Part shown: piece after piece, positions 1 to 64,000 of the stretch
Layout of the letters: each line of letters opens with the position of its first letter
How positions within the stretch are numbered: the stretch's first letter is position 1
Assembly (NCBI RefSeq): GCF_006345805.1
Contig: NW_021832015.1
Coordinates: 1 to 64,000 of the forward strand
DNA: 64,000 bases
Direction: 5' to 3'
DNA from: Octopus sinensis
Taxonomy: Eukaryota
The notes under the pieces: model-generated
Seen by the model: the letters and a program-made list of their open reading frames with translations, nothing else
The model's database searches: none
Told to the model about the DNA's origin: nothing
Made by a program: the position numbers and the translations under genes

Positions 1-169
1 CTGTTTGTACATTCACAAAATTGTATTTGACAAGTTCTAGAGAAGAACGAAAGCGTTAATAATAATGAAGAAATAAAAGGATCTTTTTCCAAAATTCTGG
101 CGATTTTTTTTCTCGATATTCAATTCAGTACATCACACCTGACACTCTATACATGTCCGGCATTCGCCA

Positions 170-354
170 TGATAGATCTCTAGCCACTACACATTCTATA
201 TTTTCTCTCCCTGTTCATTTCTGTGTTCCTTTCTGTCGAAGAGCGTAGGCTCGAAACGTTAAAGACTTTTTCACTTCCAGACCGTTATACTAATACATCT
301 GTTTTTTGTCTACACCACCTGTCTTCGTCTTTTGTTTTTTTGTGAACTCTCCCT

Positions 355-355
<1 letters not shown>
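170..355 (+). mobile_element. Penelope-like element 3' terminal remnant
   Basis: Pyrimidine-rich tract with a hammerhead-like motif (229-264), running into (TA)n. This arrangement recurs at other PLE ends in the window. Confidence 0.45.
229..264 (+). ncRNA. Degenerate minimal type I hammerhead-like motif
   Basis: CTTT-CTGTCGA-A-GAGC(gtag)GCTC-GAAA-CGTT-AAAG. Helix I CTTT/AAAG, 4-bp stem II, palindromic AACGTT helix III. The core has A6 changed to U plus one extra A. Confidence 0.4.
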
Positions 356-423
<68 letters not shown>

Positions 424-439
424 AGAGAGAGAGATAGAG

Positions 440-490
<51 letters not shown>

Positions 491-565
491 CAGATAAATG
501 TAGTTTAACGCAGGTATAATTCAAATACTTTTACTTCCGACACATGTTAACAAGGAAATACACAC

Positions 566-643
<78 letters not shown>
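356..643. repeat. Compound microsatellites (TA)n, (GA)n, (GATA)n, (TA)n
   Basis: Directly visible tandem runs at 356-490 and 570-643. Confidence 0.95.
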
Positions 644-645
<2 letters not shown>

Positions 646-647
646 CA

Positions 648-1233
648 ATTAAGGACAACTTCTTAATAAGGAAAACTTAACAAGAAATTATCGGGTAGAT
701 AGCGTGAAAGACCTCATAAGAGAAAAAATTTCGAAAATAATTATTTCTTATTGAACATATTAATTTATATATAGAGGGCATTATTATACATACATGCCAC
801 ACGCTAAGAGGGACAAAATTAGTCATTTCTACCAAAAATTTTACTAATCCCACCGAATGCAATTTTCAAAGTAAGACATTTAAAAATATGGACTTGTATC
901 ACCTGTGATTTCATACCTCTGTATTCATCAGCAAGCCTGGACGTATCATAAATAAACGACCCTACCTCGTCTAAGCCGAGCAGCTAACTGATCAACATCA
1001 ACGAAGCACATGGGTGAGTTTACATATATTACATCCGGTAAATGGCAGACTTTTACGAATTGCATTTTGTCCCTCTTAGCGTGTGGCATGTATGTATAAT
1101 AATGCCTCTATATATAAATAATATGTTCAATAAGAAAGAATTATTTTCGAAATTTTTTCTCTTATGAGGTCTTTCACGCTATCTACCCGATAATTTCTTG
1201 TTAAGTTTTCCTTATTAAGAAGTTGTCCTTAAT
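648..1233. repeat. Inverted repeat, arms 648-819 and 1064-1233, about 244-bp spacer
   Basis: aaggacaacttcttaataagg...acgctaagagggacaaaat is the near-perfect reverse complement of attttgtccctcttagcgt...ccttattaagaagttgtcctt. Confidence 0.93.
891..937 (-). ncRNA. Type I hammerhead ribozyme, canonical core
   Basis: Minus strand: GGCUUG-CUGAUGA-AUAC(agag)GUAU-GAAA-UCAC(ag)GUGA-UA-CAAGUC. 6-bp helix I, intact CUGAUGA and GAAA, paired stems II and III, cleavage triplet AUA. Confidence 0.8.
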
Positions 1234-1247
1234 ATAATAATGCCCTC

Positions 1248-1286
<39 letters not shown>

Positions 1287-1289
1287 ATA

Positions 1290-3690
1290 ATGTTAATGTG
1301 ATGCCGTCAATGATCTCGGATCACAACATAATAGACCTGTCTATGTATGGACCAAAAGCCCCCGTAGACACACAGCCTATACGAAGCATCCACCATATCT
1401 CGCCAACTTTCATAAAGCAAACTAGAAGTTGATTGAGAAAGAGATCCTCAAACAGGATTGGCCTAAATGTCTCTCCACACCGGACATTAACATGAAACAC
1501 AAACACTTCATGTCCATAATACAACCCATATGTGACAAATATGTCCCAGTGTGCAGGGCCAGCACACACAAAAACAAAAACAAAAACAGGATCCCTAGAG
1601 AAAGGAAGATTCTTATGAGACGACGGACAAGGATTGCGAACCGCCTGAGCAAGCACACCAAATGTGGTGAGAAGTCTCGGCTTGAGAGAATGCTAATGGA
1701 AATTGAGAAAAGTCTGCATCAGTCCCATGAAAAGGAGAGAGCAGATAAAGAAGCTTGGGTAATAGAAAATATAAAATCAAACCCTAAAGCTTTCTTTAAG
1801 TTTGCCAAAGAAACAGCCACAGTGCACCAGAGAATAGGACCTCTCTTCCAAAAAGATGGCTCTCTCACAGGAAATCCCACGAGGATAAGTGAAATACTGA
1901 ACGAACAATTCCAAAGTGTGTTCACTACACCTCTAGGACACAGGCAAGTAAACAACCCAGAAGAATTCTTTGCCACTTTACCTGCGGCCAAAGAGGCAAA
2001 AATTGAGTACATCAACATCGAAGATGATGATATCACACTAGCCATAGATGAGATTGACACAAACTCAGCTGCTGGACCTGATGGATTCCCAGCGATCCTT
2101 CTCAAATCGTGCAAACGAGCCCTTGCAAAACCGCTACAGCTTCTTTTTCAGAGCTTTCTTGCAAGTGGTAAGCTCCCAGTCAAATTGAAAGAGGGGGTAA
2201 TATGCCCTATCCATAAGGGAGGTAGCAGAGCAGATGCTAAAAATTATAGGCCTATCTCTCTGACCTCACACATCAGCAAAGTCATGGAACGAATAGTCCG
2301 TAAGTAACTAATCATGTTCCTTGAAAAAAATGACTTGCTGTCTGACACCCAGCATGGATTTCGACCAGGTAGAAGCTGCTATGACTGGGTGTTGAAACAG
2401 CTACTAAATAGCTCAAATGTGGATGTAATATATCTCGACTTTGCAAAAGCCTTTGATAAAGGAGACCATGGTATGATCTGTCACAAACTGCGTGGTCTCG
2501 GCATAGGCGGAAAACTTGGAGAGTGGCTGCACAACTTCCTAAAAGACAGAAAACAGGCAGTTGTGAGCAATGGAGCTACCTCCAAGGAAACGCAAATAAC
2601 AAGCAGTGTCCCACAGGGCACTGTCTTGGGGCTACTGATGTTCATAGTGGCCCTTTCAGACATGCCTTCAGTTGCTACGATGGCCACCCTTGCTAGCTAT
2701 GCAGATGACACAAAAGTCTCCCACACAATACAAAGCCCTGACAATATTGCGCATCTGCAACAGGAGTTGGACACAATATACAGGTGGGCTGAGGACAACA
2801 ACATGCAGTTTAATGCAGGTAAGTTCCAGGCCCTGCGCTACCGGCACACAAAGGTAAACGATGTGCAGACTGGATACACTGGTCCAGGAAGAATTGCAAT
2901 CCCTGAGTCAAAATCAGTGCGTGACCTGGGCATTGACATGAGCAATGATGCATCTTTCCAAGTGCATATTACTAATCTGGTGATAAAATGCAGACGGCTA
3001 GCTGGATGGATTCTCCGAACTTTCAGAACAAGAGAGAAGGAGACACTGATGGTCCTATGGAAAACATTCGTCCTCATCCGCTTGGACTACTGCTCCCAAC
3101 TATGGTCGCCACACAATATAAAACTAACAGCAGAACTCGAGGCAGTTCAGAGAAGCTACACAAAGAAAATCTTCTCAGTGCAAAATATCAGCTACTGGGA
3201 AAGACTGAAAGTATTAAACCTCTTCTCCCTAGAGCGGAGGCGGTAGAGATATGCGGTGATATACATCTGGAAAATCCTGGAGGGTCTTGTCCCAAACTTT
3301 GGCATTCAAAGTTACCCCAACCGCAGTACGGGGCGCCACTGCATGGTGCCAAGGATTCCAACATCACCATCAAAATACAGGTCCAGATACTGCAACAGCT
3401 TGGGTTTCATCGGACCACAGCTCTTTAACATCCTCCCTAAATGCCTGAGAGACTTACATGGTGTGGATATGGGTTTCTTTAAAACTACACTGGATCTCTT
3501 CTTGTCGGGAGTCCCAGATGAACCTACCTCACGACAGGAGACGCAGATGCGGGCAGCAGCATCGAACTCCATTGTTGATCAAGTGCTACGTATCAGAGGT
3601 GGATTCACATATTAGTGTAGCTCATTCAGCGGTGATGCCCCAGCATGGCCGCGGCCTTCGGGCTAAAACATTTTTAAGGATTTAAGGATT
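1290..3690 (+). mobile_element. CR1-clade LINE, 5'-truncated (only the SDH end of the endonuclease plus RT)
   Basis: ORFs 1429-2307, 2314-3246 and 3256-3615 carry AGPDG, NYRPISLTS, QHGFR, YLDFAKAFDK, VPQGTVLG, YADDTK, LDYCSQLWSP and LERRR. The 3' tail is (TAAGGATT)2. Confidence 0.9.
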
Positions 3691-3708
3691 TATATATATA
3701 TATATATT

Positions 3709-4295
3709 GAATACTGTTGTCCACTGTGGTCTCCCCACACAATACAAGGTATCATAAAAGTTGAAGCACCTCAAAGGGCAATCACAAAAAAGATAGATGG
3801 CATGACAGGCCTCGACTATTGGGGTCGACTGGAAAGGCTAAAACTCTATTCTCTCCAACGTCGTCGTGAGCGCTACATCATCTGCATGATGTGGAAAATA
3901 TTCCATCAGCATTGCCCAAATGATGTTGGCATCACCTTTAAGGTACATCCAAGGCTTGGGCCCCGTGCCATCCGCCCAAAACAAAAATCGCACTCTCATC
4001 TCATAACAACAATACGGCACAATTATTTCACCTCAATTGGCCCCGCTCTCTTTAACATTACACCAAAACACATTAAAACAGAAACTGACCCTATAGGGTT
4101 CAAGAAGTCTTTGGACAGATTCCTTCAAGAAATCCCGGATAAACCCCTACACCCGGATATGTCTCTGTAAACAATAACTCTCTACTTGAGTGGGCCATAC
4201 TGCCCAAATTCTGACTTGAAAGACTTCACCAGGTGGTGCTATTAAGTTAGACATGGCCTGGGCCAATAATGGCCGAAACCTATCAAAGTATCAAA

Positions 4296-4298
<3 letters not shown>
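3709..4298 (+). mobile_element. Second CR1-type LINE, 3' fragment
   Basis: ORF 3802-4170 YWGRLERLKLYSLQRRRERY...FKKSLDRFL parallels the C-terminus of the upstream element. Tail is (TATCAAAG)n. Confidence 0.82.
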
Positions 4299-4344
<46 letters not shown>

Positions 4345-4348
4345 CATA

Positions 4349-4555
4349 AAAGACCCCCTTCGGTCATGAATGACCATGGGATTGCACCTAGAAAGTTACC
4401 CTCCTAGACACAAGTCCGGGCAAGGTTGTTTATGGAAGACCAGCAGTCGCCCATGCATACCAGCCTCCCCTCTCCACGCCACCAGTGTTATCCAAGGGAA
4501 AGACAAAGTCGATACAGCTTGGCACCAGTGACGTCGCAACTCATTTCTACAGCTG
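4349..4555 (-). mobile_element. SINE 3' portion (same family as 9086-9424)
   Basis: Near-identical to about 9093-9300 (aaagacccccttcggtcatg...ctcatttctacagctg). The head is missing. Confidence 0.85.
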
Positions 4556-4556
4556 C

Positions 4557-4731
4557 GTACATATATATGAATGTATGTATATATAATATGTATATATATA
4601 TTAGGGAATAATAAATATTATTCCAAATATATTTTTTTAATATTTAATTTTTTTCTATATGGTATAATTTAATTATATCATTGTTATTTCATTGTTGAAT
4701 TGATAAAAGGTGGTGTTTCTCAAATTTATTT

Positions 4732-4797
<66 letters not shown>

Positions 4798-4930
4798 TAT
4801 ATATATATGTATATATATATATATATGTAATATATATATGTATATATATATGTATATATATATAATATGTATATATATATATACATATACATATACATAT
4901 ACATGCATACATACATACATATATAATATA

Positions 4931-4966
<36 letters not shown>

Positions 4967-5250
4967 TGTATGTATGTATGTATGTATGTATGCATGTATG
5001 TATGTATGTGTGTGTGTAATATATTTATATGCATATATAAGGATAAAATCTGTATAAGATTTATCAAGTAGCCAGCGTGAAAAACAAATTTAGGAAAAAA
5101 TTAATATAAAGTATATAATTTTTCTTAAATATAAATACCTTAATAAATTAAAGGCTATTACTATGAGTAACGCCTTGCATTACTTATACTAACAGCGTTT
5201 AAAATAATAATAGATAGATAAATAGATATATACATACATACATACATACA

Positions 5251-5283
<33 letters not shown>

Positions 5284-5400
5284 GCATATGTATGCACATA
5301 TATATTCATATTTAATCTATATATACACACATAAATACACAGACACACAAACACACACACAACACACACACACACACATACATACATACATATATATATA

Positions 5401-5467
<67 letters not shown>

Positions 5468-5480
5468 ATATACATATATA
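4557..5480. repeat. (TA)n, (TATG)n, (CATA)n and (CA)n microsatellite blocks
   Basis: Visible tandem runs. They explain the I/Y/C-rich ORFs listed here. Confidence 0.95.
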
Positions 5481-5550
5481 TATCTTTTAAATTATTTATG
5501 GTAACGTTAATGGTATGCAAATATAACTCCTTTTACCTTATGGCGGCTAA

Positions 5551-5884
5551 CGTCTAATGATACTGACTTGTGATTCAGTTTTTCGAGGTTGCACCATGGT
5601 TATACCGATTAAATGTGGGATAAATATAATAATAAGAAGGATGAAATTCAAGGATGGAATTTATAAATAGTTAATACACCGCTACGCGCGTTTCCACAAA
5701 TCACACGATTTAAACATCGGACTCCGTATCCTTGAGATTGGTACAGTATAGTCCGTATTATCCATGGGCATCCGATTGATCATCATCATTCATTCATTTA
5801 ATCAGGTGATACTACATTAGTGGATGAATTACAGAGGAACTCTGACTAAATTGGCCTTTATACTGGCAAGACAGGATGAACATA
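5551..5884. repeat. Repeat block A, copy 1 (334 bp, near-identical to 41256-41589)
   Basis: cgtctaatgatactgacttgtg...gacaggatgaacata is shared almost base for base. Confidence 0.93.
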
Positions 5885-6430
5885 ACTCTGTTTATTCTAT
5901 GCTAGAATTATTGTTGTTGTTGTTGTTGTGGTTGTTGTTGTTATTTACAATCAAATGAATAAATACAGACGTTGGATAATTTTGTTGGTCATTCTCTCAT
6001 TTGATAGTTAGCCCCAACAGACTTCAGCCACGTCCCTGCCGTATTCTGGAGATATTCTATTGTTTGTAAAATTATGTTTCATCTGATAATTACGGTTTTT
6101 TTTAAATCATTGCTTAAAATATGCGTAAGAAGCAGCTGTAATGAGCTGACAATTATTCATCATCTCTTATTATTCATTTGATTATAATATACCAAGGGGA
6201 TTTACGACTTGTCGGACATCCTAAAGTAAAACAACGATGTTCACTCAACGTAACACATGCTTTGAAGCAGCTCCTAGGCGCTAAATAGTCATAGGGGTGA
6301 TTTCCATAGGGAGTATCAAATCGCCTATTTGATACTTATCAAACATAGGCCGGAACAACAGCTTTATCCAACCCTGCCTAATGGTTATCTTTTCAAGTAC
6401 CTGATGCTATCTGAATCATTATTTTACTAT

Positions 6431-6686
<256 letters not shown>

Positions 6687-6766
6687 TACTTTGATACTTT
6701 GATACTTTGATAGGTTTCGGCCATTATTGGCCCAGGCCATGTCTAACTTAATAGCACCACCTGGTG
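6687..6766 (-). mobile_element. 80-bp CR1 3' tail, inverted copy of 4227-4298
   Basis: tactttgatactttgataggtttcggccattattggcccaggccatgtctaacttaatagcaccacctggtg is the reverse complement of 4227-4298. Confidence 0.88.
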
Positions 6767-6769
6767 TAT

Positions 6770-6812
<43 letters not shown>

Positions 6813-6847
6813 TATATTAATATATATATATATAATATATATATATA

Positions 6848-7187
6848 CTAGATGTGTTTTTGCGTGCTCTCCGTGGTGATGGCTAAATTCTTAAACAATT
6901 TAAAATATAATATATAAAATATATAATAAAACTTTTACATACAAATAACTTGAAGACAATTCCTCTGCAACATCTTGTCTGTTTTCTAAGTAGAAATGCT
7001 TGTCAAGAACGATATGTTACTTGCTTAAATCTATCTTCTTTATGAAGGAAAATCATTGTATGAACTTTTCATCGATTTATCAATATCAGATGCCCTGAAT
7101 TATTTACATTAATTATGAATATGATCTGCATTTAAATGCATTAATATATTGACGTACAACTCACTTATGATGGTATATCATTAAATG

Positions 7188-7190
<3 letters not shown>
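6848..7190 (-). repeat. Repeat block B, copy 1 (homologous to 41753-42088), possibly Helitron-derived
   Basis: Clear alignment to 41753-42088. On the minus strand it ends in CTAG (6848-6851) next to a short GC-rich segment. Confidence 0.7.
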
Positions 7191-7255
<65 letters not shown>

Positions 7256-7352
7256 TAATACATATATATATATATCCATATATATATATATATTATATTA
7301 TATATATATATATTATATCAATACACATCCATATATATATACATATATATAT

Positions 7353-7390
<38 letters not shown>

Positions 7391-7397
7391 TATTTAA

Positions 7398-8914
7398 CTA
7401 TATATATATATATATAAAGTTGTAGCCTCTGTCTGTCTGTTAGTTATCGAACTCCTTCGGTTTTGGAGAAAGACCCCACCCATAACCTTATATATTCTGA
7501 AACAACATTACCCAGGTTACTTGGATAAGTATATTTCATTTTCATTGAAGGGATCTTCGGGGTGCACAAACCCACCACTGAAAAAGTTTTTCCAATTAAT
7601 TTAAATGAAAATTTAAGCCATAGGTAAATGAACAGAAATTATGCCTATTCCCAAAATATCAGGGAATTTCTATAATATTAAGACGCCCTAATGGGACTAA
7701 ACCCCCTTATATAGCAAATTCTGGAAGCCCATAACTTGAGTATTTGAACCTTTATTATCACGGGGCTTTTCTATTAATTAAACATAAAACAATAAAATTG
7801 CCTCTCTTTTATAGAATTCTGCAAATTTACATATTTTATCCATGACAAATCATCACTAGAATTATGGCAAGAAAAAGTATTAGTGAATGCCTCTACTCTT
7901 TTAACATTTTCTTTTTATTAATTTTTCTTCAGACACCCATTATACCACGGAAAAGGAAGTCTCCTTATGCAAATACTCTACATGCACAAATGATAAAGCT
8001 TCGTCGTCAATCTGAAAGCTGTAATGTAAAGGAAGAACAACTTTCTAGGCAAAGCCAAAGACAAAGAGAGTCTCGCCAATCTGAAAGCGGTGCTGCAAAG
8101 GACGAACGACTTTCTCGACAAAGACAGAGGCAAACAGAGTCTCGACAAAATGGAAACTTTGGTGAGCATCAAGAAAGACAGAAGCAAGATATATTTCGCT
8201 ATATATTTGCAAAAAGAAATGAGTCTGAAGAAGAGACACAACAGCATTTGATTTTTCATAGAAATAGGTATCAAAATTTAAGACAACGTGAGATTCAAAA
8301 TGCTAAACATTCTGCATTGCTGTATGATAGAATGACCCACATAACAAGGCTGCAATTGGAGAGATGACCAAACTTTGTGGCGCTATGAAATTTACTGGAG
8401 AATCTCCAGGAATGTGCAGTGGAAATGGAAAAGTTACAGGTGAAAATTAATTCAGCAATCACTTTTTGTCAAAGAGAGTATCTCTCTTTGCCTTGAACAG
8501 CTTTGATCACAAAGGTGCACCTGTCCAAGGTTTGAATCCATCTGTGAGAATCCAAGGTCAAATCTACCATCATTTCGGGGAAATAAACGTGACAAGGAAG
8601 ATCATGCGGGAACATGTTTGGTGTTTTAATGCACCAACAGGGGTTGAAGTTGCAATTTTAATATGAAATTAACCTACATAAAATAGAGATATTGTTCTTC
8701 ATTTGAAAAAAGGTGGATTGAGAATTTCAGAGTTACGTCGATCCTGTGATGTTTTGATGTATCCAATGTCTTTTTCCATATGGAACAGACGGCTACCACA
8801 TATATTTCCAAGGGAGAAATTACCACCAAGGAATAGTGAAATAACACGATTGGAGGATTTTGCGACTCCCCAATTTTACTATTTAATCCCGAGCGACGCC
8901 GGGTATGCCTGCTA

Positions 8915-8915
<1 letters not shown>
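7398..8915 (+). mobile_element. Internally deleted Helitron with RepHel N-terminal fragments
   Basis: ORF 7864-8367 has R/Q/E-rich repeats, followed by IGEMTKLCGAMKFTGESPGMCSGNGKV, VRIQGQIYHHFG and GLRISELRRSCDVLMYPM. The 3' end is hairpin CCCGAGCGACGCCGGG plus CTAG (8912-8915). The 5' end ctatata...aaagttgtagcctctgtctgtctg is approximate. Confidence 0.85.
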
Positions 8916-8967
<52 letters not shown>

Positions 8968-8980
8968 TATACATATATAT

Positions 8981-9062
<82 letters not shown>

Positions 9063-9085
9063 TTATAATAATAATAATAATAATA

Positions 9086-9424
9086 AAGGGGGTAAAGACC
9101 CCCTTCGGTCATGGATGACCATGGGATTGCACCTAGAAAGTTACCCTCCTGGACACAAGTCGGGCAAGGTTGTTTATGGAAGACCAGCAGTCGCCCATGC
9201 ATACCAGCCTCCCCTCTCCACGCCACCAGTGTTATCCAAGGGTAAGACAAAGGTCGATACAGCTTGGCACCTGTGACGTCGCAACTCATTTCTACAGCTG
9301 AGTGAACTGGAGCAACGTGAAATAAAGTGCTTTGCTCAAGAACACAACACGCAGCCCGGTCAGGGATTCGAGCTCACAACCTCACGATCATAAGCTCGAC
9401 GCTCTAACCACTGAGCCATGCGCC
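9086..9424 (-). mobile_element. Full-length tRNA-derived CORE-type SINE inserted in a (TAA)n array
   Basis: Minus strand GGCGCATGGCTCAGTGG (A box) ... GCTCGAATCC (B box), then gtgttcttgagcaaagcacttt...cagctgtagaaatgagt resembling the CORE domain. Confidence 0.85.
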
Positions 9425-9448
9425 AATAATAATAATAATAATAATAAG

Positions 9449-10119
9449 TGGAGTATAAATTAAGACATGACAGAGTTGGCCAATATCTCCACTGGCTAAT
9501 AAGTCGGCATTACAATATCAAAACTGCCGACAAGTGGTATAATCACCACCCTGAGGCTGTAACTGAAGGAGAAAATGTAACTATTCTGTGGGACTTTCCA
9601 GTACATACAGACCGAACCATCAAGGCCAATAAACCAGATGTTGTTGTGAAAGACCAAAACAATAAAGTTTGCTTATTGATCGACATGAGCATCCCCTGTG
9701 ATCATAATATCTCAGCGAAAGAGTTTGACAAGCTCAGAAAATATAAAGACCTACCCATTGAAATTGAGAAAATGTGGCATCTCAAGGCAGTTACAATACC
9801 AGTGATCGTAGGAGCACTAGGAATGATCAAGAAGGGAACCGAAAATTATATGAGAATGATCCCTGGCTTACCATCCCTGCAAGAAGTGCAAAAGATTGTC
9901 TTAACTGGTACATCACACGTATTGAGAAGAGCATTGTTGATGTGAGAACTGTTGCTGCTCATGTATTTTAATTTAACTTAAAAAAAAAAAAAACAAAATG
10001 AACGAACTACTGAGTTTGGTTTAATGGCCTACCAATGTATACTATGAGTTTCTTTGCCCTAGGAGTCGGGAAGACACTCGGCAAGAAATGGAAGCAAATT
10101 TGAAAGAAGAAAAAAAAAA
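9449..10119 (+). mobile_element. R4/Dong-like LINE family B, 5'-truncated (RLE domain plus 3'UTR)
   Basis: ORF 9448-9945 YKLRHD...ILWDFP...ANKPDVVV...LIDMSIP...KLRKYKDL. The 3'UTR matches 28340-28506 and 29690-29869. (TAA)n on both sides. Confidence 0.9.
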
Positions 10120-10145
10120 TAATAATAATAATAATGATAATAATG

Positions 10146-10205
<60 letters not shown>

Positions 10206-10211
10206 CACTTT

Positions 10212-10315
10212 GCATTGTTGTAGCTTTTGAATGATGCCATCCCACTGGCTAAGTGAGGTGGCCAACATTCCCTTTGATTGGAAGGTTGTTCTGTCACAGG
10301 GTTATTCATTTACAG
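10212..10315. repeat. Repeat block C, copy 1 (homologous to 42352-42455)
   Basis: gcattgttgtagcttttgaatgatgccatc...gttattcatttacag is shared. Confidence 0.88.
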
Positions 10316-10427
10316 CTGAATGCACGAGGACAGTGTGAAATTAAATGTTCTGCTCAAGGACACAACGCGTCGCTTGGCCATGAACTAGCCATCTTGAGTG
10401 CAAAGACCCTATGCCACGCGCCTCCAG
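10311..10427 (-). mobile_element. Decayed CORE-type SINE head
   Basis: Similar to 63230-63352 (tgctcaaggacacaacgcgtcgc...ccacgcgcctcc). Confidence 0.6.
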
Positions 10428-10464
10428 GCACAACTGCACTCACACACACACAAACACATATATA

Positions 10465-10701
10465 TTGGGTTGGTGCATAAATATTGCAGCTTTTACTCAA
10501 CAAAAACAATAACAAAATTTAACAAAAACATCTTTAAATGATTATTCTGGAGCATATTCACCATCTACTTCAATTACTGCTTCCCATTTGCTTGGCAGCC
10601 GGTCAGACCATCATTTAAAGTTGTTTTTGTTAAATATTGTTATTGTTTTTGTTGAATAAAATTTGTTGAAAAACAACCGCAATAATTATGCACCAACCCA
10701 A
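10465..10701 (-). mobile_element. Non-autonomous mariner (MITE) with TIRs and TA target duplication
   Basis: TIRs ttgggttggtgcataa..tattgc and gcaataattatgcaccaacccaa are flanked by TA. The interior encodes the transposase C-terminus RLPSKWEAVIEVDGEYAPE*. Confidence 0.9.
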
Positions 10702-10869
10702 TATATACATGTACATGTCTGTAGGCTGACCAAAATATTTTCGTGGGATGTGACCAAATGAGATTTATTTTTCAACATGCACCCTCCCCCACCCTAGTTT
10801 AGTATTCAGAATATTCTCAAAACTTCTGAAAGGCACAATAGCAACACCTATACACAAAAGGAGGGCTGA

Positions 10870-11110
10870 AGCTAAAAATTACAGATTTTACAGTTCTATA
10901 TTTAAGTGATGAGGAATTATGTACACTATTTACATTATTTACATTTGACGGATATTTGTCCTCATCTTGTTTGTTGTTAACATTTCGGCTGATATACCTT
11001 CCAGCCTTCATCAAGTGTCTTGGGGAAATTGCGAACCTGGGATCTCATTGCTAAGGTATTTTTTGATGTTATTATCATTAATATTGCTATTATTAGTGTT
11101 AATATTATTA
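10870..11110 (-). mobile_element. Penelope/retrozyme-like 3' segment with degenerate hammerhead
   Basis: Minus strand cac-TTGATGA-A-GGCTG(gaaggtatat)CAGCC-GAAA-tgtta at 10975-11014, preceded by a degenerate (TAA)n tract. Confidence 0.55.
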
Positions 11111-11114
11111 TTAT

Positions 11115-11532
11115 TGAGTGAGAGAGCGGTGCATGCCATCAAAGTGACACTGGGGTAAAATATACGAAGCCCAGTATACCCATCAGGACTAACCGTCTGA
11201 TAAGGGTACACCAGGAACACGCATCACAACCATATGTGCGTGACATGGTGATCTCATATCACGATAAACAGCACATGACCTTGCAGGCGGGGCCCAATTA
11301 GAATTTTCTTCTGGTCGAGTAACCCATCCCGCTCAAAAGGTCCCTGAATAAGGATTTGTTTAAGGATGTTGACCGAACCACCCATGTTTCCAAAGGTGAA
11401 TTATCCAAACCTCTTAGAATTATTTTCAACACATGGCTATGATGTTCCCCCACGACTTCTACTCGTGATCAGAGATGCACATATCGTCAGCCACTAAGGG
11501 ACATGGTCAACTGGTTAAGGTCAAACAACTGA
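11115..11532. repeat. Interspersed repeat of unassigned class (partial copy at 41626-41748)
   Basis: gagagagcggtgcatgccatcaaagtgacactggggtaaaatatac... aligns with 41626-41748. Confidence 0.7.
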
Positions 11533-11725
11533 CAATTTTAGGACACTAACACTATGAAAAACGTGGAAATTTTACCGGTGAGTGTGTTACGTAATAAGGC
11601 ACAAAAAGAAAATGACTCTCCCCAGACACAATAGAATATACTTCAACACACGAACTCATATAAAGAATCTTGCAAACCAAATCCAAAAGCGAAACATTAT
11701 TTGTATTATTATTATTATTATTATT

Positions 11726-14700
11726 CAGTAGTTTTATTTTATAGCGTGCTTTCACATCACTACCGAGCGCAGCTCTGTGTGCCTTGGGTATGTGCTGTGA
11801 TTTGTTGTGATGCTCTGATGGTTATTGTATGGAAAGTGTTCTGCGTAGGATGTGTGCAGTGCCTTGTAGTGCAATTTTCTGTATGTTATATGTGTTTGTA
11901 AGTCCTGGCGTTTTTGTTATGTATTTGTCTGAATATTTTTTTATCATGCCTAATGCACCTATTATGATAGGAATTGTTTCTGTTTTCAGATTCCACATTC
12001 TAGTTACCTCTATTTCCAGGTCTTTGTATTTTGAGAGTTTCTCCATTTCTTTTAGAGACACGTTGACATCTGCCGGTATTGATACATCAATTAGAAAGTA
12101 TTTTTTTTCTTCATGATCTCTGACAACTATATCTGGCCTGTTGGCCTTAATTTCTCTATCTGTGTGTATCAGCATATCCCAGAGTATGGTTGCTTTCTCG
12201 TATTCTGTGACCTTTTCTGGTGTGTGCCTATACCATCTTTTTTCTGTTGTTATTCCATAATGTTGGCATAGCTTCCAGTGTATGTAGGTTCCAACTCTGT
12301 CATGTCTGTGATATATTCCTTCTTAGCCAGGACTGGGCAGCTAGAGATAATATGATTTATTGTTTCTTGTCCATCTCCACATATTCTGCAGTTACTTGTT
12401 ATATTTCTTTTCATTACATGTTTTTGGTAATTTCTGGTGGGGAGGCTTTGGTCTTGTGCTGCAATTAAAAATCCCTCTGTTTCTGCTTTGAGTCCTGAGC
12501 TTCTCAACCATTGCTGGGATTTTTCTTTGTCTATTTCTTTTGCGTTTAGTTTAGTCCAGTATTTACCATGAAGGGGCTTTTCTTGCCATCGTTTTATCAT
12601 GGTTCGTTGCTGTTCTATTTTTAGTTTGGATTTCATTTGTTTTATAGCTTTTGTTGTTTCTTCATCTTCTTCTTCTTCTTCATGTTTATTAGGTGGTATG
12701 ATTTCTTGTTTGTATTCGTCAGCTTCCTTAAATACTGAGAACAGTGTTTTGTTTTGCTCGTGTTTTGCCGCTATCTGGATCAGTTTTCCTTCCTTCTGAA
12801 GTAGATATTTTTGCAGTCCTATGGTGGTTATTTTATAGTAGTTTTCCAGGTGTATAAGGCCTCTACCACCTTCTATACGTTGTATATATAGTCTTTCTAT
12901 GTCAGATTTTGGGTGATGCATCGTCGATCCTGTCATTATTTTTCTTGTTTTCCTATCTATTTTGGTCAGTTCATTTCGTGTCCAGTTAAGGATATTGTAG
13001 CTGTAACTTATAACTGGGACAGCTAAAGTGTTGATACCTATTATCTTGTTTTTAGCATTGAGCTCTGTTTTTAGTATTGATCTAACTCGTCTATAATATT
13101 CTTTTTTTATTTTCTCTTTCATTTGTGTGTGTTGTGTCTTATCTAGTTCATGGATTCCTAAGTATTTGTAAGTTTGGCTTTGGTCTAATTCTTTTATTTC
13201 ATTAGTTTTATCTAGTGTGATGTTGCTACTCTTAACTAGTTTTCCTTTTTTCATGGTTACTTTGGCGCATTTTTCTAATCCAAATTTCATATCTATTTCT
13301 TTGGTAAATCCATGAACTGTCTTTAATAGTGTTTCCAGCTGTTTGTCATTTGCAGCGTATAGTTTTAGGTCATCCATATATAAAAGGTGGCTGATCGTTT
13401 TGCCGTAACATTTATATCCGCATCCAGTTCTATTTAGTATATCAGATAGAGGTGACAGTGCCAAGCAGAAAAGGAGTGGAGAGAGCGTGTCTCCCTGGAA
13501 TATTCCTCTTCTAATGGGGATGTCTTTGGTTTTCATGAGTCCCTCTTTTGTTTGGAGGTGTAGGACTGTTTGCCATTTATTCATAGAGTGCTCTATGAAT
13601 TTTATGATTGTTGGTGCTACTTTGTTAATGGCTAGTGTTTCGAGGATCCATGTGTGGGGGATGCTATCAAACGCCTTTTTGTAGTCAATCCAGGCCATAC
13701 TGAGGCCTTTCTTCTTTCTGTGGTTGTCTTCAGTTATGGCTTTATTAATCATTAGTTGATCTTTACAGCCATATAAGCCTTTGCGGCATCCTTTCTGCTC
13801 TTCTGGGAACAGTTTGTCTTCGTCCAGGTGTTTGTTCAACCTTTGCGATATCACTGCAGTAAACGCCTTGAACATTGTAGGGAGACAGGTTATTGGTCTG
13901 TAGTTTTCTGGTTTTGCTGTCTCATTTGAATTGGGAATTAAGATGGTTTTCCCCTTCCTGAGCCATTCAGGCATTGCCTCTGGCTCTGCTAGTATGTTGT
14001 TAAAGTTTTCAGCCAGCTTTTTGTGCATTTCTGTTAGATATTTCAACCAGAAGTTGGGGATCTTGTCATGCCCAGGTGCCTTCCACTTGCTTAGTCTTTG
14101 CAGTGCCTGGGTGACCTCTTCAGTTGTTATGGGGGTCCAAAGTTGTTCAGATGCCGAGTTTGTTATTTTGATACTCCTTTTTTTTGGTTGTTCGTTCGCC
14201 GACCATATTTCTCTCCAGAATTCTTCCAATTCTTCTGCCGTTGGTGCTGCAGTTATTTCTATTTTATTTTTGCCAAGTTCTTGGTAGAACTTTTTGGGGT
14301 TGGAGTTGAACTTTTTGTTTTGTTCAAAGAAGCACTGGCGTTTCTCGTACCGGCGGATCCTTTGTGCTTTGGCAAGGATATCTTGCTTCAGCTTTTCTTT
14401 TATCTCAGGTAAATCTTTCTCTGTGATGTTATATTTGCGGAGTATTTTTGTTTTCTTTTTGTTGCTCAGTAGCGTTGATTGTTTGCTGATTTCATTAATA
14501 ATCGACAGATCTTTTCTCATTTTTTGTATTTTGTTTTGGATGTTATTTATCCACAGGGTTTGTTTGGGTGGTGGTACTCCTGTTTGGATGGGTTTGAGTG
14601 AGTATCCAGCTTCTTTTGTGGCTGCAGTGGCTGCTGCGTATACTAAGTCATTTAGCTCAGTGATATCGCTTTTTGTTTCAGTGGCTATTAGTTCCGTGAC

Positions 14701-15040
14701 GGTTAGGTTTATGCTGTTTATAATTGGTGTTGTTGTTTCGTCTATTTTGATTCTTGGGAGGTATGGTCGGTGGTCCATTTTGAGCTCTGTGGTTTTCAGT
14801 TCTTTGATTATTTTACTTTTTATATTATCATAATCATTAGGCTCCCCTTCGTTGTTTACATCGTGTTTGTTGGGAATGTTACGTTTGTTTTCGTGTTTTA
14901 ATGTTTCAGTGTTTATATTACTGGGCATTGTTGTGTGGCTTCTATCTACATTTTCCTGGTATATTTTTTCTTTTAGATGTTCTATTTCTATTTCTGATAT
15001 TTTTTTTGTGTTGAGAATGTATCTTCGTACGTTAGCTAAA
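11726..15040 (-). mobile_element. R4/Dong-like LINE family A, 5'-truncated, nearly intact ORF
   Basis: 892-aa ORF followed by the RLE ORF 11822-12175. (TTA)n at both ends. Highly similar to 30417-33725. Confidence 0.95.
12250..14928 (-). CDS. RT and zinc-knuckle part of the R4-clade RT-RLE polyprotein (892 aa)
   Basis: KAPGHDKI, NYRPITCL, EQKGCR, WIDYKKAFDSIPH, RGIFQGDTLSP, HLLYMDDLKLY, YKYLGI, GGRGL, AAQDQSL, CRICG..ETINHIISSC. One missing T before HRHD separates it from the RLE part. Confidence 0.92.
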   Translation of the reverse strand: MPSNINTETLKHENKRNIPNKHDVNNEGEPNDYDNIKSKIIKELKTTELKMDHRPYLPRIKIDETTTPIINSINLTVTELIATETKSDITELNDLVYAAATAATKEAGYSLKPIQTGVPPPKQTLWINNIQNKIQKMRKDLSIINEISKQSTLLSNKKKTKILRKYNITEKDLPEIKEKLKQDILAKAQRIRRYEKRQCFFEQNKKFNSNPKKFYQELGKNKIEITAAPTAEELEEFWREIWSANEQPKKRSIKITNSASEQLWTPITTEEVTQALQRLSKWKAPGHDKIPNFWLKYLTEMHKKLAENFNNILAEPEAMPEWLRKGKTILIPNSNETAKPENYRPITCLPTMFKAFTAVISQRLNKHLDEDKLFPEEQKGCRKGLYGCKDQLMINKAITEDNHRKKKGLSMAWIDYKKAFDSIPHTWILETLAINKVAPTIIKFIEHSMNKWQTVLHLQTKEGLMKTKDIPIRRGIFQGDTLSPLLFCLALSPLSDILNRTGCGYKCYGKTISHLLYMDDLKLYAANDKQLETLLKTVHGFTKEIDMKFGLEKCAKVTMKKGKLVKSSNITLDKTNEIKELDQSQTYKYLGIHELDKTQHTQMKEKIKKEYYRRVRSILKTELNAKNKIIGINTLAVPVISYSYNILNWTRNELTKIDRKTRKIMTGSTMHHPKSDIERLYIQRIEGGRGLIHLENYYKITTIGLQKYLLQKEGKLIQIAAKHEQNKTLFSVFKEADEYKQEIIPPNKHEEEEEDEETTKAIKQMKSKLKIEQQRTMIKRWQEKPLHGKYWTKLNAKEIDKEKSQQWLRSSGLKAETEGFLIAAQDQSLPTRNYQKHVMKRNITSNCRICGDGQETINHIISSCPVLAKKEYITDMTELEPTYTGSYANIME

Positions 15041-15075
15041 TTATTATTATTATTATTATTATTATATTATTATTA

Positions 15076-15109
<34 letters not shown>

Positions 15110-15112
<3 letters not shown>

Positions 15113-15177
15113 ATCACTGGTTGGAATCAAACTCGGCATCTTGGGTTTAGTAGCCCGCGCTCTTAACCACTACGCCA
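15110..15177 (-). ncRNA. tRNA-like Pol III SINE head (not a functional tRNA)
   Basis: A box TGGCGTAGTGG (15167-15177) and B box GAGTTTGATTCC (15123-15134), directly followed by (TAA)n. Confidence 0.75.
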
Positions 15178-15864
15178 TTGTCTCCTCTCCCATCCCCCCA
15201 CACACACACTCTTGTCTGCAAAACCTTCTCTATTTCTATCTGCCTCTCTCTCTTTCTCTCACTCTCTCTGCCCATCCGACGCCTTTCTCCTTTTACTATC
15301 TCCCTTCCTTCCTATGTCCATCTCTATCAACTACCCATTGTCTATACTTATTCCCATTTTTCTTCCCCCTGCACTCCCTCTTTCTTCCTACCTGTTCTTC
15401 CCCAACCTTCTCTGCTCCTCTCTGTTGGTCTTTCTTCCTTCACTTTTTCGTGCCACGTCCAGTGTTTTTATCACCCGTTGGTTTACTACTCAACCAGAGC
15501 CCAGGTAGGACGTTACTATGGAGCCAGGTACCTTTATGTCTGTGGCTTTTCATTAGCTAACATTGCCGAAAATTTGCAAACTTTAAAAGCTATAAACTGT
15601 TTATTTTCTCAATTTATAAAGAAAATTAATTTCATATCAATATCTAGCGTACAAAATTACATCAATACACCAAATTTGAACTCAATTAGAACAAAATTGA
15701 GGGAGTTGAAAAGCTGAAGACAAATATAAAAGATCCTTGTTCTCTTTTAGCGTTACTTCTACGCATATCTTAAAGCTGTTTTATGGCCGAAAGCCTTCCA
15801 TGTGTATGTTTATAACAAATAAATGTCGACTTTCATTTTTTATGTCTTGTGCGTGACTGATTAT

Positions 15865-16170
15865 GAACTGGTTGATCACCCTCCCAATTTTAGTGATTTG
15901 GCCCCATCTGATTATCATGTGTTTCCCAACAGGAAGAACAGGAAGAACACATAGCCAGGAAGCAATATAACAGTGATGAAGACGTCTTATCTGTTGCTGA
16001 TGACTTTTTAGATCAACAGGATGGCTTCTTCACCAGTGCGATCCAAACAGTGCAACACTAATGAAAGAAATGTGTGGACCGTAAAGGGGATGTTTTTTTT
16101 AAAGGAACTTCATTTCGTCACACTCCATAAAAGTATCTTAATCACTTTATGAACTTTTCAGCCGACCCTT
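15865..16170 (+). mobile_element. Mariner transposase 3' fragment with terminal region
   Basis: HPPNFSDLAPSDYHVFP...SDEDVLSVADDFLDQQD..F...IQTVQH...KCVDRKG. Confidence 0.8.
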
Positions 16171-17237
16171 ATAATAATAATTTTTTTTTATATATCTGTG
16201 TTTGTTTTGATATTAACATTGAAAAAAATCTGCTCGGTTCGTAAAAAAAAATTGGCCCTGGGTTTGCACTGGATCACTGACCCACTGGGCAACGACAGAA
16301 ATACCTGAAAGACCAACTCCCCAAAGCATTAGAATTTTTGATCTTGAATTTTGATTAAACAGATGTGGAAATTGAAAGTCTTGGCATTGACAAATATTTG
16401 GTGTTGTCATTTGACGTAATGCACAGAGAAATAAGGCCGGCATTCAACAGCTTTGAACAATCTAGACCAAGTTCTTAGCTTCTTATTAGAAGTAGAATAA
16501 TGATCCGAAACAAAAGATTAATAGATTGCTCTTCAACATTCATTACATACAACATAAAATATCCGATATCCAACGACCATATATTCAAAAATGAGAGTTT
16601 AGTTTAGGAATTTTGATTGTTTAGGCATTATGTATAAAGGCAGTTGTCAATGTTCCTCCTCAGAAGAGAGCATGCTACATGCCCTTGTGGACTATGATCC
16701 TACAAAACGGCAGTAGATCTATTATCACGCCAGAGATAAAATAGAAAATAAGATTAGATTAAGAACTATTAAAATCTAAACCTATGACAACAGCAAAACG
16801 CAAAGACGACGATTATAGTGAACAAGGCACAGATACGCCTTTCTCTCTTTCTTTCTCTCCCCATCTCTCTCTCTCTCTCTCTCCCTCTCTCACTGTCCCT
16901 CACTCTTTCTCTCTTTATTGAAAGTTTTATTGAAAGCCTTGTAACCAGCAACACTTTTGTTCATAAAATCGCTATAAAATGAATAATAAATAGCCTTCCA
17001 ATTGATTAATGTTGTCAATTAATCAATGATTATTTGTTAATCGCAATTAAATGGAAAAAACAAAACAGAGTCAATCCTTGGTTTATATCATACCATTGTA
17101 AATGAATATATTGAACAAAGGACGTTTAACATTATTAATATCACCTAAGTGCATCTCGGAGTTGTAAACAAGGTAACACCAGAACAGGATACTGTAAAAC
17201 AGGTCAACACTCTTTAATATACTGTAGTAAAAAGTTG

Positions 17238-17456
17238 ACGAGCTGGCAGAGTCGTTGGTGTGATGGACAAATATACTTAGCGGCATTTCGTTCGTCTCTA
17301 CGTTCTGAGTTCAAATTCCGCCATGGTCGACTTCACCATTTATCGTTTGTGGGGATGATAGAAATAAGTCCCAGTTGAACACGGGGGTTCATGTAATCGA
17401 TTTCCATTCTCCTCCTCCGAAATTGCTGGGCTTGTGCCACAATTTGAAACCAATAT
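17238..17456 (+). mobile_element. tRNA-derived SINE, second family
   Basis: A-box-like agctggcagagtcgttgg and B box gagttcaaattcc, with a typical SINE body of about 220 bp. Confidence 0.72.
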
Positions 17457-17631
17457 ACCTTAGTGACAATGGCAGCGAATTGATAGAAACGATGAGTTAA
17501 TGCCCGTTATCACATTCCTCTACGTCTGCTTTTCAAATTTGGTTGAACTCGATTTTATCATTTATCCCAGCAGAGTCGATAATATAAGAATCAGTCATAC
17601 AATTCAAACGATTGTTGCCAGTTCACCCATG

Positions 17632-17943
17632 CTTGCATGCATGTATGTATGTATGTATGTATGTATGTATGTATGTATGTATGTATGTATGTATGTATGC
17701 ATACATGTATGTATGTATGTATGTATGTATGTATGTATGTATGTATGCATGCATGTATGTATGTATGTATGTATGTATGTATGTATGTATGTATGTATGT
17801 ATGTATGTATGCATGCATGTATGTATGTATGTATGTATGTATGTATGTATGTATGCATGTATACATGCATTCATGCATGTATGTATGTATGTATGTATGT
17901 ATGTATGTATGTATGTATGTATGTATGTATGTATGTATGTATG
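17632..17943. repeat. (TATG)n tetranucleotide array with CATG variants, about 310 bp
   Basis: Visible. Explains the MYVC/HTYI ORFs. Confidence 0.97.
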
Positions 17944-18289
17944 CCTCTTCTGTATTTAATCATTTAAATTCATCCTCTGAAGAAGGAGCTTGTTTCTAAC
18001 AAATATACAAAGCTCCATGGTGGATAACGAAAACAATGCCACATTTTAAACCTGAGAAAAATCTTGCATAGTTTTGCTGTTCCGTTTATAGATTATATTT
18101 GTACTGTTGATTTCTTTTTCTGAAAATCTAAGCTTATCCAAACTGACAGATAAGTATTTATTTTCGAAAATCAAGTGCTCCAGTTATTGGGATAAATGTA
18201 AATTTGTAATCCGGATATACAAGCTGGAGGTTTCGGAGCAGTTGTCCATAGTTATCTTCTTTTTCTTTAATTTTCAAAGAGATATTCAC

Positions 18290-19230
18290 ATCAGCAGGAC
18301 AGCTGCCCTCTACCTAACGGAGACCACCTCTACCTACAATGAAAACAAGGTGGCAGAGACTTAACATCGATCCAGACTGCCTTGAATGTCGTATTAAAAT
18401 CCTTTCAGCAACATCTTTTAACCACCATGTGTTGAAGTGCATCACTTGACCAAATTTGCATACACGAGACAGATAACACTCTTTGTCTGATAACCTAGAA
18501 TACATGTCCAAAGATGTCGCACGACTCTACCGCAACATATCATCAAATGAAAGGATGCGCGTATATCAGCAGAAGATCATGCATGGATATGTTAGCAGAA
18601 AGCTTCGGGATGATAGTAACATTGATCATAAAAGCAATCTACCATGGACCAACGACCGGACTGCAAACTCTCACACTGACCGCTATGCTTTTGCAATTCA
18701 AGAATAGGAAGTATCAGTCAAATGCTTGATGCACAAAAGGTTCAAAGACGCTGGTAAAATACCAAAATATGATAAACGATGCAGACTTTCTGGAGTTAAC
18801 ACCATGCTGTCACCCACATCATAAGCAGTTGTTCGAAAACGTCATCGCAGTATTATCAACCGATGTGATATGATGTGACTAAGACACTGTATAACAAAAT
18901 CCGTCGGAAAGATAACTCTGAGCCCAAAGAAATAAGAATCCACAGTTTGGTAGAGGTGATAGCCACTCATAATAAGAAGGAGTATTGATGGAATGTCCCA
19001 GTGAAAAGCCTCAATAAAATTTAAGCATAATAGGACTGACATAGTGATTTGGGATGGAAAAGAGAAACTGTGTACAGTTGTGGAAATTAGCTGTTCAGCG
19101 GATGTTAACATAAAGATCAGCGAAAAAGAGAATACCTACGCTGAATTATTGAAAAATTTACTGTTATTCTACCCCGATTAAGTTCAGGTTTATATCTCTA
19201 ATTATTGCGGTACAGGAATATATACACATT
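18290..19230 (+). mobile_element. Decayed R4-clade LINE C-terminal region (family C)
   Basis: Across frames: GGRDL, QKIMHGYV.RKL, YAFAIQE, KRCRL..VTHIISSC, KHNRTDIVIWD..CTVVEISC.ADVNI..EKENTYAELL. Confidence 0.72.
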
Positions 19231-19859
19231 GCCTAAGTACCGAGAAAGTTGAAACAGAAAGATGTGGCTTGTGATATGGCTGTTTTGCTACTGACTAGTG
19301 TTTGAAGCTTGCCCTATTTTTATAGACGAGTTCATGGCTCAAAATAGTATACGTTTTGAATCGGATTTGGTTGATAGAGGATAGTCACATGACTGGTCTT
19401 AGAAACGGATATATATATATATATATATCTTAGAAAAATTTTAGGTACCCTGCTACGTGTGTGTGTGTTGGGATCAAGTGACAATGTTTGGCGCCGTAAG
19501 TTACGGCTGACACGGTTGATTGAACATGTCTAAACGATCAATGCTTCGAATGTTTTCTGTCAAGTGTTTGAAGAGAATGAACACGTGATTAAGTTTAGAA
19601 TATTTTCTACATTCCCTGCTACGTCCGTGCGTTAGTGTCACGCGACATTATATTTTGTACAAAAGGTTTCTCTATATTATGACATCAGTAATCTAAGAAT
19701 TACTAGATTAAGACTTGACTAATTCGTAAAATTTACATTCATTTTGCATGAAATAATAGTCATTTCGAAAATTAAACTGCTCTAAGGCGTTCTACATCGA
19801 GTATTTGACAATATTATCTGTGAAGACTTCTTTGGATATTGAGTAACTTCTGAATTGAA

Positions 19860-21020
19860 TGACCGGTCCAGACGCGTTTTCCACTATTCGAAGCAGTCCT
19901 GCAATTCGTGATGTCTTTTATCGCCTCCATCGTTTTTTGCTTTTTTTTCTTCAAATCATTCACATTTGCAAAGTGTTTTTCTTTGAGGACTTTTTTCTTT
20001 CGGGGTAACAAAAAAATATTACAGGGAGCAAGACCGGGGCAACAAGGAGGGTGGGTAATCAGAGTCATGCCATTTTTGGTCAAAAACTGACTCACACTGA
20101 AGGCGGTGTCCGAAATTTCTTTGTCGTGATGAGACCACACCTCTCCACTTCTGCCACGGGTCGGAACGATTTCGTCTCGTCGTGCCTCGCAAACGCTTCA
20201 GAACTACCAAGCAAAATGTCTGGTTAACAGTTTGACTAGGAGGAACAAATACTGTGCGGACAATTCATTTCGCATAAATGAAACAAATCAGCATCGTCTT
20301 GAAGTTGGCCTTCACTTGACGCACTTTTGTAGGGCGTGGTGATATTTAATGCTTCCATTGACTTGAGTACCCTATCGCTTCCGGGTTGTAGCTATAGCAC
20401 CAGCTTTCGTCACTAGTGATGGCCTTCTTTAAAAAAGTTTCGGATCAACTTCCAACTGTTCTTTCACTTTGCGACACGCATTTAGTCGCGACTGATTTTG
20501 ATCTTCCGTGAGCAAGTGAGGCACATATTTTGCTGCAACTCTTTCATTCACAATTCCTCGCTCAAAGCTCATTGGCAGGAGCTCCAAGACACACCAGTTA
20601 TATCAACACGTTCATCAATTGTTCGGCAACGGTCCTCTAAGACCAGTTCATGAATTTTCGTGATGTTTTCATTCGTTCAAGAGGTCGACGGTCGCCACGA
20701 ACGAGGTTGGTCTTCAAGCGACAAATGACCGTTCCTAAAGCGTGAAAACCTACTCGCAAAATTGTGTTTTGCTCATGGCAGCGTCCTTGAAAGATGCTTG
20801 AAGCATGACAACTGTTTCGGCCGCCGTTTTCCCCAGCAAAAACCAAAATTTCTCGGAAGCACGATGTCCCTTCGTTTCATCCATCGCAGTCATCGACGAA
20901 CAAGGGAGAAGTACTGCAAAATAAAGACGCACCACGTGACAGAACGACTTTTGACAACGACGCGAGTCGGCAGGCGGATGCCTGAGGGACGCATCAAGTG
21001 GCTTCTAGAGGTAGAAGCTT
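19860..21020 (-). mobile_element. Decayed mariner transposon
   Basis: N-terminal KFWFLLGKTAAETVVMLQ (20750-20935) and C-terminal HPPCCPGLAPCNIFLLP..KKVLK..HF (19814-20140). Confidence 0.85.
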
Positions 21021-21069
21021 AAACTATAGCGGGTGTGTCCCACAGACAACGTTTCCGTTTACCCCTTCG

Positions 21070-22421
21070 TATTGATGTTCACAAATAGTTATGATGGTGC
21101 CACTGTCATGAGCGGAGGAATCGCTGGTATTCAAGCGAAATTGCGTAGCTAAGCCCCATTTGCAACTTGTGACAGCTTCCACCAACAGAACCTAGATGTA
21201 GATAACTTCATAACAAAAATGTAAAGGCTATCGGGGAATTTTTCGTCATACAGCAGCAACTTTACCTGTTTATGGATCGATTCAGAGTGCATCAGTAAAA
21301 ACAAGTACTTACAGGAAGAAAAACGAGGATAACCAGCAGAGAAGAAAATCTTCTCCTATATACGATGGGCCAGTCAGCGGGTACTGTGCTATGCTGTTCA
21401 TTATGAGCTTTCATTTATTGACATTCTCCCTCATTTCAGTGAGGTTATCAAGTCATGGGAGAGGCAAATTAAAGAGGAATGTTTCTGTAACGTTTGTCTA
21501 TGAAAGTTTGCGCTCTCGTCTTCGCTAAACAGGTTTTAATTCAAATCAAGTCTTTAGCAAAAATATTACAAATCTTCACTGCTGTGACTACAGCAACAGA
21601 AATGGTATCCAGTTAAACATCTTCATGTCAAACGAAACGAAAGTTCTGCAGCCTCCGATTAAGTAATACATCAGTGAAGTTATTAATGTCACCCCCGCTG
21701 ACTCGGTAGAAACCTAATCTGCGAGGCAAATCACCACAGCAGGAGGGTCTCATCGGTCAGTGAGAGTGTTGAAAGTCGGCTGAAAATTAATAAAGGAAAT
21801 GCCATCAATTTTCACAAATGAGACCGTCATTCTTATATTGAACCACAATTGCTTAGAGTTCCGACACCAATTTTCGGCATAAAATGGTGATATCATGATA
21901 AACCTCTCTTACCTTATTTCTTTATTGCCCACAAGGGGTCATGATAAACCTCTCTTATCTTACTCGCTAAATTCCCCAGTTTCTGAATATGGTTTGTCTC
22001 AAATTCATAGCAAATACATTTCAACTGAACTTGGATACCCCTGATATCAGAATGCCACTATGCAAAGCGACTCATCAGGTGGAAGTGACACATTTTGATC
22101 TCATTAACCGATTTACTTGAGATTTTGAATCTCTCTATGGATTCCTCGTTTGAACTGATCGAACTGCTGCAAGAAGATGTAACACTGCCTGTAAGCACAC
22201 GGCAGGCTATGAATGAATACTTTCTCAAGCTGTGGATGATCAAGTCTTATCTGAAAATTTCCGTGGTAGACAATAAACCGGACAATTCATGCCCAAATAT
22301 AATGAATAAATGGTGTGATGAAAACCTGAATCTTGAAGACATCCTCCTTCGTTTTGCGACACAACAACGAAAAGAGAATCACTTTCGAGGAGTTCGTATT
22401 TTCATAATTTATAATAGATGA
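21070..22421 (+). mobile_element. Fragmented hAT (ZMYM-like) transposase
   Basis: SYDGATVMSGGIAGIQAKL near 21090, and dimerisation-domain-like LPVST...IKSYL...LNLEDILLRFA in ORF 22095-22421. Confidence 0.6.
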
Positions 22422-22800
22422 GGCTAACTTTTTATTTATCTGTGACATTTCAATCTCATTCAGAAGTTGACTGTAAATAAATTTGATTTATTCAATTAAA
22501 ATTTTAATTATTATTTATATAAAATCTTTGCCCGTAATTTTTTAACTAATACTGACTGTGCGATTGGGTCTCCACTGCCCCAGAACATTAATCCTCTGAA
22601 ATTCAATCCCTGATACCATTTTCCCTACAGATATTAACACACAAATCTTCAAACTAAGCATTAACCGTATCGATCTCGCCAATCCATAAAGTCTTGCAAA
22701 CGCCATGTCTAACGCCATCTCCCCTCTTCAATAAACTATAAACAAAGAATCCAATATTAATCTAAAGCTAAACAAAAGAAAACAAAAGGAACATTTTTAC

Positions 22801-22866
22801 GACATGTATGGTCAGTATTGCAATTTATGTTTTTCACAGCGAAAACTGTTTTAACCTTTCGATAAC
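22801..22866 (-). CDS. Candidate 66-bp phase-1/1 exon (GYRKVKTVFAVKNINCNTDHTC) of the PAN gene
   Basis: Strong acceptor tttctttcag, GT donor (gtaaaa), length a multiple of 3, same strand and phase as the PAN exons. Confidence 0.4.
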
Positions 22867-23405
22867 CTGAAAGAAATCGTGGGTCTACTGAGTTTACGAT
22901 CAAATTTCTATTAGATTTCGTTTTCCGTATAATTGATTTCATATTTTGGTTTAACCTATACTTCGTTTAACTTGTACTTCATAAAAGTTTTCGAAGTTAC
23001 TTTCCTCAATTTGTATTTTTCTTTTTTTAGTTTGAATAACAAATCCTTTCACTTTTGAAGGGAAATCAATTAAATGCAATTATCTTATCTCATATATTAT
23101 TTAGATGATGAGTAAGAAGCGTTACGTTGAAATCAAATGTTGTCCCGGTTAACTTAGTGTTTCATTCTTTGAAGGTCGATAAAATAACACCCAATTGCTT
23201 CATTGGTACTCAGGTAAATCTTATAAATCGTCCAATGTGTGAAAGGTTTTCTAAGAGAAGACTAATTTAGAACGAAAAACGTTAGCAATAAAAATAAATT
23301 AACAAAAGAATTATCTGAATTAAATTGACTTTATTCGCGAAGAAATACACATTTTATCAGATAGAATTATTATTAGCAAACGTGATCCGTTGAAGTCTTG
23401 CTCAC

Positions 23406-23641
23406 ATTTCATGGAGAAGTAAATAATTTTGGGGTGAATTCCATTAAAGTTCAGATCAGTTTCTTTAGTAGACACTTAGTGTTAGTATATGAAAAGGCGG
23501 TACATGTAGAAGATACCATACATAAACGTGAACAATCCAAGACCGAGCGGGCATACATTTGAGCCTCGATTACAAGGTTGTGATATGGATTTGGTTTGAA
23601 GGAAAAAGTTGAATAAGCTGTCTGGTCATTAATTTCTTTTT
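23406..23641 (-). CDS. PAN/Apple domain exon 3 (one base short)
   Basis: Acceptor ttttttctattgcag, donor gtgag. Encodes CSRLCMVSSTCTAFSYTNTKCLL. Length is 236; adding one A in ctaaagaaac gives ...ETDLNFNGIHPKIIYFSMK and a phase-1 donor. Confidence 0.72.
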
Positions 23642-23739
23642 CTGCAATAGAAAAAATGGAAAGAGGAAACACAATAAATATAAGAGCATAAATGAAATTA
23701 TTTCTCTTCATTGACAAGGTACAAGGGAAACGAATAGAT

Positions 23740-24357
23740 AGGGTCTATTAATTCGATAGATCGATGTTATTAATGTTCCGTTTGGACATCTTTAAGTTAG
23801 TGTGAACAGGGAGTGAGTTCCTGAGTGTTGCATAATCTAGAAAGGAAGGATTGGGGATAATAATTGATGGGGGATCTGGCTGGTGAAATAGCATGTATGA
23901 CAGAAGGAGAAGGGGTATATTGCTGGTTATCTCAGAGGTAGAGTCGTTCTCGTATTACCAGCGAGATGCATTAAGGTATTTCTGAGCAAGTAAGTAATGA
24001 AGCGTGTTGAGATGTTTAATGACAGTGAGGATTAATATTAACCCATCTGCCAGATTTTAAATGTACTTGTGTGTTAGTTTTACTACATCTTTTTGCAAGA
24101 CTATTATTACGGTGATGAACTTGCATACCAAGTGACCTGATCTGAGATCGTGTGCTAGAACGAAAACAATTGCAGTGTGGAAGGTGTTTATAAGCCATTT
24201 AAGAAACACACAAAATCCGTTAGATTCACTTCAACATTTAAATTTAATTAGTCAAAATATTTTCGTCGCTTTCCGACCGTGACCTCTTCACTGACAAAAT
24301 CCCGTGCTGCAGTGTGTTTCTTAAATGGCTTATAAACACATTCCACGCTGCAATTGT
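23740..24357 (-). mobile_element. Penelope-like 3' remnant with short inverted repeat (24166-24209 and 24314-24357)
   Basis: 44-bp arms with 2 mismatches enclose a hammerhead-like motif GTCA-GTGAAGA-G-GTC..GAC-GAAA-ATATT-T-TGAC. Confidence 0.55.
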
Positions 24358-24699
24358 ATTAATTATTTATTTATTTATTATCTATTTAACTAAAAATTAA
24401 GACGCTAAGTAGAAATAATCATGAAATGAAGAAGAAGAAAGCGATATTTATAAATTTCTTTATTTTTTGCGTTGCGGAAGAAAGAGATATTTAAAATTTT
24501 CAGTTTTGTTCGGCGTGCACTGGAGACAGAAGATCGATGAATTAAAGATCAGGAACAAGACACAGAATCAAAGAACACTAAAAATAAACAACTAAATAAA
24601 AATGGTCTTACTATTAACGAAATAATAGGAGCCGAAAGCACATCCTACGGAGCTGATGTCCTTCAATGTATATGACTGACTGAAATTATTCCAAAGTTC

Positions 24700-24845
24700 T
24701 GAAATGGAAAAAGATGATGTAAGAACGCAGAAACTATGATCCACGGATTGTACCGTAATCTTTTCCGGAATACGGACTGTGATCGTAAGAAATACGTGAT
24801 TTGTGAAAACTCGCGTAGCGCTGCATTAAAATATTTATAAAGTCC
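24700..24845. repeat. Diverged inverted homologue of repeat block A
   Basis: cgtgatttgtgaaaactcgcgtagcgctgcattaaaatatttataaa matches the reverse complement of 5655-5705 (gtgatttgtggaaacgcgcgtagcggtgtattaactatttataaa). Confidence 0.55.
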
Positions 24846-24872
24846 GTCTATGAAATATAATTAGTAATACGA

Positions 24873-24903
<31 letters not shown>

Positions 24904-24916
24904 TGTGTGTGTGTGT

Positions 24917-24955
<39 letters not shown>

Positions 24956-24974
24956 GTGTGTGTGTGTGTGTGTG

Positions 24975-25696
24975 TACAACATTTGCCGGCGTTATGGACA
25001 CACCCTCACATAAGACGCAGCCCTATTTTACAAGGATATTTTACGGAAACAGCAAATGCTATACAGGATGTGAAACTCGTATTTCTGGATGTGATGCTTT
25101 GTGTTACCGCGACAGACCACAAATTGGAAAATAAGGGAAAAAAGACTAAAGAACCAAACACAAATGAATGACCAAGAATGGAACACAACAAGAAGGAGGT
25201 GCTGTTGTACAAGCGATGCCTCCGACATATCATCAGGTCTGATCATTGCAAATGGCTGCCAGGTGGATGAAAGTTTAACATTCCATTCAACTTTCTAGGA
25301 GCATTTTTCATTTAGATAAAGAAGAAATGTTCATAAAATGTAACCTAGTTCTTTAAATAATGTAATTTATATATCAGATGTTGGGGAACGAGGTAAGTGA
25401 GGTGATGACAGCGTATCGTAATCAATCTTTCGTAAGTTTGTGATAACAGACTGTGATAATTCGGCTTGTGTTCAACATTTTATTATTAGTAACACAATTT
25501 ACTGTAATGATTTGGCTTGTTCTGATTATTCTTTTATGAGCAACAGTTTTTGCGCCAAGAGAACTTCCCAAGTACGCTCGTCCTGCTCCCTAGCCTACGG
25601 CGCTCGGCCTCCCTTCCGTAATGTGGCCACATTAGACGCATTTGATACATTTAAAAATAAGAAAAGCGCGTCCAATCTGCCGGCAAATACGGTACA
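24975..25696. mobile_element. Non-autonomous Tc2/pogo-type DNA transposon
   Basis: Imperfect TIRs tacaacatttgccggc and gccggcaaatacggta, with subterminal ataagacgca motifs. Confidence 0.55.
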
Positions 25697-25773
25697 TACA
25701 TACATGCATACATACATAATGTTCGTACGTATGCATGCATGTCTTTGAATGTATGTATGTATGTATGTATGTA

Positions 25774-25864
<91 letters not shown>

Positions 25865-25966
25865 CACACACACACACACATACAACAGCTAAAGGTGGTG
25901 CCTCAGTATAGTCTACGTAAACTGTGACTAAAAGTGCAATAAGATGTAAAGCAACTTTGCACTTAC

Positions 25967-26196
25967 CTCTGCTTATTTCAGTGTAAAGTGCACCTGTGCC
26001 ACACACACAGAAGAATCATCATGATTTTTACTTGACAAAATGCATTGTCCGCTACTTATACCGTAGTCAAACGATTGACAATTTGGATTTGCTTCACATC
26101 TATAGATACACGCCGTGTAACTATGACCAGACGTGTCACTAATATCATTGTTACCAGGGAGAAAAGCGTTGTCAACTACATCCATGGGACATTTTC
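25967..26196 (-). CDS. PAN/Apple domain exon 2 (one base short)
   Basis: Acceptor ttttcttctttcag, donor gtaagt. Encodes [18 protein letters not shown]...[27 protein letters not shown]. Length is 230; a +1 shift near ctgtgtgtgtgg gives [12 protein letters not shown] and a phase-1 donor. Confidence 0.75.
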
Positions 26197-26386
26197 CTGA
26201 AAGAAGAAAATGGATAAAGGAAGTTTTTCTTATTTTCGTTCTCGTAAGAATGGCGGGTGTGTACGCTTATAGTGGACCATTTTATTATTTTGGATTAATG
26301 AATAATAATAATAATAATAATAATAAATAGATGAAAAATATTTAATAATAATATTAATACTAATAATAATAATAATAATAATAATA

Positions 26387-26431
<45 letters not shown>

Positions 26432-28506
26432 GATCCTTGAGAACTGTCACAACAAGCGCAGAAATCTCAGCACCGCATGGATTGACTATAAAAAGGCCTT
26501 CGACAGTATACCGCATCCATGGATCTTGAGATCGCTGGACATCTTCAAAATTTCCCCTGTGATTTCAAACTTCCTGAAGCACAATATGTCTTTGTGGAAT
26601 ACGAATCTCCACTTATACTACTCTAATGGAGTACTTGCCTCAGAAAATATAAACATCAACTGTGGAATTTTTCAAGGTGACTCACTTTCACCTTTAATAT
26701 TCTGCATAGCCCTAATACCCCTTACAAGTGAATTAAACAGAACAGGGTATGGGTATAAAATTGCCAATAAAAAATTAAGCCATCTATTTTATATGGATGA
26801 CTTAAAACTTTATGGTAAAGACAATAATGAACTTGAAGGCCTATTGCGCACCGTGAAAGCATTCAGCGATGACATCGGGATGGAGTTTGGACTTGAGAAG
26901 TGTGCCAAGGCCACTTTCCAGAAAGGGAAAGTGAAGACCACAAATTCAGTCGTGTTAGATGTTGACACAGTCATAAGAGAGCTTGAGCAAGAACAGACAT
27001 ACAAATATTTAGGGATAAATGAAGGCTCTGGTATTCAGCATGCAAGCATGAAAGAGAAAATCAGGAAGGAATGTTATAGGAGAGTTCGTGCAGTCCTGAA
27101 TTCTGAACTAAATGCACGTAACAAGGTGTTAGCTATAAATTCCTTAGCAGTTCCAGTTGTTACTTATAGCTACAATGTGTTGAACTGGAATATGAGTGAA
27201 GTAAAGAATATAGATAGGAAAATACGCAAGCTGCTGAGTTGTAATAGGATGCACCATCCAAAGGCAGACGTAGATCGCCTTTACCTTCCCAGAGCCAAAG
27301 GAGGTCGAGGCCTGATCCAATTTGAACTAGCTTACAAAACAACCACAATTGGACTGGCCAAATATCTCGAAATATCGAATGACTGGATGCTAAAGCTCGT
27401 GGAAAATCACGAGAGACGAAAGAAGCTTCATTCTATCATAAAGGAAAACAAAACATTTGCTATTGATCTCGTGCAGGATACCCAAACTGAACAACCCGAG
27501 GGAAGTACGGCAACTATTGTTGCAAAGAAGGTGAAAATGATGGCAATGAAAAAAGCGCACGAGCAATTGGCTGATAGGTGGGAGGAGAAACCTCTGCACG
27601 GCAAATATGTGACCCGCAGCAAACAAGCTGATATTGACCAGAAGCAAACCCATCAGTGGCTACGGAGCTCAGGGCTAAAAGCAGAGAGCGAAGGTTTCAT
27701 CCTGGCTGCTCAAGATCAAAGCCTATTAACCCGAACTACCAGGCCAATGTGATGAAAAATGGAGCAGACCCAAAATGCCGATTCTGCAACGACATGATTG
27801 AAACAGTGGACCACCTAATCTCTGGATGTAAAGTCTTAGCACCAGTGGAGTATAAATTAAGACATGACAGAGTTGGCCAATATCTCCACTGGCTAATAAG
27901 TCGGCATTACAATATCAAAACTGCCGACAAGTGGTATAATCACCACCCTGAGGCTGTAACTGAAGGAGAAAATGTAACCATTCTGTGGGACTTTCCAGTA
28001 CATACAGACCGAACCATCAAGGCCAATAAACCAGATATTGTTGTGAAAGACCAAAACAATAAAGTTTGCTTATTGATCGACATGAGCATCCCCTGTGATC
28101 ATAATATCTCAGCGAAAGAGTTTGACAAGCTCAGAAAATATAAGACTTACTCATTGAAATTGAGAAAATGTGGCATCTCAAGGCGGTTACAATACCAGTG
28201 ATCGTAGGAGCACTAGGAATGATCAAGAAGGGAACCGAAAATTATATGAGAATGAACCCTGGCTTACCATCCCTGCAAGAAGTGCAAAAGATTGTCTTAA
28301 CTGGTACATCACACGTATTGAGAAGAGCATTGTCGATGTGAGAACTGTTGCTGCTCATGTATTTTAATTTAACTTTAAAAAAAAATGAACGAACTACTGA
28401 GTTTGGTTTAATGGCCTATCAATATATACTATGAGTTTCTTTGCCCTAGGAGTCGGGAAGACACTCGGCAAGAAATAGAAGCAAGTTTGAAAGAAGAAAA
28501 AAAAAA
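26432..28506 (+). mobile_element. R4/Dong-like LINE family B, 5'-truncated within RT
   Basis: WIDYKKAFDSIPH, GIFQGDSLSP, HLFYMDDLKLY, YKYLGI, GGRGL, CRFC..ETVDHLISGC, RHD, ANKPDIV. (TAA)n on both sides. Confidence 0.93.
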
Positions 28507-28570
<64 letters not shown>

Positions 28571-29869
28571 GATAGGAAAATACGCAAGCTGCTGAGTTGT
28601 AATAGGATGCGCCACCCAAAGCAGACGTAGATCGCCTTTACCTTCCCAGAGACCAAGGAGGTCGAGGCCTGATCCAATTTGAACTAGCTTACAAAACAAC
28701 CACAATTGGACTGGCCAAATATCTCGAAATATCGAATGACTGGATGCTAAAGCTCGTGGAAAATCACGAGAGACGAAAGAAGCTTCATTCTATCATAAAG
28801 GAAAACAAAAAATTTGCTATTGATCTCGTGCAGGATACCCAAGATGAACAACTCGAGGGAAGTACGGCAACTATTGTTGCAAAGAAGGTGAAAATGATGG
28901 CAGTGAAAAAGCGCACGAGCAATTGGCTGATAGGTGGGAGGAGAAACCTCTGCACGGCAAATATGTGACCCGCAGCAAACAAGCTGATGTTGACCAGAAG
29001 CAAACCATCAGTGGCTGCGGAGCTCAGGACTAAAAGCAGAGAGCGAAGGTTTCATCCTGGCTGCTCAAGATCAAAGCCTATTAACCCGGAACTACCAGGC
29101 CAATGTGATGAAAAATGGAGCAGACCCAAAATGCCGATTCTGCAACGACATGATTGAAACAGTGGACCACCTAATCTCTGGATGTAAAGTCTTAGCACCA
29201 GTGGAGTATAAATTAAGACATGACAGAGTTGGCCAATATCTCCACTGGCTAATAAGTCGGCATTACAATATCAAAACTGCCGACAAGTGGTATAATCACC
29301 ACCCTGAGGCTGTAACTGAAGGAGAAAATGTAACCATTCTGTGGGACTTTCCAGTACATACAGACCGAACCATCACGGCCAATAAACCAGATATTGTTGT
29401 GAAAGACCAAAACAATAAAGTTTGCTTATTGATCGACATGAGCATCCCCTGTGATCATAATATCTCAGCGAAAGAGTTTGACAAGCTCAGAAAATATAAA
29501 GACCTACCCATTGAAATTGAGAAAATGTGGCATCTCAAGGCGGTTACAATACCAGTGATCGTAGGAGCACTAGGAATGATCAAGAAGGGAACCGAAAATT
29601 ATATGAGAATGATCCCTGGCTTACCATCCCTGCAAGAAGTGCAAAAGATTGTCTTAACTAGTACATCACACGTATTGAGAAGATGTGAGAACTGTTGCTG
29701 CTCATGTATTTTAATTTAACTTAAAAAAAAAAAAAATTTTTTTAAATGAACGAACTACTGAGTTTGGTTTAATGGCCTACCAATGTATACTATGAGTTTC
29801 TTTGCCGTAGGAGTCGGGAAGACACTCGGCAAGAAATGGAAGCAAATTTGAAAGAAGGAAAAAAAAAAA
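28571..29869 (+). mobile_element. R4/Dong-like LINE family B, second truncated copy
   Basis: Aligns to 27210-28506 but with private differences (caagatgaacaactc versus caaactgaacaaccc; about 10-bp deletion near 29680). Confidence 0.92.
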
Positions 29870-29893
29870 TAATAATAATAATAATAATAATAA

Positions 29894-32800
29894 GAGAGAA
29901 CACCGGGGACGTTTAAGATGTAAGAAGGAAAATACAGAGCTCCGAAATGATGTATTTTGACTCGATATCATCTCCAACGCAACACATGTAAACATGCGTA
30001 GAACATCAAGATCATCCCCGACCCTAAACACCATGTACAAAGGAACTACGAAGAAATTAAATGCCACCGATACTATTCAACCCAAGAATAACAATCGAGC
30101 GGTACGTACATTAAACTTACAACAAAAAATGTACGAAAAACTACACGTGCGAAATAATGTGACAACAGAAATAAACGGACCGGTACCCTACGAAAATGAC
30201 GACCGTCAAAATAATGGGCCGGACGTTGTACCTCATGTCCCGCAAATAAAACCCAAAAGACGTAAATGGACACGTGAGGAATACATTTCTATCTTACACG
30301 CATACTTCACAGCAGTACTCTACCCAAAAAATGAAAATACAACAACACATACATATAAAATATGGAAGGAAAATAATAGAGATATAGACTTGGATACAGC
30401 AATGAACCCTAATAAATTAGCTAACGTACGAAGATACATTCTCAACACAAAAAAAATATCAGAAATAGAAATAGAACACCTAAAAGAAAACATACACCAG
30501 GAAAATGTAGATAGAAGCCACACAACAATGCCCAATAATATAAACACTGAAACTGTAAAACACGAAGACAAACGCAACATTCCCAGAAACACGATGCAAA
30601 CAACGAAGGGGAGCCTAATGATTATGATAATATAAAAAATAAAATAATCAAAGAACTGAAAACCACAGAGCTCAAAATGGACCACCGACCATACCTCCCA
30701 AGAATCAAAATAAACAAAATAACAACACCTATTATAAACAGCATAAACCTAGCCGTCACTGAACTGATAGCCACTGAAACAAAAAAAAGTGATATCACTG
30801 AGCTAAATAACCTAATATACGCAGCAGCCACTGCAGCCACAAAAGAAGCTGGATACTCACCCAAACCCGCCCAAACAGGAGTACCACCACCCAAACAAAC
30901 CCTGTGGATAAATAACATCCAAAGCAAAATAAAAAAAATTAGAAAAGACCTGTCGATTCTTAATGAAATCAGCAAACAATCAACGCTACTGAGCAACAAA
31001 AAGAGAACAAAAATACTCCGCAAATATAACATCACACAGAAAGATTTGCCTGAAATAAAAGAAAAGCTGAAGCAAGATATCCTTGCCAAAGCACAAAGGA
31101 TCCGCCGGTACAAGAAACGCCAACGCTTCTTTGAAGAAAACAAAAAGTTCAACTCCAACCCCCAAAAGTTCTACCAAGAACTGGGCAAAAATAAAATAGA
31201 AGTCACTGCAGCACCAACGGCAGAAGAATTGGAAGAATTCTGGGGAGAAATATGGTCGGCGAACGAACCACCAAAAAAAAGGAGTATCAAAATAACAAAC
31301 TCGGCATCTGAACAACTTTGGACCCCCATAACAACTGAAGAGGTCACCCAGGCACTGCAAAGACTAAGCAACTGGAAGTCACCTGGCATGACAAGATCCC
31401 CAACTTCTGGTTGAAATATCTAACAGGAATGCACAAAAAGCTGGCTGAAACTTAAACAACGTACTAGCAGAGCCAGAGACAATGCCTGAATGGCTCACGA
31501 AGGGGAAAACCATCTTATTCCAAATCAAATGAAACGATAACCAGAAAACTACAGACCAATAACCTGCCTCCCTACTATGTTCAAGGCATTTACTGCAGTG
31601 ATATCACAAAGGCTGAACAAGCACCTGGACGAAGACAAACTGTTCCCAGAAGAGCAGAAAGGATGCCGCAAAGGCTTATATGGCTGTAAAGATCAACTAA
31701 TGATTAATAAAGCCATAACTGAAGACAGCCACAGAGAAGAAGAAAGGCCTCAGTATGGCCTGGATTGACTACAAAAAGGCGTTTGATAGCATCCCCCACA
31801 CATGGATCCTCGAAACACTAGCCATTACAAAGTAGCACCAACAATCATAAAATTCATAGAGCACTCTATGAATAAATGGCAAACAGTCCTACACCTCCAA
31901 ACAAAAGAGGGACTCATGAAAACCAAAGACATCCCCATTAGAAGAGGAATATTCCAGGGAGACACGCTCTCTCCACTCCTTTTCTGCTTGGCACTGTCAC
32001 CTCTATCTGATATGCTAAATAGAACTAGATGCGGATATAAATGTTACGGCAAAACGATCAGCCACCTTTTATATATGGATGACCTAAAACTATACGCTGC
32101 AAATGACAAACAGCTGGAACACTATTAAAGACAGTTCATGGATTTACCAAAGAAATAAATATGAAATTTGGATTAGAAAAATGCGCCAAAGTAACCATGA
32201 AAAGAGGAAAACTAGTTAAGAGTAACAACATCACACTAGATAAAACCAATGAAATAAAGAATTAGACCAAAGCCAAACTTACAAATACTTAGGAATCCAT
32301 GAACTAGATAAGACACAACACACACAAAATGAAAGAGAAAATAAAAAAAGAATATTATTAGACGAGTTAGATCAATACTAAACACAGAGCTCAATGCTAA
32401 AAACAAGATAATAGGTATCAACACTTTAGCTGTCCCGGTTATAAGTTACAGCTACAATATCCTTAACTGGACACGAAATAAACTGACAAAATAGATAGGA
32501 AAACAAGAAAAATAATGACAGGATCTACGATGCCATCACCCAAAATCTGACATAGAAAGACTATATATACAACGTATAGAAGGTGGTAGTAGAGGCCTTA
32601 TACACCTGGAAAACTACTATAAAATAACCACCATAGGACTGCAAAAATATCTACTTCAGAAGGAAGGAAAACTGATCCAGATAGCGGCAAAACACGAGCA
32701 AAACAAAAAACTTCTCAGTATTTAAGGAAGCTGACAAATACAAACAAGAAATCATACCACATACATGAAGACAGAAGAAGAAGAAGAAGAAAGAAACAAC

Positions 32801-33723
32801 AAAAGCTATAAAACAAATGAAATCCAAACTAAAAATAGAACAGCAACGAACCATGATAAAACGATGGCAAGAAAAGCCCCTTCATGGTAAATACTGGACT
32901 AAACTAAACGCAAAAGAAATAGACAAAGAAAATCCCAGCAATGGTTGAGAAGCTCAGGACTCAAAGCAGAAACAGAGGGATTTTTAATTGCAGCACAAGA
33001 CCAAAGCCTCCCCACCAGAAATTACCAAAAACATGTAATGAAAAGAAATATTACAAGTAACTGCAGAATATGTGGAGATGGACAAGAAACAATAAATCAT
33101 ATTATCTCTAGTGCCCAGTCCTGGCTAAGAAGGAATATATTCACAGACATGACAGAGTTGGAACCTACATACATTGGAAGCTATGCCAACATATGGAATA
33201 ACAACAGAAAAAAGATGGTATAGGCACACACCAGAAAAGGTCACAGAAAACGAGAAAGCAACCATACTCTGGGATATGCCGATACACACAGATAGAGAAA
33301 TTAAGGCCAACAGACCAGATATAGTTGTCAGAGATCATGAAGAAAAGAAATGCTTTCTAATTGATGTATCATACCGGCTGATGACAACGTGTCTCTAAAA
33401 GAAATGGAGAAACTCTCAAAATACAAAGACCTGGAAATAGAGGTAACTAGAATGTGGAATCTGAAAACAGAAACAATTCCTATCATAGTAGGTGCATTAG
33501 GCATGATAAAAAAATATTCAGACAAATACATAACAAAAACACCAGGACTTACAATCACATATAACATACAGAAAATTGCACTACTAGGCACTGCACACAT
33601 CCTACGCAGAACACTTTCCATACAATAACCATCAAAGCATCACAACAAATCACAGCACATACCCAAGGCACACAGAGCTGCGCTCGGTAGTGAAGTGAAA
33701 GCACGCTATAAATTAAAAACTAC

Positions 33724-33725
<2 letters not shown>
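29894..33725 (+). mobile_element. R4/Dong-like LINE family A, near full length, frameshifted
   Basis: N-terminal KRRKWTREEY Myb-like motif (ORF 29994-30635), then RT and RLE pieces matching 11726-15040. (TAA)n on both sides. Confidence 0.93.
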
Positions 33726-33767
<42 letters not shown>

Positions 33768-33809
33768 TTAATAATAATAATAATGTAATAATAATAGCAA
33801 AATAGAAGC

Positions 33810-33950
33810 GTGCCATTGTTATCAAGTGAACGATAATTTGTACAGAATGGAGAAAAGAGGTACTCTTGACGGACTAATAGGGTAATCTGAAACAGATCCG
33901 AGAGGTAGCCTTTAACTTTAGCCATTCAGCAGATATTCAAAAAATTAACT
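33810..33950 (-). mobile_element. Short Tx1/L1 RT fragment
   Basis: MAKVKGYLSDLFQITLLVRQEYL parallels 35560-35700 (MVKVKGHFSDLFQISLLVPQGYPL). Confidence 0.6.
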
Positions 33951-33974
33951 TGTCAATCTACTTCAATCTACTTA

Positions 33975-34164
33975 ATTTTGGTTAATATATATAGAACTGA
34001 GGTAACTCCCCTTGAAGATATAGATTGACAAGTTTATTTTTTGAACCTGTGGAAAACACACGAGACGTCGAGATAGCGTTCATTTGATAACAATGGCATT
34101 CTTCTATTTTGGCTTCTATATCTTCTGAAGGAGTTACCTCAGTCCTATATATATTAACCAAAAT
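33975..34164. repeat. Foldback, 49-bp arms (33975-34023 and 34116-34164)
   Basis: attttggttaatatatatagaactgaggtaactcccc...gaagatatag pairs with ctatatcttc...ggagttacctcagtcctatatatattaaccaaaat. Confidence 0.85.
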
Positions 34165-34299
34165 AATTATAATGATAATAATAACAATCATAATTACTAT
34201 TTCACTTATTGATCACTAGGGCCGACATATAGCAATTCAGTAGACGTGGAGAGGGGAGATATTACATAAAACAACGAGTACACAATTAAAACAGTAACA

Positions 34300-37250
34300 A
34301 TAATATCAAACAAGAAGAATATAACATTGAAAGCTTCCCTGAGTTGGGCTCAGTTACCCCACCAATACTGAACCACTCGACACTTCGAGCGCATCCGGGA
34401 AGGGCACCCTTCTCCCTCTCAAATCCATCGCCTACAGGCGCATTATTAGAGTAAGTCCACTCACACTGGCCATTTTCGCTACATTCACCCACCTCTTAGC
34501 ACATTTCCTTGGAGGCAGCACTCATCTCTCTACCCTAATCTTTCTTTCCAAGTGAAATTTGAAAAAGTTGACATGGGATTGGTCGAAGAGAAAAGTGTCT
34601 GTCTTCAGTTTTATCAACCTGGTCCACCATACAACTCCTTTCGCTACTACGATCAGACAGAGGAAATTTGCCTACCCTCCAGGACCAACGGAAGGCGGCA
34701 GACCGATCTTCACTGTGGATTCAGCCAATAGCCGTATCCGTTCTACACGTGTTTAATCTAAATCAAAAATAATTTAAATAAAATTATCCTCTCAACGTAA
34801 GTGAGACACATTACAATTATTCAAGCTGCTCAACATAACTCCGCAAGTCAGTAGTGCACGGACACTGGTCGATTCCTCGCTCTGCGCACATCTCGGTCAG
34901 GTCTGTCTGACAGCGCTTCCGCGCCTGTATAGTTTATCTCGAACCTGCAGTGCCCCCTGATAGCACTGGCAAGCAAGGATTTCTACTAGTTATCCATCGG
35001 TCCCAGCTCGAAAGTCCTCCTGAACAGACTGCTCAGTTGGACATCATCGATGTCTAGTGCCTCTCCAAGGGCGTCATCGCTCTTTCCCTCCATTAAGTTG
35101 CTATAGAAATCGAGAGTGGACGTTCCACACTTGAAGAGGGGGCGCTCCAGTTTGGCGAGGTATGAACGGAGGTAAGACATGGGCGAGATGTATGGATTCG
35201 CCACCTCCCCTCGACCTTTCAGTGATAGCTTCCTCGTAGCCCACTTCTGGGTGAGACTGGCTACCCTACTCGTCACCTCGTCCAAACTCTTATCCACCTG
35301 GAGGTCTGGTCCGAACCAAATCCAAACTTTACTGGTCCGTCCGTCTGGTGCCCAGCGACGCTGTTGGACGGCGTGGACTTGCCTCTCCAAGTGCCGAGTT
35401 GCAAGCCACCGACTTTCCCGGTTTAAGTTTTGCCCCTGTCAGCTTTTGATATTCCTCCAATGATGTGCCGACCACTTCGATTTCTGAGGCGTCCGACACC
35501 ATCACGGTGATGTCATCCGCATAAGCCGACACATCCCTTCTGCGTCCCGGTTCGAGCGGGATTCTCTGCAGCAGCTCCAGTTTCCGCGGTAAAGGCTCAA
35601 TAGTCAATACGTACAGAATGAAGAAGAGAGGATACCCTTGAGGGACTAATAGGGAGATCTGAAACAGATCTGAGAAGTGGCCTTTAACTTTGACCATTCA
35701 GTTGATGCTGCTGTGAATTGCAGCGATCCAGCCTCTGAAGACGAGGCCGAAGTCATCCGCTTTGAGAATAGCCTCCAGATATCGATGGCTGACCCTATCG
35801 AATGCTTCCGATTGATCTAAATTGATCAGCGCCCCCACCGAAGCCAGGTTTACACACTACCCTTCCAATGATGTATCGCATGAGGTGGAGGCTGTTATTT
35901 ATGGACCTGGTCGGGATTGCGCATGTTTGCGCCTCCTCAACCAAATCCTCGATGACAAGCGCTAACCTCTTGGACTAAATCCTAAACTCTGTGTTAAGCA
36001 GAGTTATGGGCCTGAAGTTATTTAATGTGACCCTCTTGATTTCATCTGTCTTTATCAACGTCACTATGCGTCGGTTCACAGAACTCGGAATACGCCTGTT
36101 CTGCTGCCAGTTGCAGTAGAGCGCTTCGAAGAGATCGGAGAACAAGTCAAGCATATCTACATAAAGCTCATAGGGCAGACCATCTAAACCAGGTGCCTTG
36201 CGACTTCTCCGGCCGACAAGGGCATCCTGAATTTCGGCTGAAGTTATCTGCAACCATGGCACACAGCGTCGACCGTCGAGAGACGTGGCAAGCCGTCGTA
36301 GAACAGCTTTGATCCCCTCGTTTGTTAGAGAACGTGCCTTGGCTCTAACAATGCAACCTTCATATTTTGCATTGAAGAACTGGTCTAATACCAGTCTCGC
36401 TGCTAGCACTTCGGTTGCAATGCCACTACAAATAGCCTCGACTAGTTTTGCTACTAACTCCTCCTTCTTTCTATTTTTTTTCAAACGCTACTTCTTTGCT
36501 AAACCTTAGCGATATTACTCTAATCTTTCTTTTGAGAGCCACTCACCAACAGCTGTTGACGACTCCCTCCCCGGTCAACTTCTGCTTAATTAAATTGTTG
36601 ACCTGGTCCCTGTAAGCCTTGAGTATCGGAAATGATATTTTCAACTTCCAGTATCCGGGTCCTAACCTACGCATCTTATCTAGTTCGACCGTACATATTA
36701 CAAACTTATGATCTGAATAGGCGACCGTTTTAAAAAGTGGACATCCCACACTATTACTATCTATCTTCCCACTGAAATTCCTATCTATATACGATCTAGA
36801 TGACCCTAGGCGGTTGGTCCAGGTCCACTCTGGCGCATTAGCGAAATCTCGTCGGTACCTGTTAGATAGTTGGAACTGGTTGATCAGGAACTTGAGGCTT
36901 TTGCACCTGCCTCTTCTATCAGCTACACCCACACAATCCCAGCGTTGGTTTAAGATTCCGTGCAAGTCCCCACTAATAGTAGAGGACGAGACGTACATAG
37001 AAAGGCTTCCAGACGCCTAAACAAATCCAGCCGTTTGGCTCCAGTAGGGGCGTAGACGGCCAGCAGTCTAAAGACACCACCTTCACTATTGCTCACGTCG
37101 TGCTTGAAAAATAGGTCAAGAACCAATCTCGCCACCTTTCCTAAATGCTGCTTATCGCTTCCTAACTGGGTCTCCACCTACTCTAGATTTGTTTATCACT
37201 AATGCTCTACTAGCATCTCTATTGTAGGAGCACTTTTTAGAGTCATCCAT
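34300..37250 (-). mobile_element. Tx1/L1-clade LINE ORF2 (APE plus RT), decayed
   Basis: FRLLAVYAP, WTW...SYIDR, YSDHK, GPGYWKL, APGLDGLPYELY, NFRPITLLN, PQGYPL, AYADDITV, and C-terminal FHLERKIRVER. Confidence 0.88.
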
Positions 37251-37289
37251 CATCAGTTGTTGACGATTGCAGCCGTCAATTTCGGGTGG

Positions 37290-37850
37290 ACTAACTTACT
37301 AACACGTCTCTGAAAGCTTGGCGCACCGTGAAAGATGCGTTCGGCTTCTAGTGTTCAAGCACAGCCAATGGAGCTTATCTACATCCACCGTACAGATCGC
37401 AAATTTGTGTTCTGTGTAGCCGACTACTTTAAATTGTGGACAGCATATGCAATTCCTATCTTCTACAATACAGAAAACTCCATCTAGAATCGACCAGGAT
37501 GACCTGATGCCCATGTCTACATTGGTGCATTCAGGTAATCCAGTTGAAACTTGTCAGTCATATTGAAACGACTGGGCAGGTTTAAGAGGCTTTTTGCATC
37601 TTCTCCTATCAGCCTCACACAGTTTAGACGTGTAATGAAGATTTTCCGAGGAACACCTCCCGAAGCTCGAAGAAATTTGGCCGCCCTTCTCCCATTGGAA
37701 AAACATTGATTGCCACAGACCTGAAACGACCACTTTTCGCTACCACCAACGGCCAAAACAACCAACTTGCTGACCAAGCCTGGGAAGATTGGCTTCATCT
37801 CAAGTTTCAGTCCTTTCCGAAACAGCACTGCCATTCCGCGTCCCATTACA
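37290..37850 (-). mobile_element. Second, more decayed Tx1/L1 endonuclease fragment
   Basis: GRGMAVLFRK and LDGVF...YTEHKFAICTV parallel the endonuclease at 36543-37177. Confidence 0.65.
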
Positions 37851-37919
37851 GGTCAATGGAAAGGGGAATGAAGCGGAGATCTCAAATTCATCAAAAATAG
37901 GCACGAAATTTGTTTTTAC

Positions 37920-37990
37920 GCAATGGCTACCACCGGTGCTCCAGCATGGCCGCAGTCAAATGACTGAAACAAGTAAAAGAGTAAAAGAGT
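37920..37990 (+). mobile_element. SINE or LINE 3' tail
   Basis: ccagcatggccgcagtcaaatgactgaaac followed by (AAGTAAAAG)-like repeats. The 13-mer ccagcatggccgc is shared with the CR1 3'UTR at 3640-3652. Confidence 0.55.
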
Positions 37991-38413
37991 ATATGTTCAC
38001 GAAAGAGTATTTTCGAAGACTATGAAAGTTTATCCTTGCAGGGATAAACTCAAAAACGGATAATTTTCTTTTCTTATTTCGATTGAAAGGTATATGGGTT
38101 TCGAACCAAACTGATGCGATAGACTGAGATGCTGCAATATATGGAGCGACAGAACACAAGAGTTGTATCAGGAAATATTGATGGTTGTTAACATACAGAA
38201 TGGGACGACGTGGCGATTACACAATACCAAACATTTTGCAAGTGAACCTAATTCAATGAAACTTCAATATTCACACACACGCACAAGAATATTTGACTGC
38301 AAAATAAATGAATACACTTTCGAAATATTAAGTAAGATTTATGCGGAGAATATCACTGCTGAACAGAGCGGTTCTAAAGATATGTTTAACAGATCCCGAC
38401 CCAAAAACTGACA

Positions 38414-38416
<3 letters not shown>

Positions 38417-38458
<42 letters not shown>

Positions 38459-38588
38459 TCTCTCTCTCTCTTTCTCTTTCTCCTTGTCATTCTCTCTCTT
38501 TCGTTCTCTCTCTCTCTCACTCTCACTCTCTCTCTTTCTCTCTCTGTCTCTCTCTCTCTCTCTGTCTCTGTCTCTCTGTCTCTCTCTG

Positions 38589-38635
<47 letters not shown>

Positions 38636-38874
38636 TTCTCTCATTGAATCTGACTTGTACACGCATACATGAAGACATTCTGTTTACTTTGGAGTTAGCA
38701 ATGGAGGCAACGAACCCAGCTTACAAACGAAAAATATTGTATATGAAGCGTTGGATTAGCAAAGTGTACGGCGTAGAACTACAAAATAATAAATACAACG
38801 TGATTGATTTTCATCTGAAACAATAAAGCAAGCGAGAGAAAAGAGATGGAAGGAAGAAAGAAAGAAAGAAAGAT

Positions 38875-38915
<41 letters not shown>
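38417..38915. repeat. (CA)n, (CT)n and (GAAA)n microsatellites
   Basis: Visible at 38417-38640 and 38855-38915. Confidence 0.95.
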
Positions 38916-38916
<1 letters not shown>

Positions 38917-39537
38917 GTGATCAGAATTGTGAACAATTTTGATTTGATCCAGGTTGAGGATTTTCATTCGTTTATGGATGAGTTACCCAATTTGGTTCCA
39001 AATTTCTTCATTTTATACGTGAAAAAAATTAAATCTGTGTTTCACACATTCAGTTAATCTTCTGTAATTATTTTACGCAATTTAAGTAAAACTCGTATCA
39101 TATCCTCATATAGTGTAAGATATCTGTTCGTCTCCCTCACAGACTAATGTCATCTACACACAATTTAGATATTACATCACCCCAGACATGCATTATTTTC
39201 ATCATCAAAGATATTGAGAATATTCACTGACAGTCACGTGACAAAAACCTAAACACACAACCTTTTGACAAAACGTTGCCTTTTCTCTTTTCTCCTTGGT
39301 AATCTTGTGTCTCAATCCCAAAATCTATGCTAAGCGCATCAATCAAACCTTTATTAGAACTTTCACTCTCTGAAACGAAAACTCTACAAACAATTTTTTA
39401 TCCACAGACACCATTCGACATTGACCAGAGAAATCGTAGAGACTTTTCAAATGCCGACAGTATTGTCTCTCTTTCGATTGAAACATAGAATACAAGTCAA
39501 GGAATGAAATAAACCCAGAAGATTCAAATTTGTTTAC

Positions 39538-39795
39538 CGTCTCTATACTTGGTCGGCACAGTTCTTCTCAACTGATAAAAATAGGCATTATTTTCCCCTG
39601 TTAGAATTTTCTCTGTTGAGTCATTTTCGTATAAAATACATCTTGGACTTATCGTTCTGCTCACGAAGGATTTACATGCAGAAGTTTCAAAACACCTCTT
39701 CGAACAGTCGAAGGCATCCACATCAAGTGTCATCAATGTTTTAGCATCTTTCAGATCACAGTGTTGTACTTTTATAAAATACGTCAGATATTCAA
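39538..39795 (-). CDS. PAN/Apple domain exon 1, intact (258 bp, phase 1/1)
   Basis: Acceptor tttttgttacag, donor gtaaac. Encodes EYLTYFIKVQHCDL...FDCSKRCFETSACKSFVSRTISPRCILYEND...AYFYQLRR. Confidence 0.82.
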
Positions 39796-40345
39796 CTGTA
39801 ACAAAAACCAGGCAATTAAACAACCCAAATAGGAAGACGTAAATAAAATATTGTGAAAATATATAATATAAAGAAAGAGAATATTAAATGTTTGACGATC
39901 AACATTGGTATGTTTACTAGGAAGAAGTGATAAAGTTGTTACTACCATAGTGTAGGTACAAAGCATCTTGGAATATATTATCTGTTTAATAAATATGAGT
40001 TTTTAAAGTTGTTTAATTCTCATATTTAAATGATTCGTATGTTATGTTCTATAATGTTCAACGGTTGTGCATTGTAAAGTTTGCCCCAGTATCAGCACTT
40101 TGTCAAATTTAACAAAATGCTTAGAAACTGACGAAACACTGACGAAATGGAAATTATGTTCAGAATTGAATTCGTCATTATTCGGCGGTTTTATCTTGAA
40201 CTTAGAATTTTAAATTTTCTTTTCAACTAATTTACTATGAGAAGGAAAATATTTTCCTATACTGAACTTATAAATTACAATTTTGCGCTGTGATTTTTAT
40301 AATGTTTATAGATAAAGGTCTATATATTGATATAAATCTACTCAC

Positions 40346-40381
40346 GTCCATTTCCAAATGTCAATGAGATGTAGAAGAGAA
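40346..40381 (-). CDS. Candidate signal-peptide C-terminal exon (VLFYISLTFGNG), 36 bp, phase 1/1
   Basis: Consensus acceptor ttttcgttgcag and donor gtgagt, hydrophobic translation, located just upstream of PAN exon 1. Confidence 0.6.
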
Positions 40382-41255
40382 CTGCAACGAAAATTTATTT
40401 TGTAAAATATTTTATTCCATGTCCACGTTTAACATTAATTTACAAACATTAAAGACGAAAAGATTAAGAAAGAGAAGTGTTATATGCATAATTCGATAAT
40501 AAATACGACGATGACCACCACCACATCACCATAAAAATATAATGCGAGAGTTGACCACATTCTTTCTGCTGATCCATTCCTTGTCAAACCCAATTATGTT
40601 CTTAGAAAGGAATCTATGTCCACTGGATCATGTACCATCATTTGGAGACAAGAACGGTTAGGAAGGGATAAAACATCAAAGACGATACATAATAACCACC
40701 TGACCACAATCGGGGAAATGACAGACAAAGATATCAAAAAGAAATCGTACAAGGATAAATTTATCAAAGAATGAAACAATATTTGTACTCAGATTGATAT
40801 CGCAATTACTTTTTGCAAAAAAATTTCCTGGTGAGAGATGTGGAAACTGTCAATATTCACGATCCATGAATTTAAAATGAACAAGAATCAGGTATGAATT
40901 TGAAAACGATATGACTGAAGTACAAGATAAAAGCCATATCAACGATATTCTCAGTTCAAAAGATGATCCAGTTAAACCCGGCCCACATGGTACGCAAGAC
41001 ACTTTCAATTTAGCCGTACATCTCAAATAGTTCCCTATATAATCACCGACCAATAAAATATTTACATTTTACACACACACATACTGTAAAGAATCACAGC
41101 GAAACCATGTAACACAACACATTCTCCAGACATTAACTGATCCAATAAAAAAGACAGCATATATTAATCTATATTCAAGAAAATAAAATCTGAGTAAAAA
41201 CCTCCTAAATGAAATGCATCGAAAGATATATTTACTCATGCATAAATAAGGTTAC

Positions 41256-41589
41256 CGTCTAATGATACTGACTTGTGATTCAGTTTTTCGAGGTTGCACC
41301 ATGGTTATACCGATTAAATGTGGGATAAATATAATAATAAGAAGGATGAAATTCAAGGATGGAATTTATAAATAGTTAATACACCGCTACGCGCGTTTCC
41401 ACAAATCACACGATTTAAACATCGGACTCCGTATCCTTGAGATTGGTACAGTATAGTCCGTATTATCCATGGGCATCCGATTGATCATCATCATTCATTC
41501 ATTTAATCAGGCGATACTACATTAGTGGATGAATTACAGAGGAACTCTGACTAAATTGGCCTTTATACTGGCAAGACAGGATGAACATA
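41256..41589. repeat. Repeat block A, copy 2
   Basis: Near-identical to 5551-5884. Confidence 0.93.
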
Positions 41590-41752
41590 CTAGAATTATT
41601 GTTGTTATTGTTGTTATTATTATTATTGGGTGAGAGGGCAGTGCACGCAATCAAAGTGACACTGGAGTAAAATATACAAGGCCCAATATACTCATGATCA
41701 TAACTACCCGTCTGATAAAGGTACACCAGACACATGCATCACAGCCGTATGT

Positions 41753-42088
41753 GTGTTCTTGCGTGTCTCACTCGTGATGGTTAATTCTTAAACAACTTAA
41801 AACATAATATATTAAATATATAATAAAATGTTTACATACAAATAACCTGAAGACACTTCCTCAGCAACATCCTCTCTGTTTTCTGGGTAGAAATGGCTAT
41901 CAAGAACGAAATGTTACTAGTTTAAATCTACTTTCTTTATAAAGGAAAATCATTGTATGAACTTTTCATCGATTTATCAATATCAGATGCCCTGAATTAT
42001 TTACATTAATTATGAATATGATCTGCGTTTAAATGTATTAACATATTGACGTACAACTCACTTATGATGGTAAAATCATTAAATGATA
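41753..42088. repeat. Repeat block B, copy 2
   Basis: Homologous to 6854-7190. Confidence 0.85.
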
Positions 42089-42147
42089 CACACATACACA
42101 CAGACACACACGCATATATATATATATACCTACATACATATATATAC

Positions 42148-42178
<31 letters not shown>

Positions 42179-42236
42179 TGTATGTATGTATGTATGTATG
42201 TATGTATGTATGCATGTATGTATGTAAGTATGTAAG

Positions 42237-42267
<31 letters not shown>

Positions 42268-42351
42268 GTATGTATGTAAGTATGTAAGTATGCATATCAC
42301 AGTATCAGTCAGACTATTAGTTGTTATACATCACTGGTCACAATACGCTCC

Positions 42352-42455
42352 GCATTGTTGTAGCTTTTGAATGATGCCATCGCACTGGCTAAGTGAGATG
42401 GCCAACATTCCCTTTGATCGGAAGGTTGTTGCGTCACAGGGTTATTCATTTACAG
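42352..42455. repeat. Repeat block C, copy 2
   Basis: Homologous to 10212-10315. Confidence 0.88.
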
Positions 42456-42456
42456 T

Positions 42457-42690
42457 GGAGGTGCAATGACCCAGTGGTTAAGGCAGTGGACTCGCGGCAG
42501 TAAGATCGCGGTTTCGATTCCCAGACCGGGCGTTGTAAGTGTTTATTGAACGAAAACACCTAAAGCTCCACGATGCTCCGGCAGAGGGTGGTAGCAGACC
42601 CTGCTGTACTCTTTCACTACAACTTTCTCTCACTCTTTCTCCCTGCTTCTGGTGTACCTGTATTTTAAAGGGTCAGCCATCCTGAATGCA
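42457..42690 (+). mobile_element. tRNA-derived SINE, third family
   Basis: A box tgacccagtgg and B box ggtttcgattcc. The body is unlike the CORE-type SINEs. Confidence 0.75.
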
Positions 42691-42793
42691 AACACTCTAA
42701 CCACTATGTCATGCGCCTCCAAGCACAAATACACTCACACACGCACACACACACATATACAAACACACATACACACACAAACACAAGCACATA

Positions 42794-42880
<87 letters not shown>

Positions 42881-42897
42881 ATAATTATATATATATA

Positions 42898-42988
<91 letters not shown>

Positions 42989-42989
42989 C

Positions 42990-43730
42990 AAAATGGTACA
43001 AGAACGCAAAACATCCAGACAGTTAGGTGATACAAGAAAGGGACAACAAAACATCCAGATAGACAATACAAAGAAAACAAGTCGGATCATTAGGAGTTTT
43101 CTTTCCTCAGTCGAGTTCCAGATTATCTTTGCAATTTCGGCTGGTTATACTCGAGATTGCTCTAATCTGGTCAGCCCCAAGGGAAAACTAAGCTATGAGC
43201 ATTAGAGTCCTTGGAAGAAAGCAGCGAATGTATACGAAAACAAAGACGGAAAAAAACGGAGAAGGCTACACAAATACAAACAAACAGGACATAACAACAG
43301 GTGTCTTTCGACTAAGGACGAATTAAATTAAGCTGGCGTGTGTGGAAGTAAAGCCTTACGGCAGGGATACAAGATTTCACAGACACAGGGAAGATTATAT
43401 ATGTTGCACGGACAGCAGCCGAACCAAGAAAGAAAGGTCAGGCTTGGCCGAACACCGGTCACGTGGGGAGAGAAGAGAAAGATGTAGAGGCAGAGGGACA
43501 GAAGAAATAAGGAGGTGCGAGAAAAAATGCCAGGGACTCAGTGAAGTGAAAAAAGGAGGGAAATGAGCATGAAGAGAAGGCAATGAAATACGAGAGAGGG
43601 GGAGCGAAGGAACGAAAAGTGGAGTTAACGAAGCAAGCGTGAAAGGGCTGATAGAAAAAAGAAAGAATAAAAGTGTAAAAGTCGTACATTTAGATAAATA
43701 TATGCTTACATATAAGAGACCAAAGTGTAC
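42990..43730 (-). mobile_element. Penelope-like 3' remnant
   Basis: Purine-rich tract on plus, degenerate CTGAGGA..stem motif near 43095-43120, bounded by (TA)n on both sides. Confidence 0.45.
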
Positions 43731-43738
43731 GTACGCCG

Positions 43739-43829
<91 letters not shown>

Positions 43830-43974
43830 CATACATATATATACATATATATACATATATATATACATATATATACAAGTACGTATATTTCTATGTATCT
43901 ATGTATAATTTGTGCTCCATACACATGTCAAAATACCGACTGTTTTATCAAAATAATGGGACAAACCAATGATA

Positions 43975-44330
43975 CGAGAGTAACTTGAAAAGTTCATAGG
44001 CTGACCAAGATACTTTCATGGAATGTGACCAATCCTTGAGCTCCATGCACTTCTTTCATTGGTGTTGCACTACTTGGATCCCACGGGAGGAAGAAGCTTT
44101 CATCCTGTTGATAAAAAAATACATTGACAGCAGATATGGCGTCATCGTCACAGCGATACCGGCACCGATGAGCAGAAACCTTCGTCATGCCTGTCTCATT
44201 GTGCAGAATATTTGCAACTCTCCCACGGGATATGCTAACAGCATTGGATATTTGATTTATAATCAATCGCCTGTCATGTACCAGCATGTGGTGAACACAA
44301 CCAATGTTTTCCTCGGTGGTCACAGCTGCA
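43975..44330 (-). mobile_element. Internally deleted mariner
   Basis: DRRLIINQISNAVSISRGRVANILH..GMTKVSA is joined directly to DDDAISAVNVFFYQQDESFF. The terminal region is related to 10720-10780 and 16080-16170. Confidence 0.8.
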
Positions 44331-44399
44331 GGTCGTCCAGACCTTGGGCTATCTTCAAGATTCTCTCTTACCCTCCTAAATTCAGCTGTCCATTTTTAC

Positions 44400-45720
44400 A
44401 CCGAGAATAAGGCTGTAACGTCAACCCTTTCTCTGTACCTCTTCTGTCCATGTCACTAGTTTTGTGGAGATTTCCAGTTGTTATTAGAATTTTGGGGGTT
44501 TTAATGTCTATGGAGTGGATGTCTTGCACAGACCAATCCAGTATTCCCAATGTTGCAATCAACACTGGCACTGCAAATGCATTGTGGGATATTGTCTTGT
44601 ATTTTTCTTAGTCTGCTGTAATATTCTTGTGTCACTCTATCTTTATTCACAGAACCTTGTTATAATATCTTTTCATCAATGCCAAGATACTTGTAGCATT
44701 CTTTGTGTGGGTACAGGAGAGATGGTGAGACCCACTGATACACAAGTTTTGTGTCGGGTTGGGGCTGATTTTTCCCCGTTCAGCAATTGAGTAAGAGCAT
44801 TCCTTCTGGTCAAATTCTTTTCCTGTCAGCTGAGAATGATAATTCCTGTTAGTTTTTGGAATTGCTAACATTTTAGCATAAATATTGAGGTCGTTCTCAA
44901 AGAAATTATGGATTACATTAACATCTCTTGCAGTTTCAAACCCTAGAATGTAGCCTTTTGCTTTTAGTAGCAGGAATGATAATGGATTTAACGCCAAAAT
45001 GAACAGAAGTACAGAGTCTCCCCTTGGAATATCCCCTTTGAAATATTTATGGCATTGGAGACGATCGTTCCTTCCTGTCTCTCCCTCCCTCTCTCCCTCT
45101 CTCTGTTTTAAGTATGAGGACTGTGACCCTCTCAAGGTAGCAGATACTCTTGTCAAATGTAAACACATCAGCAGCCATGGGTGGGGAATAGAGTCAAATG
45201 CCTTCCTATAATCAAGCTAGACTGTTGTAAGGCTTTTTTTTTTACCTCAGATAGTTACAGCTTTGCTTATCAGAAGTCGTTCAGCACATTCTCACACTTC
45301 TTCCACCAGCCAGATCATCAGCTAATATGTTGTTGGACTCGAGTCAGTGATCCTGGAGGAATTAAAGGCGGTAGCTTGTGTACAATTTGTACATAACATT
45401 TAAGCAAGCAATTTTCATGCAATTTGGTGGTTTCATTCTTGGTTACTATGGTAAGCCAATATGGTTTGTCAATCTGACAATATACTTATTAGTGGCTTCC
45501 TGTAAAATGTCATCCTCTCGTGCCAGTTTCCAACTATTAAGTCCCCGCCAGGCGCCTTATCATAATGTGGTTTGCCTACAGCTATGGTGAAAATTTCCTG
45601 ATCAATTGCATAAGTTTCACTGTTGATGCTGGTACAGTATTCCCTCTTTACTGCATTTAGTCATGATGCTTTGAGGTTGAGATTCCTCTTTTCGTTCCAG
45701 ATTTGAGAGAGGGCTTTCTT
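44400..45720 (-). mobile_element. Decayed R4-clade RT fragment
   Basis: GDIPRGDSVLLFILALNPLSFLL..GY..HNFFENDLNIYAK, then ILDWS..IDIKT.KIL..GNLH..SDMDR. Confidence 0.7.
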
Positions 45721-46830
45721 AACGGTAATATTTCCGTTCCTCATCTCTCAACATGTATGTATACATGCATGTATTTATGTATGTACGTATACTTTACATT
45801 AAGTTTGAATGAAACAAAGGTCATTGCGAAAACTGAACTGCTCTGAGACGTTCTACACCGCGTATTTGACAATATTATTTATGAGACATTGTTAGGATAT
45901 TGAATATCTTCTGAATTTAACATTGAATCACTTTCTGTAGTTTATGTCTTCGGTGCTGAACTTTATGTCCAACGTGTCGATGCTCCTCTCAACAATCCTC
46001 TCTCACCTGTCCCAATTCCACCGTCAGGCATGTCAACTACCAGTCCAATCACACAGCCTGTATTAGTAGACACAACAAGCCCGCTCTTCTATTTGGCGCC
46101 GCAGCATCATCAGTAGCTAAACCAACAGCCGTATTTCTTTTCTGCCATCATTTGTTGTCAAAAGATATCTGAGGCGACAATATTACGACCTCTGGGCCTT
46201 ATAGTAATAATAACAATATAATTACAGTAATAATAGTGAAACTATAGTAGTGAACAAGTAAATAATAAGATAGAGATTATAGTAGTAATAGTGAAATTAT
46301 AATAGTGAACAAGTGAATGATTACCCAAGTTGATAATTACCCGAAATGATTAACAAGTGTCGTTGTGAAACAGTCGAGTCGTCGGCGACTAAACCGGTAA
46401 CCTCACTAAGATTACTTGGTGGACTTTTGACATCCTGCGAGAGTAAAAGCAAAACCGGACAAAGGACAAAAGAACACAGAAGAGTCAATGGCCATCCCGA
46501 AAAGGGGTAGACAGAACTCGTGAGACTTGGTTGGCAGTCTGTCTAGGAGAAGGAACGCCCTGATTTAAAACTGGGGTAGACAGAACTCCTTCGTCACAAT
46601 GGTGACAACCCGTCAGTGTTCAACGGCTTCATATCTGGGATGAAGACGAATGAACCGCGAACTGGGACTTAATTCCGGAGCAACATGAGACCAACTGACG
46701 TTCACCTGTCTCCTAGTGAGAATCATGATCATGGTCCCCAACACACAGAAATGCGAAGGGAACAGGCCCAACGATCTGGTGTTACGATCTGGTAGCCATA
46801 GCCCGAACTTACTGAATCAATGAGAATAGG

Positions 46831-49800
46831 GTGAACCCAAAACAACAACACATCATGAAATTTTTTGTAAAACTTTTAACAATTGTCAGCACGGAAAAAA
46901 CAGCCTACATACAAAAACAAATATATACACAAACAAAAAAGCCAATGCCACCCAGACGTGCACTCAAAATATTCACAAAGGTAAATAGACCCAATACGCA
47001 AACACAGAAACACAAGATAGCACCAAACAGGCAAGAGGAACCAAAAGTGATAAAAACTATCAATGTAACTCACAAAGAACTAACAGAAAACCAAATCAAA
47101 ATACTCTCCAAAGGGTTCAAGTTTACACCCACCCCACAACACCACAACTACAATGAAATGAAAGAAAACATCGCGGAATTCTGTAGAAATTTACGACTCG
47201 CTGAGGAGCTATACGACAAATACAACGAGGACGAATCGTTGGTCCGAAATAAAAGTAACTACACCCCCTCAAAAGGTAAGAACAAAACTCTTGATCATTT
47301 CTGTGAACACATCTCGAATTACCCATATCAACATATGCACAAACAAAAACACAAACTAAAATTCAGCAAAAAAGAATGGGCTGAGCTGAACAAATTAAAA
47401 GCTGACAAAACAATAACAATCAAAGAGGCTAATAAAGGGAGTGCAGTTGTCTTAATGGACACGGTATTTTATATAACTTTAGTACTATCCATATTGGCAG
47501 ACACAACACATTATGAAAAGGTCCAAAAAAACAGTTAGCAAGAAATAATGAGAGAACTAAAATCCATGTTAAACCTATACAAGGAAGTGCTCACCGACAA
47601 AGAATATGACTATATGACCAATTTCAAAAGTAAATCCAGTCAATTCTACGGTATTCCCAAGATACACAAAGGTGAAAAAATAAGTAACGCATGCAAGATA
47701 ACCACAGACATAATAATCAAAGTCCCTACTCCTAATGATCTCAAATTGAGACCTATAATAGCAGGTCCCGCATGCGAAACCCACTGCCTCATTTACTTTT
47801 TAGATATCCTCTTAAAACCATTCCTCAAGCATGTCAAAAGTTATATAAGGGACGACCTGGATATGCTCAATCACCTTCCTAAAACAATAAACAAAACCAC
47901 CCTACTAGTATCCTTCGATGTAGTCAACCTCTATTCCAATATCCCCCACAACCTAGAAATAGAGGCAATTCAATTCAGGCTAGAGAATTACGCCAACGAA
48001 CTCCCACATCGCATCGAAAACGAATTCGTGATAGAAGGGCTAAAATTCATCCTGGAAAATAACTACTTCGTCTTCAAAGACAACTTCTACCGACAAAAAT
48101 CGGGGACTGCGATGACCACGAGAATGGCCCCCTCCTTTGCTAACCTAGTCAGGGAATATCTAGAAATTAGTCTTTATCGTAAGGTTCTAGAAAAATAGGG
48201 CAGCCCATTCTCCCTCTACATAGAAAATAACTGGAAAAAATACCTGGATGACTGTTTCATTCATTCTTTGGCATGAAAATATAGAGAAACTTAAAGAATT
48301 CCAAGCACTTCTAAATGGACTTGACGTAAACATTCAATTTACGATGGAATATAGCCAGCAACAACTTCCCTTCCTAGACATCCTCATTAAGAAATCTAAC
48401 AACGTAATAGAAACAGATATATACTGTAAGCCTATGGACTCCAAGCAATAGCTACTGTTCAACTAATGCCACCCCAGACACACCAGAAGGAATATCCCAT
48501 TCAACCTAGCAAAAAGGATATGTACTATAGATTCTAATGCAAACACCATAGACACACGATTACATGAACTAAAGGATACACTCATCACTAGCAACTACCC
48601 ACTTTCACTAATTGACATACGCTTTCAACTCAACATCCAAGAACTCAGACATCCCAAATTAAAGACGGATTTACAATCAACAGCCCTACCATACATCTCC
48701 ACACACAACCCTCTCAACAATGAAGCCTACGACACCATCCTCCAAAACATACCCCTGCTAAAAAAGGACCACAGAATGAACTTAATCCTCCAAACACACA
48801 CCATCATTAAAAGCAAGAGACAGCCGAAATCTATGAAAATTCTCCTAATACAAGCCCGAATACGCTCAACAACAACACAGAAGCCATCGGTAAAAAATGC
48901 GGAAGACCCAACTGTGGGCTATGCGTCAATTTGATTGAGGGATCAGAGTTCACCTTCAAACAAGGACAACGTTTCACAGTGAAAAGCAACTTCACATGTG
49001 CTTCGGAGAACCTGATATACGCACTAACCTGCTCTAGGTGTCAAGAACAATACATAAGCCAAACAAAAAACAGTCTACGTAAAAGAAGGCTCTGCACAGA
49101 TCCCAGATCAAAATTCCCCAAAAATTCAAGCTTCAGAATTTTTCCCCTCTACCAATTTAGGGACGATACAACCTGAACCCAACGAATCGGTAAAGAGACT
49201 CTCTTTACTACAAAATACAGACCCCTTTTGAACGCGTCTGCAACAAACGACATACCCACCACGGCCTTAGAATAACACACATACACACGCGAATATTAAA
49301 AATGATACACTCAAGAGATTCTCAAGAATTCATTAAAAAACAGTCCCAATCACTACTATAATCCATAACGTGCCAATTTTAAGTCACTTGACTATTTAAC
49401 ATCTTACTATTTTCATACTACCTACATTCCTTCTTATTCTCCCTTCTCTTTCTTCTTCTTTGTCTTCTTGCTCCTCCTTCTAAATTTGCCACTAATGCTG
49501 TTTAGAATAACACCTACGCAAATTTTATAAAGAAAACATTCAAAAGAGCTATCTCAGGAATTCAACAATTGCTACTACCATCCACAGCAGGTCACTTGAC
49601 CATTCTACTACCATCCTTCTTCCTCTTCTTCTTCTGCTTCTCCTTCTCCTCCTCCTCGCCTTCTTCTTCTTCTTCTACCCTACCAAGAATTCACAACGTC
49701 CCCGAACCCACAAGAGTAAACAAGAGAGACAGAGACAGGCAGAAACAAGGAAAATGCCCCTCGTATTTGAACACTATGCAAATATTCTTTACAAAAAACT

Positions 49801-49925
49801 TTTCTTTTAATTTTTCCAAAATTTAATTGTTTTCCATATTTACAGTTGAAAAAGTCCCAATGACTGAAACCGGTACTGAAATGTTTTTTACAAAATTATT
49901 TTAGCATTTTCTATCTTGACTTTTA
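46831..49925 (+). mobile_element. Penelope-like element (RT plus GIY-YIG), decayed
   Basis: KANKGSAVVLMD, FYGIPKIHK, LRPIIAG, SFDVVNLYSNIPH, YRQKSGTAM...APSFANL, YLDDCF (48241), PFLDI, FTCASENLIYALTCSRCQEQYI. Pyrimidine-rich 3'UTR with a terminal hammerhead. Confidence 0.9.
49843..49878 (+). ncRNA. Minimal type I hammerhead with U3-A8 core
   Basis: CAG-UUGAAAA-AGUC(ccaau)GACU-GAAA-CCGGUA-CUG. Palindromic ACCGGT helix III, triplet GUA. Confidence 0.6.
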
Positions 49926-50124
49926 TATATATATATATATATATAATAATAAATATTAGGGAATAAATCCAAATTTACAGGGAAAAAAATCAGATTTAGG
50001 ATTAAATCCAATTTTATAGTAAAATATTATAAAATATTATTAGAGACAAAACCACTATTTTGCAAAACAAACAAGGAAAGACTTAATCAATACATAAAAT
50101 TTTAATAAAAAGTCAAAAAAACCG

Positions 50125-50167
50125 CCACTACAATCGTTTCTTGTCTTGATCGACAATCTTCAGGTGG
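50125..50167 (-). ncRNA. Type I hammerhead ribozyme (3' repeat copy)
   Basis: CCAC-CUGAAGA-UUGUC(gaucaa)GACAA-GAAA-C(gauu)G-UA-GUGG. Canonical core, triplet GUA. Confidence 0.8.
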
Positions 50168-50761
50168 ACTTCAATCTAAAATATCAATATTTTAAATATA
50201 CAAATAATATTTTAAAATAATTAAAGTATGAATGAAAAAATATAAATATATAATCCATATATAACCCATAATAATCCATATATAATCAATATATAAACAA
50301 TATATAAACTAAAATAAACCTATCAACAATTAAATATAAAATATAAAATATAAAATATAAAACAAAACAAAAAAATAATAATAATATAATAATAAACTAT
50401 ATATACACCCATACACATATACCTAATTATATATAACCATATCTAACTACATACACTAAATCACACACCTATATATATATCCCTATACATACACATAAAA
50501 ACGTCTAGGCAACTATAAATAAATTAAATAGCTAAATACTTCAACACAATACTTATTCATACTCCCACACACACACACATACAACACACATTCACGCTCT
50601 AGAAAACGGACATCACTCAAAATTATGAACGGAGAAATGGAATAAATGGAATTAAAAATTATATTCACTTGGAAAAACGAACACTACTTAAAAATTATGA
50701 ATGAAACAATGCAATAAAACAACAGACATCGCAAATATACACAAATTACTACGAATTCTTT

Positions 50762-53700
50762 AACAAACCTACCATGATAAACCAAAACTCACAAAAACAT
50801 ATAATGATAAAATCTCCCTATACTAAACTCTATAACATACCTATATAGCAATCCCCCTAACCTAAACATTCACACACAAATACACACACGTAAACCACAC
50901 ACCCACGACATATACAAATACCCACACCACTTACACATACCAATACATACATATAAACCTCAACATATACTCCAAAAACCCACTCAACCCCACACAGACA
51001 AATAAACACAAAAATTATGAATGGATTCTTTTATAAAACTACCATGATAAGCTAAAACTCACAAAACAGAAATGATAAAACCTCCCTTTACTAAACACTA
51101 TAACATACTTATATAGCAATCCCTTTAACCTATACATTCACACACCCAAAACACACACGTAAACCACACACCCATAACAAATACAAACACCCACCCCACT
51201 CACACACACCCACAAGTACATATAAGCCTCAACATATACACCAAACAAAATTCTTTACCAAGGAACTTACATATGTATAAATAGTATAACCGCTCTGGAA
51301 ACGAACGTCTCTAAATTAATAAATGGAGAATGGAATAAATGGAATTAAAAATAATATTCACGTGGCAAAACGAACACCACTCAAAATTATGAATGAAACA
51401 ATGTAATAAAACACCAACATCGAAAATAGACAAATTACTACGAATTCCCTAAAAAAAACCATGATAAACCAAAACTCTTAAAAACATATAACGATAAAAT
51501 CTCCCTTTGCTAAACTCTATAACAAACCTATATAGCAATCCCCCTAACCTAAACATTCACACACAAATACACACACGTAAACCACAGACCCACGACTTAT
51601 ACACATACCTATACTAACTTATAAACCTCAATATACACCAAAACCCACTCCCTCCCTCCCTCCCCACACAGACAAATTAACACATACATCCCAAAACCTA
51701 AATAACAAACCATATAACATTCACACACAAACACACACACACGCAAAACACCACACAACAACAGATACATATACTCCCTCACATATACGCATATACATAC
51801 TCACTAAACTCGATATATACAACAATATTTACACCCCCACTCATACAGATAAATAAATTATACAACTAAAAACTCACACACAATCTCATATACATAAACA
51901 CTCCTATGAAAACAACATTAAATATATCGTATTAACCAGAATATCAAAAATAACAATATGACATAAGGATAAATAAAATACGTACTTACATTTCAGTTTC
52001 AAATTATAAGTGAAATTAAATTCTTAGCCGTTAAAAAATCAAACCAAAATTACGTTACCATAGAAATAACTTATGTAAAAAAAGAATACGCGTCATGGAA
52101 AGTAAACGTCATTTAAAATTATGAATGGAGAAAAAAAATAAATGGAACTAAAAACTTATCCACGTGGCAAACCAACACTACTTAAAAAAATTTATTATGA
52201 ATGGATTCTTTAAAAAACTACCATGAAAACATTATATACATTTATGAGCTTTAGCTCACCTTAGCAGCTCTAACAACAACTTGCAGCAACCCAAACCTAT
52301 TCTCGATGCCTACCTCACTACTACAACTATTCCACTCACAATTCCAAGCAACGCTAGTCCACCCCCGGTTACAATCCCACTCCACCCATTCATTCACAAT
52401 TACAACGACGTTCGCCTCCACAGCGCTACATATAAGCCTCAACATATACAACCGGAGATTCACACCGTGCGGATGGTAAGAGTAATTCCTTAACAACCTA
52501 CCATGATAAACAAAACTCACAAAAACATATAATGATAAAATCTCCCTTTACTAAACTCTATAACATACCTATATAGCAATCCCCCTAACCTAAACATTCA
52601 CACACAAATACACAACGTAAACCACACACCCACGACATATACAAATACCCACACCACTTACACATACCATACATACATATAAACCTCAACATATACTCCA
52701 AAAACCCACTCAACCCCACACAGACAAATAAACACAAAAATTATGAATGGATTCTTTTATAAAACTACCATGATAAGCTAAAACTCACAAAACAAATAAT
52801 AAACCTCCCTTTACTAAACACTATAACATACTTATATAGCAATCCCTTTAACCTATACATTCACACACAAAACACACACTAAACCACACACCCATAACAA
52901 ATACAAACACCCACCCCACCCACACACACCCCAAGTACAAATAAGCCTCACATATACACCAAACAAAATTACTTTACCAAGGAACTTAACATATGTATAA
53001 AAAATATAACCGCTCTGGAAACGAACATCTCTAAATTAATGAATGGAGAAATGGAATAAATGGAATTAAAAATAATATTCACATAGCAAAACGAACACCA
53101 CTCAAAATTATGAATGAAACAATGTAATAAAACAACCAACATCGAAAATAGACAAATTACCACGAATTCCCTAAAAAAAACATGATAAACCAAAACTCTT
53201 AAAACCTATAACGATAAAATCTCCCTTTGCTAAACTCTATAACAAACCTATATAGCAATCCCCCTAACCTAAACTTTCACACACAAATACACACACGTAA
53301 ACCACAGACCCACGACTTATACACATACCTATACTAACTTATAAACCTCATATACACCAAAACCCACTCCCTCCCCACACAGACAAATTAACACATACAT
53401 CCCAAAACCTAAATAACAAACCCATATACACATTCACACACAAACACACACACCGCAAACACACACACACACAACAGATACATATACTCCCTCACATATA
53501 CGCATATACATACTCACTAAACTCGATATATACAACATATTTACACACCACACTCATACAGATAAATAAATCATATACAACTAAAAACTCACACACAATC
53601 TCTCATATACATAAACACTCCTATGAAAACAACATTAAATATATCGTAATTAACCAGAATATCAAAAATAACAATATGACATAAGGATAAATAAAATACA

Positions 53701-54190
53701 TACTTACAAGTCAGTTTCAAATTATGAAGTGAAATTAAATTCTTATCCGTTAAAAAATCAAACCAAAATTACGTTACCATAGAAATAACTTATGTAAAAA
53801 AAGAATACGCGCCATGGAAGTAAACGTCATTTAAAATTATGAATGGAGAAAGAATAAATGGAACTAAAAACTATATCCACGTGGCAAACCATCACTACTT
53901 AAAAAAATTTATTATGAATGGATTCTTTAAAAAACTACCATGAAAAATCATTATATTCATTTATGAGCTTTAGCTCACCTTAGCAGCTCTAACAAACAAC
54001 TTGCAGCAACCCAACCCTTCCATGCCTACCTCCACTACTACTACACTATTCCACTCACAATTCCAAGCAACGCTAGTCCACCACCCGGTTACAATTCCCA
54101 ACTCCACCCATTCATTCACAATTTCAACGACGTTCGCCTCCACAGCGCTACATATAAGCCTCAACATATACACCGGAGATTCACTTTCAC
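50762..54190. repeat. Tandem duplication of about 1.7 kb (50762-52455 repeated at 52495-54190) made of diverged subrepeats
   Basis: The same succession of motifs (ctaccatgataaacc, atagcaatccccctaacc, gtaaaccacacaccc, ttagctcaccttagcagc) occurs twice. Confidence 0.88.
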
Positions 54191-55344
54191 ATCCGTGCGG
54201 ATGGGTGAGAGTATACATTGAGTGTAGTGATGGGGCTCCCATTACTATACACAATTGTACCTGTGTGGTAGTCTCCATGTGTATATTCACACACGGGTAT
54301 AAATGCAGGGGGTACACGCGCACGTCATTAGCGTGTACCCCTCACATGTACATATGCATGCTATTTGGGCTCGATATATGCAACAATGTAATCGCGCCCG
54401 CATACATGCATATGGGCGAGTTGCACAATCAAAAAACGCACACATGTGTGTATGCGTTCCCTGGTTGTGCAATTCACCCATCTTGGTGTGAGTGGGTGTA
54501 AACGTATCACTGTGGATGTCGAGCTAGATACGTATGTATATGAGTGTGTATTGGGGGTTTGTACGTATTTAATTGTGTGCATGTGCTTCACGCACGTGCG
54601 TCCATGTATGGATGAATATATTGGGATTGCTATGTGGGTGTAAATGGGTATGGAGGGGGGAGTTTTGTCATTGTATGGGTGTGGGTTTCATATGTGATGG
54701 TGGTTAGTTGGTAATTTTTGTATGTTCTGTATATTTGGGTTAGTTATGTATTATTCTAGTGTGTATAATTGTATACATATGATTGGTGTGAGTGGGATTA
54801 CGCCCATTTTTGGGGATGTATGTGTTTATTTATCCGTATGGGGCGGGAGTGGCCGTTAGGTGTATATGTTGAGGCTCACATGCAATTCCAGGTACAGCGA
54901 ATGAAGTGGGCACTTATATTTGTTATGGGTGTTGTACTTTATTATAACAGACAATACCCAAATAAAATCTGTCAATTCAACATACCAAATAAAAAACAAA
55001 AAACAAAGGGATCATAAACATTCACACATACATACAAAACTCAATAAACACACTAATAACACCACATCAACATATAAATATATCCTCCAAAATACATATA
55101 ACAAATGCATAATAAAATACATAATAAAATAAATAAAAATAAAAATAAAAAAATATATAAATAAAAAAATTAAAAAAATCTAATATAAATTATTAAAGTT
55201 TAACATACCATACTGTTAAATTAATACATTAAAAATGAACTAATTAAAACAAAGAAATATCAATAAAGACTAACTATAATTAAAGCCTAGGCAACATAAC
55301 AAAAATATATTATCTAAACTAATTTAAACTAAACTAAAGTAACC

Positions 55345-57872
55345 TAAAGGGGACTATTATTGCTATTTATCATGAACTTATTATATAGGTAAAGTAACTT
55401 ATGTCTGCATTTTATTTTGCGCTCTTCACCAGTATTAAGTAATTATCATACTTATAAAATAAAATTTCTTTAAACTCATTAGAGCATAAATAACAACAAT
55501 TAGCTCCTATAGTATATGATTTAGTTTTACAAAATTATTTCCCAAATTAAACTATAATTAATATTTAGTGATTTAAGACTCCAAATGTACTTACTAAGTC
55601 CGGTTGAGTTGATTAAGTTTTTATTTTTAAAAGAATTCATATGTTGTGCGATTCTTAGTTTTATTTTTGAGGAAGTAGAACCTATATAAACCGCTTTTTT
55701 GTAATTATTATTCTTAAAGTTATTATCATGTAATGTAACTATACATTTATACACTACATCGTTAATATCACAATTATTATTTAATATACAATTAGATTTA
55801 TCTCTACATGTACAATTAATATAAGTCTTATCATTATTAATATTATTATCAAATAATTTCTTTTATAAAAATTATTCAGTTTATATTTATTAAATGAAGA
55901 AATAATGTTACCAACATTATTAGTGGTAGAGTAACCAACTCCAAAATTATTAAAAGAGAAAATGTTTCTATATTTACGATTATCTCTAATAAATAGTTCT
56001 ATAACATCTAAAATCTCTTTAATAATATTCGTTTTTACTTGATCTCCATAAGGAACTATTAACCAAATTTTATTCTTATTAACCTTATTATTATTATCAT
56101 TATTATAAATATATTTATAATTCTTTATTTTATTAAAATTATTATCAGAATTATATCTATGTACAGCATTTAAGGAATTATTAATATTATTAAATTTATC
56201 AATATAATTATTATAATAATTATTAAATTTATTTTTATTTTTATTATTCTTATTTATATTATTATTATTATATTATTATTATTATTATTATTATTATTTA
56301 TATTTTATCATTTTTATTATTTTTTTTTATAATATCTATTATTTTTACCACTAAACCTAACAAAATTATAATTATTATTAGAAGTATCTCGAAAATTAAC
56401 AATTAAATCTTTATCACTAATATTATAAAATTTAATATTCCTATTATAACCTGCCCCTCTAAGGGCCTCATTATAATATTTAGCATGTTTATTAAAAATC
56501 TCTATATCATAAGAGAGTAATGAAATACGTTTACTTATATTATTAATCAACGATTTTTTAATAGAAAATGGGTGATTACTATTAACATTTATATATCTAA
56601 GGTTCTCATTAAGTTTATGATATGGTTGTGTTTTACCTGTAATAAGATTAAAATTAACATCTAAATAATTAACATTATAATTCTCCTTATATATAGTAAT
56701 ACTTAAACCATATCTTTTAAAGAAACTATATAGTTTTTTCTTATATACTTCTAGATTCCTATTAGTACAATTCTTTGTAACTAGTAGAAGATCGTCTCTA
56801 TATAAACCACCCTCTATCTTAAGATTTTCTAATTGGAGTTCAGATAAAAGAAAAATACCTACTAAATCAGTAGCCTGTGCAGAATCTGGTGCTCCCATAG
56901 GTATATCAAAACAATCTCTAGTATCATTCCTAGCCCATAATTTATTTTTATATTTAATTAGCGATTTCCTAGCCATTTTAATTACATTAACTTCTTCCCG
57001 TGACATACCCACTTTATTCATTGCGAAAATAAGCGCTTTATTAAACACAATTTCATTAATAGAAGAATAATAATTATCTATATCTATTTGAATAAATTTA
57101 TAACGATTTTATCTTTAATATTATTAAACCATTTCAATGTATTATTATTACTAAACCATAATTTTAAATAATTAAGTTTATTTAACTTATCAATATATTT
57201 ATCTAAAATAAATTTACTTAATTTACCTAGGTCCGATTTACATGGGCAAATTAATCTAACTTTAGGGTCTGAATAAAAATTATTTTATGGTCTTTAAGAG
57301 TAATTCTGGGGTGCAAAGGTACATAAGGTTCAGTTTTATTATCCAACTCATATTTTAACATTACTACTTTAGAGGCCTTATTAATATTATAAAGAATATC
57401 ATCTGGAACAATTTTATATTTTTTAATTATTTCTTTCCCTAATAGTTTATCATATAATTTAACATCTAATTTATATAAGTTCCTTGTTTTATCAGATTGT
57501 ACTATAATACCATCCATATTTCTCATATCTTTAATTTTAATTGCTAAATTCCTTAAATATTCATTATTTCTATTTGGGTATTTATGGAATTCAATATTTT
57601 TTACCACCTTCCAAATACTATCTTCAAGTAATTGTAATTCTTTATTAAATGGAGGTTCCTTTCTAGATTTAAATTTAGAGGTAAAATTATCATTCCTACT
57701 ATCAATATCATTAAATAATAAAAATTATAGTAAAAAGCTTTCCATTTAATTCTAGAAATAAAATCTTTAACATTATTAACAAGTTTCAAGATAAATTCCT
57801 TTCTAGAAGGAATAGGATATCTTTCAAAGATGAATCCCAAAACAGCGGTTCTATCTTACCTGTAAAATCCAT
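55345..57872 (-). pseudogene. Naiad-type PLE ORF (RT, Asn-rich linker, GIY-YIG), broken by 1-bp frameshifts
   Basis: MDFTGK..SLKDIPIPSRKEF..RIKWKAF, SDKTRNLY, RITLKDHK, RLICPCKSDLGKLSK, IQIDIDNYYSSI, DIPMGAPDSAQ, GLYRDD, YLDV, SNHP, CTCR..C, VYIGST..KLRIAQH, TGLSKYIW, CYLC, CRH. Confidence 0.88.
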
Positions 57873-58106
57873 AATTTACGAAATTGAGGTATTACACTCA
57901 ATATACAAAATTATCAATATTATATAAATATAAATATTAGGGAATAAATCCAAATTTACAGGGAAAAAAATCAGATTTAGGATTAAATCCAATTTTATAG
58001 TAAAATATTATAAAATATTATTAGAGACAAAACCACTATTTTGCAAAACAAACAAGGAAAGACTTAATCAATACATAAAATTTTAATAAATAAAAAAAAA
58101 AAACCG

Positions 58107-58149
58107 CCACTACAATCGTTTCTTGTCTTGATCGACAATCTTCAGGTGG
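58107..58149 (-). ncRNA. Type I hammerhead ribozyme (5' repeat copy)
   Basis: Identical to 50125-50167. Confidence 0.8.
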
Positions 58150-61100
58150 ACTTCAATCTAAAATATCAATATTTTAAAATATACAAATAATAATTTTAAA
58201 ATAATTAAAGTATGAATGAAAAAATATAAATATATAATCCATATATAACCCATAAATAATCCATATATAATCAATATATAAACAATATATAAACTAAAAT
58301 AAACCTATCAACAATTAAATATAAAATATAAAATATAAAATATAAAACAAAACAAAAAAATAATAATAATATAATAATAAACTATATATACACCCATACA
58401 CATATACCTAATTATATATAACCATATCTAACTACATACACTAAATCACACACCTATATATATATCCCTATACACATAAAAACGTCTAGGCAACTATAAA
58501 TAATTAAATAGCTAAATACTTCAACACAATACTTATTCATACTCCCACACACACACACATACAACACACATTCACGCTCTAGAAAACGGACATCACTCAA
58601 AATTATGAACGGAGAAATGGAATAAATGGAATTAAAAATTATATTCACTTGGAAAAACGAACACTACTAAAAATTATGAATGAAACAATGCAATAAAACA
58701 ACAGACATCGCAAATACACAAATTACTACGAATTCTTAACAAACCTACCATGATAAACCAAAACTCACAAAAACATATAATGATAAAATCTCCCTATACT
58801 AAACTCTATAACATACTTATATAGCAATCCCCCTAACCTAAACATTCACACACAAATACACACACGTAAACCACACACCCACGACATATACAAATACCCA
58901 CACCACTTACACATACCATACATACATATAAACCTCAACATATACTCCAAAAACCCACTCAACCCCACACAGACAAATAAACACAAAAATTATGAATGGA
59001 TTCTTTTATAAAACTACCATGATAAGCTAAAACTCACAAAACAGAAATGATAAAACCTCCCTTTACTAAACACTATAACATACTTATATAGCAATCCCTT
59101 AACCTATACATTCACACACAAAACACACACGTAAACCACACCCCCATAACAAATACAAACACCCACCCCACTCACACACACCCACAAGTACATATAAGCC
59201 TCAACATATACACCAAACAAAATTACTTTACTTTACAAGGAACTTAACATATGTATAAATAGTATAACCGCTCTGGAAACGAACATCTCTAAATTAATAA
59301 ATGGAGAAATGGAATAAATGGAATTAAAAATAATATTCACGTGGCAAAACGAACACCACTCAAAATTATGAATGAAACAATGTATAAAACAACCAACATC
59401 GAAAATAGACAAATTACTACGAATTCCCTAAAAAAAACCATGATAAACCAAAACTCTTAAAAAACATAACGATAAAATCTCCCTTTGCTAAACTCTATAA
59501 CAAACCTATATAGCAATCCCCCTAACCTAAACATTCACACACAAATACACACACGTAAACCACAGACCCACGACTTATACACATACCTATACTAACTTAT
59601 AAACCTCAATATACACCAAAACCCACTCCCTCCCCACACAGACAAATTAACACATACATCCCAAAACCTAAATAACAAACCCATATACACATTCACACAC
59701 AAACACACACACACGCAAAACACACACACACAACAGATACATATACTCCCTCACATATACGCATATACATACTCACTAAACTCGATATATACAACAATAT
59801 TTACACACCCACACTCATACAGATAAATAAATTATACAACTAAAAACTCACACACAATCTCATATACATAAACACTCCTATGAAAACAACATTAAATATA
59901 TCGTAATTAACCAGAATATCAAAAATAACAATATGACATAAGGATAAATAAAATACGTACTTACATTTCAGTTTCAAATTATAAAGTGAAATTAAATTCT
60001 TGCGTATTCTTTTTTTACATAAGTTATTTCTATGGTAACGTAATTTTGGTTTGATTTTTTTAACGGCTAAGAATTGAATTTCACTTTATAATTTGAAACT
60101 GAAATGTAAGTACGTATTTTATTTATCCTTATGTCATATTGTTATTTTTGATATTCTGGTTAATTACGATATATTTAATGTTGTTTTCATAGGAGTGTTT
60201 ATGTATATGAGATTGTGTGTGAGTTTTTAGTTGTATAATTTATTTATCTGTATGAGTGTGGTGTGTAAATATGTTGTATATATCGAGTTTAGTGAGTATG
60301 TATATGCGTATATGTGAGGGAGTATATGTATCTGTTGTGTGTGTGTGTTTTGCGTGTGTGTGTGTTGTGTGTGAATGTGTATATGGGTTTGTTATTTAGG
60401 TTTTGGGATGTATGTGTTAATTTGTCTGTGTGGGGAGGGAGTGGGTTTTGGTGTATATTGAGGTTTATAAGTTAGTATAGGTATGTGTATAAGTCGTGGG
60501 TCTGTGGTTTACGTGTGTGTATTTGTGTGTGAATGTTTAGGTTAGGGGGATTGCTATATAGGTTTGTTATAGAGTTTAGCAAAGGGAGATTTTATCGTTA
60601 TATGTTTTTAAGAGTTTTGGTTTATCATGGTTTTTTTTAGGGAATTCGTAGTAATTTGTCTATTTTCGATGTTGGTTGTTTTATTACATTGTTTCATTCA
60701 TAATTTTTGAGTGGTGTTCGTTTTGCCACGTGAATATTATTTTTAATTCCATTTATTCCATTTCTCCATTTATTAATTTAGAGATGTTCGTTTCCAGAGC
60801 GGTTATACTATTTATACATATGTTAAGTTCCTTGGTAAAGTAATTTTGTTTGGTGTATATGTTGAGGCTTATATGTACTTGTGGGTGTGTGTGAGTGGGG
60901 TGGGTGTTTGTATTTGTTATGGGTGTGTGGTTTACGTGTGTGTTTTTGTGTGTGAATGTATAGGTTAAAGGGATTGCTATATAAGTATGTTATAGTGTTT
61001 AGTAAAGGGGGTTTTATCATTTCTGTTTTGTGAGTTTTAGCTTATCATGGTAGTTTTATAAAAGAATCCATTCATAATTTTTGTGTTTATTTGTCTGTGT

Positions 61101-61956
61101 GGGGTTGAGTGGGTTTTTGGAGTATATGTGAGGTTTATATGTATGTATTGGTATGTGTAAGTGGTGTGGGTATTTGTATATGTCGTGGGTGTGTGGTTTA
61201 CGTGTGTGTATTTGTGTGTGAATGTTTAGTTAGGGGCATTGCTATATAGGTATGTTATAGAGTTTAGTATAGGGAGATTTTATCATTATATGTTTTTGTG
61301 AGTTTTGGTTTATCATGGTAGGTTTGTTAAAGAATTCGTAGTAATTTGTATATTTGCGATGTCTGTTGTTTTATTGCATTGTTTCATTCATAATTTTTAA
61401 GTAGTGTTCGTTTTCCAAGTGAATATAATTTTTAATTCCATTTATTCCATTTCTCCGTTCATAATTTTGAGTGATGTCCGTTTTCTAGCGTGAATGTGTG
61501 TTGTATGTGTGTGTGTGTGGGAGTATGAATAAGTATTGTGTTGAATTTAGCTATTTAATTTATTTATAGTTGCCTAGACGTTTTTATGTGTATGTATAGG
61601 GATATATATATAGGTGTGTGATTTAGTGTATGTAGTTAGATATGGTTATATATAATTAGGTATATGTGTATGGGTGTATATATAGTTTATTATTATATTA
61701 TTATTATTTTTTTGTTTTGTTTTATATTTTATATTTTATATTTTATATTTTATATTTTATATTTTATATTTTATATTTTATATTTTATATTTAATTGTTG
61801 ATAGGTTTATTTTAGTTTATATATTGTTATATATTGATTATATATGGATTATTTATGGGTTATATATGGATTATATATTTATTTTTTCATTCATACTTTA
61901 ATTATTTTAAAATTATTATTTGTATATTTTAAAATATTGATATTTTAGATTGAAGT

Positions 61957-61999
61957 CCACCTGAAGATTGTCGATCAAGACAAGAAACGATTGTAGTGG
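61957..61999 (+). ncRNA. Type I hammerhead ribozyme (inverted arm copy)
   Basis: ccacctgaagattgtcgatcaagacaagaaacgattgtagtgg on the plus strand. Confidence 0.8.
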
Positions 62000-62084
62000 C
62001 GGTTTTTTGACTTTTTATTAAAATTTTATGTATTGATTAAGTCTTTCCTTGTTTGTTTTGCAAATAGTGGTTTTGTCTCTAATA

Positions 62085-62126
<42 letters not shown>

Positions 62127-62127
62127 G

Positions 62128-62499
62128 AGGAAAATGCCCCCCCCCCGTCCAATGGATGGTGCTGAGTTGTCAAACATTTAAACCAAATTTTCTCAAAACA
62201 ACTTGTCTGACCATCCCATAGGCCTCCCCTTTGAGAAACACTGATTTAACCTAAATTTGAGACACCAGCAAAAGACGGATTTCGACTGATGTACTTGCGC
62301 GTACAAATGTACGTTCCCACGGCTTTATCGATCGCATTCTCACCTGGAATCGATTTTTGTATTTTTTTCAAGACTTATACACGCCCTGATACCGTCCGTA
62401 TCTACATATCAAATTTGGGCGCAATCGAATGGAGGATGCCCGAGATTCTAGAAGACACACAGACAGACTGACAGGCAGAACGGATTTTATATAATAGAA

Positions 62500-62500
<1 letters not shown>
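62128..62500 (+). mobile_element. Non-autonomous Helentron-like (HINE/DINE-type) element
   Basis: Ends in acagacagactgacag...ttttatataatagaat and is flanked by (TA)n. The class assignment rests on terminal pattern only. Confidence 0.45.
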
Positions 62501-62583
<83 letters not shown>

Positions 62584-63119
62584 TGTTCACAAATTCAGAC
62601 TCGGAATTCCAGCTTCACCAACTTGATTTCACAAACTTGGATCCGTAATTCTGGATTCATAATTTTTGGTTTCACCAAAATTGGCCTCACACAAAAACTG
62701 ACCTTACAAATTTGGTTTTCAGAAATATGGATTCCAAAAATGTGGATCTCATAAAATCTGGATTTCCATTTTAGTACAAATTCGGTTTTCGAACCTTGGA
62801 CCTAAACATAAATAAATCTAATGTCAAAGCAACCATTTAAACTCAAAGTTCATGACACAAAACGGCTGCCAGACTGCATCAATAATTTTAGTTAAAAAAA
62901 TTAAATCGTCGAACAAAAAGCTAGTTTCCTTTAAATTCACACAAAACTGCTTCATACAAGCAGCTGAGTAACCATTAGACAAGATTTACACTTAGTTGTC
63001 TAATACAAAACATTGACTAAATGAAAAAATTAAATTCATACACCCTTTAGCTATTTATGCAAATTTTAACATTTATCTTAACATAAAGTAAAAAAAAAAT
63101 AATAAATGCACCCTTTTAA

Positions 63120-63352
63120 AGCCTAGCCAAGCTCATGGGCCCGGTTTCCTGGTTTCAATGGTGTATGTGTTCCCCAGCTGGACGGGACGCCAGTCCATCA
63201 CAGCGTTACTCATTTTTGCCAGCTGAGTGGACTGGAGCAACGTGAAATGAAATGTTTTGCTCAAGAACACAACGCGTCGCCCGGTCCAGGAATCGAAACC
63301 ACAATCTTACGATCATGACGCTGACACCCTAACCACTAAGTCACGCGCCTCC
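63120..63352 (-). mobile_element. tRNA-derived CORE-type SINE with a different 3' region
   Basis: A box TGACTTAGTGG, B box GGTTTCGATTCC, and gtgttcttgagcaa...ccactcagctg shared with 9290-9424. Confidence 0.85.
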
Positions 63353-63479
63353 ACTTAACAGAAAATAGCTAGCAAAATTACTACGCATCCTGCCACAAAT
63401 GCAGGGTTCAAAATTCACATAAATATTATAACATAACTTAAGAGATTTTTTTGTACTCACCCAGATGTGACACAGAAAT

Positions 63480-64000
63480 TTGAAAAATAATGATGAAGAC
63501 CTGCTGTAATATGCCGCGAAATATATGGGTGTAAATGCAGATGAAATTATGGGCAATGAAGAGTTTAACCACGCTGAGAAGAAGAGAAAAGAAGACTTTC
63601 TTGAAATGAGAATACATGACCAGTTTCAAAGGAATACACAGAACGTAAAGGATAATACAGCATCGTAGGCATGGCTTGAGCGAGGTAATTTGAAGCGTAC
63701 CAACGAAAGCCTGATCATTGCTGCACAAGACCAGGCTCTTGATACCAATTCTGTGAAGTATAGCATCTATAAAACTTCTGACACCCAGAAATGCAGACTC
63801 TGTGGAAAGAGTGTAGAAAATGTGACCCACTTGGTAAGTGGATGTGAGAGCCTTGCACAAAAAAATACAAGTGCCACAACGATTAAATGTGTGTGTAGTT
63901 TCATCGGCTCTTATGCCGTAAATACCAATATGAAGTAACAGAGAACTGGTATGAGCATGTACCAAATAAAGTTATACAGGAGGATGGAAAAGTAACGATA
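63480..64000 (+). mobile_element. R4-clade LINE C-terminal fragment (runs off the window)
   Basis: ESLIIAAQDQAL...CRLCG..VENVTHLVSGC in ORF 63690-63938. Confidence 0.8.

What the first reader, a model, noticed from the sequence alone, without database searches (positions are those of the whole stretch)
49950..62087. 12-kb Naiad-type Penelope element whose terminal repeats are 2-kb satellite units carrying ribozymes
Seen: a 2.5-kb very AT-rich RT plus GIY-YIG ORF is embedded in about 9.5 kb of its own repeats (direct copies 49950-52024 and 57931-60000, a 1.7-kb tandem extension, and an inverted copy). Each full copy has an intact hammerhead about 175-215 bp from its end. Known: PLEs have pseudo-LTRs, hammerheads and frequent inverted 5' repeats; Naiad is a PLE clade with a C-terminal GIY-YIG lacking the CCHH motif. 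Inference: pseudo-LTRs this long and built from tandem subrepeats are unusual, so this may be a family that amplifies satellite DNA through retrotransposition, with ribozyme-defined RNA ends.
Basis: partly seen in the sequence, partly recalled or inferred. Interest (0 to 1): 0.85.

Follow-up and report, generated by a model that had tools for sequence, protein, structure and literature searches.

The report
Octopus Hydra-clade Penelope retrotransposon insertion
This is one fairly young insertion of a Penelope-like retrotransposon of the already described "Hydra" clade (not "Naiad") in an octopus-type genome, ordinary in layout except for an unusually long, repeat-filled tail between its gene and its hammerhead ribozyme.

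Summary
The described geometry is real and the coordinates are accurate. On the minus strand, between two (TA)n microsatellites (49924-49945 and 62090-62125), lie: an inverted 5'-truncated copy, a direct 5'-truncated copy (pseudo-LTR), and a 7.98-kb unit. That unit holds a 2.5-kb AT-rich RT plus C-terminal GIY-YIG coding region and 5.4 kb of T/G-rich non-coding sequence.

Each of the three repeat copies carries a minimal type-I hammerhead 176-218 nt from its 3' end. The three copies differ by only 0.5-0.8% in substitutions, in a star-like pattern. This fits one canonical PLE insertion event.

The clade label is wrong. Naiads have an N-terminal endonuclease and no canonical hammerhead. This protein has the published Hydra-clade hallmarks: DKT, R/KWK, CxCx5C linker, no CCHH, CxxC and CxH motifs, and a (TA)n target.

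Relatives have 2.5-3.2-kb units, so the long tail (0.27/0.7-kb subrepeats plus a 1.73-kb internal duplication) is the one unusual feature, seen in one copy only. "Satellite" and "ribozyme-defined ends" are not supported: copy termini lie 179 nt beyond the predicted cleavage site. Whether the family always carries this tail could not be tested.

The parts
49924..49945 (.). (TA)11 microsatellite at the 3' boundary of the insertion. It is shared tail-to-tail with the 3' end of a neighbouring Neptune-like PLE on the + strand.
49946..52484 (-). 3'-terminal part of the full-length unit (copy c1). It holds the 3' terminus ...CCCTAATATTTAT (49949-49961), a 179-nt tail, the hammerhead, a T/G-rich body with 267/417/696-nt subrepeats (50595-51860), and a GC-richer 360-nt segment (52125-52484).
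50125..50167 (-). Minimal type-I hammerhead motif. Predicted cleavage is between 50129 and 50128.
52485..54213 (-). Internal 1.73-kb tandem duplicate of 50754-52484. It lacks the hammerhead and tail. It is older than the insertion: 2.2-2.9% substitution divergence against 0.5-0.8% among the three terminal copies.
54214..55343 (-). Unique 3' non-coding stretch. 54214-54950 is C-rich on the sense strand (opposite skew) and has weak 61-63% resemblance to inverted body sequence. 54951-55343 is T-rich. The first ~100 nt after the stop codon are shared with the O. vulgaris copy L001.
55344..57872 (-). Coding region (ATG 57872-57870, TAG 55346-55344). Order: N-terminal KWK and DKT motifs; RT core 57099-56320; an (AAT)n/poly-Asn stretch at about 56350-56100; CxCx5C linker plus GIY-YIG-type endonuclease 55817-55344. 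At least 8 frame changes as assembled.
57873..57929 (-). 57-nt 5' leader between the end of the upstream copy and the ATG.
57930..60001 (-). Upstream direct 5'-truncated copy (pseudo-LTR). It is the last ~2.07 kb of the unit, with a complete 3' terminus.
58107..58149 (-). Hammerhead motif in the pseudo-LTR. The core starts 273 nt upstream of the ATG.
60002..62089 (+). Inverted 5'-truncated copy, joined head-to-head to the pseudo-LTR. It lacks the last 87 nt of the unit.
61957..61999 (+). Hammerhead motif in the inverted copy.
62090..62125 (.). (TA)18 microsatellite at the other boundary of the insertion.

Best explanation
A single, fairly recent insertion of a Hydra-clade Penelope-like retrotransposon into a (TA)n microsatellite of an octopus-type genome, with the canonical PLE insertion layout.

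LAYOUT (shown), read on the minus strand
- Inverted 5'-truncated copy (62089 to 60002).
- Direct 5'-truncated copy, the pseudo-LTR (60001 to 57930).
- Full-length unit (57929 to 49949, 7.98 kb).

The full-length unit consists of:
- a 57-nt leader;
- a 2.5-kb RT-endonuclease gene;
- a 5.4-kb C-poor, T/G-rich 3' non-coding region;
- a minimal hammerhead plus a 179-nt tail at the very end.

The terminal repeats are long only because the 3' non-coding region is long and both extra copies were truncated about 2.1 kb from the 3' end.

MECHANISM (inferred)
- The GIY-YIG endonuclease nicks (TA)n.
- Reverse transcription starts at the RNA 3' end (...CCCUAAUAUU).
- Template switching produces the partial tandem and the inverted copy.
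- Transcription starts in the pseudo-LTR.
- The hammerheads can only pair as dimers between neighbouring copies, and they do not set the ends of integrated copies.
- The long tail grew by expansion of subrepeats in the stop-to-hammerhead interval. That interval is already repeat-prone in relatives.
For: CLADE
- The protein is 36-38% identical to about 700-aa proteins, among 189 profile hits that include Holothuria and Stylophora proteins.
- It shares their DKT, R/KWK, CxCx5C, CxxC...E and N...CxH motifs, and like them lacks the two Cys between GIY and YIG.
- This matches the Hydra description in PMC8557442.
- It shows no significant BLASTP similarity to the neighbouring canonical PLE RT.

ARCHITECTURE
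- (TA)n lies at both outer ends and at no internal junction.
- The two truncated copies are joined head-to-head at 60001/60002.
- The inverted copy lacks an 87-nt tail. The same feature occurs in a 350-bp mini-insertion of the same 3' end in O. vulgaris, L001 7640-7990.

SINGLE EVENT
- Over 1946 columns the three copies show 9, 3 and 5 private substitutions, with pairwise divergence of 0.5-0.8%.
- In the 4-way comparison with the internal duplicate as outgroup, no derived site is shared by the two upstream copies.
- The internal duplicate is older, at 2.2-2.9%.

GENE AND REPEAT BELONG TOGETHER
- The only hammerhead and 3' terminus downstream of the gene are those at 50167-49949.
- The hammerhead-to-ATG distance across the pseudo-LTR junction (273 nt) resembles the 190-217 nt seen in relatives L002b, L003, L004 and L005.
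- The sense strand is C-poor (3-11% C) through both gene and repeat.

RELATIVES
- Related elements also have subrepeats between stop codon and hammerhead, on a smaller scale: L003 has about 850 nt, and L002b has at least 520 nt of T/G-rich repeats.

HAMMERHEAD
- Descriptor and shuffle test. Dimer fold. It matches the published minimal/dimeric PLE type (PMC4209133).
Against: - Only one copy with this geometry was seen.
- The one other ORF copy of the same family that could be fetched is L001 in O. vulgaris (92% nt identity, single open frame from RT to EN). It stops about 100 nt after the stop codon and has neither the repeat nor a hammerhead.
- Described Hydra elements are under 3 kb, and the relatives fetched have 2.5-3.2-kb units.
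- The GIY-YIG fold is not recovered by Pfam or PDB sequence search. By structure it is only the top, non-significant hit: I-TevI, E = 0.97.
- Hammerhead activity and RNA ends are untested.
- No RT phylogeny against reference clades was built.
Confidence: 0.6

Rival explanations
1. Two elements rather than one. The T/G-rich repeat ending in hammerhead plus tail is a non-autonomous derivative that shares only its 3' end with a short (~2.7 kb) autonomous Hydra element. The composite arose either by separate insertions into the same (TA)n hot spot or by template switching between two RNAs during one event.
For: - The L001 ORF copy ends about 100 nt after the stop codon, without the repeat.
- The 3' tail moves on its own, as in the L001 7640-7990 mini-insertion.
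- (TA)n sites in this genome collect several PLE insertions.
- Non-autonomous PLE derivatives that share 3' ends with autonomous families are documented (PMC8557442; bioRxiv 10.64898/2026.07.22.740005).
- Described Hydra elements are under 3 kb.
Against: - There is no hammerhead, no 3' terminus and no (TA)n between the stop codon and the downstream repeat. The ORF element would therefore have to be 3'-truncated, which target-primed reverse transcription does not normally produce.
- The hammerhead-to-ATG arrangement across the junction mimics that of relatives.
- The three copies are equidistant, and the two upstream copies share no derived site.
Confidence: 0.27
2. A short PLE inserted into a pre-existing host satellite array made of 1.7-2 kb units.
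For: The gene is flanked on both sides by the same repeat, and there is a 1.73-kb tandem duplication.
Against: - The whole composite is bounded by (TA)n. The repeat's end is an exact retroelement terminus, reused in O. vulgaris with the same inverted/direct signature.
- The flanks of the gene are not contiguous positions of one monomer.
- The upstream repeats are a head-to-head pair of 5'-truncated copies, not an array.
- No other copy of the repeat body occurs in the 64-kb window or in 65 kb of other octopus DNA.
Confidence: 0.05
3. Assembly artefact. The palindrome and tandem copies were created by mis-joining of reads from a repeated element.
For: - PLE tandem and inverted structures are known to trouble assemblies (PMC8557442).
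- The density of 1-nt indels between copies is unusually high, which suggests consensus errors.
Against: - The copies differ by private substitutions and have different truncation points (2096 vs 2165). They have different outer ends, with the 87-nt tail present or absent, and clean (TA)n boundaries.
- The layout is the textbook PLE one.
Confidence: 0.05

Closest known systems
Hydra clade of Penelope-like elements (Craig, Yushenova, Rodriguez & Arkhipova 2021, PMC8557442)
   Same: - Single RT gene with a C-terminal GIY-YIG endonuclease.
- DKT instead of DKG, and an R/KWK motif.
- CxCx5C linker and no CCHH motif.
- CxxC and CxH motifs around the conserved E and N.
- Hammerhead present.
- Insertion into (TA)n.
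- Reported from aquatic invertebrates, including molluscs.
   Different: - Described families are under 3 kb. Here the unit is 7.98 kb, because 5.2 kb (3.4 kb without the internal duplication) lies between stop codon and hammerhead.
- The coding region is 20% GC and has an (AAT)n/poly-Asn insert between the RT thumb and the linker.
- The window copy reads KWK, not RWK.
Canonical PLE insertion structure (Penelope of Drosophila virilis and other EN+ PLEs)
   Same: - Partial tandem that forms pseudo-LTRs.
- Adjacent inverted 5'-truncated copy.
- An extension ("tail") present at one end only.
- Hammerhead inside the pseudo-LTR.
- ATG close to the pseudo-LTR junction, so transcription probably starts in the pseudo-LTR.
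   Different: - The tail is 87 nt rather than 30-40 bp.
- The pseudo-LTR contains no coding sequence, because the 3' non-coding region exceeds the truncation length.
Minimal/dimeric PLE hammerheads (Cervera & de la Pena 2014, PMC4209133)
   Same: - Type I motif with a short helix I (4 bp) and a 2-bp helix III capped by a 4-nt near-palindromic loop.
- The monomer fold is unstable, and a dimer forms an extended helix III.
   Different: - Helix II is 5 bp rather than 7-8 bp.
- It is not detected by the Rfam hammerhead models.
- Cleavage is untested.
Metazoan non-LTR retrozymes (Cervera & de la Pena 2020, PMC7229834; Li et al. 2026 preprint)
   Same: Hammerhead-bearing non-coding repeats related to PLE pseudo-LTRs, thought to be mobilised by PLE enzymes.
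   Different: - Retrozymes are tandem monomers of a few hundred nt, each with its own hammerhead.
- Here there is one hammerhead per 2-8 kb, and the subrepeats carry none.
Satellite-like arrays carried inside mobile elements in molluscs (e.g. Helentron-borne arrays in Crassostrea gigas, PMC7492417)
   Same: Tandem repeats embedded in a transposable element, which can therefore be dispersed.
   Different: - That is a different element class with a DNA rolling-circle mechanism.
- No dispersal of the repeat body has been shown here.

Membership tests
Hydra-clade PLE | Single ORF with RT followed by a C-terminal GIY-YIG endonuclease | tested here: met
   - The order N-terminal motifs, RT, linker, GIY...YIG...R..H...E...N holds on one strand.
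- The O. vulgaris copy has RT through EN in one open frame.
- Fold support is weak: I-TevI is the top Foldseek hit, but E = 0.97.
Hydra-clade PLE | CCHH motif absent from the endonuclease (no two Cys between GIY and YIG) | tested here: met
   VVYKC-x17-VYIGST contains a single Cys. Relatives have none.
Hydra-clade PLE | [quoted passage not shown] | tested here: met
   CTCRDKSNC, CYLCSNE and KCRH are present. The Cys columns are invariant in 6-7 sequences.
Hydra-clade PLE | DKG changed to DKT; RWK motif near the N terminus | tested here: met
   SDKTRNLY is present. The window reads SRIKWKAF (KWK), while O. bimaculoides L002b and other relatives read R(L/M)RWKAF.
Hydra-clade PLE | Canonical hammerhead present | tested here: met
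   The motif passes the descriptor with 0.003 expected by chance. Related elements carry the same type. Rfam models do not score it.
Hydra-clade PLE | Insertion into (TA)n | tested here: met
   (TA)11 and (TA)18 lie at the two outer ends.
Hydra-clade PLE | Short element (<3 kb) | tested here: not met
   The unit is 7981 nt, from 57929 to 49949. This is a described tendency ("generally short"), not a defining character.
Hydra-clade PLE | RT groups with Hydra references in a phylogeny | not tested
   No reference alignment was available. The nearest homologues are ~700-aa proteins with Hydra motifs, including Holothuria and Stylophora.
Naiad-clade PLE | N-terminal GIY-YIG endonuclease joined to the RT by a CxC domain | tested here: not met
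   The endonuclease is C-terminal. Definition from PMC8557442.
Naiad-clade PLE | CCHH retained in the EN; no canonical hammerhead | tested here: not met
   CCHH is absent and a hammerhead is present.
Metazoan non-LTR retrozyme | Tandem monomers of about 170-400 nt, each containing a hammerhead | tested here: not met
   There is one hammerhead per copy, located in the tail. The 267/696-nt subrepeats have none.
Satellite DNA | Long head-to-tail arrays of a monomer, found at many sites independently of a mobile element | not testable with these tools
   - Only about 2.5 copies of a 1.73-kb segment occur here.
- No further copies occur in the window, L001 or L002.
- The genome itself could not be searched.

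The most novel reading that the evidence does not exclude
An octopus lineage of Hydra-clade PLEs has evolved a retrotransposing unit whose 3' non-coding region is a multi-kilobase array of tandem subrepeats. Its frequent 5'-truncated, tandem and inverted insertions at (TA)n sites would then seed satellite-like repeat clusters around the genome. This would be a retrotransposition route from PLE tails to tandem DNA, related to but distinct from retrozymes.
Probability: 0.2. Interest if true: 0.5.

Novelty: new member of a known kind. Interest (0 to 1): 0.3.

Why it matters
- The main value is correct annotation. It documents a Hydra-clade PLE in a cephalopod and corrects the Naiad label.
- It gives a clean example of the PLE inverted / pseudo-LTR / full-length layout at a (TA)n target.
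- If the long repetitive tail proves typical of the family, it would show that the stop-to-hammerhead interval of PLEs can expand more than ten-fold. It would also show that this interval can be spread as truncated copies, which bears on how tandem repeats and hammerhead-bearing non-autonomous elements arise from PLEs.
- The copy termini lie 179 nt beyond the predicted cleavage site. This adds a data point against the idea that hammerheads define the ends of integrated PLE copies.

Tried and rejected
- Rfam: a gathering-threshold scan of the window, a permissive scan of 49-63 kb, and a permissive scan of 121 nt around the motif all found no hammerhead. The motif was assessed with my own descriptor instead.
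- Pfam on the pieces and on relatives, and a PDB profile search of the EN domain, gave no RT or GIY-YIG hit.
- More octopus copies were sought with three protein searches. Only P0001 and P0002 are octopus proteins.
- Exact look-up of ten window ORFs found none in the collection.
- Two metagenome DNA scans, for the hammerhead and for the tail, returned nothing.
- I suspected a 28-nt hairpin at the 5' side of the downstream copy. It was an alignment artefact of the head-to-head junction.
- I tested whether L001 is syntenic with the window. It is not; the two share only repeats.
- The 54214-54950 spacer resembles inverted repeat body at only 61-63% identity in low-complexity sequence, which is not enough to claim homology.
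- The T/G-rich tail of the O. bimaculoides relative shares composition with this repeat but no homology.
- TRF finds no tandem array in the repeat body or in relatives' tails. The subrepeats were seen only by BLAST and the repeat finder.
Full report
OBSERVATION

- Direct copies: 49930-52025 matches 57912-60001 (97.35%).
- Inverted copy: 50015-52125 matches 62107-59973 (95.0%).
- Tandem duplication: 50754-52484 matches 52484-54213 (94.6%).

The interval 55-58 kb is 20-22% GC. The repeats have a GC skew of about -0.6 on the + strand, which flips to +0.6 in the inverted copy.

Exact landmarks:
- The copy terminus ...CCCTAATATTTAT sits at 49949 and at 57930.
- The inverted copy ends at about 62086-62089.
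- (TA)11 lies at 49924-49945 and (TA)18 at 62090-62125.

Everything reads on the minus strand.

THE GENE

Three-frame translation and tblastn give one RT-to-endonuclease coding region from ATG 57872 to TAG 55344.

As assembled it changes frame at least eight times, always through indels.
- An 89-92% identical 5'-truncated copy in Octopus vulgaris (L001 26723-28369) reads from RT to the stop in a single frame.
- Compared with that copy, the window has a 50-nt insertion in an (AAT)n run and several 1-nt indels.
- The non-coding repeat copies also differ by 14-17 mostly 1-nt indel events per 1.29 kb, while differing by fewer than 25 substitutions.
- The frameshifts may therefore be consensus noise. 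I do not judge the gene dead or alive.

The nearest named proteins are from O. vulgaris (89%) and O. bimaculoides (59%). A 2.8-kb unrelated repeat is 96.7% identical between the window and O. vulgaris. The window is thus from an octopus closely related to, or the same as, O. vulgaris.

CLADE

Craig et al. 2021 (PMC8557442) define Naiad/Chlamys by an N-terminal endonuclease and the lack of canonical hammerheads. They define Hydra as a C-terminal-EN clade with these features:
- no CCHH motif;
- a CxCx5C linker;
- DKT in place of DKG;
- an RWK motif;
- CxxC and CxH motifs near the conserved E and N;
- hammerheads;
- (TA)n targets.

A profile search found 189 relatives. Most are 700-720-aa proteins on 2.3-3.3-kb contigs, and they include Holothuria and Stylophora proteins.

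In the alignment with six of them, all of these motifs are present in the window protein, which reads KWK rather than RWK. The RT shows no significant BLASTP similarity to the canonical PLE lying next to it.

Pfam and PDB sequence searches do not recognise the endonuclease. An AlphaFold model of a relative's EN domain (pLDDT 74.7) has a beta-beta-alpha-alpha-beta-alpha order. Its top Foldseek hit is the I-TevI catalytic domain, but that hit is not significant (E = 0.97).

I file the element under Hydra. The Naiad label fails on domain order, on CCHH and on the presence of a hammerhead.

HAMMERHEAD

The identical 43-mer CCAC-CUGAAGA-UUGUC-GAUCAA-GACAA-GAAA-C-GAUU-G-UA|GUGG occurs in all three copies.
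- My descriptor requires helix I of at least 4 bp, helix II of at least 3 bp, a paired 15.2-16.2 position and a UH cleavage site. It finds these three sites plus one at 931(-). The mean in 300 dinucleotide shuffles is 0.003.
- The monomer fold costs +2.0 kcal/mol. Two copies co-fold at -22.4 kcal/mol, with an 8-bp intermolecular helix III.
- This is the minimal/dimeric type described for PLEs, which cleaves poorly in vitro (PMC4209133).
- Rfam does not detect it.

Relatives carry hammerheads of the same GAAAC-N4-6-GUA style.

ARCHITECTURE AND HISTORY

At 60001/60002 the direct upstream copy and the inverted copy are joined head-to-head.
- The direct copy is truncated 2096 nt from the 3' end.
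- The inverted copy is truncated 2165 nt from the 3' end.
- The downstream copy simply continues upstream.
- The "2-kb unit" is therefore a truncation product, not a module.

The inverted copy lacks the last 87 nt. A 350-bp inverted-plus-direct mini-insertion of the same tail in O. vulgaris shows the same cut (L001 7640-7990, with its 3' end on (TA)n).

Divergence:
- Over 1946 ungapped columns the three copies have 9, 3 and 5 private substitutions, and pairwise divergence is 0.5-0.8%.
- In the 4-way comparison with the internal duplicate, the two upstream copies share no derived site.
- The internal 1.73-kb duplicate is 2.2-2.9% diverged and so predates the event.

This is the textbook PLE composite of inverted copy, pseudo-LTR and full-length copy. 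It was made in one event, or in nearly simultaneous events, from a template that already carried the long tail.

IS THE LONG REPEAT PART OF THE ELEMENT?

For:
- The only hammerhead and terminus downstream of the gene are at the far end of the repeat.
- No internal junction carries (TA)n.
- The hammerhead lies 273 nt upstream of the ATG across the pseudo-LTR junction. In relatives the distance is 190-217 nt (L003, L004, L005 and the degenerate one in O. bimaculoides L002b).
- The sense strand is C-poor through both gene and repeat.
- Relatives also have subrepeats between stop codon and hammerhead. L003 has about 850 nt with ~150-nt repeats. L002b has at least 520 nt of T/G-rich 195-234-nt repeats running to the end of the locus.

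Against:
- The L001 ORF fragment ends about 100 nt after the stop codon with no repeat.
- Relatives have units of 2513 bp (L005, a tandem array) and 3185 bp (L003). L006 has a 3' UTR of about 100 nt.
- Only one copy with this geometry was seen.

I put the single-long-element reading at about 0.6. A two-element reading (a non-autonomous derivative plus a short autonomous element) gets about 0.27. Pre-existing satellite and assembly artefact get about 0.05 each.

WHAT IS NOT SUPPORTED

- "Satellite": only about 2.5 copies of a 1.73-kb segment are present. Its internal subrepeats have offsets of 267, 417 and 696 nt at 82-84% identity. No copy of the repeat body occurs elsewhere in 129 kb of octopus DNA examined.
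- "Ribozyme-defined ends": integrated copies end 179 nt past the predicted cleavage site, both here and in O. vulgaris. In relative L006 the terminus is also downstream of the ribozyme.

LIMITS

- The octopus genome itself could not be searched. All three protein searches, the exact look-ups and both metagenome scans yielded no further octopus loci.
- No reference-based RT tree was built.

Noticed in passing
window 47059-49945 (+ strand): A second, degenerate PLE of the canonical Neptune/Nematis type. It has a GxKF motif, a CX4CxxC linker and two Cys between GIY and YIG. It ends tail-to-tail on the same (TA)n as the Hydra element. Its last ~240 nt (49697-49935) occur three times in O. vulgaris L001 (30045-31378), including an inverted-plus-direct pair next to (TA)n.
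   Followed up: partly
window 640-1255: A ~610-bp insertion between two (TA)n runs, with ~200-bp terminal inverted repeats and a different hammerhead at 889-931 (-). It looks like an inverted-plus-direct pair of a truncated PLE 3' end from another family. Further descriptor hits lie at L001 41747(-) and L002 4101(+).
   Followed up: partly
window 11696-14460 (+) and 30998-33765 (-): Two inverted copies, 17 kb apart, of a 2.8-kb strongly AT-skewed repeat. They are 96.6-96.8% identical to O. vulgaris L001 18928-21699 and 92% identical to 37786-39231. The repeat was not classified.
   Followed up: no
window 49946-62089 (repeat copies): 1-nt indels outnumber or equal substitutions between copies that differ by under 1% in substitutions (14-17 events per 1.29 kb). 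This suggests either consensus errors in this AT-rich region or a high real indel rate. It makes reading-frame calls unreliable here.
   Followed up: partly
window 56100-56350: An (AAT)n/poly-Asn low-complexity insert lies between the RT thumb and the endonuclease linker. It is shared with the O. vulgaris copy and absent from non-octopus relatives. The window copy has a further 50-nt expansion at 56319.
   Followed up: partly
L005 (ENA ERZ26692762 ctg75357, 7621 bp): This contig is a head-to-tail array of three Hydra-type units with a period of 2513 bp (ORF 2112 nt plus a 401-nt spacer with a hammerhead). Its name ends in "_c", which some assemblers use to mark circular contigs. It could be a collapsed tandem array or a circle.
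   Followed up: no
L002 17383-17425: The O. bimaculoides relative has a decayed hammerhead, with CCGACGA in place of CUGAUGA, about 210 nt upstream of its ATG. This shows that the hammerhead-to-ATG arrangement is conserved within octopus Hydra elements.
   Followed up: partly
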